A stretch of 64,000 nt of DNA from an uncultured virus (IMG/VR IMGVR_UViG_3300017642_000092). Taxonomy: Duplodnaviria > Heunggongvirae > Uroviricota > Caudoviricetes. The notes beneath the pieces were generated by a model that was not told the origin of the DNA, did no database searches, and saw nothing but the letters and a program-made list of their open reading frames with translations. This document shows, in pieces, positions 1 to 64,000 of this stretch. Position numbers and translations under genes: made by a program. The DNA is taken from IMG/VR virus record IMGVR_UViG_3300017642_000092; one strand, 5' to 3'. The first letter of the stretch is position 1; each line of letters begins with the position of its first letter.

Positions 1-84
1 AATAACCGAGCGGACAATCCAGAAGATCGCCAGAGCAAGATAAAGGCTAAGAAGCAGGATGCAGAGAATCGTTGTGGTTTCCAT
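1..84 (-). CDS. Small membrane protein (partial, METTTILCILLLSLYLALAIFWIVRSVI...), counterpart of 57340..57522
   Basis: ATG at 84 with AAGGAGG RBS. Hydrophobic helix. Same position after DUF2815 as in element B. Confidence 0.7.
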   Translation of the reverse strand, partial: METTTILCILLLSLYLALAIFWIVRSVI

Positions 85-98
85 ATCCGTGTTCCTCC

Positions 99-674
99 TT
101 AGTTCAGAAAATCATCATCGTTGTCGGATGCAAAGTCGTTCTCGGCACTGGTCTTGCCGCCAAGAGGCTCGCCGGCGCGAATGAGCTGCAGATTGTTCAG
201 GCCGCAGGCAATACCCCTATTGCCGTTGCTGTTGAAGGCGTACAGGTTGATGCTGGCACGGCCGTAAACACCGGAGTAGACCTCGGAGCGGATTAGAACA
301 GGATTGCGGTCGGCGTCCACGATACCGGGCGCGGTTGCGGAATTGGCGTTGACGAAGTAGGCATTGGCATAAGCGGGATCATCCGGACGCTCCACGTCAC
401 CGTCGCGCATAGGCGTCTTAATTGCGGCCAGAGGCGGCACGGTCTTGCCGTTACCCTTGAGCTTGGATTCGCCCTCGTGGTAGGCTGCTTCGATGGCGGC
501 CTTCAGCTTGGCGACGGTCTTGGTATCGGATTTCGGGATGATCAGGCTGACGCTGTATTTCGGCGTACCGCCATTGATGGACTTCGGTTCCCAGACGTTG
601 GCGTAGCTCCAACGGGTGTCGGGACCAGTGATAACTTTCATGGGGTTGTTGACCTTGTTCGTATTGTTAGACAT
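99..674 (-). CDS. DUF2815 family phage ssDNA-binding protein (gp2.5-like)
   Basis: RWSYANVWEPK, YSGVYGRASI and GIACGLNNLQ motifs with an acidic C-tail. Near-identical to 57543..58118. Confidence 0.9.
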   Translation of the reverse strand: MSNNTNKVNNPMKVITGPDTRWSYANVWEPKSINGGTPKYSVSLIIPKSDTKTVAKLKAAIEAAYHEGESKLKGNGKTVPPLAAIKTPMRDGDVERPDDPAYANAYFVNANSATAPGIVDADRNPVLIRSEVYSGVYGRASINLYAFNSNGNRGIACGLNNLQLIRAGEPLGGKTSAENDFASDNDDDFLN

Positions 675-687
675 AGGATTGTCCTCC

Positions 688-1810
688 TTAATTTTCTTTA
701 AAATCGGCTGCTGCCGTTGACATCGCCGGACGTTTATCGCTCTCCGGCACTAAAGCGGGTTTGCCTTGCGGCTTTTCAATGTAGGGACTCAAAAGCTCGT
801 CAAAGCGGGATTTTCCGAGCAGCTTTCTGCATGGCTGTGACACCGAGCACCTTGCGCTCATACGGGTCGAAGCCTGCATGCTCGACGACATCGGCAACAA
901 CTGTGTCGTTGATGTATTTCCTGTTTGAGCGGCCCTCGACCAGTTTCCAGCCGGTCCACTCTTTGCCGCTGATTGCCTGTTGCAGGGCATATTCCTTGAT
1001 GTCCGACGCCCAGGATACGAGCTCGTCCACCTTGGCGAGAATGTCCTCGATATCCTCATCCATAAGAAGCGGCGGAAGCTGGAAGTCGTACCGGGCAAGC
1101 TCCATGTTGTAGTCGGCCCGCTCTCGGCAGTCGCTTTTGGCTTTGCAGAACTGGCACCACTCGCCGCATCTAAATTCGCCGCCGCCCGTGAAGGCAAGTT
1201 CCGCAGCGGGCTTCAGGGTTTCCTCCGCCCATCGGTACAGCTCGTCCTTCGACATCGTGCAGGTGCTGATATTCGACCTGCGCGGTTGGAAGATGGTCAT
1301 TCTGACCTCGCTGATGTCGTAAATGCCGTCGAAGATGTCCAGGGAACCCAGCGCGTAAAGCTGAAGCTGGGGATTGCCCTCCGCCTCAACCAAAACGCCC
1401 CGGCCGAATTTGTAATCCACGATATGGAGCGTGCCGTCCGCCGCGACGATGCAGTCCGCCGTTCCGAAGGCTTCCCGGACGAAGCGGGACAGGTCCAGAT
1501 GCTGTTCCGTCAGGATAACCGGGTCAGTGCATTCCTTTTTGGCGGCTTCCAGTAGTTCTATGATGTAGGTGGCATATGCGGCCGCGCCATCCTCCATCTC
1601 CTCGCTGTAATAGGAGAGGCTTTCGGTCGGGTCCTCGGCCGCGATGCCCAGCGCCTGCTTTACGCGAAACTCGCAAAGGCTGTGGGCGTCGGTCCCCTCA
1701 GCGGAATAATCGCTGCCTTTGTCCGGGTAGCCCTCGCAGAGTCGTGCTGACGGTGGACATTGGAGCCAGCGATGGGAGGAGGAAGCGGAAAGAAGCGCAT
1801 GATCACTCAT
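688..1810 (-). pseudogene. DUF2800 family PD-(D/E)XK (Cas4-like) nuclease with a 1-nt frameshift at ~823-826
   Basis: Matches 58111..59250 up to MQK. The C-terminus LLGKSRFDELL...DFKEN continues in another frame. Confidence 0.8.
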
Positions 1811-2132
1811 CCTTCAATTCCTCCGCATCTGCCAGCAGTGCTTTGTACTTGCCTGGGTCGATATCTGAGAGCTTGGCCGCGCCGTACTTTTTCAGCAGAG
1901 CGCGAATCTCGGCCGTGTGGCCTTTGCGGGATTTGTCCGCGAGGACGGCCCTGACATCTTCCAGCGCCAGCGGCTTTTCTTCCGGTGCCGCAGCCTTTGG
2001 CGGCTCCGACTTCTGCCCGATATCCCCGATGCCGCTGAACAGCTCCGTCAGCGTGTTGGCAATGCCAATGATGGATTCACCGCACTGCCGCAATTCTGAG
2101 ACAGTCTGCTCCAGTTCACTCATCCTGCCCAT
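1803..2132 (-). CDS. Conserved phage protein (LEDVRAVLADKSRKG...LLKKYGA family)
   Basis: GGAAGGAGG RBS. Paralog of 59240..59548. Confidence 0.8.
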   Translation of the reverse strand: MGRMSELEQTVSELRQCGESIIGIANTLTELFSGIGDIGQKSEPPKAAAPEEKPLALEDVRAVLADKSRKGHTAEIRALLKKYGAAKLSDIDPGKYKALLADAEELKDE

Positions 2133-2292
2133 CCGTTTTCCCTCCTTCCGTTGCAGACTCGTCCTGCCGGGGAAGCTGCTGTAGCTTTCGGGCGAGACGT
2201 TTTGACACCACGCTGATCGCCGTGAGGACATCCGCCAGTTCCTCATCCGTTACGGCTGCCTTGGTGCCGGTTTCCTGTGCCTGTGTGTTCAT
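2116..2292 (-). CDS. 58-aa hypothetical protein (MNTQAQETG...DEELADVLTAISVVSKRLARKL), absent from the ORF track
   Basis: Hand translation with GGAGG RBS. Shares DEELxDVLTxISVVSKRLAR with 59472..59696. Confidence 0.75.
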   Translation of the reverse strand: MNTQAQETGTKAAVTDEELADVLTAISVVSKRLARKLQQLPRQDESATEGGKTDGQDE

Positions 2293-2440
2293 TTCTGAAC
2301 CTCCATTCCGAGGGGGCTTATTTGCTTCCCTCAGAACTCACAGGACAGAAACCGCCGTCCTGAACGAAAAATCCGAAAATTTTTTAAAGGAAGCCCTCCA
2401 ACTATCCGGGGACAGCCAGAGGGCCTACGAATGCGGCGTA

Positions 2441-2926
2441 TTAGATGAAGTCCGAGAGACGGTCGCGGAGCCGCGCCATAAGCTGGCGCTTCCGGTAGTT
2501 GAGGGTGGACTGCCGGATGCCGAGTACGGTGGCAATTTCCCGCTCGGTAGCGCCCTGCGCGATCAGCTCACAGATGCGGCGGTTGTCCGAATCAAGCTCC
2601 TCAAGAGCTTTGAACAGTTCCTCCAGCAGGAGCTTGTATGCTACGACTTCTGCCGGGTCCGGCGCGGCGTCGGAAGGCTCGTACCCCTCATCTTCAAAGG
2701 CGTCGAGGGAGAGAACGCTGCCGGTGCGGAGTTTGTCACACTGGCTGCAATCGCCGGTGCAGCGGCTTCCGTTTTCACCGATGCAGCGTTTTCCGCGTTC
2801 TTGCCGCTTGTGTTCCGCCCATGCCGGGCGCTTGTAGGCCCGGTAGACCTCCTCCGAAACCGGAACCTGCTGACCGTTGATGTCGATAAAATACTGTTTC
2901 TCATCTTTACTATTACTTGTCTTCAT
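2441..2926 (-). CDS. Sigma-70 region-4 / ECF-like sigma factor of element A
   Basis: C-terminal HTH (TEREIATVLGIRQSTLNYRK), Cys cluster and SLDAF motif. Paralog of 59838..60350. Confidence 0.8.
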   Translation of the reverse strand: MKTSNSKDEKQYFIDINGQQVPVSEEVYRAYKRPAWAEHKRQERGKRCIGENGSRCTGDCSQCDKLRTGSVLSLDAFEDEGYEPSDAAPDPAEVVAYKLLLEELFKALEELDSDNRRICELIAQGATEREIATVLGIRQSTLNYRKRQLMARLRDRLSDFI

Positions 2927-3130
2927 TTTTTCACCTCGTTGGCCGAGGCGATGAATGACAGGTACCTGGTTCAGACTGGTCTGGCCGGACCTTTCCCGAC
3001 GAAAAAAGAGCGCACAAAGGAAAGGTCTCTGCTCCAGGCTTTTAAACTGCCCCTGTGGGGAGTTTTCAAAGTCTTTATGCAGTACCTGCCTTCATGCGCA
3101 TCTCGGGCCGATATCAATTTGTCAAAGTAC
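2923..3130 (-). ncRNA. Putative structured cis-regulatory leader of sigma gene A
   Basis: Long stem-loop and an anti-RBS hairpin. Shares motifs with 60348..60572. Confidence 0.5.
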
Positions 3131-3283
3131 GTAACTACTGGGTGTTACTTCGGATTGGATTCATGGAGCAAAATACTCTGGTAGAATTGCTAAGAACTGT
3201 CGTTATACATTGGTTTGCCTCCTTCGGTTGCATCTATTTTCCTGTTGCTAAAGCTATAATAGCCTGGTTCTCAGAGGCTTTCG

Positions 3284-3408
3284 CGGAACTGACAGTTCCG
3301 GTTTTTGGCATAAAAAAAGGGCCTTGCGGCCGCGTCTTTTTAACGCTGACCACAGGGTCCTCACAATTCCTTATTGTTCGTCGTCTTTTTCCGGAACTGC
3401 CACTTCCG
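3284..3408. promoter_or_regulatory. Pair of 17-bp palindromic operators CGGAACTG-N-CA(G/C)TTCCG
   Basis: Perfect palindrome at 3284-3300 and a 1-mismatch copy at 3392-3408, upstream of the sigma leader. Confidence 0.65.
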
Positions 3409-3450
3409 GTTTTTTGAAAATTTGTCCGAAACTTTTTTATTTTTCTTTTC

Positions 3451-5412
3451 CTAACCCAGTATCGGGTCCTCCACTATCTTTGAACCGTCACCCCAGGTAG
3501 GGTAACCTTGCTTCCTTAGCTTCTCATTAATCAATGTCAGAGACTCGGTAAAATGATTATGCAGAAGGTACTGAGCGAACATGCCATCTTTCGTCATAGG
3601 ATATCCTCTTATTGCTTTTTTGACCATGTCATCACTATACAGCGGGTGAAGATGCAGCCCGATACATATGCCGTAGACATACTCGGGACTGACATTCTCC
3701 GGTCCCTGCCGCAATTGCCTGATGTACCGTTCTGAAATACCGGTCCGGTACTGCAGCTCTAGGTTTGTGATTTTCTTGCCGCCCTTCTTCTTTACCCGCT
3801 TCATATGGGCATCAAGCGTGCCCCAAAAGGAAGTCGGGAGATTTGGAAGAACATCCATGATTTTATCAATCTGATCGTCAATCTTGCTCAGCTGCTTTTC
3901 CTGCTCCAGGACATTCTGACTGCCTTCATATTCGATAGTCCGGGTCTCGGTAAACTCGGCCGCATTAACATCCTTGCTCAGATAGCACTGATTATAGTAG
4001 TCGCCAGCGCTATTTACGACCGTATAGTGACGAGTGAATTTAAGGCAGCACTCATCGACATGCTCCAGCGCATAATCGGTCAGTGCATACCCTTGAGGGT
4101 AGGCAGGATCGTCTGTATTATAGATATAACATGGATCATTAATACAGACGACACAACCGGTGTAGACAAACCTGCCGCTATCAATCAAGTCCGCAAACTG
4201 CTTGTCTTCGGAATATATACGGCTTCCGTTCTTGTTATTCAGAATGAAAGTCTGGTAATCTCCCAGGGCATCTGGATAAAAACTGAACGGCACCTGCGGA
4301 TGACCATTTACCCGCAAGAAGGCCCCTTCTGCGTCTTTGTACCCAAGCTGGAGCGCTCTCAGCTTCGCTTCCAATTTAGAAACCTTAAAAACACCAGCGA
4401 TAGCCTCAAGTGCCCGCTCCATGACTTCTCCAGTATGCTTATAAGGGAACGTCAATTGTTCCTCGTACAGCTTTGGAAAAAGATCGTTGAATATCCTTCT
4501 TGGCATCAGAATCCGTGGTGCCAGGGCATTTGCCTGCCATTCTGCCCACCATCTTGCTTTTTGCATGCCCTCCAAGTTATCAGGCGTACTTGCAGGGACG
4601 GCCTCACAAGACAGATTTTTCTCATCTGCATTAAGAAGAGCCAGTATCTTAAAGAACTTCTCATGCTGATCCCAATGGACGATTTCATGAGCAATTGTAT
4701 CCATCCTGCTGCCGTAGCCATTCATAAAGAAATAGTCTTTACTGATTAGCATGGTCCCGGCAGGGATCTCCTTTGTAGATACCGTGCGCGGCTGATATGG
4801 CGGATAAAATTCCTCTACTGTCTCCGTCGATGGCCGGAAGTACATCCTGCCCATCTCGTTCGGGCCAAGATCTGCTTCATACCATTTCAGACCCATTTCC
4901 TGCATGATGCGGTTGAGTGGTGACTGCCATCCGTCATAAACGTCATCATCGCAATAAAACGCTGTGAAATCATCTGCTATTTCTTCCAAGTCATCCGCGT
5001 AGATGTATGGTACCAGATACTCGTCCAGTGCGCCTTCCTTATCGAATTGGCCAGCATGATACTCGTCTGTCGCCAAGGCAGTGACGTTATGTAGGCCGTC
5101 CTGCAAAGTTGCCTTAAGATAGACGGTAAACCATCTAGTCTTGCGATCGGCATCATAATTTGATGTACCCAGACCTTTGGTGACGATATCCGCTGATGCA
5201 TGAACATCAATCTTGATCAAGGGACCAATATCATCATGGCAGGTCAGTGTCCTTACCGTAACGTTCTCTATGTCCTGATTGCACAGCGAAAGAACATTGA
5301 TATGGTGAAATCCCAAGCCGTCGTGGCTCCTATTTACATATTTTAAGATTTCTTCTTTCAGAAGATCCTTGTAATTTGCCTGAATATAGCTCTTGAAGTC
5401 TTTATAGGCCAA
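3451..5412 (-). CDS. ImmA/IrrE-family metallopeptidase fused to a C-terminal XRE-like HTH
   Basis: HEIVH zincin motif plus EWQANALAPRILMP. C-terminal LQYRTGISERYIRQLR HTH. TTG start with GGAGGTG RBS. Confidence 0.8.
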   Translation of the reverse strand: MAYKDFKSYIQANYKDLLKEEILKYVNRSHDGLGFHHINVLSLCNQDIENVTVRTLTCHDDIGPLIKIDVHASADIVTKGLGTSNYDADRKTRWFTVYLKATLQDGLHNVTALATDEYHAGQFDKEGALDEYLVPYIYADDLEEIADDFTAFYCDDDVYDGWQSPLNRIMQEMGLKWYEADLGPNEMGRMYFRPSTETVEEFYPPYQPRTVSTKEIPAGTMLISKDYFFMNGYGSRMDTIAHEIVHWDQHEKFFKILALLNADEKNLSCEAVPASTPDNLEGMQKARWWAEWQANALAPRILMPRRIFNDLFPKLYEEQLTFPYKHTGEVMERALEAIAGVFKVSKLEAKLRALQLGYKDAEGAFLRVNGHPQVPFSFYPDALGDYQTFILNNKNGSRIYSEDKQFADLIDSGRFVYTGCVVCINDPCYIYNTDDPAYPQGYALTDYALEHVDECCLKFTRHYTVVNSAGDYYNQCYLSKDVNAAEFTETRTIEYEGSQNVLEQEKQLSKIDDQIDKIMDVLPNLPTSFWGTLDAHMKRVKKKGGKKITNLELQYRTGISERYIRQLRQGPENVSPEYVYGICIGLHLHPLYSDDMVKKAIRGYPMTKDGMFAQYLLHNHFTESLTLINEKLRKQGYPTWGDGSKIVEDPILG

Positions 5413-5441
5413 TTGATATCACCTCCCAGATCACACAACGA

Positions 5442-8357
5442 TCAATAGTACTGCTCGATGTAGCTATACGCCTTGTCGAACACTTCTTTATCCTTGATCT
5501 TGTACTTAATCCAGATAACGCTTCGGAGTGCTTTCTTAACCTCATTCTTGCCTGTAGTGGTTTTCTGCCAGCCGTCGAACCGAACTATTTTCACGATCTC
5601 GTCGATATCGGCAACGATGCGCTCGACTATGATAGGCGTTTTTTCATTCTTGACGCCATTAAAGAGTTCTGTGAGCGCCGCCTTGCCACGGTCGATTTCA
5701 TCTTCCGGCACGACTTCCTTCTCGGCCTGCGCTGCTTCTTTTGCGAGTTCAAGCAAAAGTTTCAGAAATTCAATGCTGGTGATAAGGCCCTGCTCATGAC
5801 GTTCACGGAGTTCCTCTAACTTCTCACCGAGCTTGATAAACTTCGGATCGTTGGTGTGGGCGCGAATCTTGGCAACCAGATCAATTTCGATTTTCATGGT
5901 TGTCTTCTTCACATCCTTCTGCTTTTGGATGAACTCATCTATCAAGTTTGCATCCAGTGTGAGGATATCGACATCCTCGTGGACTTTGCCGACTTTAAGA
6001 TTTTGGTGAACCAGATCCAGCGTTTTTGCGCCGAGAGCAGCCCAGATAAGTGCTCCGCGATTGTCAGTGGGCTTTACAGATTCATAGACCTTACTGAGCC
6101 ACGCATAATCGTATTTGTACTTTTCGAGGAACGGGTCTGGTGACAGTGCATCCCATGCTCTGTTCAGCACCCGGTAATCCGCCGCAAAGGAATCTTTTTC
6201 CTTGTTCGTCGGGATGCACTCCTGAGCGGCCAGCAGGCCCTCCCAACCTTCAACATTTCGGTCGACACCCATAAAGTAACTGAGGCACTTTCTGAGAAGC
6301 GCCGGAACCTGCTTTTTGACTTCCTCTATGTTGGTGATAACCTTCTTCATGCTGGATTCGTCGAAATCCAGAGCCTTGGCGACGTTATCGAAGATGCCGA
6401 TGTAATCAACAATAAGCCCATGCGTCTTGCCTTCATCAAAAGTACGGTTCGTACGGCAAATGGCCTGCAACAGGTTGTGATCCTTCATGGGCTTATCCAG
6501 ATACATCACTTGAAGAATGGGGGCGTCAAAGCCGGTAAGAAGTTTGGATGTAACAATAACAAGCTTTAAAGGGTTTCCTCTATCACGGAACTGATCAAGA
6601 ACTTTTCCTTCCTCGTCCCGGCTACGGCGATATTTCTTATATCGGTCCTGCTTGTCATTGTTAGTGTCCATGACAATGGTGGACGCTTCCGGCGGGAGCA
6701 ACTTATCAAGTTCTTCCTTATATTTAAGGCAGCACTCGCGGTCATACACAACAACTTGCCCTTTATAACCATTGGGTTCAATCTTTTCCTTGTAGTGCTT
6801 GACGATGTGTTCGCAAACCTTCCGGATACGCTTCGGATCATACATAATCGCCTTCATGTTGACGCGCTTGGATAGCTCTGCGCGATCAGCGTCTGACAGA
6901 TTTTCTGTAAGGGCATCAAATTCCGCGTCGAGCTTTTCCTTATCAACATGAAGATCAACTGGAACCGGTTCAAAGTTCAGTGGAAGGGTAGCATTGTCGC
7001 GAATGGAATCTGAGAAGGTATATCGGCTCAGGTAGCCACTCTTGTCCTCCATAGCGCCGAAAGTGCGGAAGGTATTCTTGTCGATGCGATTGATGGGGGT
7101 ACCGGTAAGGCCAAAGAAGAACGCGTTCGGTAGCGCTGAACGCATCTTGCCGCCGAGGTCACCCTCTTGGGTACGGTGAGCTTCATCGACCATGACAATA
7201 ATGTTATCTCGAAGATTTAGAACACCGTCCACATCGCCAAAGCGGAAGATGGTGGTGATGGCAATCTTCCGAATGTCCTGCTTGAAAAAATTTTCGACAT
7301 CCTCCTTCGTGGCAAGGGACACCAGATTCGGAATATCAGACGCATTGAAGGTTGCAGTAATCTGCGTTTCCAGGTCCAGACGGTCATCGACAATGACAAT
7401 CGATGGATTCTGCAGCTCCGGAATCATACGGAGCTTTTGAGCTGCGAACACCATAAGGAGCGATTTGCCGGAGCCCTGGAAATGCCAGATAAGGCCCTGC
7501 TTGGGATAACCGGCAATAACACGTTGTACGATGAGATTGGCGCCTTCGTACTGCTGGTATCGGCAGATAACCTTATACTTCACGTGCTTTTTGTCTGTTG
7601 CAAAGAGCGTGAAGAATTGGAAGATGTCCATAATTTTCACAGGAGTAATCATGTCTCCCAAACTCACCTTGACGTCAGAGAGACTGCCTTCTGCCTTGTG
7701 GTCGGATGTATGCCAAGGGCCCCACATATTAATGGGCATACCTACGGAGCCGTAGCGATAGCACTTGCCCTCGGTGGCGAAGTTGAAAATGTTTGATACA
7801 AACATCTCCGGGATGGTTTGCTCGTAGGAGGCGATGTCGCTGGCTCCGTCAAGCCACGTGATGGCGTTGCGGACGGGAGTTTTCAGTTCGCCGATAGCCA
7901 CTGGGAAACCGTTAATCAGCAAGACGATGTCCAGTCGCTTGCCATTTTCCTTCTGTGGATAGACCCACTGATTGGTAACAACATATTCGTTCAGTGCGAG
8001 CTGTTCTTTGGTCATCGTCCCGAAGAAGTTTACGGATACCATGCGCCCATCTTCGCCAAAGGGATAGGTATTCTCCTCAAAGACCTTCTTTTTGAAGGTT
8101 TCGTTCTGTGCGACAAGGTTATCTGCGGAGAAGTGCATCATCATCGTGCGAAGCTTATAGATGACTTCATCACCCCGCGACGGATCTGCTGCAATTTCTG
8201 GGTTCAGACGAATCAGGGCATCCTTCACCATGGGTTCAACCATGACGTCTGAATAGTCGCGCGGGAGTTCTTCAGCCGGGATGTACTTCCAGCCATTGTT
8301 CTTCAGGGTAGTGATAACCATCTGTTCTATGGTATTGTCTTCGCTGAAAATAGGCAT
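5442..8357 (-). CDS. hsdR: Type I restriction enzyme R subunit
   Basis: D-x13-ELK nuclease motif, HFQGSGKS Walker A, DEAH, TGTP, LTGFDAP and QAICRTNR. Confidence 0.95.
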   Translation of the reverse strand: MPIFSEDNTIEQMVITTLKNNGWKYIPAEELPRDYSDVMVEPMVKDALIRLNPEIAADPSRGDEVIYKLRTMMMHFSADNLVAQNETFKKKVFEENTYPFGEDGRMVSVNFFGTMTKEQLALNEYVVTNQWVYPQKENGKRLDIVLLINGFPVAIGELKTPVRNAITWLDGASDIASYEQTIPEMFVSNIFNFATEGKCYRYGSVGMPINMWGPWHTSDHKAEGSLSDVKVSLGDMITPVKIMDIFQFFTLFATDKKHVKYKVICRYQQYEGANLIVQRVIAGYPKQGLIWHFQGSGKSLLMVFAAQKLRMIPELQNPSIVIVDDRLDLETQITATFNASDIPNLVSLATKEDVENFFKQDIRKIAITTIFRFGDVDGVLNLRDNIIVMVDEAHRTQEGDLGGKMRSALPNAFFFGLTGTPINRIDKNTFRTFGAMEDKSGYLSRYTFSDSIRDNATLPLNFEPVPVDLHVDKEKLDAEFDALTENLSDADRAELSKRVNMKAIMYDPKRIRKVCEHIVKHYKEKIEPNGYKGQVVVYDRECCLKYKEELDKLLPPEASTIVMDTNNDKQDRYKKYRRSRDEEGKVLDQFRDRGNPLKLVIVTSKLLTGFDAPILQVMYLDKPMKDHNLLQAICRTNRTFDEGKTHGLIVDYIGIFDNVAKALDFDESSMKKVITNIEEVKKQVPALLRKCLSYFMGVDRNVEGWEGLLAAQECIPTNKEKDSFAADYRVLNRAWDALSPDPFLEKYKYDYAWLSKVYESVKPTDNRGALIWAALGAKTLDLVHQNLKVGKVHEDVDILTLDANLIDEFIQKQKDVKKTTMKIEIDLVAKIRAHTNDPKFIKLGEKLEELRERHEQGLITSIEFLKLLLELAKEAAQAEKEVVPEDEIDRGKAALTELFNGVKNEKTPIIVERIVADIDEIVKIVRFDGWQKTTTGKNEVKKALRSVIWIKYKIKDKEVFDKAYSYIEQYY

Positions 8358-8374
8358 TACATTTCCTCCTTCTC

Positions 8375-9520
8375 TTAGTTGCTAAAGTCTTGTTGGATCA
8401 GCGATTTGATGAGACCGCTGACACTATCGATGGCTTGAGTCAGTTCAAGTTTTGCTTTGCCTGTCTGGTAGACAAAGTCTATGAACTGGCGTTGCAGCTC
8501 TTTTTGTGGTATCGGTACCTGCAGGGATGCTAGAATCTGCTGATTCAGGTTCTGGATATTTGCTCCACGCCCTGTCATTTTTACTCGTACCGAATCCGCT
8601 TTGAGATAACGTAGAAGATAGTCTGTCAGTACAGCAGTGCTATTTTTGCGAAACCTAATACAGAACCCACTGTAAGTTGTCGGAATGTCGTGGGGATAAA
8701 CAACCAAACACCGACCTACCAAGGCTTTATTTCCGTTTGAGCGAACAAATACTATATCTCCATCATGCAGCATGTATTCTTCTGGAGGAGTTTCGTTTAA
8801 TGAGATCATAGGCAATTCTGCAGTATTGTCAATGACAGAATAGTCCTTGAAATTCCCAACTCCAAGACAATTAATCTCCACTCCGGAATCCTTACTGTGA
8901 AAGTTCATCCCATTTTTACAATCGCCAAGTTGTAGTAGCGGTACTGTCGGCCATTGAAAAGGATTATCAACTGGGTCTCCAAAGATCTCAATAAATTGAG
9001 ATTTGACAAGTTCGTCGGTCTGGGTCAGAAGGCGCTGGTAAGATGTTTTAGTTTCTGCTGCTGCCCACAGAGTATCAGCAAGATAGTCTTGTTGGTCTTC
9101 ATCTGGGAGATCAAACTTATACTGCATAAGCGTTTTCGGAGAAAGGCGCTTTGACATGGTACCGTCAGAGTACTGGTCTGCATAATCCCAGAAAGCGTCT
9201 GTGTTTAGCACAAATGGAAGCAGTCTTGCAATTCGGTCATCCTTGGCGCGTAGAACAATAGAATCACCGGAGGTCAATCCATCAAAGAAGACTACAGATG
9301 CCCGCTTCAGGTATACATTTCTTCTGGCTACCAAAATATCGCCAGAGTGAAATACCTTCATCGCAGAGTCAAGATTGGCAGTAGAACCATAATTCGTGAT
9401 TTGAACTTCGCCAGATACATAGTGCTCCAACCCGACAAAACGGTCATAGCCGGAAGTAGAAGGGCTATTTTCGCGCTCAGAAATCTCTGATACCACGTCC
9501 ATCATCTTATAGTGCTTCAT
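8375..9520 (-). CDS. hsdS: Type I R-M specificity subunit
   Basis: Two TRD repeats with GDIL/GDIV motifs, LPDEDQQ/IPQKELQ helices and an SQFIEIFGDP spacer. Confidence 0.9.
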   Translation of the reverse strand: MKHYKMMDVVSEISERENSPSTSGYDRFVGLEHYVSGEVQITNYGSTANLDSAMKVFHSGDILVARRNVYLKRASVVFFDGLTSGDSIVLRAKDDRIARLLPFVLNTDAFWDYADQYSDGTMSKRLSPKTLMQYKFDLPDEDQQDYLADTLWAAAETKTSYQRLLTQTDELVKSQFIEIFGDPVDNPFQWPTVPLLQLGDCKNGMNFHSKDSGVEINCLGVGNFKDYSVIDNTAELPMISLNETPPEEYMLHDGDIVFVRSNGNKALVGRCLVVYPHDIPTTYSGFCIRFRKNSTAVLTDYLLRYLKADSVRVKMTGRGANIQNLNQQILASLQVPIPQKELQRQFIDFVYQTGKAKLELTQAIDSVSGLIKSLIQQDFSN

Positions 9521-11006
9521 CTTCTTCACCACCCTTCAGAATTTGGGTCAGCAAATCATACTCGCGTGCAACCGAATCGCTATTTTCCTGCCATTGAAGA
9601 ACCACCTCTTCAAGGTGTTCCTGGTTGGCAGAGTCCTCTTGCGCATCACGCACGTATAGTGAGATACTGAGCTTGCTGTTGTTCGCCTGAATCTGAGGTA
9701 TGGTTGCAACCGCAGAGAATCCGGGAATTTCCTCAAATGAGGTGTATGTATCGGCTATTTTCTGAATGTGGATATCTTCCAGATAGCTCGACGCATTTTT
9801 GCGAGTGACCTCTTCCCGTGCATTAATGAACAGCACCTTACCACGCCGGTTAACAGGTTTGTTCATACGACAGATAACAATACATGCCTCCATAGGTGAG
9901 TTGAAGAACAGGTTTTTTCCAATGCCAATTACGCATTCCACCAAGTCATCCTTCACAAGGTTAATCCGCATATCTTTTTCCTCGTCGCGGAACAGGATGC
10001 CATGAGGAAAAAGAATCGCGCATCTGCCAGTTTTCGGGTCAAGACTTTTTAGAATGTGCTGGAAGAAAGCGAAGTCTGCACGGTTTTGCGGCGGAGTGCC
10101 TAAAAAGTTCCGACCATATTTATCGCTTTCAAATGACGTCCGGTCCCACTGCTTAATGGAGTAGGGAGGATTGGCGAGAATTAGGTTGAACTGTTTGAGC
10201 TTTCCGCGTTCTGTAAATGCCGGATACTTTAATGTATCGTCATTGACAATATTAAAATCTTTAATGCCGTGGAGAAACAAGTTCATACGCCCGATTGCCG
10301 CCGTCAAGGAGTTGATTTCCTGGCCATAAACCGCAACATTGCGCCATTCCTTGCCTTGGCCTTTAAGATAAGCGATACATGATATCAGCATACCGGCACT
10401 GCCACATGTGGGATCGTAGACGGATTCTCCGGATTCTGGCTTGAGCATCTCCGTCATTAAATGAACCACAGTGCGGTTTGTATAAAACTCCTGCGCAGTA
10501 TGGCCACTGTCGTCGGCAAATTTTTTAATTAGGTACTCATACCCGTTGCCAAGCTCATCTTCGGGGCAGTTGGCAATGGAGAGGGTTTCACTGCTGAAAT
10601 GCTCTAAAAGGTCTTTTAGCAGGCGGTCTGGGAGGCGGTTTTTGTTTGTCCATGCAGCGTCACCGAAGATACCTTGGAGCTTTTCGGAGTTTGCTTTTTC
10701 TATAGCTCTAAAGGCCTTCACAATGGCTTTTCCAACGTCTTGCGAAACGTTACGAACATCATTCCAATGCGCACCATTGGGAATCAAAAAGCTGTGGTTT
10801 TCCTCCCATTCAAGTGCGTCGACGTCGTCACCGTACTCCTTGCGAATGGCCTCGCATTCTTCGTCGAAGACATCACAAATACGTTTGAAAAACAACAGTG
10901 GGAAAATATATTGCTTATACGCGCCTGCATCAACGCTTGTCCGCAATAGGACCGCAGATCCCCAGAGATAGGTTTCTAGCTCGCTTTGCGTAATCTTATT
11001 GCTCAT
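9507..11006 (-). CDS. hsdM: Type I R-M methyltransferase subunit 2 (NPPY; probable m4C)
   Basis: EFYT, DPTCGSAGML and NPPY motifs. Confidence 0.92.
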   Translation of the reverse strand: MSNKITQSELETYLWGSAVLLRTSVDAGAYKQYIFPLLFFKRICDVFDEECEAIRKEYGDDVDALEWEENHSFLIPNGAHWNDVRNVSQDVGKAIVKAFRAIEKANSEKLQGIFGDAAWTNKNRLPDRLLKDLLEHFSSETLSIANCPEDELGNGYEYLIKKFADDSGHTAQEFYTNRTVVHLMTEMLKPESGESVYDPTCGSAGMLISCIAYLKGQGKEWRNVAVYGQEINSLTAAIGRMNLFLHGIKDFNIVNDDTLKYPAFTERGKLKQFNLILANPPYSIKQWDRTSFESDKYGRNFLGTPPQNRADFAFFQHILKSLDPKTGRCAILFPHGILFRDEEKDMRINLVKDDLVECVIGIGKNLFFNSPMEACIVICRMNKPVNRRGKVLFINAREEVTRKNASSYLEDIHIQKIADTYTSFEEIPGFSAVATIPQIQANNSKLSISLYVRDAQEDSANQEHLEEVVLQWQENSDSVAREYDLLTQILKGGEEDEAL

Positions 11007-13416
11007 TGATGTAACCTCCCTTTGCCAGAAGCTTTTTCAGGATAGCTTCGTTCTCACGTACGCTCTGAATGGCTTCAAAGTATTGTTTTCGCACCTCGGC
11101 GGGAGGTGTAATTTCTTGTTTGGTTTTCTCGATGTATGTTCCAACTGCCAAGGTGTACCCGGCTTTGCGGATATCCGCCTTCGTCACGACTTTAGAGTAA
11201 TCTATTTTATCGTCGTATGCTTGGTACAGATCATAAGTCTTTTGGATATCGTCGTCTGTCATGATGTTCTGTGCCCGCTGAGGAGTATAGATTCTGGAGG
11301 CGTCAATCAGACAAACCCGGCCACGGTGGTCAACCGATTTCTTGTTATTCAGGAAGAGAATGCAGGCGGAGACTCCGGTGCTGTAGAAAACGCCACTAAC
11401 CAGGGTGATGACGCATTCCAACATATCTGATTCTACCAGCTGCTCACGCATTTTGCCTTCCTTGCCGCCATGGAAAAGAACACCCTGTGGAAGGACAACT
11501 GCGCATTTCCCAGACTTCGGGTCCATGGATTTCACCATGTGCTGGAGCCATGCAAAATCTGCGCTTGAATCGGAAGGACAGCCCCAGAGGTTACGGCCAT
11601 ACTTGTCTGATTCAAATTGCGTTGAACCCCATTTTTCCAGTGAAAAGGGCGGGTTGGCTAAGACACAGTTGAATGTCTGTAATTTTCCGTGCGCTACAAA
11701 GCTAGGCTGGCGCAAAGTGTCACCTTGCATGATTTTGAAATCATGGGCGCCGTGAAGAAAGAGGTTCATTTTTGCTATGGCAGATGTGGAGAGGTTCTTC
11801 TCTTGCCCATAAATTCTGCCATACGTCATTTTGTCGTCGTGAATGTGACGTATGGCTTCTATGAGCATCCCACCTGTTCCACAGGCGGGATCGTATACGG
11901 TGTCTCCGGGCTTTGGCTGCATCAGCATAACCATCAACTTCACGATAGAACGTGGTGTATAAAACTCGCCCGCGTTCTTCTTGGACAGGTCTGCAAATTT
12001 CTTAATGAGGTATTCGTAGGCATCGCCCATGACGTCGGCGGAATAGTTGTTGTTGCCCACCTTGAGTTTTGACATGTGCTCAACGAGGTCCTTCAAGCGC
12101 TCATCAGTAAGCTTTGTTTTATCGGTCCATGTAGCATCATCAAAGCTGGAGAATACGCCGCTCAAGGTTTCAGGGTTAGCTCGCTCAATCCCATTCATGG
12201 CAGAGACGATTGCCTTGCCAACATTGGTAGTTGTATTGCGAACATCTTCCCAATGGCAGTTCTCAGGAATGATAAAGCTATGCTGCTCCGGGAAGGAGGC
12301 GTAATCAACGTCTCCGCCGGATTCCTCCAGTGCTAGTGCCGTTTCCTCATCATATACATCCGAAATACGTTTGAAAAAGAGAATTGGAGTGACATAGCTC
12401 TTATATTCGTCTTGGTTGATAGGGCCTCGAAGGATATTGCAGGACTCAAACAAGTGATTAAACAGCTGTTTGCTGGTTGTTTCTTCACTTTCAACCGTAG
12501 AATTTTTCAGTTCTTTGTCGGCAACTTCCACCGAAGATAGCATCATGTCAGCACGACTGCCTGTATCAACCTTGGCCTCTTTGCTGCGCTCAAAGGCAAC
12601 GCTCTTATCATCCTGTACCTTTTCCATCTTGGAAGGGTATTTATTTTCAAACTCCACCAGAATTTTCAGAAGGCGTTCATCCAGGAACGTTAGTGCGTGC
12701 TTCCTTATGTCCGTGGGAATTCCGTAGTAAGCCTCTGCGATTCCACCCGTTATGGCTGCAATGGTGTCACTATCGCCACCAATGGAGATTGCATTTCGTA
12801 TGGCATCTTCAAAGCTGGTAGCCTCGAAGAATGCTTCCAGTGCTTGAGGAACAGTGTCTTGGCAGCTTTCGTTGAACTTATAGCTATCCCGTATACCATC
12901 GAGTGTGAAATCAATAGAGTAGTAGTTTTGGGTGATGTAATCTTGGATTTCAAGTAGGCTTTTTCCAGAACGAGCAAGGAAGATTGCAACAGATGTTGCC
13001 TCGGCTCCTTTGATTCCCTCGGGATGATTATGCGTAATCTCAGTGACTGCCTTTGACAGAGTCTTGGCCTCATCGAGGCTTCGAGCAACAAATCCACACG
13101 CGCTGACGCGCATTGCTGCTCCGTTGCCATAGCTGCCGTATGGCTGGGGGTTGTTTGAATGCACCCACTTTCGGAAGCTTTCGCCATACCCGCAGGTGGG
13201 ATACAGTCGGCCGATACTCTGCATATATGTAACGGCGACCTTAGCCAGGTTGCTATAGTCCGACTTGCATTTCAAAAGGGCTTTAGCAATTGCTAATGAC
13301 ATGACAGAGTCATCCGTTACGTTGCATTTATAAGTCAGAAACTCAAACTGTTTGTTTCTGTGGTTGTGCCACTCAAAACGGGAACCAACGATGTCCCCGA
13401 TAATTGCTCCTAACAT
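10996..13416 (-). CDS. hsdM: ADP-ribosylglycohydrolase (DraG/ARH-like) fused to type I methyltransferase subunit 1 (NPPF)
   Basis: N-terminal GDIVGSRFE, TDD, GNGAAMR, THNHP and GGDSDTIAAITGG. C-terminal GEFYTP, DPACGTGGML and NPPF. Single uninterrupted ORF. Confidence 0.9.
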   Translation of the reverse strand: MLGAIIGDIVGSRFEWHNHRNKQFEFLTYKCNVTDDSVMSLAIAKALLKCKSDYSNLAKVAVTYMQSIGRLYPTCGYGESFRKWVHSNNPQPYGSYGNGAAMRVSACGFVARSLDEAKTLSKAVTEITHNHPEGIKGAEATSVAIFLARSGKSLLEIQDYITQNYYSIDFTLDGIRDSYKFNESCQDTVPQALEAFFEATSFEDAIRNAISIGGDSDTIAAITGGIAEAYYGIPTDIRKHALTFLDERLLKILVEFENKYPSKMEKVQDDKSVAFERSKEAKVDTGSRADMMLSSVEVADKELKNSTVESEETTSKQLFNHLFESCNILRGPINQDEYKSYVTPILFFKRISDVYDEETALALEESGGDVDYASFPEQHSFIIPENCHWEDVRNTTTNVGKAIVSAMNGIERANPETLSGVFSSFDDATWTDKTKLTDERLKDLVEHMSKLKVGNNNYSADVMGDAYEYLIKKFADLSKKNAGEFYTPRSIVKLMVMLMQPKPGDTVYDPACGTGGMLIEAIRHIHDDKMTYGRIYGQEKNLSTSAIAKMNLFLHGAHDFKIMQGDTLRQPSFVAHGKLQTFNCVLANPPFSLEKWGSTQFESDKYGRNLWGCPSDSSADFAWLQHMVKSMDPKSGKCAVVLPQGVLFHGGKEGKMREQLVESDMLECVITLVSGVFYSTGVSACILFLNNKKSVDHRGRVCLIDASRIYTPQRAQNIMTDDDIQKTYDLYQAYDDKIDYSKVVTKADIRKAGYTLAVGTYIEKTKQEITPPAEVRKQYFEAIQSVRENEAILKKLLAKGGYINEQ

Positions 13417-13429
13417 ATGTTTTCTCCTC

Positions 13430-14083
13430 TTATGCTACGATGTTATTTATTTGTGGTGTGAATAAAGTATCCAGCTTGCGTGGGGTATAAATGCGAGTTT
13501 TCATACGTTCCATGAGCTGCAAGCTCTGAAATACTTTCACTCCAAATGTCCTATCCAAGAAAGTATCCCGCATTAGAGACGTCTTTTCCATCTCGTCTTT
13601 TATCTCGCGGCGGTGCCGTCTGCGCTCTTGTAGCATTTTGGCTGCTTCAAGCATCTTTGCATCGTCTGGATTATTGAACTCCATGAAATGGAGTATGTCA
13701 CAAATCTCTTTGTCTACTTCAGAGAGCATTTGGTTTAGGCGGCTCTGATATTCACCCATGTGGCTACTCATGAAATAGAGTTCCTTTAGCTTCTGCTCCC
13801 AGTTATTCTGAAGAGTATCGAACATGGTCGGCTCATCATCATGAGCGACATGCACTTTTTTTGACATAACCACATTGGCAGGTTCTGATTGCTCAGCGAT
13901 TTCCAGTATGGTGTAGAACCTTGACTTTTTTCCACTGCCAATTCTCAGCTGGGCTTCGTGAACAGAAAATGTTGTCGCGTCATCAATGTTATTAGCAACG
14001 ATAAGGTTGTTGTCGTCACTTAGCTTAAAGAAGGCGCCGTGGTAAGAGTCTGTAATATAACACTTTTTTTCATTGATTGTCAT
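13430..14083 (-). CDS. Hypothetical protein with coiled-coil C-terminus, inside the R-M operon
   Basis: 217-aa ORF with AAGGAGG RBS, 13-14 bp from both neighbours. Confidence 0.75.
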   Translation of the reverse strand: MTINEKKCYITDSYHGAFFKLSDDNNLIVANNIDDATTFSVHEAQLRIGSGKKSRFYTILEIAEQSEPANVVMSKKVHVAHDDEPTMFDTLQNNWEQKLKELYFMSSHMGEYQSRLNQMLSEVDKEICDILHFMEFNNPDDAKMLEAAKMLQERRRHRREIKDEMEKTSLMRDTFLDRTFGVKVFQSLQLMERMKTRIYTPRKLDTLFTPQINNIVA

Positions 14084-14097
14084 TATTGACGCCTCCT

Positions 14098-15708
14098 TTA
14101 GAAGCTCTGCAACCTGCTAAGAACATCTTTCCAACGTTGCTCGGCAGCTGCGATGGTCGTCTGATAAGTTTTGAGTTCTTCAATGTATTCATCAACCGTT
14201 TTCTTTTGGGCTTCCAGTGGCGGCACCGGAATTTCTAGCCCAGTCAAATCCTTGTAGCTAATGCTGATAATTGTCATGCCTTGCTGCGTCCCACTAACCA
14301 GTTTTTTCCCAAGGGGGCTATCCAGAAAAATCTTCAGGTATGTGCAATCAAGCAATTTTGGGTCCGGCCTGATGGTTATTACGTTTGAGGACGCGATGCA
14401 TGGGTATTTCTGCTCGTGGAATACCGCCGTTCTGATTGCAGTTCCTCTTGCTGGAATGAGAACGTCGCCTTCTTTGAGGAGATAATTTGTGACCTTTCGC
14501 TCCTCTTCTTCGAGATGGTCAATATTCTCATAGTCGATGTCGTAATCACCGATGTTCGATATATTAACGACGCCGATGGCGCCAGTTAGGTCCTTTTTCG
14601 TGACTGATTTGCCTCGGAAAATTTCGGCAACATCACCCATAGCAACCCTGCGCACAGATGACGTCTGGAATTTTTGCCACTCTTCATCTTGCTGTGAGAA
14701 TATTTTATTTACGTTCCAGTCTCCAAGCTCGTCTAGTTCTACAGGCATTACAAAGGTTTCTTCTTCAACAATGAGTTCTGAAACCATGTCGCGTCTGCTT
14801 TTCCGCTTGGGTGCTGTGTAGCGCCGGATAATAACGTCGTCATCGCCGGGTTGTGCATTAGCTACATCGATGAGATACGTTTTGATGCCGGTCCCTTCGA
14901 AGGTGCCTTCTGGTAGTTCTGATATTTCCTTGACTCTATAGGATTGCTGGACAAAACGTCGAAGTTCTCCGGCCTTTCCTTGAGCAAAGGTAATGCGCGC
15001 TGGCATAGTGATAATAAGTTCTCCGCCGCTAACGGTGTGAAGGAGCAGGTTTTCGAGGGCCACAGCGTCTTGATCACGGCTCATAAAGTTGTTGTCTTCT
15101 GCTAAACTTCTGACGCCAAAGTTTGGTACAGAAAATATAAGGTCGTAGCGGCAATCTACAAACCCGTATTTATAGATGCTGATATTGAGTATCTGGATAT
15201 TGTTGTAACCAGCAAAAATGCGTCTTAACACTAGATAACTTTCGCGTTGCTCAACGGTGAGCGTAAAGCTACAGCCAGGGTGGTCATCCACCAGTTGTTT
15301 GAGATTAGGGATGAATTTTTCGCTTTCTGCCACGAGAACGGTTCCTGAGTTAATGGTAAACCGTTTTCTGTATTCAGCAAGCAGTGCAGAAGAAGCGGCT
15401 AAGTATCTGGAGCCTCGCATACTTTCGGCCATCATCATTTCCCAATCCAGGTCCTCAGATAATTCGTTGTAAGCCTTGTAGGCCCCCGCAAACTGTGCCT
15501 TGTCATTAAAGGGATTGCCAATGCTGAGCCGGTCGGCTACCGAAAGCATCGTTTCATAAAGGCGCTCCTCTGACTTGCCTGCCATCTGTCTGTTATCGCA
15601 TTCTTTTTTTACCTCGGCCACAAGGAGTGTAGCTGGAACGTACGAATCAGCAGTTACGTAGCCTCTAAGCATATTCATATAGTCGAATGTTGCGCTCTTG
15701 TTACTCAT
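14098..15708 (-). CDS. Degenerate N6-MTase-like domain fused to a single HsdS-type TRD
   Basis: SVPNFG in place of NPPF, ISELPEGTFEGTGIKT MTase-like strand, and a C-terminal TRD (IFRGKS...LKEGDVLI...IPVPPLEAQ). Confidence 0.7.
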   Translation of the reverse strand: MSNKSATFDYMNMLRGYVTADSYVPATLLVAEVKKECDNRQMAGKSEERLYETMLSVADRLSIGNPFNDKAQFAGAYKAYNELSEDLDWEMMMAESMRGSRYLAASSALLAEYRKRFTINSGTVLVAESEKFIPNLKQLVDDHPGCSFTLTVEQRESYLVLRRIFAGYNNIQILNISIYKYGFVDCRYDLIFSVPNFGVRSLAEDNNFMSRDQDAVALENLLLHTVSGGELIITMPARITFAQGKAGELRRFVQQSYRVKEISELPEGTFEGTGIKTYLIDVANAQPGDDDVIIRRYTAPKRKSRRDMVSELIVEEETFVMPVELDELGDWNVNKIFSQQDEEWQKFQTSSVRRVAMGDVAEIFRGKSVTKKDLTGAIGVVNISNIGDYDIDYENIDHLEEEERKVTNYLLKEGDVLIPARGTAIRTAVFHEQKYPCIASSNVITIRPDPKLLDCTYLKIFLDSPLGKKLVSGTQQGMTIISISYKDLTGLEIPVPPLEAQKKTVDEYIEELKTYQTTIAAAEQRWKDVLSRLQSF

Positions 15709-15749
15709 TTTCAGCCCTCCGATGCCCGTTGTCGACTTTGACTGTACAC

Positions 15750-15814
15750 AGTATAACACGCAAAAATATTTCTGTCAATACTAAATTGAGTTTTGGTATG
15801 CAAATACCAAAACT
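15750..15814 (-). promoter_or_regulatory. Sigma-A promoter of the R-M operon with an upstream palindrome
   Basis: TTGACA-17-TATACT with extended TG (15778 to 15750). AGTTTTGGTAT-gcaa-ATACCAAAACT at 15789-15814. Confidence 0.75.
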
Positions 15815-16210
15815 ATTTTAGTGAATTGATTAGGCTTGCGATGTGGGCAAATAAGTACAAAAGGAAACCGCAACCTTTTAATTTTGCCACACTTTTTAAT
15901 TATTCCCCGGCTGCCAATTTTGCAGGGTAAGTAAATCCAAAATCAGCAGCCTGCACTACGAACCGAATAAACAGAAAACGGGCTCCCGAAGCTCGCATCG
16001 AAAAGATGTGGAGCCTCGGAAGCCCTTGTTTTATGGCCTTTTTCGGCACTCGCTGCCGGAGAGGGCCTTTTCCCGTTTGTATCAAAGACGGTATGAACAT
16101 AGACCCAGCATGTAAAGAAGGGATATTATTCGAAGCCTTTTTCGATTATAATGGAATTTTCGACCATTTTGACTTATAATATTTGATAAGCAAAAGTGAG
16201 GTGGATTATC

Positions 16211-16315
16211 GTGTCTATCATAGCTTGTTCCGAATGCGGCAACAAGATTTCAGACCGTGCGGAGATCTGCCCGCATTGCGAATTGCCACGACGCTTTTTT
16301 AACTTATCACACTGA
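16211..16315 (+). CDS. 34-aa zinc-ribbon peptide or gene remnant (MSIIACSECGNKISDRAEICPHCELPRRFFNLSH)
   Basis: GAGGTGG RBS, GTG start and a CxxC-x10-CPxC motif. Confidence 0.5.
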   Translation: MSIIACSECGNKISDRAEICPHCELPRRFFNLSH

Positions 16316-16435
16316 TATCATGCAGTTAACTATGAACGAACATTTGAACATGAGTCGGTAAAACCGGTGGGTAAAAAGTGGAGTTGATTCCGCGAGGGGA
16401 GATTGGAATCCTGATACGAAATGAGGTGAACGTCA

Positions 16436-19400
16436 ATGTGGCATATTCCAATAAACGCAACCGAGCATTCGTTGCTATATGCCACCGAGACGTTTGAACA
16501 ATTCGAGGGGCTGCTGCAGTTCTTTGAAAAGCTGGATAACGAGGAGAACGACGCTTGGTGGGAGAAGTTAGCAAACGACATCGGGCGTTCCGACTCAGCG
16601 GATTTGTTTGAAACCGAGAGGTATAGCGACAGGGACTACGACGACGAATATTCCGAAGTGACTGCCGAAGAGCAAGATGGCAAGCCAAAGGAGACAGTGA
16701 TCATTATGGAGGCAACAACCGCAACCGATCTCGACGCTGAGGCAACATTTGAAATCGAAAGGGATATGCGGATTTCCCTTCGCTCGCAGCGGGGCGGCAA
16801 GCTGTCTGTACAGGATTATGTCGAGGGTATCGCCGCACGGTATCCTCTACTTGGCGCGGCTGTTTTAGAGGAAAACAGCCGTAAAGCGATTGAGAAAACG
16901 GCTCTCCAAGCCATTAGAATTTTGCTTGAGCATAACAAAGTTTATAACTGGGCTTACCTCTCCATATTTCTGACGATGATACAGTACACCAAAGTATGGG
17001 ATAGAGGTGACAATGCCGGCTTCTGGGCGTACATTGCGGAGCAGTTTGGGTATAAAGATTCGCAGTCTATGTACAGCGTTCTCACCACCTCGGTAAAAGA
17101 GGCTTGCCGTGGCTACAATCGCTTTTTTGTTGTTGATCCGAACGGTGATAACAACTATTACTCCACCGTCTTGGCTCACTCAATTTCTCCAAACAAGAGC
17201 GTTTTCGCGCTGTTTGATTTCCTCGTAAAGTTCTACAAAAACAATCTGGACTGCTCGGTCTACGAGGGCGACCCCGCCATCGGAAGAATGGTCGGTGTAT
17301 TGCGTGACCGCTGTAACGGCGCGTCCGTTGAGCAGGACGATGACATTCGAGGCAATGTCTACGGCATTCAGGTTGGCATGAGAGTATTGCTGACCACCCG
17401 CCCCGGCTATATGCGGCACTTTCTCACAAAGGTGCTTCAGAAAATTGGGTTCTTGCTCGACGGAAACGAACTGTCTGGCAAGGACTATGTGGACGAAGTC
17501 CTCACACAATGGTACATCGGGAAACTGCTCGAACCTGCGACATCAGCGACGACATCAGTTAAGAGAAGCACCCCTACCCACAAACGCACGACTGAAATAG
17601 CGTTCTCCTACGGGAAAATCAAAGTTGAGTACATACTTGACGATGACGGCGAACCGGCGATACGAATTCCGTCAATCCGTCTGGCAAGCCGCGAAAACCC
17701 CGTGCTGAGGATTTACTCGAACACCGATATGATCTATCAGATCACAATCGGCATATACGGAAACGATTACGCCGCGACCTCCGAGGAGACAATAGTTCCG
17801 CTATCGGATATTTCTGACGCTGACTTTATCCGGCTCAACGCCGAAATAAAGATTGACGGCAAAGAAATTTATACTTCCGGAAACAGCTTGAACGTTACGG
17901 CTCTGCTGTTCAAGGACAGCAAACTTCAAACAGGAAAAACAATCGATGGAGGCAATTATGTACTGTTCGCGCCCAAAGCGGTCAATATTAAGTTCCAAGG
18001 CAATGTTGAAAGAGAACGCCGTTCATATTTCGCGCAACTCATCAACATCTATATTCAGGGCGAGGTTTCGGTATTTGCAGACGGTAGATTGCTCTTTTGC
18101 TCACGACCGCCGGAAGGCTCGCTTCGTTTCCGCTTGCAACAAGGACAGGTGGAGTATGTAGTGCGCGGCATCGCTTACCCCCTGTTCAGCCGTAATGAGT
18201 TTTCAGTCACGGCTATCGGTGTATTCGACGGCAAGAATGTAACAGCCACGACCCAGAGTGGTGAAAAACTAATCATCCAGAGTCGCGACACGAATTTGTG
18301 TCAATTCTCACTTCCTGCCGAAAACGGCGGTTATACCATCACTTTGACAGACGAAAACACGGGAAGAGTGTTTGATGAGGCGAGATTCTATATCGTCGAT
18401 AACTACTCCGTCGCCTTTGACAGCGATTATTACCTTGAATCCGCTGAGGACGGCAATGTGGTCTTTGAGGTTGATAGTCAAAAGTATGAGCTGTCGCTGA
18501 TGGGCTTCACCTTAAAAGTGAAAATCCCTGTCGGTAACGGTGACATTCAGATTCAAATACCCAGAATCCGCTTGCTCTTGGATGGCAATCCGCTTCCGAC
18601 AGAGGCGGTCTGGAAAGGTGAAATTTCTCCGAGCAGCACTCTTCGTGTCTTGTGTCCAGAAACCGTTGCCCTATCACTTTCGTTTGCGAATTCGACGATG
18701 CCTAGAAGAAGCATAATGGGCGGCTTTGATTACGCGATTGGAAACGCCGTGCAAGCGTATGACGGAGATGCGAACAAGTGTTCAGTCAATTTGCACGTTG
18801 CCGGCGACAACCTTCGAATGCTCGATGTCGTGTTTAAAATGTCGCTGACCGAGCCGCCACAGTTCAACTTAACCGAAAGCACCCTGACTTGGCTGAATAG
18901 TCATTCCTTTATGGGAGACAAAAGCACAAGACTCAAGTTCGTGTTTAAGCCGCGATATGGCGAAGCGGTCGCACTGACTATTGGTCAAGGCGAAAAAATC
19001 CTCAGCGAAGACTTCCCGACTATATCAGAGTGGTACCGTTATCAGGTCATCGCCCAAATCGATACGGCATTCGGCGTGTCTGAAACGAAACTCGCCGAAG
19101 GTACCGTTATTTTCGGGGATAAGTTCGCCGTGATATTCCGTGGCGAAATACTGCGAATTGAGAAAGTCCTGCTCGATGGAGAGCCTATCGAAATAAAGCC
19201 GGTGTATGCTGATGAAATCACCTATGTCGGGATAGAAAATCTTGGTTACACCGACCTCAGCGGTGATTACGCCCATTACACGGCGAAGCTGTTCTTTAAG
19301 ACGATGAATGACGATGTTTACTTTAGAGACCTGAACCCTGTGGATATTTACCTCGTAAATGAAAAAGCGGGGCGCCTGCACATTTCATTTAACGACGGCG

Positions 19401-19522
19401 AGGGCTTGTTCATAGACAAGAGCAGCGGTTATAAAGCCGAGCTATACAAGCATACCGACCCGCCGCAAAAGCTCGCCCGATACTTTTTCTTCCCGGATTT
19501 CTTTGAATATGAGGTACAGTAA
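16436..19522 (+). CDS. Large hypothetical protein, DruH-like partner of the DUF1998 helicase
   Basis: 1028 aa with a helical N-terminal region (FWAYIAEQFG) and a beta-rich C-terminus. Lies 12 bp upstream of the helicase gene. Confidence 0.6.
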   Translation: MWHIPINATEHSLLYATETFEQFEGLLQFFEKLDNEENDAWWEKLANDIGRSDSADLFETERYSDRDYDDEYSEVTAEEQDGKPKETVIIMEATTATDLDAEATFEIERDMRISLRSQRGGKLSVQDYVEGIAARYPLLGAAVLEENSRKAIEKTALQAIRILLEHNKVYNWAYLSIFLTMIQYTKVWDRGDNAGFWAYIAEQFGYKDSQSMYSVLTTSVKEACRGYNRFFVVDPNGDNNYYSTVLAHSISPNKSVFALFDFLVKFYKNNLDCSVYEGDPAIGRMVGVLRDRCNGASVEQDDDIRGNVYGIQVGMRVLLTTRPGYMRHFLTKVLQKIGFLLDGNELSGKDYVDEVLTQWYIGKLLEPATSATTSVKRSTPTHKRTTEIAFSYGKIKVEYILDDDGEPAIRIPSIRLASRENPVLRIYSNTDMIYQITIGIYGNDYAATSEETIVPLSDISDADFIRLNAEIKIDGKEIYTSGNSLNVTALLFKDSKLQTGKTIDGGNYVLFAPKAVNIKFQGNVERERRSYFAQLINIYIQGEVSVFADGRLLFCSRPPEGSLRFRLQQGQVEYVVRGIAYPLFSRNEFSVTAIGVFDGKNVTATTQSGEKLIIQSRDTNLCQFSLPAENGGYTITLTDENTGRVFDEARFYIVDNYSVAFDSDYYLESAEDGNVVFEVDSQKYELSLMGFTLKVKIPVGNGDIQIQIPRIRLLLDGNPLPTEAVWKGEISPSSTLRVLCPETVALSLSFANSTMPRRSIMGGFDYAIGNAVQAYDGDANKCSVNLHVAGDNLRMLDVVFKMSLTEPPQFNLTESTLTWLNSHSFMGDKSTRLKFVFKPRYGEAVALTIGQGEKILSEDFPTISEWYRYQVIAQIDTAFGVSETKLAEGTVIFGDKFAVIFRGEILRIEKVLLDGEPIEIKPVYADEITYVGIENLGYTDLSGDYAHYTAKLFFKTMNDDVYFRDLNPVDIYLVNEKAGRLHISFNDGEGLFIDKSSGYKAELYKHTDPPQKLARYFFFPDFFEYEVQ

Positions 19523-19534
19523 GGAGATGCGCTA

Positions 19535-22500
19535 ATGCTTAATCCAGTAATCCTGTCAAGAGCAATTAAGGACACATTTGCCGACTATGTAGCGACAACG
19601 CTGTCCATAGCGGACGAGCGATACGCCGAACTACTAAAAACAGAGTTGCGGAAAGACGGCATCATAGCTAAGGGCCCATACCTGGAACTCGGCGATGCCT
19701 ACAAAACAGGTGCAACCATCCGCGAGTTGATTGCCGACGGTGTAATGACTCCTTTATTTGAAAAGTTCGGGTGGGGTTTCAAACTCAGCCGTCCGCTCTA
19801 TGTCCACCAAGAAAAAGCAGTCCGCGCCGCCGCTAACGGCGACAACATAATTGTCACTACGGGAACCGGTTCAGGTAAGACGGAGTGCTTCTTAATGCCT
19901 ATCGTGAATGCTCTCTTGCGTGAGCAGGAAACGGCAGGGCACCTTGACGACAGTGTGAGGGCGATTGTCATTTATCCGATGAATGCCTTGATTAACGACC
20001 AAGTGAAGCGTCTGCGTGAAATATTCGTAGACAGCGATATCACATTCGGTGTGTATAACGGCAATACCGAGCAAACCGAAAAAGCCGGGCGGATAAAATA
20101 CCGTACTACATATGGCTTTGAACCTATGCCAAACGAGCGGGTGTCCCGTGACATAATGCGTGAAAAACCGCCGCACATCCTTATCACAAACTACTCAATG
20201 CTCGAATATATGTGTATTCGCCCGAACGACGACGCCGTATTCCGTAACGCAAAATTGAAGTTCGTAGTTTTGGACGAGGCTCATGTTTATAAAGGAGCAA
20301 CAGGCATTGAAGCCTCTATGCTCGTTCGCCGCGTGGAAACGAGGTTGACCGAGGAGGGGCAAAGTCCGCAGTATATTTTGACAAGCGCAACGCTCGGCGA
20401 TGAAAGCAGCGACCCACAGATTTTTGCTTTCGGCGAAAGGCTCTGCGGACACTCTTTCCAGTCGATCGTTCGTTCAATACCAATTAAACACAGCGTTCCG
20501 GAATCCACCCGCACACTGTCATCTGAGGAAATAGCGGCGTTGAAAGACCTCGCAGATGAAAATCTGTTTGATATTTGTAACGGAAGCACGCAGTATCATA
20601 AAATTCGCGCTATTGCAAACGAACCGCTTACTCTTGCTGAGATTGCGGAAAAGACGGGTATGCCGGAAGGCGAACTGGTCACTTTTGTCGCAGCTTGCGT
20701 CCGCGCTACCGATGGGAATGGCGTACCGCTTGTGAGAGCCAGATATCACCTCTTTGTCCGTGCGCTTGAAGGTGCGTATATTACGCTTACCCAGCCATAT
20801 TCTGTGTCACTCATTCCCGCAACGGAGATTAATGGGCAGATGGTGTTTGAATGCGCCACCTGCACGGATTGTGGACGCCTTGCCATTATCGGTGTGAACG
20901 ACAAAAAAAGTGGGAAGCTGAGACTCCCCGAAAACAGCACCGACCCCAACGCCGAGTATTTCCTCTTGGAAGATGAAGAAGAAGGCGTAATGACCGACGA
21001 CGAGACGGAAACACCTCCTGATGAGTATTTAGTCTGTGCCAAATGCGGCACCATCAAGCATATAGGAGACAAGAACATTTGCGACTGTATGGACGAGTTC
21101 GGCGTCAAGGTTACAAAGGCACAGAAAAGCAAAGAGAGCGGAATCGTTCGCTGTCCGGCTTGTTCCTACGGCGAACTACGTCAATTCTACCTTGGCAGCG
21201 AAGCGGCCACCGCTGTTCTCGCTACCGCCTTGTATGAGAATATGCCAAGTGAAAAAACACGGCAGTTCCTGTGCTTTTCCGATAGCCGAGGCGACGCCGC
21301 TTTCTTTGCTCCTTACATGGAGCGAACCTATAGAGACTTCCTGCGCCGGCGCGGGATATGGTATGTTGCCGAACAGCACCGCGAAGAATTACAATGTGAA
21401 CCGTGGACACTGGGAACATTTGCTGATGAACTCGCGCGATATTTTGATGTAAACAAGACCTTTGCGGTTCTCGGCAAAGATGAGACCTTGGCACCCATCA
21501 GCAGACGCAACGCATGGATTGCTCTAATCAGCGAGATGTATTCCGCCCGCCGTCCCAGCAGTCTGACGTCGTTGGGTGCAGTTTCAATTATGCCGGCCTG
21601 CAATGCAAAATTCGCTCCTGCATTTGCCGCCAAATATAATTTGACCACAGAGGAGGCGAAGGCGTTACTCGACTTGCTGTTAATGGATGTGGTATTCCAT
21701 GGAGCGATTCAAGAGCCGTCCAAAACACCACTTGACGGCGAGGACTTGGAGATGATTTTTTACTCGTCCACCAGAAAGCTTCTCGTTCGTTGCAAAACAG
21801 GCAAAGAGTCGGCAAACACTATGGGTTGGCTTCCGCGGACACAGAAAAACGGACGGTTTTACGCTAATGGCCGTATACGACGCCTTGTATCCGCATTGGG
21901 CGTTACGGAAGAGGAGGCATATAAAATTGCCGAAGACTATTTCATGCTTCTCACCGAAAACGATGTAATGAAAACGCAGAAAGGCCGGGGCGATGGTCGT
22001 TTCCTTTCGGTTGAGGACTTTGTCATATCTGTGCCGAGCGAAACCAATCTCTATATTTGCGATATGTGCGGTCGTGTTACGGTTATGAACTTCAAAGACC
22101 GATGTGCCTACCCCCGGTGCAACGGGAGACTTATTGCCGTATCCCCTGAAAAGCTTCAGGCGAATAATCACTATGCCAGTTTGTATTCAAAAGACGACCT
22201 TGAGCCGTTCTATATCCGCGAACATACCGCGCAAATTGAGAAGAACAATGCCCGCAGGTATCAGGAGCAATTCCTTAATGGCGAAATAAACGCCCTAAGC
22301 TGCTCGACAACCTTTGAAATGGGTGTCGATATCGGATCTTTAGAGTCAATCTTTCTCCGCAACACACCTCCGTCCCCGGCAAACTATGTTCAAAGAGCAG
22401 GTCGTGCTGGTCGTGATTTACGCTCGGCGGCATTTACGTTGACCTATGCAAAATTGTCATCCCATGATATTACATTTTTCGGTCGCCCGACAGAAATGAT

Positions 22501-24055
22501 TTCCGGCAAAATAAAAGCCCCTGCTTTTGAAATCAGGAATGTGAAAATTGTTCTGCGGCATATCTACGCCGTGGCGATCTCGCATTTCTTCAGCCAGAAT
22601 ACCGATGTTTACAACAGTAATGATGCAGACATATTCCTTAATGGTAATGGATATGAGCGGCTTTGCGAATTTCTTCATGAGAAACCTACCGTGGTCCAGG
22701 AATATCTTCATAGGTGTATTCCCACAGAATTATGCGAAGTGCTTGGTGTTGATACATTCTCGTGGGTTGAACAGTTAATTGGTGAGGACGGCACGCTTGC
22801 TATTGCCGTGAATGACTTCCGTGACCTCACGGCTTGGTTTGCAGAGCAAATTGATATTGCCGCAAAGGAAAAGCGGTATCAGGATGCCGCACGCTTTGAG
22901 CGGCTTCTTAAAGACCACCGCCGCTCCACAACTGAAGGAGACGGTTATAAAAAGACGGATTTGATTGACTTCCTCGTGCATTCGGGCGCTTTGCCTAAAT
23001 ATGGCTTCCCTGTGGATGTTGTAGAACTGAAGCCAAACTTGCTAAACGACACAAAGCAGAATGTTGAGCTTCAGCGAGACCTCCAGCTTGGCATATCGGA
23101 ATACGCTCCCGGAGCGGAGGTAGTCGCCGACGGCAATATTTATCGTAGTCGCTACATAGCGAAAGACCGCCGAAAGACCGCTGACTGGGAGATTTATTAC
23201 ACCGCTGAATGCCCGCAATGCCGGGTTATCAACTTCAGTAAGAAACCGGTTGAAAGTGCGCCTTGTGTGGCTTGCGGTACTACCATAGACAGCGGTTGGA
23301 AAAAGAATATCGAACCAAGGAAGGGCTTTATCGTTGGCAACGACCCAAACGACATTGTCCCAGCCGGAAGCCGGAAGCCGCGAAAGTATCACCGTGGTGA
23401 CATCATCTACTTGGGAGATGCAGAGCGCCACGAACTTGGGCGAAGCACCTTCTATTTCGGCGAGCATCAAGTTGTGCTTCAGTCCACCGCAAACGACTCT
23501 CTGATGATAAGCTGTGACACGGAGTTTAATGTCTGTAGCTGCTGCGGCTTTGCAAAGAGCCGTAAGGAATCGAAGAATTACAGCTTTATTGTCGAAGAGA
23601 AGCACAAAACCCCATATGGGCGAGAATGCTCAAATACAAAGCTGTATCCATACAAGCTATCGCATATTTTCAAAACGGACGTTGTCCAACTGACGTTTTC
23701 TGACAATGCCGATTTTGGGACTATTCTTTCCGTGATGTACGCCCTTCTTAGAGCTACCTCACAGGTTCTGGACATAGAAAGTACCGACATCAACGGATGC
23801 CTTTACGCTTCGAACGGTAATATCCAGTATTCAATTATTCTCTATGACAGCGTTCCCGGCGGAGCAGGTCACATACACCGTTTAGCCGCAGATGAGAGCA
23901 TATTCCAGAGCGTTGTCCGCAAGGCATACGAAATCTGTTCAGAATGCAAATGCTCGCCGTCTTGCTACAAGTGTCTCCGCGACTACTATAATCAGGAGTG
24001 GCACCGTGTGCTGAACAGGAGTGCGGCAGCGGAGTTTTTGAAACAGTACCTATGA
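19535..24055 (+). CDS. SF2 DEAH helicase with Zn fingers and C-terminal DUF1998 (DruE-like)
   Basis: TGTGSGKTE, YPMNALINDQ, DEAH, SAT, TTFEMGVDIG and QRAGRAGR. C-terminal YDSVPGGAG...CKC-x3-CYKC. Confidence 0.88.
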   Translation: MLNPVILSRAIKDTFADYVATTLSIADERYAELLKTELRKDGIIAKGPYLELGDAYKTGATIRELIADGVMTPLFEKFGWGFKLSRPLYVHQEKAVRAAANGDNIIVTTGTGSGKTECFLMPIVNALLREQETAGHLDDSVRAIVIYPMNALINDQVKRLREIFVDSDITFGVYNGNTEQTEKAGRIKYRTTYGFEPMPNERVSRDIMREKPPHILITNYSMLEYMCIRPNDDAVFRNAKLKFVVLDEAHVYKGATGIEASMLVRRVETRLTEEGQSPQYILTSATLGDESSDPQIFAFGERLCGHSFQSIVRSIPIKHSVPESTRTLSSEEIAALKDLADENLFDICNGSTQYHKIRAIANEPLTLAEIAEKTGMPEGELVTFVAACVRATDGNGVPLVRARYHLFVRALEGAYITLTQPYSVSLIPATEINGQMVFECATCTDCGRLAIIGVNDKKSGKLRLPENSTDPNAEYFLLEDEEEGVMTDDETETPPDEYLVCAKCGTIKHIGDKNICDCMDEFGVKVTKAQKSKESGIVRCPACSYGELRQFYLGSEAATAVLATALYENMPSEKTRQFLCFSDSRGDAAFFAPYMERTYRDFLRRRGIWYVAEQHREELQCEPWTLGTFADELARYFDVNKTFAVLGKDETLAPISRRNAWIALISEMYSARRPSSLTSLGAVSIMPACNAKFAPAFAAKYNLTTEEAKALLDLLLMDVVFHGAIQEPSKTPLDGEDLEMIFYSSTRKLLVRCKTGKESANTMGWLPRTQKNGRFYANGRIRRLVSALGVTEEEAYKIAEDYFMLLTENDVMKTQKGRGDGRFLSVEDFVISVPSETNLYICDMCGRVTVMNFKDRCAYPRCNGRLIAVSPEKLQANNHYASLYSKDDLEPFYIREHTAQIEKNNARRYQEQFLNGEINALSCSTTFEMGVDIGSLESIFLRNTPPSPANYVQRAGRAGRDLRSAAFTLTYAKLSSHDITFFGRPTEMISGKIKAPAFEIRNVKIVLRHIYAVAISHFFSQNTDVYNSNDADIFLNGNGYERLCEFLHEKPTVVQEYLHRCIPTELCEVLGVDTFSWVEQLIGEDGTLAIAVNDFRDLTAWFAEQIDIAAKEKRYQDAARFERLLKDHRRSTTEGDGYKKTDLIDFLVHSGALPKYGFPVDVVELKPNLLNDTKQNVELQRDLQLGISEYAPGAEVVADGNIYRSRYIAKDRRKTADWEIYYTAECPQCRVINFSKKPVESAPCVACGTTIDSGWKKNIEPRKGFIVGNDPNDIVPAGSRKPRKYHRGDIIYLGDAERHELGRSTFYFGEHQVVLQSTANDSLMISCDTEFNVCSCCGFAKSRKESKNYSFIVEEKHKTPYGRECSNTKLYPYKLSHIFKTDVVQLTFSDNADFGTILSVMYALLRATSQVLDIESTDINGCLYASNGNIQYSIILYDSVPGGAGHIHRLAADESIFQSVVRKAYEICSECKCSPSCYKCLRDYYNQEWHRVLNRSAAAEFLKQYL

Positions 24056-24325
24056 AATGAGATATCAAATGGCAACTGGATTACAAAGCCTGTAGATACA
24101 CACTACCGCTTTAGATTTATACTTGCGCTGATGAAACCTAAACCAGCGCAAAAGATTTATCCGGCAAATGCACCCTGTATCAAAATTATCAGCCTTTGCC
24201 ACTCCGTGAAAAAGGATACAATGACTCGAAAGGTATGGTGTTGCAACCGCAATCTCGAAAATGCAACTGTAAATATCGTGTAAGACCTAACGAGTTATTG
24301 TATTCTGTGGCGGGTACGGAGGCAT

Positions 24326-24374
24326 ATAAGAACGCTAATTTTGATACGGTGAGTGTCAACATTAGCGTTCTTAT
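24326..24374. repeat. 22-bp inverted repeat with a 5-bp core; candidate att site of prophage B
   Basis: ATAAGAACGCTAATTTTGATAC-ggtga-GTGTCAACATTAGCGTTCTTAT (2 mismatches), about 200 bp downstream of the recombinases. Confidence 0.55.
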
Positions 24375-24511
24375 TTTATGCCCGAAAAGCCTGTATTTAC
24401 GGGATTTTTTGCATTTTTGGACTTGTGCCGCCGTCTTGGCAACATAAAAAATACACCCTGCCGCCGAGCAATTTTGCCGTTTTTCATACCTTCGCAGAAC
24501 GATTTGTGGGA

Positions 24512-24561
24512 GGGGTGCAAAATCTCGGAGGGGGGTGCATTTTTTCATTTAGGGGGGTGCA
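24512..24561. repeat. Three GGGGTGCA direct repeats at 20-22-bp spacing
   Basis: Copies at 24512, 24532 and 24554, directly after the recombinase stop codon. Confidence 0.7.
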
Positions 24562-24580
24562 AATGGTAAAAAAAGAGAGG

Positions 24581-26167
24581 TCAAGCCTTACAGCCAACCT
24601 CAATCTCCGTACCGTTTTTGAACTCGAATACCATTCTGCCATCATGGAAAACCGTAGCTTTTTCCAGCAGTCCGACCCATAGCCTTTCGTTCCAGACTTC
24701 GAGAACGAGGGGCTGTTCTTTTATGGACTCGATGAAAAGTCGCAGCTCACGGTCGCGGTCTTGTTTTCGCGTTCGCTTGGCGTTCATTTCGTCAACCCGC
24801 TTGTTGGCTTTTTCATACCGCTTAACCAAAGCATTGTATTTCTTGGTGTATTCCTCTTGTGACTGTGCCGCCGAAGCGTTCTCCTTTACACAAGCTTTGA
24901 CCATCTCGGCGACTACCTCGATTTCTTCCGTCAGCCTGTCTATCTCAGTGTCCAGAGCCGTGCAATCTGATAGTGTCTGGCGCATCAGTTCGCAGTCACT
25001 GATGATACCGTTGCGGTTTTCCATCAGGTGGTTGTAGGCTATCAGGAACTTTTGCTGTATTGTTTCCGTGTCAAGGTGCGGCGTGGCACATTTCTTTTCA
25101 CCCTTGAATTTACTGTTGCAGCGCCATATCACCTTGCGGTATGCGTCGGTGGAATGCCAGACCTTCTGCCCGAAGAAGCTGCCACAGTCGCCGCAGACCA
25201 GCTTGGACGAGAACACACTGTTGCCGCTATACGCTCTGCCGAGCGTCTTTCGGCGGGCAATCTCCGCCTGCACCATGTCCCATTCGGTAGGGCTGATGAT
25301 GGCTTCGTGGCTGTGCTCCACATAATACTGTGGAACTTCACCCTCGTTGGTCTTCATCTTTTTCATCAAAAAGTCTACTGTAAACCGCTTCTGCAAAAGC
25401 GCATCGCCCTTGTATTTTTCGTTGGAGAGCATACTGTTCACCGTGGTTTGGCTCCACTTCTGTTTGCCGGATGGCGTGGGAACACCCTGTGCATCAAGGT
25501 AGCGGCAAATCCCTGCCGGCGTCTTGCCCTCAAGGAAAAGTCGGTAAATGAGCCGGACAATGGCGGCTTCATCCTCATTCACAATCGGGGTGCCGTCTTC
25601 GCCTTTTTCATAGCCGAGAAACTGCTTGTATGGCATACTGACCTTTCCGTCAGCAAAACGCTTCCGCTGTCCCCATGTGACATTCTCCGAAATAGAGCGA
25701 CTTTCTTCCTGCGCAAGGCTGGACATTATCGTGATGAGCAGTTCGCCCTTGCTGTCGAAGGTGTATATATTTTCTTTTTCAAAATAAATCTCCGTGCCGT
25801 GCTCCTTCAGTTTGCGGACGGTTGTCAGGCTGTCCACGGTGTTGCGGGCAAAACGGCTGACGGACTTGGTAACGATGAGGTCAATCTTACCGTCAAGTGC
25901 GTCCTGAACCATCTGTTTGAAACCGTCTCGGTGTTTGGTGTTCGTGGCCGAGATGCCTTCATCAGTGTAAACCTTGACGAACTCCCAGTCATCACGAGCT
26001 TGTATGAACTTTGTGTAATAGTCAATTTGCGCTTCATAGCTGGTGAACTGCTCATCACTGTCCGTGGAAACGCGGGCATATCCAGCAGTGCGCCGCTTGG
26101 CGATGGATGCTGTCGGCAGCGCCGTAAACTTGTTTTTTGTAGCAGGTATCGTCGTTACTCTTGGCAT
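24581..26167 (-). CDS. Large serine recombinase 2
   Basis: YARVST catalytic Ser, KSVSRFARN, recombinase domain, CGDCG Zn ribbon and coiled coil. Confidence 0.93.
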   Translation of the reverse strand: MPRVTTIPATKNKFTALPTASIAKRRTAGYARVSTDSDEQFTSYEAQIDYYTKFIQARDDWEFVKVYTDEGISATNTKHRDGFKQMVQDALDGKIDLIVTKSVSRFARNTVDSLTTVRKLKEHGTEIYFEKENIYTFDSKGELLITIMSSLAQEESRSISENVTWGQRKRFADGKVSMPYKQFLGYEKGEDGTPIVNEDEAAIVRLIYRLFLEGKTPAGICRYLDAQGVPTPSGKQKWSQTTVNSMLSNEKYKGDALLQKRFTVDFLMKKMKTNEGEVPQYYVEHSHEAIISPTEWDMVQAEIARRKTLGRAYSGNSVFSSKLVCGDCGSFFGQKVWHSTDAYRKVIWRCNSKFKGEKKCATPHLDTETIQQKFLIAYNHLMENRNGIISDCELMRQTLSDCTALDTEIDRLTEEIEVVAEMVKACVKENASAAQSQEEYTKKYNALVKRYEKANKRVDEMNAKRTRKQDRDRELRLFIESIKEQPLVLEVWNERLWVGLLEKATVFHDGRMVFEFKNGTEIEVGCKA

Positions 26168-27465
26168 TGTGTTTTCCTCCTTTGGCTGCGTGTCCTTTCT
26201 GCGGCGGCTTGCCGCATTTCCGGTGTCCAGCTTTCCTGCCGTGAGCGGTCCATCCATGTGCTTGTAACGGTTCTGCCATCCTTAAAAATGAAGCGCAGGT
26301 GATTGTCCTCCGGCACCTCGATACGCTCAATCATTACGCTGAAAGCGGTTGAACTGTAATCACCCGTGCCGAGCACCTCGGCGCATACGGCTTTCAATGT
26401 AGCTTCTGGTATCTTTTTCCCGTGGCAGACTGCCTTGCCCTGCGAAAGATAAGTGGAGCAATTCCAGCCGACCGAGCCGTTGCTGGTGTTCCGCTTGTAG
26501 GCTTTTCCACAGAACGGGCAGTGGATTTTGCCTGTGAACTCACTTTTCTGTGGGCGGGGTCTGTCCCTATTGGCTTCGCGTAGCTTTAATAAAACCGACT
26601 GTGCCGCATCGAAGGTGTCCTTGTCGATGATGGCAGGATGCGTTCCCTCGGCGTAGAACATAGGAAGCTCGCCGGTATTCCGGCACAGCCTCTTCTCCAG
26701 ATGATTGTTGCGATACCGCTTCTGAAGCATGGCGTTTCCAGTGTATTTCTCGTTGCCAACGGTTTCTCGAATACGCTGTGCGCACCATTTGCCGCCGAGC
26801 GCACAAGTGAAGCCTCTGCCATTCAAATCTCTACTGATAGCGCCGAAACTCTCTCCGTCTATGACACGGGCGAATATCTCACGGACAACTGGCGCGGTTT
26901 CCTCATCAATTTCCATGCCGTCCTTTGAAATTCGGTATCCAAACAGGAATCGCCAGTTGAGCAGCTCCCCGTTTTCAAAGCCTTTGCGGATGCGCCATTT
27001 CTGGTTTTCACTTGTGGACAGGCTTTCCTCCTGCGCGTAGGACGCGAGGATTGTAAGCATCAGCTCACCCTCGGCGCTCATGGTGTGTATGTTCTGCTCC
27101 TCGAAAAAAACGTCCACCTCCAACGCTTTCAGTTCACGGACGGTTTCGAGCAGCGTCACCGTGTTCCGGGCAAAGCGGGAAATGGACTTTGTCAGTATCA
27201 TATTCACCTTACCGGCGCGGCAGTCCGAGAGCAGCTTTTGAAAACCGTCTCGGTTCTCCTTTGTGCCTGTCAGAGCTTCGTCTGAGTAAACACCAGCATA
27301 CATCCACCCCTCGTGTCCTTGAATCATTTTGCTGTAGTAGCTTACCTGTGAAGAAAGCGAGTGAAGCATTGCGTCCTTGCCCGTGGAAACGCGGGCGTAT
27401 GCAGCTACCTTTTTCTGCACCGCCAGCCTCGGCTTTTGCGGCACTTTACTTACTGTTCTTGGCAT
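26155..27465 (-). CDS. Large serine recombinase 1 (short, lacks the coiled coil)
   Basis: YARVST, KSISRFARN and CPFCG Zn ribbon. Confidence 0.92.
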   Translation of the reverse strand: MPRTVSKVPQKPRLAVQKKVAAYARVSTGKDAMLHSLSSQVSYYSKMIQGHEGWMYAGVYSDEALTGTKENRDGFQKLLSDCRAGKVNMILTKSISRFARNTVTLLETVRELKALEVDVFFEEQNIHTMSAEGELMLTILASYAQEESLSTSENQKWRIRKGFENGELLNWRFLFGYRISKDGMEIDEETAPVVREIFARVIDGESFGAISRDLNGRGFTCALGGKWCAQRIRETVGNEKYTGNAMLQKRYRNNHLEKRLCRNTGELPMFYAEGTHPAIIDKDTFDAAQSVLLKLREANRDRPRPQKSEFTGKIHCPFCGKAYKRNTSNGSVGWNCSTYLSQGKAVCHGKKIPEATLKAVCAEVLGTGDYSSTAFSVMIERIEVPEDNHLRFIFKDGRTVTSTWMDRSRQESWTPEMRQAAAERTRSQRRKTQCQE

Positions 27466-27686
27466 TTTGTCACCTCCTCGTAGTGTGACATATTACCTCT
27501 GGTGCCACCGCATAGCAAGTCATTCTCGCGGAATAAACTACACGAACATAAGCTGTATTTTTCAGCCATCATTGTATCAATTATGGCGTACTCTTCGGCG
27601 GTAATTATCCCTTTTGAGAGCATAACCCCCGCCTGTGCCATCGCTGATTTATAGCCGAGAACACCGGCGAAGAAGTCCTCATTCAT
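27450..27686 (-). CDS. SHOCT-like small protein of the recombinase cluster
   Basis: MLSKGIITAEEY motif. Overlaps both neighbours. Confidence 0.7.
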   Translation of the reverse strand: MNEDFFAGVLGYKSAMAQAGVMLSKGIITAEEYAIIDTMMAEKYSLCSCSLFRENDLLCGGTRGNMSHYEEVTKCQEQ

Positions 27687-28089
27687 CGCCATCACGCACC
27701 TTACCGAAACGAGCGGTGATATAGCATTCATGGGAACAATACTTTTGGCGATGATTGCCTATGCTCTCAAAATCGGCACCACAGTACTGACACACGAGGT
27801 GATAGACGGATTTTGGGTATGTTTTATAATGATGCGCTTTCCACCACGCTGTTCGGCATTTGTCGGAGCAGAATATACGAGACTTGCTCTTTTTATTTAT
27901 CGGAATAGACGCACCGCACTGCTTGCATAAAAGAGCAGCACTTTGAGAAGCAGTCCGCAGCTTGTTCCGCTGGCAGAATGATTTCACTGTATTTTTTGAT
28001 ATAGAAAGCAGCGTGGCGATTTTCGAGTAGCCGCATCCTTGTTGGCGCAGCTCATATATTTGCTCTTTTTGTGCGTCCGTCATTCTCAT
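27679..28089 (-). CDS. HTH (sigma region-4-like) plus Zn-finger DNA-binding protein
   Basis: GYSKIATLLSISKNTVKSFC, CKQCG, FCSDKC, CQYCG and YCSHEC. Confidence 0.8.
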   Translation of the reverse strand: MRMTDAQKEQIYELRQQGCGYSKIATLLSISKNTVKSFCQRNKLRTASQSAALLCKQCGASIPINKKSKSRIFCSDKCRTAWWKAHHYKTYPKSVYHLVCQYCGADFESIGNHRQKYCSHECYITARFGKVRDGDE

Positions 28090-28115
28090 TCCTCCAGTCC
28101 GAGAACTCCCGTCCT

Positions 28116-28152
28116 CACTTCCCACTGGAGATGAGCGGTGCTGTTTGACGAA
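28116..28152 (-). promoter_or_regulatory. 37-bp repeated motif copy 1 (putative element-sigma promoter)
   Basis: TTCGTCAAAC-N6-GCTCATCTCCAGTGGGAAGTG. 33/37 identical to 59742-59778. Confidence 0.7.
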
Positions 28153-28167
28153 AAAGAGCAAAAAATT

Positions 28168-28200
28168 AAGCCCACCGAAGAAAAAATCCTCGATGGGCTT
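28168..28200 (-). terminator. Probable intrinsic terminator after the lysin gene
   Basis: AAGCCCA...TGGGCTT stem followed by a T-rich tract on the minus strand. Confidence 0.55.
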
Positions 28201-28255
28201 AAACTGCAGGTCAATAACTTGACCGCCGGTTTATTGTTTTAAATGTATCCACCTG

Positions 28256-29059
28256 TTATAGTTTTTGTGTGTAATCAAGTGAAATCCACCCGACGCGGCT
28301 TTTTTGGTAGGCTTTCAGCAGTCCCCACTTTGTAGCTCCTATGCCAGAAGCTTCCTCAACAATGGTGAACACGCCTTTACCAGTGTATTTGCCTTGAGAT
28401 CCATAGTTCATACCGGGACCTTTGCGGATGTTCAAATTAGTGATGCTTACGCGGACTCGGTACGGCTCAAAAGCGGATACAGAAGATTCTTCGGTGCCGG
28501 ATACCAACCCCGCTTTGACCTCGGCGCGGAAGGTGTCCATCGACTTGCCGTGTTTCGGGAACCAGTGCATAACATCACCGTGGTTGGACGCGATGCCCTG
28601 CTTGTAGCCCTCACAGTGGCAGATGATGTTTTTCTCCGTGAGCCCGTATTGCTTGCAGAGATACACGCAGAGCTCGACCGCCTCCTTGTAAACGGCAGAA
28701 AAATACGAGGCATCCGTCAGACCGTCCTCGCATATTTCAAAGCCAATATGTGTGTTGTTAGAGCTGCCGCCGCCATGCCAGCCGCGCATATTCCACGGCA
28801 GCGTCTGGTAAGTGGCGATGGAGCCATCCTTCAGCTTACCGATGAAAGCGTGAACACAGACCTGTCTGCCTCCGGGAGTAGCGGTGTTCCAGTGGTTGCC
28901 GTACTGGTTGACACCGAGCATACCGTCGTCGGGCCCTACATAGCGTTTCAGATTCGGATTGTTTGCGCCGGTCGAGTGTACCATGATGCCCTTCGGCACG
29001 ATGGTCTGTCCGGCTTTGTAGCAGTCGTTGTTTGTGAGTAGAAGTTTATGCAGGTTCAT
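28256..29059 (-). CDS. Endolysin: N-acetylmuramoyl-L-alanine amidase plus SH3-like domain
   Basis: IMVHST, HAFIG, GWHGG, IGFEICE and HGD. C-terminal LNIRKGPG...GWISLDY. Confidence 0.92.
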   Translation of the reverse strand: MNLHKLLLTNNDCYKAGQTIVPKGIMVHSTGANNPNLKRYVGPDDGMLGVNQYGNHWNTATPGGRQVCVHAFIGKLKDGSIATYQTLPWNMRGWHGGGSSNNTHIGFEICEDGLTDASYFSAVYKEAVELCVYLCKQYGLTEKNIICHCEGYKQGIASNHGDVMHWFPKHGKSMDTFRAEVKAGLVSGTEESSVSAFEPYRVRVSITNLNIRKGPGMNYGSQGKYTGKGVFTIVEEASGIGATKWGLLKAYQKSRVGWISLDYTQKL

Positions 29060-29473
29060 TTACTTGTCCTCCTTTTCGCTGCGGTCATGGAGCTGCTCCA
29101 AGACCTCCTTCAGCTTTGCCGGAATGGGCAGTCCCAAGTGTCCGGCGTTCTCCAGCATCGACACTCCCTCGTTGGAGAGATAAAAGAAGATGACTGCCGT
29201 GCGCAGGATACCGGCTTGACCCAGCACCTGCACGTCGATGATATTGCCGACGCCGACCATGACAAAAATGAGCACCTTCTTGAAGATGCCCCTGAAGCCA
29301 ACCGCGCTGGAGAGCTTTTTGTCTACCACGGCGCACATGACACCGGTGACGTAGTCGACGACCACGAAAGCAATCAGAGCATAGAGCAAGCCGTCACACC
29401 CTCCCAGAAACCAGCCGAGCCATCCGCCGATAGCGGCGAACACGAGCTGAATCACATTCCAAAATTCCTTCAT
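29060..29473 (-). CDS. Phage holin (Phage_holin_4_1 type)
   Basis: DYVTG, SSAVGFRGIFKK and NEGVSMLEN motifs with TM helices. Confidence 0.92.
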   Translation of the reverse strand: MKEFWNVIQLVFAAIGGWLGWFLGGCDGLLYALIAFVVVDYVTGVMCAVVDKKLSSAVGFRGIFKKVLIFVMVGVGNIIDVQVLGQAGILRTAVIFFYLSNEGVSMLENAGHLGLPIPAKLKEVLEQLHDRSEKEDK

Positions 29474-29547
29474 AATAAAATCCTCCTTGTTTATTGCATT
29501 AAAAAAGCAGCTGCCTGTGCCGGACAGCCGCCTTCCATCTGAGTTTG

Positions 29548-30948
29548 TTATGCTTCCTCCACCGTATAGGTGATTTTCATCGTCTTATCCGCCGTCTTGA
29601 TCACGGAGGTCGACAGATTGTTGATGCTCGCAAGATACGGCGTCACGAGAAACAGCGTCTTGTAAACGGAATAATTCGAGTAATAGCTATATCTCCCAAA
29701 GCTGATCGCATAGGGTCCGTACCGAAAGAATGGTGTGCAGACATAGTTGAGGCCGGTATAATTCTTCGTGCCGATTATGGTGTCGTCCGAGCAGATGTTG
29801 AAGTCCGAACCAAGAATCCGGTCGCCTATTTTATACATCTGAACGTAGCCGTAATTGTCGCCGCCGCTGAAGTTCGAGGTGAAGCCGAAGGGAATCAGGG
29901 TGATGTCGGCCGAATTATTGGCGTTAATCTTGTAAACTCCTTTTCTGTCGTACTTCAGCGCATAAAGATAACCGCCTCGCATAACCGACTGGACATTCCG
30001 GTATGGCTGGCCACCATAACCGCTGCGGTATCCAAGCTGGTATATCTGCGCGTTGGTAAGCGTCCACGTGCCCTCGGTAAAGGTAAAATCGGCCTTGCTG
30101 ATTTTGATCCACTTCACCGTCGCGTTGCCGGACGAATTGCCGCTGCCCATGAAGCCATACCAGTAACCGTCCTCACCATCGATGAAATCGTAATAGCCGT
30201 AGTTACTTGAGGCGGTGCTGTTAATGAACACGGTGGGATTGATGGTGTGCGTTTCCAGAAGTTCATCGCCGTTTTCCTGCAGATTGAAGTTCAGGCCGAT
30301 ATTGCAGAAGGACTTCCGCACTTTATTGATCAGGATCGCGTTTGATGTGTCCATGGAAATGCTGATAAAGTAGTTACCTTCAAAATTGACCTCCACGGCG
30401 TCCACATAGCGGTTCATAATGATTCCGCTTGATGTGATGCTTGGGCTCTTCATACGCAACAGGCGTTTTTCCGCGTCATAGGTATCGCCAAAATATCCGA
30501 CGCCACCCTGTTTGTGCGAGAGACAGACCGCCGAGATAGTTCCGTTGCCCTGACTGGTGGTGAAGTCCCAGACGAACTTATAGCCCTTGTCCGTTGCTTT
30601 CGACTCTGTAAGATTTAAACTCCCGCGCAGCACATTTGCCGTGGCATTGACGTCGTTGGAGGCGTAACCTATACACTGGTTGGAGGACGGCGCGTAGATC
30701 GTGTTCTCATCCTCCGTAATGGCATCCTGAAAAAGGAGGATGCCGCCGATGGTATTCGGACAGATGGGAAGAAAATAGTCGCTCCAGCTTACCGTACTGC
30801 TGCCCGCGACACAGAAAAGCATCCCTTCAATGTTGTTGCCGAACACTTGAGAGACGGCCGTGGTGACCATATTCGTATCCCGGAAGACTTCTTTCTTTCC
30901 GGTATGCACATCGGTCAGTTCTATTTTTGTAGTGCCTTTTAGCTTCAT
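29548..30948 (-). CDS. Putative tail/receptor-binding protein
   Basis: Last tail gene. WDFTTSQGNGTI and a C-terminal INNL..VIKTADKTMKITY motif. Confidence 0.65.
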   Translation of the reverse strand: MKLKGTTKIELTDVHTGKKEVFRDTNMVTTAVSQVFGNNIEGMLFCVAGSSTVSWSDYFLPICPNTIGGILLFQDAITEDENTIYAPSSNQCIGYASNDVNATANVLRGSLNLTESKATDKGYKFVWDFTTSQGNGTISAVCLSHKQGGVGYFGDTYDAEKRLLRMKSPSITSSGIIMNRYVDAVEVNFEGNYFISISMDTSNAILINKVRKSFCNIGLNFNLQENGDELLETHTINPTVFINSTASSNYGYYDFIDGEDGYWYGFMGSGNSSGNATVKWIKISKADFTFTEGTWTLTNAQIYQLGYRSGYGGQPYRNVQSVMRGGYLYALKYDRKGVYKINANNSADITLIPFGFTSNFSGGDNYGYVQMYKIGDRILGSDFNICSDDTIIGTKNYTGLNYVCTPFFRYGPYAISFGRYSYYSNYSVYKTLFLVTPYLASINNLSTSVIKTADKTMKITYTVEEA

Positions 30949-30960
30949 TTCTCAGACCTC

Positions 30961-32079
30961 CTAATTCAGGTAATCGACGACAATGCTGTTCACATAGCCG
31001 CCCTCTGCAAGCACAAAGCGGAACGTGTAATGGCCGGTGGTAGCTTTTAGCGCCCATGCGTCCGTGCCGATATTCGCGAGCGCGTCTTTGGTCATGCCCG
31101 ACTGCTCGTCGGAAAGGACCGCCCAGGCATTGTTCACATAGTTCCACCATGTCGTCCCATTGTCGAAGGATACGGCAAACAGCGTATTGTCGTCGGAATC
31201 GGCGGTGACCTTTTCAATACCGAGAATGGTGGAATCCGTCATATCCACATTCTCTGTGATCACCGTCTGTGAAAACGGCATCGCCGTCACATCCGCTTCC
31301 AGCACCGGCAGAGAGTCCTGCGAATCCTGCCAGTACAGAAGCGACGGATTTGTAAGCGGTAGAAGCAGTGAGCCGGGCGGCCTGTCGTCCACGCCGTGGG
31401 TTTCAAAGAGCGCCTTGCTGATTTCTCCCGGATTTTCAATTTCCGAAAGGGATAAAACCCCCGCTGCCGTGACAACCGTATAGATTTTTCCGTCCTTGTC
31501 GGCAATCAGGTACTTTCTGTAATAGGGCGCTTGAATATTGATCAGACCGGCTGCGGCGGTAAAATCCGTACCGTTGTCATTCGCATGCGTGAAGGTTTCC
31601 TGCAGTGTTTGCCCGGCTGTTACCATGAACGCCTTTGTGCCGCCCGTGCAAATTAACTGGTTCTTACCCAAATAGCTGGAATCAGTCGGCATATGGAGCA
31701 CATTCAGAAAGATATCTCCTGTGCTGAACAGATACACCTCATAGGTCAGACGTACACTGTCAGAGGTCGAGTTATACTGGGCATAGCCGTCCCACTTTAA
31801 CCGCAGGAACTTATAGTAGTTATAGAGGGTGCCTTCCTCGCGCCAGAAGTTCCAGAGCTTCGCGTCTCGCCGGCAAACCTGCAGCTGCTCGGCGCTTGTG
31901 CCAAACCCGAACCAGCTATTGCCGCTGACGTAGATGTTGCTCGCCATGACGCCATTGAACTTGAACCAGTCCACGCCGGTGAAAGTCAGCGTATCGTCGT
32001 CGTGTCCGACGTTATTCAAAAGCTGTGTCAGATTTTCGGTGGAAGCAAGGAGGGCTTCCATCCCGTTATAATCAGCCAT
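30961..32079 (-). CDS. Putative tail protein
   Basis: Position in the tail module and beta-rich composition. Confidence 0.6.
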   Translation of the reverse strand: MADYNGMEALLASTENLTQLLNNVGHDDDTLTFTGVDWFKFNGVMASNIYVSGNSWFGFGTSAEQLQVCRRDAKLWNFWREEGTLYNYYKFLRLKWDGYAQYNSTSDSVRLTYEVYLFSTGDIFLNVLHMPTDSSYLGKNQLICTGGTKAFMVTAGQTLQETFTHANDNGTDFTAAAGLINIQAPYYRKYLIADKDGKIYTVVTAAGVLSLSEIENPGEISKALFETHGVDDRPPGSLLLPLTNPSLLYWQDSQDSLPVLEADVTAMPFSQTVITENVDMTDSTILGIEKVTADSDDNTLFAVSFDNGTTWWNYVNNAWAVLSDEQSGMTKDALANIGTDAWALKATTGHYTFRFVLAEGGYVNSIVVDYLN

Positions 32080-34093
32080 TCTTAACCCCCAATCCAGTGA
32101 CACTGGCAAACTGCTCCGTGTTCACGGTCAGCCTGCACATGCGGCCCTCATCAATTGTGACTTCCGCGCTCTTATACGCATAGGCCGTCTGCAGTTCGAA
32201 CTTGTCCGTGACTTTCACATAAATTTCGGAGTAAGCCATTTTCCTCTTGTCCGCCACGTTGATGGTTTCGGTCACGACGACCGGATCGACTTTTGCCGTA
32301 TCCGTAAAGGCCGTGATGGAAAGGCCGCCCGCGCGGAACAGCGGCAGGCTGTCGAGGAAGGCGGCTGGTGTCGGAGTTATCAGTTCCGTGCTCACCGCCG
32401 CCGTATAGCCGACAGATTTCAAGCCGCTGAAGCGCACCAGCGCCGCCGTGTCGGAGAATTCCAAACGGCCATCCCAGACCTTGTTTGCGGAAAGTCCCTG
32501 ACCGCTGATGGTGGCGATAGCCTGTGCACGCCCGACCAAAGCGGAACCGCCGGTCATTTTCAGCCAGACCCGGAAGGTGTTGTAGGTATTTGCCGTAAGC
32601 CCGGAGAGCGGATAATAGAGATTCAGAATGTGCTTGCCGGATTTCCAGGTTTCTATCGGGTAGTAGGTCGTGAGTACATTGTCGTTGATGATGTAGGTGA
32701 CTTGAATCACCGCGTCGCCATCGTCCTGCCAAGAGAGCGTGAAGCTTTCGTCCTGTGTGGTCGCTGTACCACCTGAAGTTGATGCCGGGATTGTGATAGT
32801 GCCAGTTGCCTGACCGGTCTTTTCAACCGTATCCGCTTTGACCTCCAGCAGAATGGACGCGAAAAACTGCGCGTCGGTATCCTCATTAGAGGCAAACTCA
32901 ATGCTTACAATCTCCGTATCTGTGGAGCCTATCGTGTAGCGCGAAGCATTCAGGTAAGAATGGACGACGATCTTTCCGGCTTCGATTTGGTTCACAAGGC
33001 CGGTGATATTCTTGTCATTTTTGCTTTTGGCCTGCGCGAGGCGCGGATTTTTGCCGACACATTTCAGACTGTGCTTCCCGTTGACCTTAATGGTAATACT
33101 TGTGACAGCGGTGATCTGTTTTGCATCGGCCTGCCCCCCAGAGAAGGTGATCACGTCTCCGGGGTCGAATGCCGGATTGCCGATGGTTGTTGAATCAAAC
33201 GGCACATAGCGGATTACGGCGATGTCGTTCAAAATATTGGTGAGGAGTGTCTTTCGGGTTTCCGCAAGGCCAAACTGCAAAAGCGGATTGACGCCCAGAT
33301 TCATGGTCAGACCGTCATCTGGGTCGAGCGCGTAGTATTCCGCCGTCTTGGTGCGGACGTTCGTAGAGGAGACGGCCGTGTACCGGGTGATAAAATCCGA
33401 AAAGCTGCTGGAGAACCGCTGTGTGTCGGGTATATCCGCCACAGGGGTGTTTCCGTATTTCGTGAGCTTCAGCTTGCCGGTGCGGTCAATCTGGGCAAAA
33501 CAGCCGAGTACCTGGGCAATGTAGAAAATCAGGTCACGCCAGGACTCAATGTCGTTTTCCGTGTAGACACCGAGTACATACGAGCCGTTCGGCATGGCGG
33601 CAAGCTCCTCTTTCGTATTGGCCATTTCCACCTTGCAGGCTTCACAGGCAAGCAGAAGCAGATCATACGCCACGCCGTTGGTGACCTTTTCATCGAAATC
33701 GGCGTCGAAGCGGAGCATGTAATCATAGGCTTTGATTTCCAGGCATTTAATCGTCCGGTTCGCCTCGGAGATTTCAAAAATGCCCATCGGCACTTCTTCA
33801 TAGACACCGTTCCCAATGTCCAAATGGAAAGAAAGTGCGATGGTAGCTCCATTTAGGCTGTAACGGTCGATGTCGGTGAGCAGCGTGATGCCCAGTTCCG
33901 CCGCGTAGACGGTACCAAGTTCGATCTCGTTGCTGCCGCAGCACTGCCGTGTAACGTAGCCGGAGCCCTTCACGATGTCCTCATTTTCAAAAGGATATCC
34001 CGTGCCGTCCGCGAGCGTGATCTTCCCGGTCCAGTAGTAGCTGCGGGTGTTATCCTGTATGGCTTTTTTATACGCATCGCTTACCGCATACAT
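32072..34093 (-). CDS. Putative baseplate hub/tail tip protein
   Basis: Follows the Dit-like gene. IELGTVYAAEL, VPMGIF and AYDYMLRFD motifs. Confidence 0.65.
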   Translation of the reverse strand: MYAVSDAYKKAIQDNTRSYYWTGKITLADGTGYPFENEDIVKGSGYVTRQCCGSNEIELGTVYAAELGITLLTDIDRYSLNGATIALSFHLDIGNGVYEEVPMGIFEISEANRTIKCLEIKAYDYMLRFDADFDEKVTNGVAYDLLLLACEACKVEMANTKEELAAMPNGSYVLGVYTENDIESWRDLIFYIAQVLGCFAQIDRTGKLKLTKYGNTPVADIPDTQRFSSSFSDFITRYTAVSSTNVRTKTAEYYALDPDDGLTMNLGVNPLLQFGLAETRKTLLTNILNDIAVIRYVPFDSTTIGNPAFDPGDVITFSGGQADAKQITAVTSITIKVNGKHSLKCVGKNPRLAQAKSKNDKNITGLVNQIEAGKIVVHSYLNASRYTIGSTDTEIVSIEFASNEDTDAQFFASILLEVKADTVEKTGQATGTITIPASTSGGTATTQDESFTLSWQDDGDAVIQVTYIINDNVLTTYYPIETWKSGKHILNLYYPLSGLTANTYNTFRVWLKMTGGSALVGRAQAIATISGQGLSANKVWDGRLEFSDTAALVRFSGLKSVGYTAAVSTELITPTPAAFLDSLPLFRAGGLSITAFTDTAKVDPVVVTETINVADKRKMAYSEIYVKVTDKFELQTAYAYKSAEVTIDEGRMCRLTVNTEQFASVTGLGVKNG

Positions 34094-34109
34094 GGAATAA
34101 CACCTCCCG

Positions 34110-34472
34110 TCAGAATTCTTTCAGCGTAAATGAAACTTTCCACAGTCCCTTATAGGACGTGTCCTTCACAAGGCTGGTCTTGAAGCCGTCGATATACATA
34201 TCCCGCTCCTCGGCTTCGAGGGTGTATGGGTTGAAAAACTTCACTTTGATTTTTGCTTCCTTCCGGTATTCAGAGAGCTTCTTTAGCCATGCCGGAGAAA
34301 CGTTGAAGGAAACCGGGATGTTGACTACGCCGGATCGAATCACATCGCGCTGCGTAGTCCCGGCTTCCGTTTCGCCGCCCGCGTCCGACACGACGTCCGA
34401 AACTTCCACATCGTAGCTTTCCGGAAGCGGAATATCTGTGCCGTCAAAGTTCAGGTATTGAATGAATGCCAT
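34110..34472 (-). CDS. Putative distal tail protein
   Basis: Directly after the tape measure gene. GETEAGT..RD motif. Confidence 0.6.
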   Translation of the reverse strand: MAFIQYLNFDGTDIPLPESYDVEVSDVVSDAGGETEAGTTQRDVIRSGVVNIPVSFNVSPAWLKKLSEYRKEAKIKVKFFNPYTLEAEERDMYIDGFKTSLVKDTSYKGLWKVSFTLKEF

Positions 34473-34473
34473 G

Positions 34474-37293
34474 TTATCTGCCTCCCGACCGCAGGTTCTG
34501 CCTTGTCTGCGCGTTAACCACGACTTCGTCCAGCAGGGTCCCGCCAAGGTAGACCGGAATACTGATGTCGCCGGTACTTGAGCTCTTCAGGTCGGCCAGC
34601 GCCGACTGGATGCCGCTCAGGATATCTGCGACCGCGCCGGAGGATGCGCCACTCTGGGTAACGCCGGACAGCTCTGCCTGAGGCCGGAGTACCATGTCCC
34701 CGGCAACAGAGCTCATGGCATCGGATACGAGGCCCTTGCTTTTTTCAATGCCGGTGGCCAGTCCGGACATGAAATCCGGCATCCAGCTTTCATAATCCGC
34801 AAGAGGACCGACATCCGGCGCGGAGAAGTGCAGGAAGTCCTTGATGGTTTCGGCCACGTTAGATACCGCGTCTTTGACCTTGCCGATACAGCTTTTGATG
34901 CCGTCGATAATGCCGTTGATGATATCCGCGCCCCAATTCCATGCCGAGCTTGCCAGCCCTTTGATGAAGTCGACCGCATTGTCGAAGCCGGTCTTGATGG
35001 TGTTATAGATATTCCCGATGGTTGTACTGATACCGCTGGAGATGGAGCTCCAGATGGAGGAGATCGTGCCGCTGATCGCGTTCATAACGGAGGATACTGC
35101 GGAACTGATGGAGTTCCAGACGGAGGTCACCGTGTTTTTGATGCCGTTTACAATAGAAGAAACCGTCGTGCTGATGGCGTTCCATACTGTGGAGAATACC
35201 GTCTGAATCGCGTTGAGCACCGTTGTAATGGCTGCCTGGATTGCCGCCCATGCTGTGGTAAGAAACGTGCCGATCGCCGTCACCACAGTTGTCACCACTT
35301 GGCTGATCGCGTTCCAGATTGTCGTGAATACAACCTTGATGGCGTTGAGGATGGTTTCAATGATGGTTTTGTAAATTGTGAAGTAGGTCATGACAATCGT
35401 CTTTATAACTTCAAATATTGTGGTGAAGATCGTCACTATGCCATTCCACAGCGAGGAGAAAAAGCTGGCGATGCCGTTCCAGACCGTCTGGATCGTAGTG
35501 GTGATCGCCGTCCACGCGCCGGTGAGGAAATTGCCGATGGCGGTTACCACGGTCGTGAAGGTGTTGCTGATCGCTTGCCAGGCCGTAGAGAAGAAATCGC
35601 TGATGGCTCCCCAAATGGAGATTGCCGCAGCCTTGATGGTGTCCCAGTTTTTCACGACCAGAACGCCGATGGCAATAGCCGCCGCAACAATGGCAATCAC
35701 GATGCCGATTGGCCCGGTGAGCGCGGCAATCACGCCGCCCAGCGCCGGAAGCGCACCGGCAATCGCGCTGATTACGCCGCTGATCGCGCCCGCAGCGGAA
35801 ATAATGCTGCCGATGGCGCTGACCACTTTACCGATGATAATGAGTACCGGTCCGACAGCAGCCGCGATGAGAGCAATCTTGACTATCATGTCCTTCATGC
35901 CCGGTGAGAGGTTGGAGAACCACTGAGCGAAGGATTTTAACCCGGCAGCGACGCTTTGCAGAATTGGCGCGAGTGTATCGCCCAGCGCCTCTCCAACAGC
36001 GGCTCCGGCTTCCTTCAGCGAGTTCATTGCGGTGGTAGCCGAGTCGATGCCGTCCAGCGTTCCCTCATAGGTGTCGCTGACGGTTGTACTAAAGCTCGAA
36101 AGGTCGGTGGACAGACCGTCGAGGCTGATGCGGCCTTCCTTAGCGGCGGTGACAAAAGCAAGACCGCCCTTGGTGCCGAACAGCGAGTAGGCTTCCGTAG
36201 TGGCATCCGCTTCCGTACTGGAATCCTGCAGGCGCTTGATGAGGTCACCGAGACCTTCCTCCATGCTTTTGCCGTCTTTGGAATAGTTGGACGCGGCCTT
36301 TTTGAGCCCGGTCAGCATGGACGCGGAGTCAATACCGGCTTTCTCAAAGTTGCCCATGAGGGTGATGGACTCTCCGACGCCGAGGCCCATCTCCTTGAAG
36401 GTGGCCCCGTTCTGCTGCAGAAGATTGCTCAGATCGTCCACGCTGATGCCGGTTTTCTGGCTGACCGAGGTGAGCAGGCCGAGCACGTTTCCGGCTTCCG
36501 ACGCGCTCATCCCGAACTGAGACAGGATCATCTGCGTGTTGCCGATGGATGTGTTGACGTCGGTATTGTTGATGGAGGCAAACTCGATGAACTGCGTGGA
36601 GAGGTCCTGCAGGGCTTTGCCCGTCAGACCGAAGCGCGTATTGACTTCGCCCACGGCCGTGCCCGCTTCCGCGAAGGATGTCGGGATGGTGGTGGCGATA
36701 TCCTTGGCGATGTTCTCCATGGATTCGAGCGCTTCGCCCGTCGCGCCGGTCTTGGTGACAATGGTGTCCATGCCTTCGTCCACTTCGGAGAAAGCCGCGA
36801 GGGAGGCCGCGCCCACGGCGGCAATCGGGGCTGTTACGTTTTTCGTCATCGTTTCCCCGACACCACTGATCTTATCGCCGACTGCGGAAACCTTACTGCC
36901 TGCTTCTTTCAGCGTAGCGGAGATGGCGGAGTCAGTGTTCTTGGTCTGCGTTTCGAGGTTCTTCAGTTCTTCCTCGGTGGCAATAATCTCGCGTTTCCAA
37001 GCGTCGTACTGCTGCTGGGTGACGGAACCGTTTTTTAGGCCCTCATCCATCTGGTCCTGCACGGATTTCAGTTCGGTGAGTTTTCCTTTAGTTTCCTCAA
37101 CCGCCTGTGAGAGCAGGCGCTGCTTCTGAGAGAGCAGTTCCGCGTTAGATGGGTCGAGTTTCAGAAGGCTGTTGACGTCTTTGAGCTGGGCCTGCGTCGA
37201 CTTGATTTCTTTGTTGACGCCTGCGAGCGCCTTGGATAGTCCGGTGGTGTCGCCGCCGATCTCAACGGTGATGCCCTTAATTCTGTCAGCCAT
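34474..37293 (-). CDS. Tail tape measure protein
   Basis: MADRIKGITVEIGGDTTGL start, ~11-aa W/F periodic repeats and a TM region. Confidence 0.92.
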   Translation of the reverse strand: MADRIKGITVEIGGDTTGLSKALAGVNKEIKSTQAQLKDVNSLLKLDPSNAELLSQKQRLLSQAVEETKGKLTELKSVQDQMDEGLKNGSVTQQQYDAWKREIIATEEELKNLETQTKNTDSAISATLKEAGSKVSAVGDKISGVGETMTKNVTAPIAAVGAASLAAFSEVDEGMDTIVTKTGATGEALESMENIAKDIATTIPTSFAEAGTAVGEVNTRFGLTGKALQDLSTQFIEFASINNTDVNTSIGNTQMILSQFGMSASEAGNVLGLLTSVSQKTGISVDDLSNLLQQNGATFKEMGLGVGESITLMGNFEKAGIDSASMLTGLKKAASNYSKDGKSMEEGLGDLIKRLQDSSTEADATTEAYSLFGTKGGLAFVTAAKEGRISLDGLSTDLSSFSTTVSDTYEGTLDGIDSATTAMNSLKEAGAAVGEALGDTLAPILQSVAAGLKSFAQWFSNLSPGMKDMIVKIALIAAAVGPVLIIIGKVVSAIGSIISAAGAISGVISAIAGALPALGGVIAALTGPIGIVIAIVAAAIAIGVLVVKNWDTIKAAAISIWGAISDFFSTAWQAISNTFTTVVTAIGNFLTGAWTAITTTIQTVWNGIASFFSSLWNGIVTIFTTIFEVIKTIVMTYFTIYKTIIETILNAIKVVFTTIWNAISQVVTTVVTAIGTFLTTAWAAIQAAITTVLNAIQTVFSTVWNAISTTVSSIVNGIKNTVTSVWNSISSAVSSVMNAISGTISSIWSSISSGISTTIGNIYNTIKTGFDNAVDFIKGLASSAWNWGADIINGIIDGIKSCIGKVKDAVSNVAETIKDFLHFSAPDVGPLADYESWMPDFMSGLATGIEKSKGLVSDAMSSVAGDMVLRPQAELSGVTQSGASSGAVADILSGIQSALADLKSSSTGDISIPVYLGGTLLDEVVVNAQTRQNLRSGGR

Positions 37294-37355
37294 ATGCAGC
37301 CTCCTTCCTTTGAAATAACAAAAATGCCCCGCCTAAATAGCGAAGCATCCCTGCA

Positions 37356-37520
37356 TTAGAATCGGTTCATATCTTCCTGTGTGGCGAGAACCGGATATTT
37401 ATAGTCGTCGTTCCTGCTTTCTACATACATATCGTTGATCATGCCAATGGTCAAAAGCTCAAGGTCCTGCATTGACAAGCCGAGCTGTACGCAGCGAAGC
37501 AGGAACAACGCTGTCGTCAT
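37356..37520 (-). CDS. Tail assembly chaperone gpT segment (reached by -1 frameshift)
   Basis: MTTALFLLRCVQLGLS...ATQEDMNRF, in the -1 frame after the A AAA AAC site at 37541-37549. Confidence 0.75.
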   Translation of the reverse strand: MTTALFLLRCVQLGLSMQDLELLTIGMINDMYVESRNDDYKYPVLATQEDMNRF

Positions 37521-37894
37521 TTCGCGTTCAGTCGGGCGAAGTTTTTTTTAGACTCCGATTCCGTCTGCACGTTGAGACCCCACAGGTCGATGATTTGCGG
37601 CAGGATTTGATAGATGGAGAAGGTGTTAAACCCGTCCAACCAATCCTCTGGTGTGTCAGGCACCTCCGGATCGGCGTGTTTTGCCATCACATAGGCAATG
37701 TTCTCAAACATCTCAAGGCTCAGAAGATCCAGCCCTGAGTTGTCTTCGTCGTTAGCTTTGACGGATTTCTCCAGCGAGCGCAGGTCTTTGTAGATGTCCC
37801 GCTGGAACTTGATCCGGTAGATGCGTGGGATGGCTGCCGAGGCCCGGAATTTGACAGGCTTTCCATCGATCTCGATTGTTTTACAAAGGCTCAT
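37517..37894 (-). CDS. Tail assembly chaperone gpG
   Basis: Lies between the major tail and tape measure genes and ends in a SKKN slippery site. Confidence 0.8.
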   Translation of the reverse strand: MSLCKTIEIDGKPVKFRASAAIPRIYRIKFQRDIYKDLRSLEKSVKANDEDNSGLDLLSLEMFENIAYVMAKHADPEVPDTPEDWLDGFNTFSIYQILPQIIDLWGLNVQTESESKKNFARLNAK

Positions 37895-37907
37895 CGCTTA
37901 CACCTCC

Positions 37908-38486
37908 TCAACCATTGCCGGTAGCGGCCGCAGCGTTGGGCTGATAGACCGCGTCATACCAGGCGGTATAGACAGCGTCGGTGGTGTTGTCGCCAGTCTT
38001 GGCCTTCACATAGCCGCTGGCAAGCGGGCGGGCCTTGACAGAGAGCGTTTCGGTCTGCACTTCGCGGGACTCCTCGTTGGTCTTGGACTCGATCTTCGGG
38101 CGGGACGCCGAACAGTTGTACAAGACGTGGCGAATCTTCTTGACGTCGCCGTCGAACTCAAAGAGCAGGGCGAAAGCACCGGTTTCAGAGTTAGCGTCCT
38201 CGACCAGAACCTTGTTGCTGTCGGCGGTTTCCTTCAAAATGTCCGTGCGGAAACTCTCCGGGATCATGGCAAGCTCCAGATCGCCGTCATAACCCATGTT
38301 GTTGTTGATGGTGTAATACTCGATGCCGTCCGCATAAAAACTCTCCGGTTCGCCGTTCGGGTCGAGCGAGAGGGATACCGCGCCGGGCATCGCCACAGGA
38401 GTGGCAAACGTAACGGCTCCATCCGTGCCGATGGTGATCGGCGCATAATGGACGTTGCAGATATTGAATTTTACTTTGTTGCCCAT
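37908..38486 (-). CDS. Major tail protein (phi13 family)
   Basis: NKVKFNICNVHYA, FYADG and FALLFEFDGD motifs. Confidence 0.9.
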   Translation of the reverse strand: MGNKVKFNICNVHYAPITIGTDGAVTFATPVAMPGAVSLSLDPNGEPESFYADGIEYYTINNNMGYDGDLELAMIPESFRTDILKETADSNKVLVEDANSETGAFALLFEFDGDVKKIRHVLYNCSASRPKIESKTNEESREVQTETLSVKARPLASGYVKAKTGDNTTDAVYTAWYDAVYQPNAAAATGNG

Positions 38487-38488
38487 AT

Positions 38489-38806
38489 TCAAACCTCCAT
38501 TTGATAGAGCACTTCGTACAGCTTCTCAGAGGGAATCCATACTTCGCTCTTGGCATAAAAAATGCCGTGGCTGTCAAGCACGGCTTCTACGGTTTCTTCT
38601 GTTTCAGGGGACTTCTCGTCGGTGTAGAGTTCGAAATCCAGACGGTTCATTTTGAAATAGGCCGTACCGTCAGCGGCAAAGTTGTCGGCGGAGGGATAGC
38701 GGAAAACCAGAAACGGCGGTTCCGGGCTTTCGCCTTCCGCGAAGTGGTCGTAGGCGACCGGCAGCTTTGTTTCAGCCGCCATTGCCAGAACTTCCTTATG
38801 CGTCAT
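38489..38806 (-). CDS. Tail terminator/completion protein
   Basis: AYDHF, NFAADG and ELYTD motifs, plus position. Confidence 0.75.
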   Translation of the reverse strand: MTHKEVLAMAAETKLPVAYDHFAEGESPEPPFLVFRYPSADNFAADGTAYFKMNRLDFELYTDEKSPETEETVEAVLDSHGIFYAKSEVWIPSEKLYEVLYQMEV

Positions 38807-39185
38807 TTTGCAGCGCCTTTTCAAGCTCGGAGAGAAGCTGCTCTTTGCCAGCTTCCTCCGCAGGAGCGATGTGCGGTCTTGCCTCCACACGGCCGCCGCC
38901 GCGTTTTGCGTGCCCATGCTCCAGAAGATGCGCAAGCTGGTACCGATTTTTGGAGTGGACCACAAGGTCCAGACTGCTGGAATTCTCCGACACCTTCGTG
39001 ACCGTCCAGCTCTTTTTGTAGGCACCGGTGTCTACAGGCGCGTTTGTCTGTATCTGCTTTTTTACCGTATTCCCGGCATCCCGGATCGCCTGCTTCATAT
39101 CGTCGGTGGCGACAGAGGCATATTCCGTCAGGTCTTTCATGATGGCGTCGGCCATTCCGTCGATGCTGACCATATCCTTTGACAC
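38796..39185 (-). CDS. HK97 gp10-family protein
   Basis: APVDTG, HLLEHGHAKRGGGRV and PHIAPA motifs. Confidence 0.88.
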   Translation of the reverse strand: MSKDMVSIDGMADAIMKDLTEYASVATDDMKQAIRDAGNTVKKQIQTNAPVDTGAYKKSWTVTKVSENSSSLDLVVHSKNRYQLAHLLEHGHAKRGGGRVEARPHIAPAEEAGKEQLLSELEKALQNDA

Positions 39186-39190
39186 AGGCG

Positions 39191-39523
39191 TCACCTCTTT
39201 TCCAGCTTGCAATTAAATTTCAGACTATTCCGTTTGTAACCCATCGGATTAACATACACGATGTCGTAAATCCTGCCCTGTGTGAGAATCCGGTATTTGG
39301 TGGACTCCACGGCGGCAAGTTCGCTGCACCAGCGTGTGGTGAAGTCCATGGATTCCTCCGGATTCACCGTAGCCGCGCCGCTTGATTCCGTACCCGTTCC
39401 GGTTCCGACCGTGGCATGGCAGGTGAAGTAATCCTCCCAGGTGTTTTTATGGTTGCCGACCTCATCGGTTACGACCGTATTCTTCTGGAAGGTAACCTCC
39501 ACATTCAGCGCCGCGATATCCAT
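39191..39523 (-). CDS. Head-tail adaptor (head closure)
   Basis: DEVGN...W, F..RW and YDI motifs, plus position. Confidence 0.82.
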   Translation of the reverse strand: MDIAALNVEVTFQKNTVVTDEVGNHKNTWEDYFTCHATVGTGTGTESSGAATVNPEESMDFTTRWCSELAAVESTKYRILTQGRIYDIVYVNPMGYKRNSLKFNCKLEKR

Positions 39524-39798
39524 CAGAACGCTTCCTCCCTGATGCCGAACAAAAGAGCACGGAGGGTGAGCTGAAGCGCCCGGTGATTGGCTTCCTCCCG
39601 GTGCTCATAAAGGTAAGCGACCGTATACAGAACGGCGATACGGGTAATCGCCGCGTTTTCGTTGAGCGTGGCGTCGTCTGCTCTGGCCACATCCCGGCAC
39701 ATCTGCATGGCTGTGGAAAGAAGGTCAGAAATCAGGCCGTCCTCATCGCCGGATTCCACACGCAGATAGTTTTTTGCTTCTTCCAATGTTACTGGCAT
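39523..39798 (-). CDS. Head-tail connector (gp6-like)
   Basis: TLEEAKNYLRV and YLYEHRE motifs. Confidence 0.88.
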   Translation of the reverse strand: MPVTLEEAKNYLRVESGDEDGLISDLLSTAMQMCRDVARADDATLNENAAITRIAVLYTVAYLYEHREEANHRALQLTLRALLFGIREEAF

Positions 39799-39859
39799 AG
39801 AATCACCTCCAAAGAGAGGCCGCCTGCCGGGAAACAAATCTCAGCAGGCGGCATTTTGT

Positions 39860-41044
39860 TTAAGAGCCCATTTTCATGAGCTGGATGCCTTCGGGCAGGA
39901 TGACTTTGCCGTCAACACGCTCGGTGGCGATAAAGCCCACCTGACCGTTACCGGCATAAAGCTCAATGAGCTTCTGGACGGTTCTTCCGGTGCGGTCGGC
40001 GATCCAATAGTTATGAAAGTCGCCAAAAGCAATAGGCAAAGCGCCGGCGGCAGGTTCCGGGGCATAAGGGCTGGTGTAGAGATCATAGCCGAGCAGCTTA
40101 TCCGGCTGATTTGCCTGCACACTCGGCTGCCAGAGATACGCGCCGTTGTTGTCCTTCAGCTTGCGGATTGCTGAGACGGTCGTGTCCTTCATAAAGAACT
40201 TCGCGTTCTTACGATAGGGAGCCTTAAGAGCGTAAATGAGGTCGAGAAGGTTATCCAGCGTAATGGCTGTGGCGCTGCCCGCAGTGACACCGACATGACC
40301 ACCGTTCGTGGCGTTGAAGATGCCGGTCGGCTGACCGGTGCCAGTGCCGATGCAGAAGGCTTCCTCTTCAGCCGCGCCGAAAGCACGCGCAAACTCCTGC
40401 ACGATATAGGCTTCCAGATCGAAATAGGAGTCCTGCAGGAGCTCAACACTGACTTTGACAAGATCGGTTAGCTTGAAGGAATCAACGGTCTTCTGATCGA
40501 AAGTGGGGTTGCTTTCCGTGTATGCTGCGTTTTCCAAAGTCCACTGAGCAATGGAATGCGTGGCTGCGATGGGAATCTTGCGTTCGGCGGAGGTTGTGAT
40601 TACCTTCGCGATGGAACGAATCACGTTCGTCTCCTCAAGGCCGGTGACGATCTGGTTCTCGAATTCCTCCGGGACGAGATAGCCGCCGTCCACATCGGGG
40701 GAGGTACTGAGAACATTGTGAAGAACAGGCTTTCCGCGAAGAATGCAGGCGAAGTCCTCCTTGTAGGCGTCGGATGCACGGCCGGTCTTTTCCCTGACCG
40801 CGCCGGACGGCTTTTCGGTGATCGGAGAACTTACAGCCTTGGCGAGTTCCGCGTCACGGGCTTCGATGCGCTCCAAACGGGCGATCTCCTTGGTGTACTC
40901 GTCGATCTCCTTGTCCATACGGTTGTAGATGGCGTCGTCCTCAGCGGAAAGAGTGCCGCGTTCGGTGCGATGGGTTTCGAGAAAAGCTTTCGTGGCGTCC
41001 CACGCTTTTGCGCGCTTGTCGCGCATTTCGATAAGTTTACTCAT
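39860..41044 (-). CDS. Major capsid protein, HK97 family
   Basis: GGYLVPEEF, SVELLQDS, G.GQPTGI, YLWQP and FGDF motifs. Confidence 0.95.
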   Translation of the reverse strand: MSKLIEMRDKRAKAWDATKAFLETHRTERGTLSAEDDAIYNRMDKEIDEYTKEIARLERIEARDAELAKAVSSPITEKPSGAVREKTGRASDAYKEDFACILRGKPVLHNVLSTSPDVDGGYLVPEEFENQIVTGLEETNVIRSIAKVITTSAERKIPIAATHSIAQWTLENAAYTESNPTFDQKTVDSFKLTDLVKVSVELLQDSYFDLEAYIVQEFARAFGAAEEEAFCIGTGTGQPTGIFNATNGGHVGVTAGSATAITLDNLLDLIYALKAPYRKNAKFFMKDTTVSAIRKLKDNNGAYLWQPSVQANQPDKLLGYDLYTSPYAPEPAAGALPIAFGDFHNYWIADRTGRTVQKLIELYAGNGQVGFIATERVDGKVILPEGIQLMKMGS

Positions 41045-41061
41045 AACAAAACTCCTCCTTG

Positions 41062-41796
41062 TTATACGTGAAATCTTTTGTTGTTGAGCTGCTCCAGATA
41101 TGCATCTACGGAGTGCTCTTGGGTTTCGGGCTTCTGCTGAATCCGGCACTTAGCGGCGATCTTGTCCATCAGGGAATTGGTGATCGCGGCCTGAGAGTAG
41201 AGCATGGACACTTCGGGCGCGTCAAGCTCGTCATCGTTGCCGGCGCGTTTCATAATCTCGTCGGCGAAACCGAGCTCGACAGCCTTGTTGGCGTCCATCC
41301 ACGTCTCGGCGTCCATGAGGTGCGAGATCTTCGCACGGGACATATTGGTTTTGATTTCATAGGCGTTGATGATGCTTTCCTTAACCTCCGCCAGCATTTC
41401 GATGGCTTTTTGCATTTCTTCGGAATTGCCCATCGCCACCGTCATGGGGTTATGAATCATGAGCATTGACACCGGCGATACAAGCACTTTTGTGCCGGCC
41501 ATAGCAACGACGGAAGCAGCAGAAGCCGCGATTCCGTCGATCTTGACCGTGACGTTGCCCTTGTAATCCATGAGCAGGTTGTAAATCTGTGCCGCAGCAA
41601 CGCAGTCACCGCCCGGAGAGTTAATCCAGACGGTGATATCTCCACTGCCGGACATGAGCTCGTCTTTGAAAAGTTGCGGGGTCACTTCGTCGTCAAACCA
41701 GCTTTCCTCCGCGATGGTGCCGTTCAGAAACAGCGTTCTTTCCGCCGGAGTTGTCTCCGTCGCCGCCTGATTCTTCCACTTCCAGAACTTCTTCAT
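41062..41796 (-). CDS. ClpP-type prohead maturation protease
   Basis: INSPGG, GIAASAAS, MIHNP, ETWM and GFAD motifs. Confidence 0.93.
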   Translation of the reverse strand: MKKFWKWKNQAATETTPAERTLFLNGTIAEESWFDDEVTPQLFKDELMSGSGDITVWINSPGGDCVAAAQIYNLLMDYKGNVTVKIDGIAASAASVVAMAGTKVLVSPVSMLMIHNPMTVAMGNSEEMQKAIEMLAEVKESIINAYEIKTNMSRAKISHLMDAETWMDANKAVELGFADEIMKRAGNDDELDAPEVSMLYSQAAITNSLMDKIAAKCRIQQKPETQEHSVDAYLEQLNNKRFHV

Positions 41797-43060
41797 CGGA
41801 ATTTTTCTCCTTTCCGTCGTCGTTTGAGGTATTTGCAAAAGCGCCCGCGTCCTTCAGCGGGAGCATATTGCCGTTGATAAGGTACAGGTCGCCGCCGTCC
41901 TCTGTGGGAATGCGGTCGAGGTTTTCCAACTCACGAATGTCGTTTGCGGACATCCAGCCGTTCTGCCTGCCTACGGCGTACCCGTTCATGCGGCTCTGAT
42001 AATCGCCGCGCAGGAGCCCGTCCACATTGAATTTCACGAAATACCGCTTTTTCTCTTCAGGCGAGAGGAGCGTGCGCATGATGGACTGCTCCCAGCGGGC
42101 CACCCAAGGGTCCAGCGTGTATTTCACGAACTCCAGCGACTGCTGCTCAATATTAGAAAAGCTCGACTTCTCAAGGTCGCCCACCATGTGCGGCGGAACC
42201 CTGAAAATTCGAGCTATTTCATCAATCTGGAACTTTCGCGTTTCCAGAAACTGCGCCTGTTCGGGAGAAATCCCGATGGGCGTATATTTCATGCCTTCTT
42301 CCAGCACGGCGATCTTGTTTGCGTTGCCGCTACCGCCGAACTGCGACTGCCATGCCTCGCGAACCTTGGTCGGGTCCTTAATGGTTCCCGGATGCTCCAG
42401 CACGCCGCCCGGAGCCGCGCCGTTAGCGAAGAATTTCGCGCCATATTCCTCACAGGCAATCGCCATGCCGATGGCGTTTTTTGCCATAGCGATGGGCGAA
42501 TAACCGACTAGTCCATCGAAGCCGAGGCCCGGAATGTGCAGCACATCGGACGGCTTCAGAAGGACCGTATTGGTTTTCATCGTTTTTGCTTCATCTGTGG
42601 AGTGCTGGTAGGTGTAATAAAGCTGCCCGTTCGCGTCGCGGTCGACCGTCATCTTGTTCGGCATCAGAGGATACAGCGCTATAATCTCGCCACGTCCGTT
42701 CCGAATGATCTGTGCATAGGCGTTGCCCCAGAGCAGCAGGTGCGTCATGAGCGTCTCCCGAAACACGAAGGAACTCATCTCCGGGTTCGGCTCGTCATGG
42801 AGCAGCAGGTACAGCGGGTGGTCAACGGCTTTTTCTTTGCCACCATCCTCCTTGTAGCGGTACATATGAATTGGTAAACCGGCGATGGCTTCAGCCAGAA
42901 TACGGACGCAGCAGTAAACGGCCGTCATCTGCATAGCGGACCGTTCCGTCACAGCTTTGCCGGAGGTCGAGCCGCCGAAGAAAAAGCGGTAGCCGCTGCC
43001 GGCCGTGCTGTCCCTGATAGGCTTGTCCCGCGCTTTGAAAATGCCTGAAAATATGCTCAT
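41693..43060 (-). CDS. Phage portal protein, HK97 family
   Basis: AVYCCVRILAE, PNPEM, LLWGNAY, QFLETRKF and IARIFRVPP motifs. Confidence 0.95.
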   Translation of the reverse strand: MSIFSGIFKARDKPIRDSTAGSGYRFFFGGSTSGKAVTERSAMQMTAVYCCVRILAEAIAGLPIHMYRYKEDGGKEKAVDHPLYLLLHDEPNPEMSSFVFRETLMTHLLLWGNAYAQIIRNGRGEIIALYPLMPNKMTVDRDANGQLYYTYQHSTDEAKTMKTNTVLLKPSDVLHIPGLGFDGLVGYSPIAMAKNAIGMAIACEEYGAKFFANGAAPGGVLEHPGTIKDPTKVREAWQSQFGGSGNANKIAVLEEGMKYTPIGISPEQAQFLETRKFQIDEIARIFRVPPHMVGDLEKSSFSNIEQQSLEFVKYTLDPWVARWEQSIMRTLLSPEEKKRYFVKFNVDGLLRGDYQSRMNGYAVGRQNGWMSANDIRELENLDRIPTEDGGDLYLINGNMLPLKDAGAFANTSNDDGKEKNSDEEVLEVEESGGDGDNSGGKNAVSERHHRGGKLV

Positions 43061-43108
43061 GGGCAATTACTCCCTTCAAAAAATGCAGCCATGTGGCTGC
43101 TTTACTTC

Positions 43109-43173
43109 TTGACATTACCTCCAATCGGATGCATAATAATTGCATCCAGATGGATGTAAAAAGATTGGAGGTA
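43109..43173 (+). promoter_or_regulatory. Sigma-A promoter and operators of the XRE moron
   Basis: TTGACA(43109)-17-CATAAT. CATCC-N4-GGATG palindrome at 43143-43156, with a variant in the spacer. Confidence 0.7.
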
Positions 43174-43179
43174 TTCAAT

Positions 43180-43530
43180 ATGGAAAATTTCAGCTTAGAC
43201 GGATTTCAGCTTATTCATCTGAACAATGACTGCATATTGCATGAGCGCCGGGTAGTCCTCGGGCTGACACAGAAGCAGGTGGCGGAGAAAGCAAAGATCC
43301 CGCTGCAAAGCTATCAGCGTTTTGAAAGCGGAGACCGTAATATAAAAACAGCCTCATTCCAGGTTGCCTGCCGCGTCATTGAGGCCCTGGAAATGAACAT
43401 CTCCGATTTCTACCACGGGGAATACATTCTCGGCGAGAAACTTCGTGACTCCAAGGAGGGGCTGCGTTACGAAAAAACCGGAAAACTTATTACCGAGGAT
43501 GTTGTGGAGAAACCGCAATCAGATAAATAA
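43180..43530 (+). CDS. XRE-family HTH protein (moron, antisense between terL and portal)
   Basis: LTQKQVAEKAKIPLQSYQRFESG motif with GGAGGT RBS. Confidence 0.85.
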   Translation: MENFSLDGFQLIHLNNDCILHERRVVLGLTQKQVAEKAKIPLQSYQRFESGDRNIKTASFQVACRVIEALEMNISDFYHGEYILGEKLRDSKEGLRYEKTGKLITEDVVEKPQSDK

Positions 43531-45120
43531 AATGCCTCGGTCGTCATAGACCGAAGCGCCAGTATCATTGCCACAGCGGATCGCTCTGTCGAGAGCCATG
43601 ATAGTCGCTACAGCGCCGTCAATTTTCTCCGTGGATTTTTCCTTATCGGCCTTGATGTTTCCAGCAGGGTCGGTGCGGATGAAGATGTTGTCCATCATCC
43701 AACGGAGCACCGGCTGACCGCCATGCGCCAGTTTCTGTTCCAGCGTCAGCTTCATGAGCTCTTTGGTCGGTGGCGACATATCCTTGAAGCCTTGCCCGAA
43801 GGGAACGACGGTAAAGCCCATGCCCTCAAGGTTCTGCACCATCTGCACAGCGCCCCAGCGGTCGAACGCGATCTCGCGGATGTTGTAGCGGGTGCCGAGC
43901 TCTTCAATGAAGTTCTCGATGAAGCCGTAATGGACCACGTTGCCTTCGGTCGTCTGCAGATAGCCCTGCTGTTTCCACAGATCGTAATTGACATGATCCC
44001 GTTTGACGCGGAGGTCCACGTTTTCCTCCGGTATCCAGAAGAACGGTAAAATACTGTATTTGTCCTCCTCATCCACAGGTGGGAACACCAGTACAAACGC
44101 TGTAATATCCGTAGTGGAGGAAAGGTCCAGCCCACCGTAGCAGACGCGGCCCTCCAGCGACTTTGGGTCGACCGGGAAGGCGCAGGCGTCCCATTTCTCC
44201 ATCGGCATCCAGCGCACCGCCTGTTTGACCCACTGGTTCAGGCGAAGTTGACGGAAGGCGTTCTCCTCGGCGGGATTCTGGCGGGCCGATTCACAGGCAT
44301 CGCGCACTTTATCAATACCGACCGTAATGCCGAGCGACGGGTTTGCTTTTTTCCAGACCTTCGGGTCGGTCCAGTCGTCGTCCAGATCGGCACCATAAAT
44401 GACCGGATAGAATGTGGAATCGTGCTTCCGGCCTTCGAGAATATCCTTTGCTTTTTCATGGACCTCCCAGCAGATGCTGTTCTGATTGTCCCCGGCCGTG
44501 GTGATAAGAAAATACAACGGCTGCATCCGGGCATCGCCGGAGCCTTTTGTCATGACGTCGTAGAGCTTCCGATTCGGCTGGGTGTGCAGCTCATCGAAGA
44601 TCACGCCGTGAGTATTGAAGCCGTGCTTATTCGCCACATCCGCCGAGAGCACCTGATAAAAGCTGCTGGTCGGCTGATAGATGAGGCGCTTTTTAGAGTC
44701 AAGAATTTTCACCCGCTTAGAGAGCGCCGGGCACATGCGGACCATATCGGCGGCGACATTGAAAACGATGGACGCCTGATTGTGGTCGGCGGCACAGCCG
44801 TAGACCTCGGCACGCTCCTCACCATCGCCGCAGGTGAGCAGAAGTGCGATAGCCGCAGCCAGCTCGCTCTTGCCCATTTTCTTGGGAATTTCCACATAGG
44901 CGGTGTTGAACTGCCGGTAGCCATTGGATTTCAGAACGCCGAACACGTCCCGGACGATCTGTTCCTGCCAGTCAATAAGCTCGAAAGGCTCCTGGTACCA
45001 CTGGCCCTTGGTGTGACGCAAGCTTTCAATGAAGCTGACGGCATAGTTGGCGGAATCTTTGTCGTAGTAGGAATCCTTCGCCATGAATTTGGTTGGCGTG
45101 TATTTTTTGAGCTTTCGTAT
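43519..45120 (-). CDS. terL: Terminase large subunit (probable ATA start)
   Basis: PKKMGKS Walker A, FDELH, ITTAG, GLDLS and KIDG motifs. Confidence 0.95.
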   Translation of the reverse strand: MRKLKKYTPTKFMAKDSYYDKDSANYAVSFIESLRHTKGQWYQEPFELIDWQEQIVRDVFGVLKSNGYRQFNTAYVEIPKKMGKSELAAAIALLLTCGDGEERAEVYGCAADHNQASIVFNVAADMVRMCPALSKRVKILDSKKRLIYQPTSSFYQVLSADVANKHGFNTHGVIFDELHTQPNRKLYDVMTKGSGDARMQPLYFLITTAGDNQNSICWEVHEKAKDILEGRKHDSTFYPVIYGADLDDDWTDPKVWKKANPSLGITVGIDKVRDACESARQNPAEENAFRQLRLNQWVKQAVRWMPMEKWDACAFPVDPKSLEGRVCYGGLDLSSTTDITAFVLVFPPVDEEDKYSILPFFWIPEENVDLRVKRDHVNYDLWKQQGYLQTTEGNVVHYGFIENFIEELGTRYNIREIAFDRWGAVQMVQNLEGMGFTVVPFGQGFKDMSPPTKELMKLTLEQKLAHGGQPVLRWMMDNIFIRTDPAGNIKADKEKSTEKIDGAVATIMALDRAIRCGNDTGASVYDDRGILFI

Positions 45121-45229
45121 ATGCCGTCGCCTCCTTTCCACAGACATGAAAAAAGACTGTCGAAGCAGTCCATACAAGATTTGTTGACAACGAGAGACAG
45201 GGCCTTCCGGCCCAGACTCCCGGCTGCGT

Positions 45230-45454
45230 TCAGTTGTAATCCTTCATCAGAATGGCAAGCGCGGTCGAGGTGTTTTCGTCGGCGGGCTCTATGTCCCAGC
45301 CCCGGTCATAGTTGCAAACCGTCTCACCGTTCCGCTTCAGCGTCAACTTGGAAATGCGGCCCTCGTCGATGCCGTACTGCGAACCCTCGTCGTAGTGCTT
45401 GACCCAGTAATGAAAAATGTCGCTGCCGAGCTTGATGCTTCCCTCTGACCACAT
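45230..45454 (-). CDS. Small conserved phage hypothetical protein
   Basis: YGIDEGRISKL..YDRGWD motif with AAGGAGG RBS. Confidence 0.75.
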   Translation of the reverse strand: MWSEGSIKLGSDIFHYWVKHYDEGSQYGIDEGRISKLTLKRNGETVCNYDRGWDIEPADENTSTALAILMKDYN

Positions 45455-45467
45455 GGCTGCCGCCTCC

Positions 45468-45647
45468 TTAAAATTTCCTGATTGTTGCGTTGTCGTCGGC
45501 GTCGAAGCTCACGGTGTAGCGAACCTCGCTGCCGTCCGGCTTGCGGGTGATCACCCGGATGTCGCCTTCAAAAGCTCTGTAGCCGCGGTTGATTTTCTCG
45601 TCCTTCGGAAGTTGGCTCTGAATTTGCTTCATCTGTTTTTCGGTCAT
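45468..45647 (-). CDS. Small hypothetical moron protein
   Basis: Has its own promoter and a GAAAGGGG RBS. Confidence 0.6.
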   Translation of the reverse strand: MTEKQMKQIQSQLPKDEKINRGYRAFEGDIRVITRKPDGSEVRYTVSFDADDNATIRKF

Positions 45648-45758
45648 TGTGGTGTACCCCTTTCGTTTTGGTAGGTACATATATCACTCTGAGACCCTGT
45701 AATAGCAAGCAATTCAGGCGATATATAGTACACAAATCTCAACGGGAGAAAGTGTGTA

Positions 45759-45932
45759 TTACTCACCGGTCAGAATGAAGCGGGCATATTCCTTTTTGTG
45801 CTCCTCCAGGAAGAGGACCAGCTCATAGAAGCCACGGTCGTAGGCCATGCGCTGGACCCGATCGGTATCAAACATGTTCGTTTCGCCGGTGTCGCGGATG
45901 GCGAGAATCTGCTCTCTGAGCTTGTCAGTCAT
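45759..45932 (-). CDS. DUF5049-like protein
   Basis: QILAIRDTGETNMFD...YARFILTG motif. Confidence 0.75.
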   Translation of the reverse strand: MTDKLREQILAIRDTGETNMFDTDRVQRMAYDRGFYELVLFLEEHKKEYARFILTGE

Positions 45933-46155
45933 GGCAATCACCGAGCTTTCGGCAGGAATCGACGCCGTAGACCACGTTCAGCCCGGAGCCGTTGTCCCAG
46001 TTCACCAGCATGGAGCCGGTGTCATCGACTCCGTACACGGTGCCTTTGGTGCCGATTGGCGGAGCCTGTACGTCGTCCATCCGCACAAGCTCCACACGGG
46101 TCCCGGCCGGGTAAGTTTCCCGGAGGTGCGCCAGCAGTTTTTTATTCATCAGCAT
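45925..46155 (-). CDS. DUF4314-like protein
   Basis: YPAGTRVELVRMDD.QAPP.GTKGTV..VDD.G..V.WDNGS motif. Confidence 0.8.
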   Translation of the reverse strand: MLMNKKLLAHLRETYPAGTRVELVRMDDVQAPPIGTKGTVYGVDDTGSMLVNWDNGSGLNVVYGVDSCRKLGDCHD

Positions 46156-46816
46156 CGGGAGCGCCTCCTTTGAATGCGGAGGAACCGGTCAGGTTCTTCA
46201 GCAGGATTTTTCGGTCGGCCTTGTACTCGGCCCCGATGAAACCAAGCCGCAGGAGAAAACAGCGGAAGGCGTACTTGTCGTTGTCGACCGCCTTGTCCTT
46301 CGCCGTGACATGCTTCTGGGTTTTGGCCATGCCGCAGAGCTTACCGATGAATTTGGCGTAGGCACTGGTCTCCTCTGGCGTTGGGAAACCCGCGAACCAC
46401 GGGAAGGAAATCTTGTCGTCCTCAACTGTGATTGTCAGGTTCTCCGCACCCAGCGCCTTTTTGATGAGGGTCGCTTTACTTTCGACCAGATGGTTCAGAT
46501 TGACAATGGAGTCATCAGTGAAGCCGTCCTTTGGCACCGAAATTGTAAGGCTCTCCGGGGCGTCGACTTCTTCGGTTGCGGCCTCCGTGTCGTCGTCGGC
46601 GGCGGTGAAGCCGTCCGCAATCAGGTCGTGGGCAATCCGCTCGGCTTTGGCGTCGTCCTCGCAGATGAGGGTGCCTTCCTTGTCGACCGTGATGTCACCG
46701 ATTTCGTAGGCGCAGGTCGGCATCTTCATGTATACCGGCTTAATTTGCAGGATGTTTCCGATTGCCTTAACCAGTTCCTTGCGCTGTTCGCCTGTTACGT
46801 TGTAGTTGATTTTCAT
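46142..46816 (-). CDS. Conserved phage 'virulence-related' protein
   Basis: NDKYAFRCFLLRLGFIG.EYK..RKILL.NL.GSSAF motif. Confidence 0.75.
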   Translation of the reverse strand: MKINYNVTGEQRKELVKAIGNILQIKPVYMKMPTCAYEIGDITVDKEGTLICEDDAKAERIAHDLIADGFTAADDDTEAATEEVDAPESLTISVPKDGFTDDSIVNLNHLVESKATLIKKALGAENLTITVEDDKISFPWFAGFPTPEETSAYAKFIGKLCGMAKTQKHVTAKDKAVDNDKYAFRCFLLRLGFIGAEYKADRKILLKNLTGSSAFKGGAPDADE

Positions 46817-46933
46817 GGGATTTGACCACCTTTCTTCATTTTGGTAGTCACATATATCACTCTAAAGCTGTGGAATAGCAAGTCATTACCAAACTGATTA
46901 TCTGACAAACTGTAGGCGGATTTTTTGTGTAGA

Positions 46934-48178
46934 TTATGATGCGGCGGCTTCTGTGGCAAGCTCGGAATAAGCTCGCTTCTCGCCATCACGGATGAGGTAC
47001 ACACTATCCGCATTTCCGACCTGCTCGATATACCGATTTACAATGACGTCGCAGTATTTTTCGTCGAGCTCGATCATATCGCAGACGCGGCCGGTCTGCT
47101 CGCAAGCGATGAGTGTGGAGCCGCTGCCGCCGAAGGGATCGAGCACAATGCAGTTCGACATACTGGAGTTGAGAATCGCATAGGCCAGCATGGCGACCGG
47201 CTTCATGGTCGGGTGGTTGGCGTTTTTCTTGGGCTTGTCGAATTCCCAGATGGTGGACTGCTTCCGGTCGGAGTACCATTCATGCTTGCCGGATTTCTTC
47301 CAGCCGAACAGGATCGGTTCATGCTGCCACTGATACGGCGAGCGGCCGAGGACCAGCGACTGTTTCTTCCAGATGCAGGTGCCGGACAAATAAAAACCGG
47401 CATCCGAGAAGGCCCTGCGGAAGTTCAGCCCTTCGGTGTCGGCATGGAATACATAGATGGAGGCGTCCTGCGCCATTGCCTTTTCTGTATTGGCGAAGGC
47501 ATCGAACAGGAACTGATAGAATTTGTCGTCCGCCATGTTGTCATTTTGGATCTTCCCGGCGTTGCCTTCGTAGTTCACGTTATAGGGCGGGTCGGTCACC
47601 GTGAGGTTTGCGAGCTTTCCGTCCATCAGCAGGGTGAAAGTGTCCGCCTTGGTACTGTCGCTGCAGACGAGGCGGTGATTGCCGAGCAGCCACAGGTCAC
47701 CGAGCTTCGTGATGACGGGCTTCTTTAGTTCCTCGTCAACGTCGAAGTCGTCCTCATGGACATTTTCGGCCGCGCCGGACAGCTTGTTCAGTTCCGCGTC
47801 GGTGAAGCCAAGCAAAGAAACATCAAAGGCATCGGCCTGCAGATCGGACAGCTCGACTGCGAGCATTTCATCGTCCCAGCCTGCGTTCATGGCGAGACGA
47901 TTGTCCGCGAGGATATAAGCGCGTTTCTGCGCTTCGGTCAGATTCTCCGCAAACACGCAGGGAACGGTGGTATAGCCTTCTTCCTTGGCGGCGGCCACAC
48001 GGCCGTGCCCGGCGATGATGTTGTAATCGCTGTCGATGATTACGGGAGAGACAAAACCAAACTCCCGGAGACTGGCACGGAGCTGCACGATCTGCTCCTT
48101 GTTGTGCGTCCGCGCATTTCTGGCGTAGGGTACCAGCTTGCCTATATCCACTTTTTCAAAGCGTTCTGTATTCGCCAT
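46934..48178 (-). CDS. ParB-like domain plus N4/N6 DNA methyltransferase
   Basis: PYARNARTH, IIAGHGR, TDPPYN, HPTMKP and DPFGGSGS motifs. Confidence 0.92.
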   Translation of the reverse strand: MANTERFEKVDIGKLVPYARNARTHNKEQIVQLRASLREFGFVSPVIIDSDYNIIAGHGRVAAAKEEGYTTVPCVFAENLTEAQKRAYILADNRLAMNAGWDDEMLAVELSDLQADAFDVSLLGFTDAELNKLSGAAENVHEDDFDVDEELKKPVITKLGDLWLLGNHRLVCSDSTKADTFTLLMDGKLANLTVTDPPYNVNYEGNAGKIQNDNMADDKFYQFLFDAFANTEKAMAQDASIYVFHADTEGLNFRRAFSDAGFYLSGTCIWKKQSLVLGRSPYQWQHEPILFGWKKSGKHEWYSDRKQSTIWEFDKPKKNANHPTMKPVAMLAYAILNSSMSNCIVLDPFGGSGSTLIACEQTGRVCDMIELDEKYCDVIVNRYIEQVGNADSVYLIRDGEKRAYSELATEAAAS

Positions 48179-48181
48179 TGG

Positions 48182-48733
48182 TTATTTTCCTTTCCGCGCC
48201 GTCAGCAGACGCTCCATCAGATCGTCCTGCGGATTGTCACCGCTGTATCCGGCAGCGCAGTTTTCCTTTACGATCTGAAAAATCTCAGCCCAGTCTGCGC
48301 GGGTCTGGCACTTGAAGTTGTTTGCCATTGTCACATAGGGTGAGGCAATTGCGTTGCCGGTGGTCGGGTGCTTGGCAAGAAAGCCGTATTCCGTGATGGC
48401 CTCCTCACACTGAATCCAGCGGGCGGCGCTCATGGCGTACCGCTCGATGGTATCCGGAGGAACGAGGTGAGCACAGCCACGGTCGGAGAGCCACTGCCAG
48501 ACGGATTTGTAAATGTCCCCGGCGGGCAGTGCCTTGCCGTCCTTTTGAACCGCCGAGAGCATTTCTTTTGGCTCCGGCATATCCTGACCGCGCAAGTCCG
48601 GAGCATTTTTGAATTCCATAACGGTGAGCGGATGCTTGCCCGGATTGCCGTCCGCAATTTTATCTGCCAGCGGCTTCCGTTTCGCTCCGGCACCGGCTCT
48701 TACACCACCACGGTTTGTTCCGTCCTTGGCCAT
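48182..48733 (-). CDS. terS: Terminase small subunit (P27 family)
   Basis: NRGG.R.GAG.K and KHPTTG..IASP motifs. Follows the HNH gene. Confidence 0.85.
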   Translation of the reverse strand: MAKDGTNRGGVRAGAGAKRKPLADKIADGNPGKHPLTVMEFKNAPDLRGQDMPEPKEMLSAVQKDGKALPAGDIYKSVWQWLSDRGCAHLVPPDTIERYAMSAARWIQCEEAITEYGFLAKHPTTGNAIASPYVTMANNFKCQTRADWAEIFQIVKENCAAGYSGDNPQDDLMERLLTARKGK

Positions 48734-48897
48734 ACTGTGATTCCTCCTTCCGTGTAGGGGTCAATATGCCGTTTGATTCTGCGCACGAACGCATATGACC
48801 CCACGCCGCTGTCCTTAATATTTTGGTTTGAGGATTTAACCTTCCCCACCGGCAGCAGCGTCTGCATTTTGGTCTGTATCATAATGTGATACAGACC

Positions 48898-49260
48898 TCA
48901 ACGGTCGTGCCAGCGGTCGCCGGACTCCGCAGTGATACGGGAGTGACAGGTCTTGCACAGCGCCATAAGGTTGTCTTGGTAGCTGCTGCCACCCTTCGAG
49001 AGTGGAAGGATGTGGTGTACCTCCTCGGCGGGGACAATCAGTCCTTGCTTCTCACATTCCTCACAGAGCGGGTGCGCCTTGATGTAGCGGTCGCGGATAC
49101 GTTTCCATGCACGACCGTACCGTTTGTTTGAAGCGGGGTCGCGCTCGTATTTGTTATATTGTTTGTCCATGAGCTTCTGATGCTCGCCGCAGTATTGCTC
49201 ACTCACAGCAAGCCGACCGCAGCCGGGATAGGCACAGGGACGCTTTGGTTTGTAGGGCAT
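48898..49260 (-). CDS. HNH endonuclease (packaging-associated)
   Basis: HPLCEEC, EVHHILP and NLMALCKTCH motifs. Confidence 0.9.
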   Translation of the reverse strand: MPYKPKRPCAYPGCGRLAVSEQYCGEHQKLMDKQYNKYERDPASNKRYGRAWKRIRDRYIKAHPLCEECEKQGLIVPAEEVHHILPLSKGGSSYQDNLMALCKTCHSRITAESGDRWHDR

Positions 49261-49338
49261 CGTATCACCTCCTCGCAGGGTATAAAGAAAGCCCTGCGGG
49301 ATTACTCCCACAAGGCTCATCTTCATTCTGCTTTTCTG

Positions 49339-49389
49339 ATTATAATACTATCATAAGAGGCAGGTGTCTTTCAGTGTCTTTTTGTGTCC
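49339..49389 (-). promoter_or_regulatory. Late promoter with three GACAC repeats at 10-bp period (activator sites)
   Basis: GGACAC-AAAA-AGACAC-TGAA-AGACAC overlaps the activator gene's 3' end, followed by TATGAT/TATAAT. Confidence 0.7.
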
Positions 49390-49805
49390 ACTTCAGGTAA
49401 AGCAGGAATGATGCATTCCTCCAGCGCCCGAATGTGTAGCTTGTGCGTGTACCGCAGGTCGTAGCCCATGTCCACGGCAATCTTCTCCCACGAGAGGAAG
49501 CAGAGGTATCGCTTCTCCAAAAGCGTCTGGTGTTCCGGGTTTGCCACCGCTTTGATAACGCCCATGATTTCCTTCTTGAGGTCGACCAACGTGTCTATGT
49601 CACGGTTGATGTCGTTCTGCAGGTCGACGATTTTACAAACGGCATCTGCCATACGGGAGACGGAGCCGCTGGGATTACGGGGCATACCCGTCAGCACTGA
49701 TGTACAGGTTGTTGCCAGCTCATTCAGTGAATCAATCTGCTGGAGCTTTGATTTGATGCGCATATCCAGATAACGCGCCTGTGAAAGGTAGGTTTTAGTA
49801 TTCAT
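49371..49805 (-). CDS. ArpU/RinA-like (DUF1492) late transcriptional activator
   Basis: LLEKRYL..SWEKIAVDMGY..H.LH.RAL motif, located before HNH/terS. Confidence 0.82.
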   Translation of the reverse strand: MNTKTYLSQARYLDMRIKSKLQQIDSLNELATTCTSVLTGMPRNPSGSVSRMADAVCKIVDLQNDINRDIDTLVDLKKEIMGVIKAVANPEHQTLLEKRYLCFLSWEKIAVDMGYDLRYTHKLHIRALEECIIPALPEVDTKRH

Positions 49806-49992
49806 AGCGCACCTTCTCCTTTCTCAGCTTGGAGATCAGCATTTCAGGATTTATGCTTGTCAGAACGCCAAACCAACCGGAACGGAAGAAACGCTCGATG
49901 CTGGCGAGCTCCTGTTCATCGTCATGCAGCCGATAATCCTTGACGGCCTGCAGCACGATGGCATTTGCGAGATTTTCGTAAGGATCGTTCAT
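49795..49992 (-). CDS. Conserved phage hypothetical protein
   Basis: YENLANAIVLQAVKDY...ERFFRS.WF motif. Confidence 0.75.
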   Translation of the reverse strand: MNDPYENLANAIVLQAVKDYRLHDDEQELASIERFFRSGWFGVLTSINPEMLISKLRKEKVRYEY

Positions 49993-50050
49993 AATCTGTA
50001 CCTCCGAATTTTTGTAGTCCTCGGATTGGCACGGATTGTCGAAGTTTGTC

Positions 50051-51415
50051 TCAGATTTTCAGGTCTGCCTTCACAGCGGCGATTAGGGCGGACTGCGTAC
50101 GGTCCTTGGCGGAGAGCGCCTTCAGCATCCGGCTGTCAATGGTGCCTTTTGTGATGATGTGCTGCACCACAACGGTATCCGCAGTCTGACCCTGCCTCCA
50201 CAGGCGGGCGTTGGTCTGCTGGTAAAGCTCCAAAGACCAGGTCAGCCCAAACCAGACGATGCAGGAGCCGCCGCTTTGCAGGTTCAGCCCGTGACCGGCG
50301 GAGGCGGGGTGGATCAGCGCCACGGGCAATTCACCGCTGTTCCATCTGCGGATACTGTCGGCACTGTCCAATTTAGAAAATGGAACGTGGAGCTTTTGCA
50401 GCCGTTCGGTGATACGGGCAAGGTCATGCTTGAACCAGTATGCCACCAGAAGGGGTTTGCCGCCGGCAGCTTCGATGATATCCTCCAACGCATCCAATTT
50501 CCGGTCATGAAGATTGACTATGCCGCCGTCATCAGTGTAGATAGCGCCGTTTGCCATCTGGCAGAGCTTACCGGTGAGGGCGGCAGCGTTAGCGGCGGTA
50601 ATGTCGCCGTCCGGCAGCGCAAGCACCAGATCTTGCTTCAAAGCATCGTACCGTTTTTTCTCATCATCGGATAGATGAACGGCATATTCGCTGCTGATCA
50701 GCTCCGGCATTTGCAAAAGGTCAGTGGAACGCATGGAAATGGTGATATCGCTGATTTTATCATAGATGCGCTGTTCCGCTCCCGGCAAAGGCTTGTAGCT
50801 GAAGATGACCTGTCCATTGCGTTTATCCGGCTGGAAATATTCGAGCCGGTAGTGGCTGATGAACCGTCCCAGCCGAGCGCCCATATCCAACAGTCGGAAC
50901 TCCGCCCATAAATCCATAAGACCGTTGCTGCTGGGAGTGCCGGTCAGCCCGATGATGCGCTTGACCGTGGGGCGTACCTTCATGAGTGCCCGGAAGCGTT
51001 TGGCCTGATAATTCTTGAAGGAGGACAGCTCATCCACCACCACGGTATCGTAGTTGAACGGCAGTCTGCTGTCCTCAATGAGCCACTGGACGTTCTCACG
51101 GTTGATGATGTAAATGTCGGCGGGCTTCATCAGTGCCGACCGACGTTCCGCTTCGGTGCCGACGGCCACGGAGCAGATGAGGCTCTGCAGGTGATCCCAC
51201 TTATCCGCTTCAGCCGTCCATGTATCCCGTGCTACTCGCAGCGGGGCAATGACCAGAATGCGGTGCGCTTCAAAGCTGTCAAATAGCAGGTCGTTCAGCG
51301 CCGTCAGCGTTATAGAAGTTTTGCCAAGTCCCATATCAAGCAGCACGGCGGAGATGGGGTGCTCATCAATGTAGCGGGTAGCATATTTTTGATATTTATG
51401 TGGTTTGTATTGCAA
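50051..51415 (-). CDS. SNF2-family helicase
   Basis: DMGLGKT, DELS, LTGTP, SAGHGLNLQ and Q..ARLWRQGQ motifs. Confidence 0.92.
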   Translation of the reverse strand: MQYKPHKYQKYATRYIDEHPISAVLLDMGLGKTSITLTALNDLLFDSFEAHRILVIAPLRVARDTWTAEADKWDHLQSLICSVAVGTEAERRSALMKPADIYIINRENVQWLIEDSRLPFNYDTVVVDELSSFKNYQAKRFRALMKVRPTVKRIIGLTGTPSSNGLMDLWAEFRLLDMGARLGRFISHYRLEYFQPDKRNGQVIFSYKPLPGAEQRIYDKISDITISMRSTDLLQMPELISSEYAVHLSDDEKKRYDALKQDLVLALPDGDITAANAAALTGKLCQMANGAIYTDDGGIVNLHDRKLDALEDIIEAAGGKPLLVAYWFKHDLARITERLQKLHVPFSKLDSADSIRRWNSGELPVALIHPASAGHGLNLQSGGSCIVWFGLTWSLELYQQTNARLWRQGQTADTVVVQHIITKGTIDSRMLKALSAKDRTQSALIAAVKADLKI

Positions 51416-51677
51416 CAAGAATCCCTCCAATCTGCTGTTCATCATCAAGGACAAACACCTTGAAGCCAAGCCGTCGAAGCAGCCCATGCCTTGCAAGCTG
51501 CAATGGGCGCGGTTTGCAGCCCATCGACTTGACTTCTACGAAGCCGATATGACCTCCCGGTAAGAGCACGATACGATCAGGCATTCCGTCAAATCCGGGG
51601 CTTACGAATTTGGGGCAGATACCGCTCATATTTTTCACTGCAGTCACCAGCTTTTGTTCAATTACTTTTTCTCTCAT
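51396..51677 (-). CDS. VRR-NUC domain nuclease
   Basis: GMPDRIV, FVEVK and RPLQ motifs. Confidence 0.9.
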   Translation of the reverse strand: MREKVIEQKLVTAVKNMSGICPKFVSPGFDGMPDRIVLLPGGHIGFVEVKSMGCKPRPLQLARHGLLRRLGFKVFVLDDEQQIGGILVAIQTT

Positions 51678-51693
51678 GATCGTTACCTCCTAT

Positions 51694-51903
51694 TGGACAG
51701 GTGGTCAGATTTTCCTATACGCGCGCAAATACATACGGACGAGACACCTATTTCCATTTAATTTCACCTGTTTTTGTACTATATAGAAATAACTGTCCAT
51801 CTGTCCGAAGTTGCTCCTTTTTGCCTTGTTCTATAGGGCTTTTTGAATGGACAGGATTTAGGCATGGGACAGGTTGCCAGTCCTGTCCCAACGACCTGTC
51901 CAC
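51694..51903. repeat. GGACAG/CTGTCC iteron cluster with an AT-rich centre; candidate replication origin
   Basis: Copies near 51694, 51793, 51800, 51849, 51867, 51883 and 51896, in both orientations, just after the primase-helicase gene. Confidence 0.6.
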
Positions 51904-51911
51904 ATTTATCC

Positions 51912-54224
51912 TTAATCCCGTCTGTACAAACGCTGCCTTCCATAGATGGGCTGCGTTTCCCGGTCATCGCTTCTCTTCCAACCATCGATACGCAGCATAA
52001 TCGCCGCTATCGCATAAGAATCGGAGGGCTTGATGTCCTCTTTGCGCTTGCCGAAGCATTCGCACCAGATTTCCAAATTGCTGACGCTGTCTCGCCGCAC
52101 GGTGCCTTTCGGCTGAGTGGGTCCGTCCGGGTCACGGATATATTCCTGTCTGGCATACACATCCAAGGCGACCCAGTTTTCCGGCAGCGGCAAATTGAGA
52201 TACGCACTGACCAGACCCTCCCGGTCATCCTGCTCCATAGCGGCAGACTGTTCCGACTGCGACAAGGCCTCCAGATCAGAATCCAGATACAGCTTTTCAC
52301 CACGCTCCACAAGTACCAGCGCCTCCGCCCAAATTTGCTGCACATCCTCCTTGGCAAGCTGCCACGGTTTCAGCCTGCCGGTGCCGGGCGTTTTCACCGT
52401 CCAGAAGCGGCGGTTGCCGGTAATATCCCGGAGATAGCCATTCTGGGAATTGGTCGTGCCAAAGAAGATGCACTGTCTTGGATGGGGCGTGACCCGGCGG
52501 CCGAAGGAAGCGCGGTACTTGTCGTCCTGCCGGGAGATGAACGCTTTCACCTTGTCGATGTCCGCCTTCTTCATGCCCGCCAACTCGCCAATCTCCAATA
52601 CCCAGTACCCTTGCAGCTTTTCGGCGGCGGTCTTGTCGTTCATATCTGTCAGGGATACGCTGTCGGAGTACCATTCGCCGCCAATTTTTGCAATTAGCGT
52701 GGACTTGCCAATACCCTGTGGACCGTTCAAAACCGGAATGTAGTCGAACTTGACGCCGGGATGCTGCACCCGGGCAACCGCTCCGCACAGAGTTTTGCGG
52801 GTGACGGCGCGTGTATATGCGTTGTCGTCGGCGCCAAGGTAATCGATCAGCAGTGTTTCAGCGCGCGGCACACCGTCCCAAGGCGGCAGTGAGGCGAGAT
52901 ATTCCCGGATGGGGTGATAGGAACGATCGTCCACCACCTTGGAAACGCCAATCTGGTAGTTCCGTGCGGAGAAAGTGCCGTAGTTGGCGTCCACATAGCA
53001 GATGAGCTGCGCATCATCGGCATCCCGCCAGAACCGCGCCGGGTGTTGCCATGGCACGGTGCCTTTGATCTCCATCCCATCCGCGAGTTGGTTGAAACAG
53101 ATGGCTTTCAGGTTTTCATCATTTTCCAGAATGAGCGTGATGTTGTGCAGGCTGTTCTGGATCTGACCGTTGCGGTCACGCTGCAGGCCCTTCGCCCAAT
53201 CGTCAAACTCCGCCGCTGCTGACGCCTGCTTTTCTTGCAGCAATAGGGCGCTGACCTGTTCATCCCTGACCGCAAACTCTGCCATGGCGGCGAAGGACTT
53301 TTTCTCATCCTCATCGCCAAATTTATGGATACGCACAAGGTCGAAAGCGTTCAGCAGCTTGCCACAGGCGGGGTCGGTGGCATGGTGGCTGTAGGCGAAT
53401 TTGTCATCGTAGATCACGACACCGGCGGTGCTCTCGCCGGGAAGGTAGTCATAGCGGTCTTCGGTAACGGACGGAGCATATACATCCGAAAGAAACTTGT
53501 CAATTGCCGCAGTGACACTGTAAGTACGGCAGAACGCCCCTACAACACCAGACTTACCGAGTGGGTCCTCCTGTGGCTTCTGGCTCGGCTTGCTGACCTT
53601 ACTTTCCCGCGAGGTAGTAGGCAGCAACGAGCAGTCCTGCCAATGCGGATGCGCTGCCATGATTGCGTCCGGGTTGAGAAGCTCGCCTTCAAAAAACTCG
53701 CAGAGGTAGTCGCCGTTTGACGGGCAGGTGGGCCAGTACATGAGCTGATTGGGGACGAAGGAACACTCATCAAACATATCGATGCCGAGCTCCGCCGCCA
53801 TGAAGCGGGAGATTGCCACGAACTCGTCTGCGGAAACATCTCGCACAAACGGTGCAACAATGCGGAGCCTTGGCGATTCCGGCGTATGACTGTGCGTAGA
53901 ATACACCGCACACTTGAAGGCCAATTTTTCCTTAAGCGCGGCAATGAACTCCGGCGTCGCGTTATCAACGTCAGGCGTCCACAGCGAACGGCAGGAGACA
54001 TTTCCTACCTTGCGAAGGTTGTCCCGCAGATGTCCGCCTACGAAGCCGCCTTTGTCCTTTATCTCATCGCGCTTGGGCTTTGGCAGTTTGGCATATTCCT
54101 CTGCAGTTTCCGTCGTGCGTATCGGCGTTTTCAGCCGGTCGCATATATCATCGAAGGACATGGTCTTATTTGACCAGAACTTCGCCTGTCGGGAATTGCC
54201 GAGGGCGATCTTCAATTCACGCAT
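51912..54224 (-). CDS. Primase-helicase, virulence-associated E (VapE) family
   Basis: GGFVGG, YSTHSH..PRLR, GPQGIGKS, EIGEL and GTTN..YLRD.TGNRRF motifs. Confidence 0.9.
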   Translation of the reverse strand: MRELKIALGNSRQAKFWSNKTMSFDDICDRLKTPIRTTETAEEYAKLPKPKRDEIKDKGGFVGGHLRDNLRKVGNVSCRSLWTPDVDNATPEFIAALKEKLAFKCAVYSTHSHTPESPRLRIVAPFVRDVSADEFVAISRFMAAELGIDMFDECSFVPNQLMYWPTCPSNGDYLCEFFEGELLNPDAIMAAHPHWQDCSLLPTTSRESKVSKPSQKPQEDPLGKSGVVGAFCRTYSVTAAIDKFLSDVYAPSVTEDRYDYLPGESTAGVVIYDDKFAYSHHATDPACGKLLNAFDLVRIHKFGDEDEKKSFAAMAEFAVRDEQVSALLLQEKQASAAAEFDDWAKGLQRDRNGQIQNSLHNITLILENDENLKAICFNQLADGMEIKGTVPWQHPARFWRDADDAQLICYVDANYGTFSARNYQIGVSKVVDDRSYHPIREYLASLPPWDGVPRAETLLIDYLGADDNAYTRAVTRKTLCGAVARVQHPGVKFDYIPVLNGPQGIGKSTLIAKIGGEWYSDSVSLTDMNDKTAAEKLQGYWVLEIGELAGMKKADIDKVKAFISRQDDKYRASFGRRVTPHPRQCIFFGTTNSQNGYLRDITGNRRFWTVKTPGTGRLKPWQLAKEDVQQIWAEALVLVERGEKLYLDSDLEALSQSEQSAAMEQDDREGLVSAYLNLPLPENWVALDVYARQEYIRDPDGPTQPKGTVRRDSVSNLEIWCECFGKRKEDIKPSDSYAIAAIMLRIDGWKRSDDRETQPIYGRQRLYRRD

Positions 54225-54834
54225 AATAGCCATTCCTCCTGACTCTTGGATGTTCGCCATGTTCAAATCGCGCCTGCCGTGCCATCTTAAAAGCCCACAA
54301 AGTCGCTGCATCATCACGATCGTAGGTGTAACTGCCGTCATCGCCGAACAATTCAAACTTACCCTTTTTGTTTATGCCGGGATGAGCCACAAAGTAATCG
54401 CCATCGATTGTTTCAAAGTTAAAGGGATACGGTCCGCCAGCAACTTCAGGAAAGCCACTATAGCCCAAATCTTGACAGCAATCTTCTATATCCCTTATAT
54501 CATCACCATCTGGAATTCCGGCGACAACGAGAATGGGATTCTTGATCTCATGATCCTCTATGTCTCTGATTCCGCTGAACTGGTAAATCTTATTGGCGTC
54601 TGCGGCGGTCATTTTCCCTTTGACCTCAACATACAGATCTTCCGGGCTTCTTCCAGCACAGCCATGAAGCAGAAAATCTGGCAGATAGCACTGGCCGTTC
54701 GGAAGTTCAAACCCTTCCGGCTCATATTCCCATTTCACTCCGCAGGCATCAAAGAAAACTGCCCACCGTGCCTCCAGCCTTGAACGGAAGCGGTAACCCT
54801 TATACTCCGTTGGTATTGCTGTAATCTTGTTCAT
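54217..54834 (-). CDS. PD-(D/E)XK-like nuclease-fold protein
   Basis: FRSRLEARWA, YEPEGF, YLPDF and VEVKG motifs. Confidence 0.7.
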   Translation of the reverse strand: MNKITAIPTEYKGYRFRSRLEARWAVFFDACGVKWEYEPEGFELPNGQCYLPDFLLHGCAGRSPEDLYVEVKGKMTAADANKIYQFSGIRDIEDHEIKNPILVVAGIPDGDDIRDIEDCCQDLGYSGFPEVAGGPYPFNFETIDGDYFVAHPGINKKGKFELFGDDGSYTYDRDDAATLWAFKMARQARFEHGEHPRVRRNGYYA

Positions 54835-55255
54835 TTTTTACCTCCTCACAGTTTTCGTTAAAGTAGCGCAAGCGGTAGTCCTTCCACTTGGCGCGTTTGA
54901 TTTCTGCCTCCATGCCAGCTGAGATGCTGCTGCCGAACACCCAGACCTCGGCGCATTTGCTCATAAGGGCGTTACCGAAGAACAGCCCGAGCCGGCGCTC
55001 TTTCGGGTTGTTGTCATCAAGGAACTGCGGAAACAGCAGGTGCGGGGCGACGGGTATGTAGCCCTTGTCTACAGCACAACGGCTGTAGCGTTGCGCCGCA
55101 GCGATGTTGCCTTCCACATCTCCTGAAAACGGAGAGCAGATATACACGATAGGCCGGAATGCACGAAGCGCACGTTCCTCTTTTTCAATCATGGTCATAG
55201 CTTCATAGGCGGTAGGGTCAAAGTAGCCCTCACTGTTGAATTTACATATACTCAT
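54800..55255 (-). CDS. DUF4406-like (nucleoside deoxyribosyltransferase-fold) protein
   Basis: VYICSPF.G, APHL.FPQF and C.EVWVFG..IS.GM..EI motifs. Confidence 0.7.
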   Translation of the reverse strand: MSICKFNSEGYFDPTAYEAMTMIEKEERALRAFRPIVYICSPFSGDVEGNIAAAQRYSRCAVDKGYIPVAPHLLFPQFLDDNNPKERRLGLFFGNALMSKCAEVWVFGSSISAGMEAEIKRAKWKDYRLRYFNENCEEVKNEQDYSNTNGV

Positions 55256-55293
55256 GGGAACACTCCTTTCACGGCGGGCTTTCCGTCCACCTC

Positions 55294-55330
55294 TACTTTC
55301 CATTGGAGATGAAGACCCGTATTTGACGAA
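55294..55330 (-). promoter_or_regulatory. 37-bp repeated motif copy 2 (putative element-sigma promoter)
   Basis: TTCGTCAAAT-N8-TCATCTCCAATGGAAAGTA, with the same spacing as the other copies. Confidence 0.65.
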
Positions 55331-55336
55331 CGCCCC

Positions 55337-57277
55337 TCAATCTTTTTTATAAAAATCCGTCTTATAACCGTCAGCACGGAGGATCAGGCCCTCTGCCCAC
55401 GGTGGCGTTCGACCCATCTGCTCACAAACCGCTGCAAGCGACATACGCGGGTCGGCTTCGATTACAAGCTCATCGTGTATATGCATGACGACGGAGTAAC
55501 AGCGGAGCGTCCGCATGGTGTAGCAGAGAATATCTCGTGCGGTGGCCTGAACGATGTTCTCCACGAACTTCGGGCCATAGGAGTCGAGGCGTTCCCACTT
55601 TTTTGTGCCACCGACACCTTCGTAGGTAATGCAGTTGCCGCCGAATTTGTTTTCACCGATGCGTGGCTTCACATAGGCGAGGCGTCTGCCGGACGGGAGT
55701 GTAATGAACAGGAAGCCGCTCTGATAGGCGAAGCGAATGCCATGCGTTACAGCCGTTGTTTTCTCCCTGACCGCCGTCATTGCAGCACGGTCAACATCCC
55801 ACCAGAATTGCACAATATGCGGGTTCGATTGTCGCCACGCGGTGACCAACGGCGGAAGCTCATCTTCAGTTAAGCCCATATCAAGAGCGCCCATTGCCTT
55901 GAGAGCACCGACCGATCCGCCGTAACCGAGCGCGAGCTCTGCGATTTTGCCTTTCTGCCGCAGGTGACTGTTGATACCATGTTTCTCGACCGGCACCTTG
56001 AACATCTGTGACGCGGAAGCGCAGTAAATATCGCCGCCATTCTTGAACACCTCGGTGCGCCAATCCTCACCGGCAAGCCACGCGATCACGCGAGCTTCAA
56101 TGGCACTGAAGTCGCTTACAATGAACTTTGCACCGGCTCCTGGCACGAAGGCTGTGCGGATAAGCTGGGAAAGCGTGTCAGGCACATCCTCGTAGAGCAT
56201 TTCAAGAGCGCCAAAGTCTCCGCCGCGCACAAGAGCGCGGGCTTCCGCCAAATCCTCCAGGTGGTTCTGGGGCAGGTTCTGCATCTGGATTAGCCGACCT
56301 GCCCATCGCCCCGTACGATTTGCGCCGTAGAACTGAAACATTCCACGGGCGCGGCCATCGGCGCAGACAGCATTCTCCATCGCCTGATACTTTTTCACTG
56401 ACGATTTTGCAAGCTGTTGCCGAAGTGATAACACATCGGCAAGCTCCGGCGGCGCTGTTTTGAGCAGTTCTGCAACAGTCTTTTTGCCGAGTGTGTCCGT
56501 TTCCAGACCGTTGTCGGCAAGCCACTGTTTCATCTGCTGCACCGAGTTCGGATTATCCAGTTCGGTGAGCTGCTTCATCGCCGCTGTAAGCTCGGATCGG
56601 GAGCGCCCGTCAATGGCGATAGCTTCCCGCACAAGCATCATATCCAGCGCCACGCCTCTGTCGTTTATTTCTTGGTCGAGCTGATATTCGTCCCATACGA
56701 ACTCCGGCACTGGGAACTTGGAGAGCTTCGCCTGTATGGACATTTCCGTTTCCACATCACGCACGTTATACTTTTTGAACGCTGACCACTTGTCCGGCGC
56801 GTGATACGGATAATTGCGGGTGCGTTCACCATTGGCTTTTGTCGGTGTGCAGGGCTGGCAGAAGTATTTGATGAGGTCCTTGCCCTCGGTCAGCTTCTGC
56901 TTATCCAGCTTGAGCACCGCGCCGACACCCTCCAGCGACAGCGGCAAACCCATCGTCGCCGCCCAGACCATGGAGCACCGCCACGAAACCGGATCGATAT
57001 ATTCGCCGGTCGGTAGGCCAATAAAGCGAGAGAGACAAATCCTCTCGAAACTGGCGTTGAACGCCCACTTGGTCACAGCCACATTGGTAAGCGCTGCGAT
57101 GATGTCGGCGGGTAGCGTCTCGCCGCAGGCAAGGTCAACCACCTGCACAGCGCTACCGTCTACGGAATAGCCAAACAGCAATATTTCAAAATCCGGCGCT
57201 TCGACATAGCGGTACACGCCAGACTTGGGCAGGCTCACGCTGGAAAAAGTCTCAATATCTATGCTGAGTGTTTTCAT
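55337..57277 (-). CDS. Phage family A DNA polymerase with 3'-5' exonuclease
   Basis: DIET exonuclease motif, DFSAIEARV (A), KIAELALGYG (B) and HIHDE (C). Confidence 0.93.
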   Translation of the reverse strand: MKTLSIDIETFSSVSLPKSGVYRYVEAPDFEILLFGYSVDGSAVQVVDLACGETLPADIIAALTNVAVTKWAFNASFERICLSRFIGLPTGEYIDPVSWRCSMVWAATMGLPLSLEGVGAVLKLDKQKLTEGKDLIKYFCQPCTPTKANGERTRNYPYHAPDKWSAFKKYNVRDVETEMSIQAKLSKFPVPEFVWDEYQLDQEINDRGVALDMMLVREAIAIDGRSRSELTAAMKQLTELDNPNSVQQMKQWLADNGLETDTLGKKTVAELLKTAPPELADVLSLRQQLAKSSVKKYQAMENAVCADGRARGMFQFYGANRTGRWAGRLIQMQNLPQNHLEDLAEARALVRGGDFGALEMLYEDVPDTLSQLIRTAFVPGAGAKFIVSDFSAIEARVIAWLAGEDWRTEVFKNGGDIYCASASQMFKVPVEKHGINSHLRQKGKIAELALGYGGSVGALKAMGALDMGLTEDELPPLVTAWRQSNPHIVQFWWDVDRAAMTAVREKTTAVTHGIRFAYQSGFLFITLPSGRRLAYVKPRIGENKFGGNCITYEGVGGTKKWERLDSYGPKFVENIVQATARDILCYTMRTLRCYSVVMHIHDELVIEADPRMSLAAVCEQMGRTPPWAEGLILRADGYKTDFYKKD

Positions 57278-57339
57278 AATCAACCGTCCTTAATGAGAAC
57301 AAGGCGGCAAAGAAATCTCTGCCGCCTGTCCCTGTAGCT

Positions 57340-57522
57340 TTACTTGAATTCCTTCATGCGCTGCTCGTGGTATTCGAGGTCACGAGCGGCCTGTGCTTTT
57401 TCACGCTTTTCGCGTTTGCGGTCATACGCCGCGCCCTGAATCGCGGTGATAAGGAACACAACGCTGAAGCAGAGCCAGATGGCGATGAGAGCGGTCACTA
57501 AGATGGTCTGTAAAGATGTCAT
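57340..57522 (-). CDS. Small single-pass membrane protein
   Basis: TM helix plus charged tail, GAAAGGT RBS, and a counterpart at 1..84. Confidence 0.7.
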   Translation of the reverse strand: MTSLQTILVTALIAIWLCFSVVFLITAIQGAAYDRKREKREKAQAARDLEYHEQRMKEFK

Positions 57523-57542
57523 AGATTTTCACCTTTCCTTTC

Positions 57543-58118
57543 TCAGTTCAAGAACTCGTCGTCATCATCGGTGGCGAAGTCGGACTCGGCCGATGCCTTG
57601 CCGCCGAGAGGCTCACCATCGCGGAGCTTCTGCAGGTTGTTGAGGCCACAGGCGATGCCCTTGTTGCCGTTGCTGTTAAATGCGTAGAAGCTGATGCTGG
57701 CGCGGCCATACACACCGGAGTAAACTTCGGAGCGGGTCAGGACGGGATTGCGGTCGGCATCCACGATGCCGGGAGCCGTGGTCGCGTTGGCGTTGATGAA
57801 GTAAGCGTTCGCGTAAGCCTCATCATCGGGACGTTCTGTATCACCATCGCGCAGGGGCGTTTTAAGTGCGGCCATCGGAGGCACGGACTTGCCATTGCCC
57901 TTGAGCTTGGCCTCGCCTTCGTGGTAAGCCGCCTCAATCGCTGCTTTGATCTTGGCGACCGTCTTGGTGTCGGACTTCGGAATGATGAGGCTGACCGAGA
58001 ACTTCGGCGTGCCGCCGTTGATGGACTTGGCCTCCCAGACGTTGGCGTAAGACCAGCGGGTGTCGGGACCAGTGATGACCTTCATCGGGTTGTTTACCTT
58101 ATTTGTGCTGTTATTCAT
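57543..58118 (-). CDS. DUF2815 family ssDNA-binding protein
   Basis: Same motifs as 99..674. Confidence 0.9.
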   Translation of the reverse strand: MNNSTNKVNNPMKVITGPDTRWSYANVWEAKSINGGTPKFSVSLIIPKSDTKTVAKIKAAIEAAYHEGEAKLKGNGKSVPPMAALKTPLRDGDTERPDDEAYANAYFINANATTAPGIVDADRNPVLTRSEVYSGVYGRASISFYAFNSNGNKGIACGLNNLQKLRDGEPLGGKASAESDFATDDDDEFLN

Positions 58119-59250
58119 AATCGTTTTCCTCCATAAAATCATTTTTGGCTGTGTTCATCGCCGGACGCTTATCGCTCTCCAGCACGAGCGTGGGTTTGCC
58201 TTGCGGTTTTTCGATGTACGCCGCGAGGATTTCGTCAAAGCGGGATTTGCCGAGCAGTTTCTGCATTGCGGTGACGCCCAGTAGCTTGCGCTCATAGGGG
58301 TCGATACCTATGCTTTCAACAGCGGCGGCAACGAGAGCATCGTTTGTGTATTTGCGGTTGGAACGGCCCTCGACCAACTTATAGCCATGCCACTCCTTGC
58401 CGCTGACCGCCTGCTGTAGCGCGTAGTCCTTGATATCCGATGCCCATGCAACGATATCGTCTACGCGGGTGAGGATTTCTTCGACCTCCTCATCGGTGAG
58501 CAGGGGCGGCAGCTTGAAGTCGTAACGGGCAAGCTCCATGTTGGCGTCCGCTCTGGCACGGCAGTCGTGCTTTGCCTTGCAGAAGCCGCACCATTCGCCG
58601 CAGAGGAAGTTGCCGTCACCGGCGAAAGCAAGATCAGCTGTGGGCTTGAGCACCTCGTCCGCCCAGCGGTAAAGTTCAGCCTTCGAGAGCTCGTAGGTGC
58701 TGACGTTGTCGCGGCGTGGCTGGTAGATGGTCATGCGTACCGAGTCGATATCATAGATACCGTCGAACAGTTCCAGCGCACCGAGCGCGTAGCACTGCAT
58801 TTGCGGGTTTTCGGTCGCATCGACCAAAACGCCGAGACCGTGCTTATAGTCGATGACCTGCAGGGTGCCGTCCGCGATGATGATGCAGTCGGCGGTACCG
58901 AAGCCGGACTCTACCCAGTGTGAGAAGTCCACCCGCTGCTCGATGAGGACAACGGGGTCGGCGCAGTTCTGCTTCGCCGTCTCCACCTGTTCAAGCACAT
59001 AGGCTGAATAACCATTGGCGCAGTCGCTCATTTCCTCGTTGAACCATGTCAGGTTCTCGGTCGGGTCAGTGGCCTCCATGCCCAGCGCCCGGCGGAGCTT
59101 ATACTCACAGAGCGCATGGGCGTCGGTGCCCTCGGCAGCGTAGTCGCTGCCCTTGTCGTCGTAGCTCTCGCAGAGCCGAGCTGACGGCGGGCAGTGCAGC
59201 CAGCGGTCGGAGCTGGATGCAGAGAGAATTGCGTGTCCTTTAGGTGGCAT
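58111..59250 (-). CDS. DUF2800 family PD-(D/E)XK nuclease
   Basis: HAILSASS..RWL.CPPS, FGTAD, IDYK.G, NPQM..YALG and WCGFC motifs. Confidence 0.9.
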   Translation of the reverse strand: MPPKGHAILSASSSDRWLHCPPSARLCESYDDKGSDYAAEGTDAHALCEYKLRRALGMEATDPTENLTWFNEEMSDCANGYSAYVLEQVETAKQNCADPVVLIEQRVDFSHWVESGFGTADCIIIADGTLQVIDYKHGLGVLVDATENPQMQCYALGALELFDGIYDIDSVRMTIYQPRRDNVSTYELSKAELYRWADEVLKPTADLAFAGDGNFLCGEWCGFCKAKHDCRARADANMELARYDFKLPPLLTDEEVEEILTRVDDIVAWASDIKDYALQQAVSGKEWHGYKLVEGRSNRKYTNDALVAAAVESIGIDPYERKLLGVTAMQKLLGKSRFDEILAAYIEKPQGKPTLVLESDKRPAMNTAKNDFMEENDYE

Positions 59251-59548
59251 GGTTCAGTCCCTCCACATCCTCAAGCAACGCCTTGTAATTTACCGGGTCA
59301 ACACTGGACAACTTGTCGGCACCATACTTCTGGAGCAGAGAACGAATCTGAGCGGTGTAGCCCGCACGGGACTTGTCCGCAAGGACAGCTCTGACCGCTT
59401 CCGGTGTGAGAACGGGTTCAGCAGGTGCTTCAGGCGCAGGTTCATCGCCGCTGAATTGCTCTGCCAGCCAATCAGCCGCGTCGCTGATAGCAGCAGCAGA
59501 CTTGCGCAGTTCTTCGATGGTCGAGGCCATCTCGCTCATTTTGCTCAT
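59240..59548 (-). CDS. Conserved phage protein
   Basis: VRAVLADKSRAG...LLQKYGADKLS motif. Confidence 0.8.
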   Translation of the reverse strand: MSKMSEMASTIEELRKSAAAISDAADWLAEQFSGDEPAPEAPAEPVLTPEAVRAVLADKSRAGYTAQIRSLLQKYGADKLSSVDPVNYKALLEDVEGLNHAT

Positions 59549-59696
59549 TCGTTTTCGCTCCTTCCTTAGATTTGCTTTGTACGGCGAGAATAGTGAGGTT
59601 TCTCGCCAGCCGCTTGGACACGACGCTGATTTGTGTGAGCACATCAACAAGCTCGTCATCGGCGCTGTATCTGGGTTTTACCTGAGTCTGGTACAT
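59472..59696 (-). CDS. Hypothetical protein, first gene of the replication operon
   Basis: GGAGGTG RBS. Paralog of 2116..2292. Confidence 0.7.
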   Translation of the reverse strand: MYQTQVKPRYSADDELVDVLTQISVVSKRLARNLTILAVQSKSKEGAKTNEQNERDGLDHRRTAQVCCCYQRRG

Positions 59697-59741
59697 TCCG
59701 TTTCACCTCCTCGGAAGGAGCGGTTATCGTTTTGCTCTTTC

Positions 59742-59778
59742 CACTTCCCACTGGAGATGAGCAGCCCCGTTTGACGAA
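59742..59778 (-). promoter_or_regulatory. 37-bp repeated motif copy 3 (putative element-sigma promoter)
   Basis: Matches 28116-28152. Confidence 0.7.
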
Positions 59779-59789
59779 GAAAAATGAAA

Positions 59790-59830
59790 ATAAGCAAAAA
59801 ATCTCCAGTCGGTTGTTCGCCGACTGGAGA
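59790..59830 (-). terminator. Intrinsic terminator after sigma gene B
   Basis: TCTCCAGTCGG-7nt-CCGACTGGAGA followed by TTTTT on the minus strand. Confidence 0.75.
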
Positions 59831-59837
59831 CGGTACG

Positions 59838-60350
59838 TTAGAACATATCCGGGTACTCGCGCTGAATCGTCTGTGCCGCTTTTTTGAGGCGAGATAAGAA
59901 GGTGGTGCGGGAAATACCGATGATACCGGCAATTTCGGTGTCAGTCAGCCCCGCAAGGCGAAGCTCGCCGATGCGCTTGGCTTCCGGCATGATTTCTGCA
60001 AGTCTGTCGAACAGGTGCTCCAGCACGAGCTTGTCCGTTACGACCTCTTCAATGCTGGGAACGGTGTCCTCCAGCTTGTCCAGCATGGTGGTTTCATCGC
60101 CGTTCTCATTCTCAATGGTGTAATCCAGAGAATGCACATCACCGGCGGAGTGATACGGGCAGACGAGACAGTCGCCGTCGCAAGCCCATGTTTTGCTCTT
60201 GGGGCACTGGCACTGACCGTGGTTTTGAGCGCGGTCGCGGGTAGCCCAGATATCGCGGTAGTAGCCGTAATACTGTTCTTTCGTTACCTCAACCCACTGC
60301 TTGAGGCGAGGAATGTAGACCTTGTAGTTTTTGCTCTCGTTGACTTCCAT
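59838..60350 (-). CDS. Sigma-70 region-4 / ECF-like sigma factor of element B
   Basis: TDTEIAGIIGISRTTFLSRLKK HTH, CDGDCLVC and SLDY motifs. Confidence 0.82.
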   Translation of the reverse strand: MEVNESKNYKVYIPRLKQWVEVTKEQYYGYYRDIWATRDRAQNHGQCQCPKSKTWACDGDCLVCPYHSAGDVHSLDYTIENENGDETTMLDKLEDTVPSIEEVVTDKLVLEHLFDRLAEIMPEAKRIGELRLAGLTDTEIAGIIGISRTTFLSRLKKAAQTIQREYPDMF

Positions 60351-60572
60351 TTTGTTTCCTCCTGTGATGCGCCGCCGAGGGTGGGCGGTGGAGGAAACAA
60401 AATGAGGGTCTGCATCCGATGGACACAGACCCCGTTTCGCCAAAAATGAGTGCACGAAACTAAGGTGGCGGTGTACATCGGAGCCCCGGGAGCGGTCTTT
60501 ATCACCGTTCCGGGAAATCCTTATGCAACCTCCACCGTCTCATGGCCACTCGACGATGTGATTTTTTCAAGC
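60348..60572 (-). ncRNA. Putative structured cis-regulatory leader of sigma gene B
   Basis: A perfect 15-bp stem sequesters GGAGGAAACAAAATG. Nested stems upstream. Shares motifs with 2923..3130. Confidence 0.55.
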
Positions 60573-60580
60573 GCCTAATT

Positions 60581-60609
60581 TTGACAGGCACTTTTTGTGC
60601 TTTTATTGT
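60581..60609 (+). promoter_or_regulatory. Possible sigma-A promoter for the XRE-XRE-hsdM-hsdS operon
   Basis: TTGACA-17-TATTGT with a GCAC-N5-GTGC palindrome in the spacer. Confidence 0.5.
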
Positions 60610-60766
60610 AATTTACCAGTTTGGAATAAGCCAACGAGCGAATTGCATGGCAATATTCCCTAAATATATTTGCATTTGCGCTGGTAAAATAGAGAAATTC
60701 GTAGTAGAATGTAATTATGCGTCACGGAATAGTTTATTCGATGTGAGAATACAGGAGGAGAGCCCC

Positions 60767-61375
60767 ATGCCCCTTTCGTCTGATACTATTAGAGAACGCT
60801 TGCGGTTGACTTTTGGAACCGAATCGCAAGAAGTTATTGCAGGAAAATTGAATATGTCACAGGGCAATGTCAGCAAGCTGTTATCCGGCTCACAGATGCC
60901 GGCCTTAGATACGCTGTATTCCATTTCTGAAAAGTACGGAGTATCTGTAGATTGGTTGCTCGGCAGATCCGATCAGGAGAAGATTCCCAGCGCGGACAGT
61001 CTTTCGTCGTATTCTGTAGCTGCAGCTGTTATCACCGGCATTGTGCAGAGAGGTTCTAAAATGCAGGATGACGGTAAAAACAAATCAATTTCCATTGAAA
61101 TTGAAGATCCGATATTAAAAGCACTAATAAGAAAAAGCCTTGTCCTTTCCAAAACGGACAGCGAGCTGTACGCCGACTGGAAAAAAACAAAGCTTTCTCT
61201 CTTTGATGATAAAACATTAATTTGGAGCGCCACGTGGCATGAGCACGAGATATCTTTTCTTGCTTCTGAAGCTTCCATCGAAGCCGATTGGCTTGACGTA
61301 TGGGAAGCTGCCAAAAAATCAGAAGCAGACTACGATGCAATGATGGGCGACTGTGTAGGACCGTTTGGAAGGTGA
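60767..61375 (+). CDS. XRE-family HTH regulator 1
   Basis: SQEVIAGKLNMSQGNVSKLLSG...YGVSVDWLLG motif with AGGAGG RBS. Confidence 0.88.
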   Translation: MPLSSDTIRERLRLTFGTESQEVIAGKLNMSQGNVSKLLSGSQMPALDTLYSISEKYGVSVDWLLGRSDQEKIPSADSLSSYSVAAAVITGIVQRGSKMQDDGKNKSISIEIEDPILKALIRKSLVLSKTDSELYADWKKTKLSLFDDKTLIWSATWHEHEISFLASEASIEADWLDVWEAAKKSEADYDAMMGDCVGPFGR

Positions 61376-61382
61376 AAATACC

Positions 61383-62081
61383 ATGACCGAGTTAAAGAGG
61401 CAGGTCAGCAGACACTTAGCGGAAATATTCCATGGCGACACCCAAGAAATAACGGCCCGAAAGCTCAATACCACACAAGGCAATGTTAGCAAATGGGTCA
61501 GCGGTTCTCAGGTCCCGACAACAGATATGCTCTACGAAATAGCAAAGGCATATCAGGTGTCGGTTGACTGGATTTTGGGAATTAGCCCGCAAAAGGAAAT
61601 CGACGGTATTGTCCTTGAAAAGCTGACCTATGAACAGATTACACGAATTGTGGATGCACTAATTCAAAACAAGAACTTTTCCGTTCCTAATCTCGCAGAG
61701 CTTGCCCCTAACGAGGTTGAATATGAGGAAGATGAAAATGGAGATAGCGTGCCAACCACACCCGAACCGCAGTATGATTCTGACTACATAAAAGTGAATG
61801 ACCGTCTGTTGTCATACCTTCTCCGAAGAAGATATAAAATCCAACTCACCGGTGAAGATATGCTTGAAATGTGGAAAGAAAACAAGCTGCCCAACTTTAT
61901 GGGCCTGAAGCTTCTAAACTATAACGGAAGCGTGGAGGAAACCATTGATACCCGCAGTTGGTCGTCATTTGGCGACGCAGAATGGGTAGAATTGATAAAC
62001 GAACTGTCGACACTGACAGAAGCCGAATTACAGGAAATCATCAGAAAATCGAAGGAAAAGGATGGGACAAACGATGGCTGA
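61383..62081 (+). CDS. XRE-family HTH regulator 2 (paralog of regulator 1)
   Basis: TQEITARKLNTTQGNVSKWVSG...YQVSVDWILG motif. Confidence 0.88.
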   Translation: MTELKRQVSRHLAEIFHGDTQEITARKLNTTQGNVSKWVSGSQVPTTDMLYEIAKAYQVSVDWILGISPQKEIDGIVLEKLTYEQITRIVDALIQNKNFSVPNLAELAPNEVEYEEDENGDSVPTTPEPQYDSDYIKVNDRLLSYLLRRRYKIQLTGEDMLEMWKENKLPNFMGLKLLNYNGSVEETIDTRSWSSFGDAEWVELINELSTLTEAELQEIIRKSKEKDGTNDG

Positions 62082-63597
62082 AAATAATACCGCCGATATC
62101 GGATTTGAGAAAGAAATATGGGATGCCGCCTGCGTTCTCCGGGGCAATATGGATGCCTCTGAATACAAGAATGTGATACTCGGACTGATTTTTCTAAAAT
62201 ACATTTCCGATAGTTTTGAAGCAAGATATCAAGAATTGGTGAGCGAAGGAGACGGCTTCGAGGAAGACCGCGACGAATACACTTATTCCAATATCTTTTT
62301 TGTTCCATCCGGTGCCCGCTGGAAGGACATTGCAGCAAAAGCGCATGAGCCTGAGATTGGCAAGGTCATTGATGATGCAATGATCGCCATTGAAACAGAG
62401 AACAAGAAGCTAAAAGGAATCCTCCCCAAAAACTTCGCTCGCCCGGAGCTGGACAAGCGTAGACTTGGAGAGGTCGTGGATCTGTTTACCAATGTAAAGA
62501 TGACGGAAGGAACGGATGAAAAAGACCTTCTCGGCCGCACTTACGAATACTGTCTCCGCCAGTTTGCTGCACAGGAAGGCAAAAACGCAGGACAGTTCTA
62601 TACACCGTCCTGCATTGTTCGTACAATTGTTGAAATACTTCAGCCTTTTGATGGACGTGTATATGACCCCTGCTGCGGCGCTGGTGGAATGTTTGTCCAA
62701 TCGGCGGTGTTTATCAAGAATCATCAGGGTAATATTAATGACATTTCCGTATATGGCCAGGAATCGAACCCGACTACGTGGAAGATGGCAAAAATGAACC
62801 TTGCAATCCGTGGCATTGACTGCAACCTGGGCGAAATACCAGAGGACACCTTCCTCAATGATCAGCACCCCACTATGCGGGCAAACTATGTCATGGCAAA
62901 TCCGCCGTTCAACCTCACACCTTGGGGCGCAGATAAGCTGAAAGACGACCAGCGTTGGAAATTCGGCACGCCGCCTGCAGGCAATGCCAACTTTGCATGG
63001 ATTCAGCACATGATCTGGCATCTTGCCCCGGATGGAAAAATCGGTCTGGTGCTGGCAAATGGTGCGCTTTCCTCCCAAAGCGGTGGTGAAGGTGATATCC
63101 GTAAAAATATCATTGAGGCCGATTTGGTTGACTGTATCATTGCCTTGCCTACCCAGCTTTTCTATACGACCCAGATCCCTGTTTCCCTTTGGTTCATCTC
63201 CAAAGATAAAAAGTGCAAGGGAAAGACCCTGTTTATTGATGCGCGCAATATGGGAACAATGGTCACCCGTAGTTTGCGTGAGTTGACAGATGGTAGTGTT
63301 GACCCCGAAAAGAACGATATTGGCAAGTTGGCGGATACCTACAAGGCATACACAGAAGGCACCTTAGAAGATATAAAGGGTTTCTGTGCTGTAGTTGAAA
63401 CGGCTGAAATTGCTAAGCAGGACTATATCCTGACCCCAGGCCGCTATGTCGGCATTGAGGAACAAGAGGATGATGGCGAGCCCTTCGAGGAGAAGATGGC
63501 CCGCCTAACCTCTGAGTTGTCCGGGATGTTCACCAAGTCCCATGAATTGGAGGAAGAAATCCGTAGGAAGTTGGGAGCGATTGGGTATGAAATCTGA
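62074..63597 (+). CDS. hsdM: Type I R-M methyltransferase subunit
   Basis: GQFYTP, DPCCGAGGMF, NPPF and LTPGRYVG motifs. Confidence 0.95.
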   Translation: MAENNTADIGFEKEIWDAACVLRGNMDASEYKNVILGLIFLKYISDSFEARYQELVSEGDGFEEDRDEYTYSNIFFVPSGARWKDIAAKAHEPEIGKVIDDAMIAIETENKKLKGILPKNFARPELDKRRLGEVVDLFTNVKMTEGTDEKDLLGRTYEYCLRQFAAQEGKNAGQFYTPSCIVRTIVEILQPFDGRVYDPCCGAGGMFVQSAVFIKNHQGNINDISVYGQESNPTTWKMAKMNLAIRGIDCNLGEIPEDTFLNDQHPTMRANYVMANPPFNLTPWGADKLKDDQRWKFGTPPAGNANFAWIQHMIWHLAPDGKIGLVLANGALSSQSGGEGDIRKNIIEADLVDCIIALPTQLFYTTQIPVSLWFISKDKKCKGKTLFIDARNMGTMVTRSLRELTDGSVDPEKNDIGKLADTYKAYTEGTLEDIKGFCAVVETAEIAKQDYILTPGRYVGIEEQEDDGEPFEEKMARLTSELSGMFTKSHELEEEIRRKLGAIGYEI

Positions 63598-63681
63598 GCT
63601 GCCGACGATCAGCGAATACCGCTAAGGAAACTAATATGAAAAATTCTCATAGGAAATTTATAGGATAAGGAGGGCGACAGG

Positions 63682-64000
63682 ATGAGCGAATGGAAACAAT
63701 GCACCTTGGCAGACCTCGGCGAAATTGTCGGAGGTGCAACGCCGTCAACAAAAAATGATGACTACTACGGTGGCGATATTGCATGGATAACGCCCAAAGA
63801 CTTGTCAACCTTTCACGGGCGGTTCATCAGTCACGGGGAACGCAATATTACTGCCGAGGGCCTGAAAAATAGCTCTGCGCGACTCATGCCGCCTCATAGC
63901 GTCTTGTTCACATCCCGCGCTCCGATTGGTTATGTGGCAATTGCTGAGAATGAGGTCTGCACGAATCAAGGGTTCAAGAGCATTGTGCCAAATTCAGATA
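63682..64000 (+). CDS. hsdS: Type I R-M specificity subunit (partial)
   Basis: MSEWKQCTLADLGEIVGGATPST...ITPKDL...SRAPIGYVAI...TNQGFKSIVP with AAGGAGG RBS. Confidence 0.9.
   Translation, partial: MSEWKQCTLADLGEIVGGATPSTKNDDYYGGDIAWITPKDLSTFHGRFISHGERNITAEGLKNSSARLMPPHSVLFTSRAPIGYVAIAENEVCTNQGFKSIVPNSD

Follow-up and report, generated by a model that had tools for sequence, protein, structure and literature searches.

Two related prophages in a 64,000-nucleotide stretch of DNA from an uncultured virus of the Caudoviricetes (IMG/VR record IMGVR_UViG_3300017642_000092; hereafter the window) carry members of one structured RNA leader family in front of the first gene of their early operons. Each leader is probably a cis-acting, two-state 5′ UTR of ∼ 210–250 nt on the first early (lytic) gene, with the choice between the two states made during transcription. 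In the proposed OFF state (fold 1), strand X would pair with strand Y in a long bulged hairpin that surrounds a variable apical hairpin; a second hairpin (T), terminator-like in B and most relatives, would follow, and the anti-RBS strand S5 would pair with S6 over the Shine–Dalgarno sequence (SD) and the AUG, hiding both. In the proposed ON state (fold 2), X would pair with S5 and the loop behind it, leaving SD and AUG free. Leader A (2924–3122) and leader B (60348–60572), both on the minus strand, share conserved patches that include UGCAUAA and a U-rich box.

Prophage B is complete, of siphovirus type, and occupies ∼ 24.2–61.4 kb of the window. Its early genes, on the minus strand, are in order the sigma-like gene (gene B, 59838–60350, 170 aa), a PHROG 408 gene, a DUF2800 nuclease, an Enc34-type ssDNA-binding protein and PolA, followed by a VapE-like primase/helicase, SNF2, HNH, terminase, portal, capsid and tail genes, an amidase and a serine recombinase. 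Prophage A is of the same type and its early end begins below 3.2 kb; its early operon likewise opens with a homologue of gene B (gene A, 2441–2926, minus strand, 161 aa, 33% identity). The DUF2800 gene is the third gene after each leader (58114–59250 in B, 803–1810 in A). A CI-type HTH gene (60767–61375, plus strand) diverges from gene B and has its own promoter-like site at 60581–60609. An HsdM-type methylase gene (62062–63594) adjoins the two HTH genes at this repressor end of prophage B.

Protein B combines an N-terminal part with four Cys residues and a C-terminus resembling sigma region 4. By sequence, the only feature detectable in proteins A and B is an HTH of region 4 type, where a sigma-70 family member would have region 2 as well, and all matches lie below curated cut-offs; the family of gene B, PHROG 13787, is annotated as ‘unknown function’. 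The N-terminal half has four conserved Cys residues, of which three reach at least 90% conservation and the fourth is invariant. The AF2 model of protein B (pLDDT 80.5) finds sigma factors as its best PDB matches, at TM values of only 0.28–0.41. A preliminary description of this DNA had named the product a master sigma factor. The sigma region 4-like domain stands, but with sub-cut-off matches and such TM values the designation ‘master sigma’ is not established; the protein is a sigma-like regulator, and the data go no further.

We assembled 131 loci encoding homologues of this protein, 96 of them in IMG/VR and 35 in GTDB genomes. The regions upstream of these genes divide into several classes that look unrelated, one of which, termed class I, contains the window leaders; an RBS-sequestering hairpin ends every leader inspected, whatever its class. 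A covariance model (R1) was built on the OFF structure from seven leaders of one subfamily from other phages, with no window sequence in it. In a 378-kb search, for which the model E-values are rough, R1 matched both window leaders over its full length: leader B at 60348–60558 (34.2 bits, E 7e-7) and leader A at 2916–3110 (23.0 bits, E 6e-4). Matches at E ≤ 0.01 were obtained in 44 of the 131 homologous loci. Scanning whole genomes with R1 alone gave matches in three of five genomes of one set and in 8 of 151 sampled genomes of one class. All 10 matches found by RNA only lie directly upstream of an ORF of 162–214 aa whose end resembles sigma region 4; tblastn and PHROGs assign these ORFs either to the PHROG 13787 type, like those of the window, or to PHROG 11138. 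The class I leader precedes two protein families. A blastn search of the leader against a phage database gave no match; on the covariance model matches, leaders A and B are members of one predicted RNA family.

Leader classes are exchanged like cassettes, as proteins 93% identical to that of gene B carry an unrelated leader. Four loci (L001–L004), in which the protein is 85–93% identical to protein B, have an unrelated, shorter leader class, a pattern suggesting that recombination has its boundary at the RBS or the start codon. The ORFs upstream of 26 class I loci are heterogeneous, which led us to reject a conserved upstream partner gene; six of them encode HTH DNA-binding domains (five Cro/C1-type, one HTH_17). 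The CI-like protein and the second HTH protein of prophage B have no homologue in any locus flank. ABC-three-component (ABC-3C) C-terminal domains occur in three genes upstream of class I leaders (L044:57–1049, L089:48–1040 and L141:79–1257).

The independent minimum free energy (MFE) folds of 29 class I leaders reproduce the parts of fold 1 in most cases. Leader B has an MFE of −116.7 kcal/mol (z = −7.6; 0/200 shuffles as good) and leader A one of −75.5 kcal/mol (z = −4.1; 1/200 shuffles as good). In leader B (minus strand throughout) folds and duplex energies place strand X at 60523–60556, the variable apical hairpin at 60480–60520 and strand Y, with the conserved U-rich box (∼ 60442–60459), at 60437–60478. 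The terminator-like hairpin and its U-rich tail cover 60395–60433, S5 with its inner hairpin and loop 60372–60404, and the RBS strand 60348–60362, where the SD (60358–60362) is separated by a spacer from the AUG (60348–60350). S5 would find its partner in the RBS in fold 1 and in X in fold 2. In leader A, on the same strand, the long hairpin (2996–3111) is made up of X (3079–3111), the apical hairpin (3036–3074) and Y with the conserved box (2996–3032); the anti-RBS/RBS region (2924–2962) comprises S5 (2943–2962), the RBS hairpin (2931–2951), the SD (2934–2937) and the AUG (2924–2926). The X:Y duplex amounts to −35.3 kcal/mol in B, where 0/24 cross-family partners are as good, and to −32.9 kcal/mol in A (1/28 cross partners as good). 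In leader B the SD is unpaired in 0.00 of the sampled fold-1 structures.

Covariation was evaluated on alignments guided by R1. Across 26 leaders, 88.2% of the cells of fold 1 are paired and 50 of its 61 pairs have changed on both sides, against 40–45% paired cells in slid controls; none of 500 shuffles scored as high, although shuffle controls overstate the significance here because the sequences are phylogenetically related. A less redundant set of 25 leaders, which includes the RNA-only matches, gave 87.0% paired cells, again with 50/61 pairs changed on both sides (0/500 shuffles as high; slid controls 38–47%). All 12 pairs of helices 6–7, in the apical hairpin, have changed on both sides. 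Structure-free alignment was less informative: RNAalifold on MAFFT alignments returned no structure for 29 leaders, because the variable parts were misaligned, and a partial ON-like consensus for 16, and single MFE folds projected onto MAFFT columns were too noisy to use. Covariance-model alignments therefore replaced them.

These results agree with much of what the preliminary description had proposed, namely a cis leader that is structured and conserved, lies on the mRNA strand and is positioned to gate the gene, a long stem enclosing an inner hairpin, a further hairpin, a last hairpin that pairs the SD and AUG, and pairing maintained through sequence change. The U-rich box that it listed is indeed conserved, but is predicted to form the 3′ strand of the basal long hairpin, paired with a segment 5′ of the stem as it was first drawn, and is not a free element. 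The boxA-like element was not borne out: the words differ in the closest relatives of B (L047, L098, L103 and L114) and in other lineages, and only an A-rich linker is kept.

This linker follows a small 5′ hairpin, P0, which the MFE fold of leader B places, linker included, at 60569–60593 (minus strand). In B-like relatives the sequences of the P0 stem differ with pairing kept, as read from the alignment by eye. Upstream lies a predicted promoter-like site (60605–60634, minus strand; TTGGCT, 18 nt, TACAAT; 9/12 matches), one of three such sites found in the leader B region versus 0.9 expected. A transcript from this site would begin ∼ 45 nt ahead of the long hairpin, and several relatives have −10-like hexamers 37–58 nt upstream of the hairpin. 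Of 24 public runs, the four RNA-labelled ones analysed consist of low-depth contigs that are probably DNA. An antisense promoter within leader B (plus strand, 60420–60447) was discarded: the site is within chance and its spacing, judged by eye, is not kept in relatives. A leader peptide was discarded as well, since the start-like codons in the box have no common frame across lineages (frames compared by eye).

Fold 2 is the MFE fold in 8 of the 29 class I leaders. To compare the two pairings of X independently of any alignment, we calculated duplex energies of each strand with its own partner and with partners from other families. For X:S5 the mean is −29.7 kcal/mol for self versus −21.0 kcal/mol for cross-family pairs (49/710 cross pairs as good); for X:Y it is −30.3 versus −23.1 kcal/mol (148/710 as good). 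The X:S5 duplexes of leader B (−36.2 kcal/mol) and leader A (−24.9 kcal/mol) are matched by 0/24 and 0/28 cross partners respectively. By these energies the lineage specificity of X:S5 is no weaker than that of X:Y. The type of SD also changes together with X, Y and S5, being GGAGG-like in B and its relatives and AAGGA-like in most others.

A second covariance model (R2) combined the seven seeds of R1 with the ON structure. R2 scored higher than R1 in 16 of 19 non-seed leaders outside the B-like family; leader A gave 31.3 bits with R2 versus 23.0 with R1, and leader B 20.2 versus 34.2 bits. In the R2 alignment, which includes one reverse-strand row, 88.6% of the cells of fold 2 are paired and 39/47 pairs have changed on both sides; a second leader set gave 87.6% and 40/47. 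For the X:S5 pairs alone the count in the R2 alignment is 18/22. An alignment fitted to a structure leans towards that structure. With the alignments exchanged, the ON fold keeps 74.8% of its cells paired on the OFF-fitted one and the OFF fold 75.7% on the ON-fitted one, with slid controls at 36–49%. Both predicted folds are thus supported by covariation and by the alignment-free comparison of self and cross duplexes.

In sampled structures the SD is unpaired in 0.22–1.00 of ON and in 0.00–0.25 of OFF structures, with the exception of L024 (0.41). The ON fold is predicted to be ∼ 16 kcal/mol less stable than the OFF fold in leader B and ∼ 4 kcal/mol less stable in leader A, within a range of −7 to +18 kcal/mol, all of these being crude values, since the constraints did not always yield X:S5. 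It is absent from 1000 sampled structures of leader B, where, given a difference of ∼ 16 kcal/mol, its formation would depend on a factor or on kinetic trapping.

The terminator-like hairpin of B has 13 pairs (60405–60433), and its U-rich tail is the start of the anti-RBS strand. In the alignment of 26 leaders the helix of hairpin T is 95% paired, with 8/9 pairs changed on both sides; at least seven of the nine pairs together with a U-rich tail are present in 19 of 25 members, B included. Leaders A and L013 have no terminator-like hairpin, the middle hairpin region of A (2957–2995, minus strand) lacking a U-rich tail. In one subfamily, the Y strand released in the ON state would pair with the 5′ arm of the terminator hairpin and so act as an antiterminator. 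This Y:T5 pairing is lineage-specific among L031, L044, L050, L080 and L089, where 0/22 cross pairs are as good. In the B family it amounts to 7 to 11 kcal/mol with 11–23 of 24 cross pairs as good, which is no better than cross-family pairing. Hairpin T is unformed in the sampled ON structures of those subfamily members that show the ON fold (L007, L031, L050, L080 and L093). Duplex energies support the putative antiterminator pairing in this subfamily only, and B lies outside it. The suggestion of an RNA switch or antiterminator in the preliminary description is accordingly retained in part: an alternative, RBS-freeing fold covaries, the boxA/antitermination reading is not supported, and antiterminator pairing has support only in a subfamily without B.

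We propose that the default co-transcriptional path leads to the OFF state, because X meets Y before S5 exists. Whatever prevents X from pairing with Y as the transcript is made would decide between the folds. Compared with a metabolite or a phage-specific protein, a kinetic or processing event or a general factor of the host seems the better candidate: every conserved nucleotide is paired in at least one fold, near-identical genes carry swapped leader types, and the upstream genes are variable. Candidate agents would be an RNA-binding protein, a helicase, an RNase or RNA polymerase pausing.

The strongest competitor to a two-state leader is one that silences only, by means of its terminator and RBS hairpin, the X:S5 complementarity being a by-product of a purine-rich, SD-like X and the RBS. 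The dominance of OFF in the predicted ensemble of B and the RBS hairpin in every leader class seen fit such a static insulator. X:S5 complementarity, however, runs well past the SD mimic into the hairpin loop and follows the changes between lineages in both window leaders and in most of its pairs (see above), and a permanently silent first lytic gene would make no biological sense in an intact prophage; we consider this explanation unlikely. A metabolite-sensing riboswitch, in which the long hairpin is the aptamer and its occupancy fixes X:Y (OFF), would account for the layout of an expression platform, with a closing helix that has alternative partners, a terminator and SD sequestration, and for a U-rich internal loop or bulge common to class I and the Rfam motif RF02960. 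Yet among 25 members, columns conserved to 90% or more are unpaired in both folds only at the AUG, and the apical hairpin varies in sequence and length, both of which speak against a metabolite pocket; there are no Rfam riboswitch matches either, and we regard a riboswitch as distinctly improbable.

Transcripts stopped at the terminator-like hairpin might alternatively be stable small RNAs acting in trans on other copies, in the manner of P1 c4 or P4 CI as RNAs of immunity or anti-immunity. X would give such a product an RBS-like strand and Y an anti-RBS-like one, and pairing specificity does differ between the co-resident prophages A and B. Complementary 12-mers elsewhere in the window are nevertheless about as frequent as chance predicts (5 versus ∼ 2 expected by our own estimate), the C4 family gives no match, A and L013 have no terminator, and the cis arrangement accounts for all observations, which makes a trans-acting product very improbable. 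Scarcely any weight attaches to an explanation at the DNA level, in which the palindromic parts would serve as operators or as a single-strand origin. In every lineage the 5′ part of X does form a partial palindrome, and leader B adjoins the repressor gene, but pairing joins segments as much as 200 nt apart, the SD and AUG among them, G–U pairs are frequent and strand-specific, and model scores on the reverse strand are much lower. A two-state leader acting in cis remains the reading we prefer.

A catalogued motif occupies the same position in related phages. RF02960 (DUF2800 RNA) is a candidate cis-regulatory motif (Weinberg et al., 2017; PMC5737381), and the main text of that paper does not mention it. 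Searching the whole window with Rfam 15 gave no match at gathering score, and at E ≤ 10 both leaders returned noise only, RF02960 being absent; the gathering score of RF02960 is 60.2 bits and our positive control, L023, reached 134.1 bits. RF02960 matches were found in 1/20 and 15/20 loci tested, at 112–149 bits. Like class I, the motif sits before the homologous gene, its end lying 41–48 nt short of the start codon in 16 of the 40 related loci tested, and upstream of a DUF2800, ssDNA-binding and PolA module; the window leaders share this DUF2800 operon and phage-like context. Common to both are also an RBS hairpin after the motif, a conserved 5′ strand complementary to the anti-RBS strand, and a closing helix with a U-rich box just before its 3′ strand. 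In L023 (1301–1501) and 15 further loci the conserved RBS-sequestering hairpin that follows RF02960 has −15 to −27 kcal/mol, and its anti-RBS strand is complementary to the strand of the motif's conserved inner hairpin. As the RF02960 model ends 41–48 nt before the AUG, it omits the RBS hairpin.

RF02960 differs from class I in its extra 5′ hairpin and its interior. Its consensus comprises a 5′ long hairpin, a closing helix round a conserved inner hairpin and a U-rich single strand, of which the folds of the window leaders share the closing helix and U-rich box only. RF02960 has no match at gathering score in four other class I loci either, and conversely our class I models, R1 among them, do not match RF02960 loci at E ≤ 1. 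With no Rfam match and RF02960 at the same position, the window leaders are therefore positional counterparts of the motif and not detectable members, and class I is a structurally distinct relative of the catalogued motif at the DUF2800 RNA position. The novelty claimed for the leaders is qualified to this extent: they have no Rfam match themselves, but RF02960 takes their place in related phages. A literature search for DUF2800 RNA, which covered titles, abstracts and the main text of PMC5737381, returned no article about it. For class I and RF02960 alike, the two-fold mechanism may be new.

Leader attenuators and riboswitch expression platforms of Firmicutes combine terminator/antiterminator control with SD sequestration. 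Class I resembles them in its mutually exclusive helices formed from consecutive segments, its terminator-like hairpin and its hidden SD. It differs in having no conserved leader peptide (frames read by eye) and no conserved ligand pocket, in that both strands of the sensor helix have alternative partners of their own, and in having an antiterminator in one subfamily only. The rpoS leader, opened by DsrA, RprA or ArcZ, is an example of ‘anti-antisense’ activation. There, as predicted for class I, an inhibitory stem hides the RBS of a transcription regulator and activation proceeds by pairing to the anti-RBS strand, but the activating strand of class I lies in cis and is itself locked in a hairpin.

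The com–mom system of phage Mu is a case of translational activation in which, as predicted for class I, a hairpin covers the place where a phage gene starts. Small ORFs encoding two-CxxC zinc ribbons are found just upstream of the leader in 15 related loci, one of them class I (the ORFs include L005:964–1146, L008:984–1193, L012:1230–1349, L019:1020–1208 and those of L034, L041 and L051). They differ from Com in that only three of eight tested reach Zn_ribbon_Com at all, and these below threshold (16–19 versus 22.9 bits), matches to many other zinc ribbons being sub-threshold also. These ORFs may encode translational activators in their own phages. A Com-like activator of the window leaders was rejected, because no zinc-ribbon ORF lies near either leader and the Com matches of the relatives are sub-threshold.

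To our knowledge, lytic commitment of temperate phages in gut and wastewater Clostridia is almost unknown. The model developed here predicts that the first lytic gene is guarded by a conserved, widespread bistable RNA, and proposes a concrete mechanism for an orphan Rfam motif, DUF2800 RNA, so far labelled only ‘cis-reg’. It is possible, if rather doubtful, that the leader and its sister RF02960 form a sensor, a second, RNA-level checkpoint on the lysis–lysogeny decision in a large group of temperate phages of Clostridia and Bacillota that is independent of the CI-type repressor. If so, the first lytic regulator would be made only after a host-wide signal has been read; the signal could be a protein, polymerase pausing, the activity of an RNase or helicase or, with lower likelihood, a small molecule, and the interchangeable leader cassettes would be alternative sensors. 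Should a defined signal flip the switch, it would constitute a new input into prophage induction and provide a compact ON/OFF module for Firmicutes engineering.

The region between prophages A and B (3454–24052) is a defence island with a type I restriction–modification set of one HsdR, three HsdM-type methylases and two HsdS. One HsdM protein is fused to an ADP-ribosylglycohydrolase domain (10999–13416). The island also encodes a 1506-aa DEAD helicase with an MrfA-type Zn-binding (MZB) domain (19535–24052) and contains large ORFs without a Pfam match at 3454–5412 and 16436–19519. Between the island and leader A lie two near-identical palindromes of 17–19 nt (3284–3300 and 3391–3409), each followed by a T-run; similar palindromes occur upstream of the related leader in L013. 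At this end of the prophage, those upstream of leader A could serve as operators or as bidirectional terminators.
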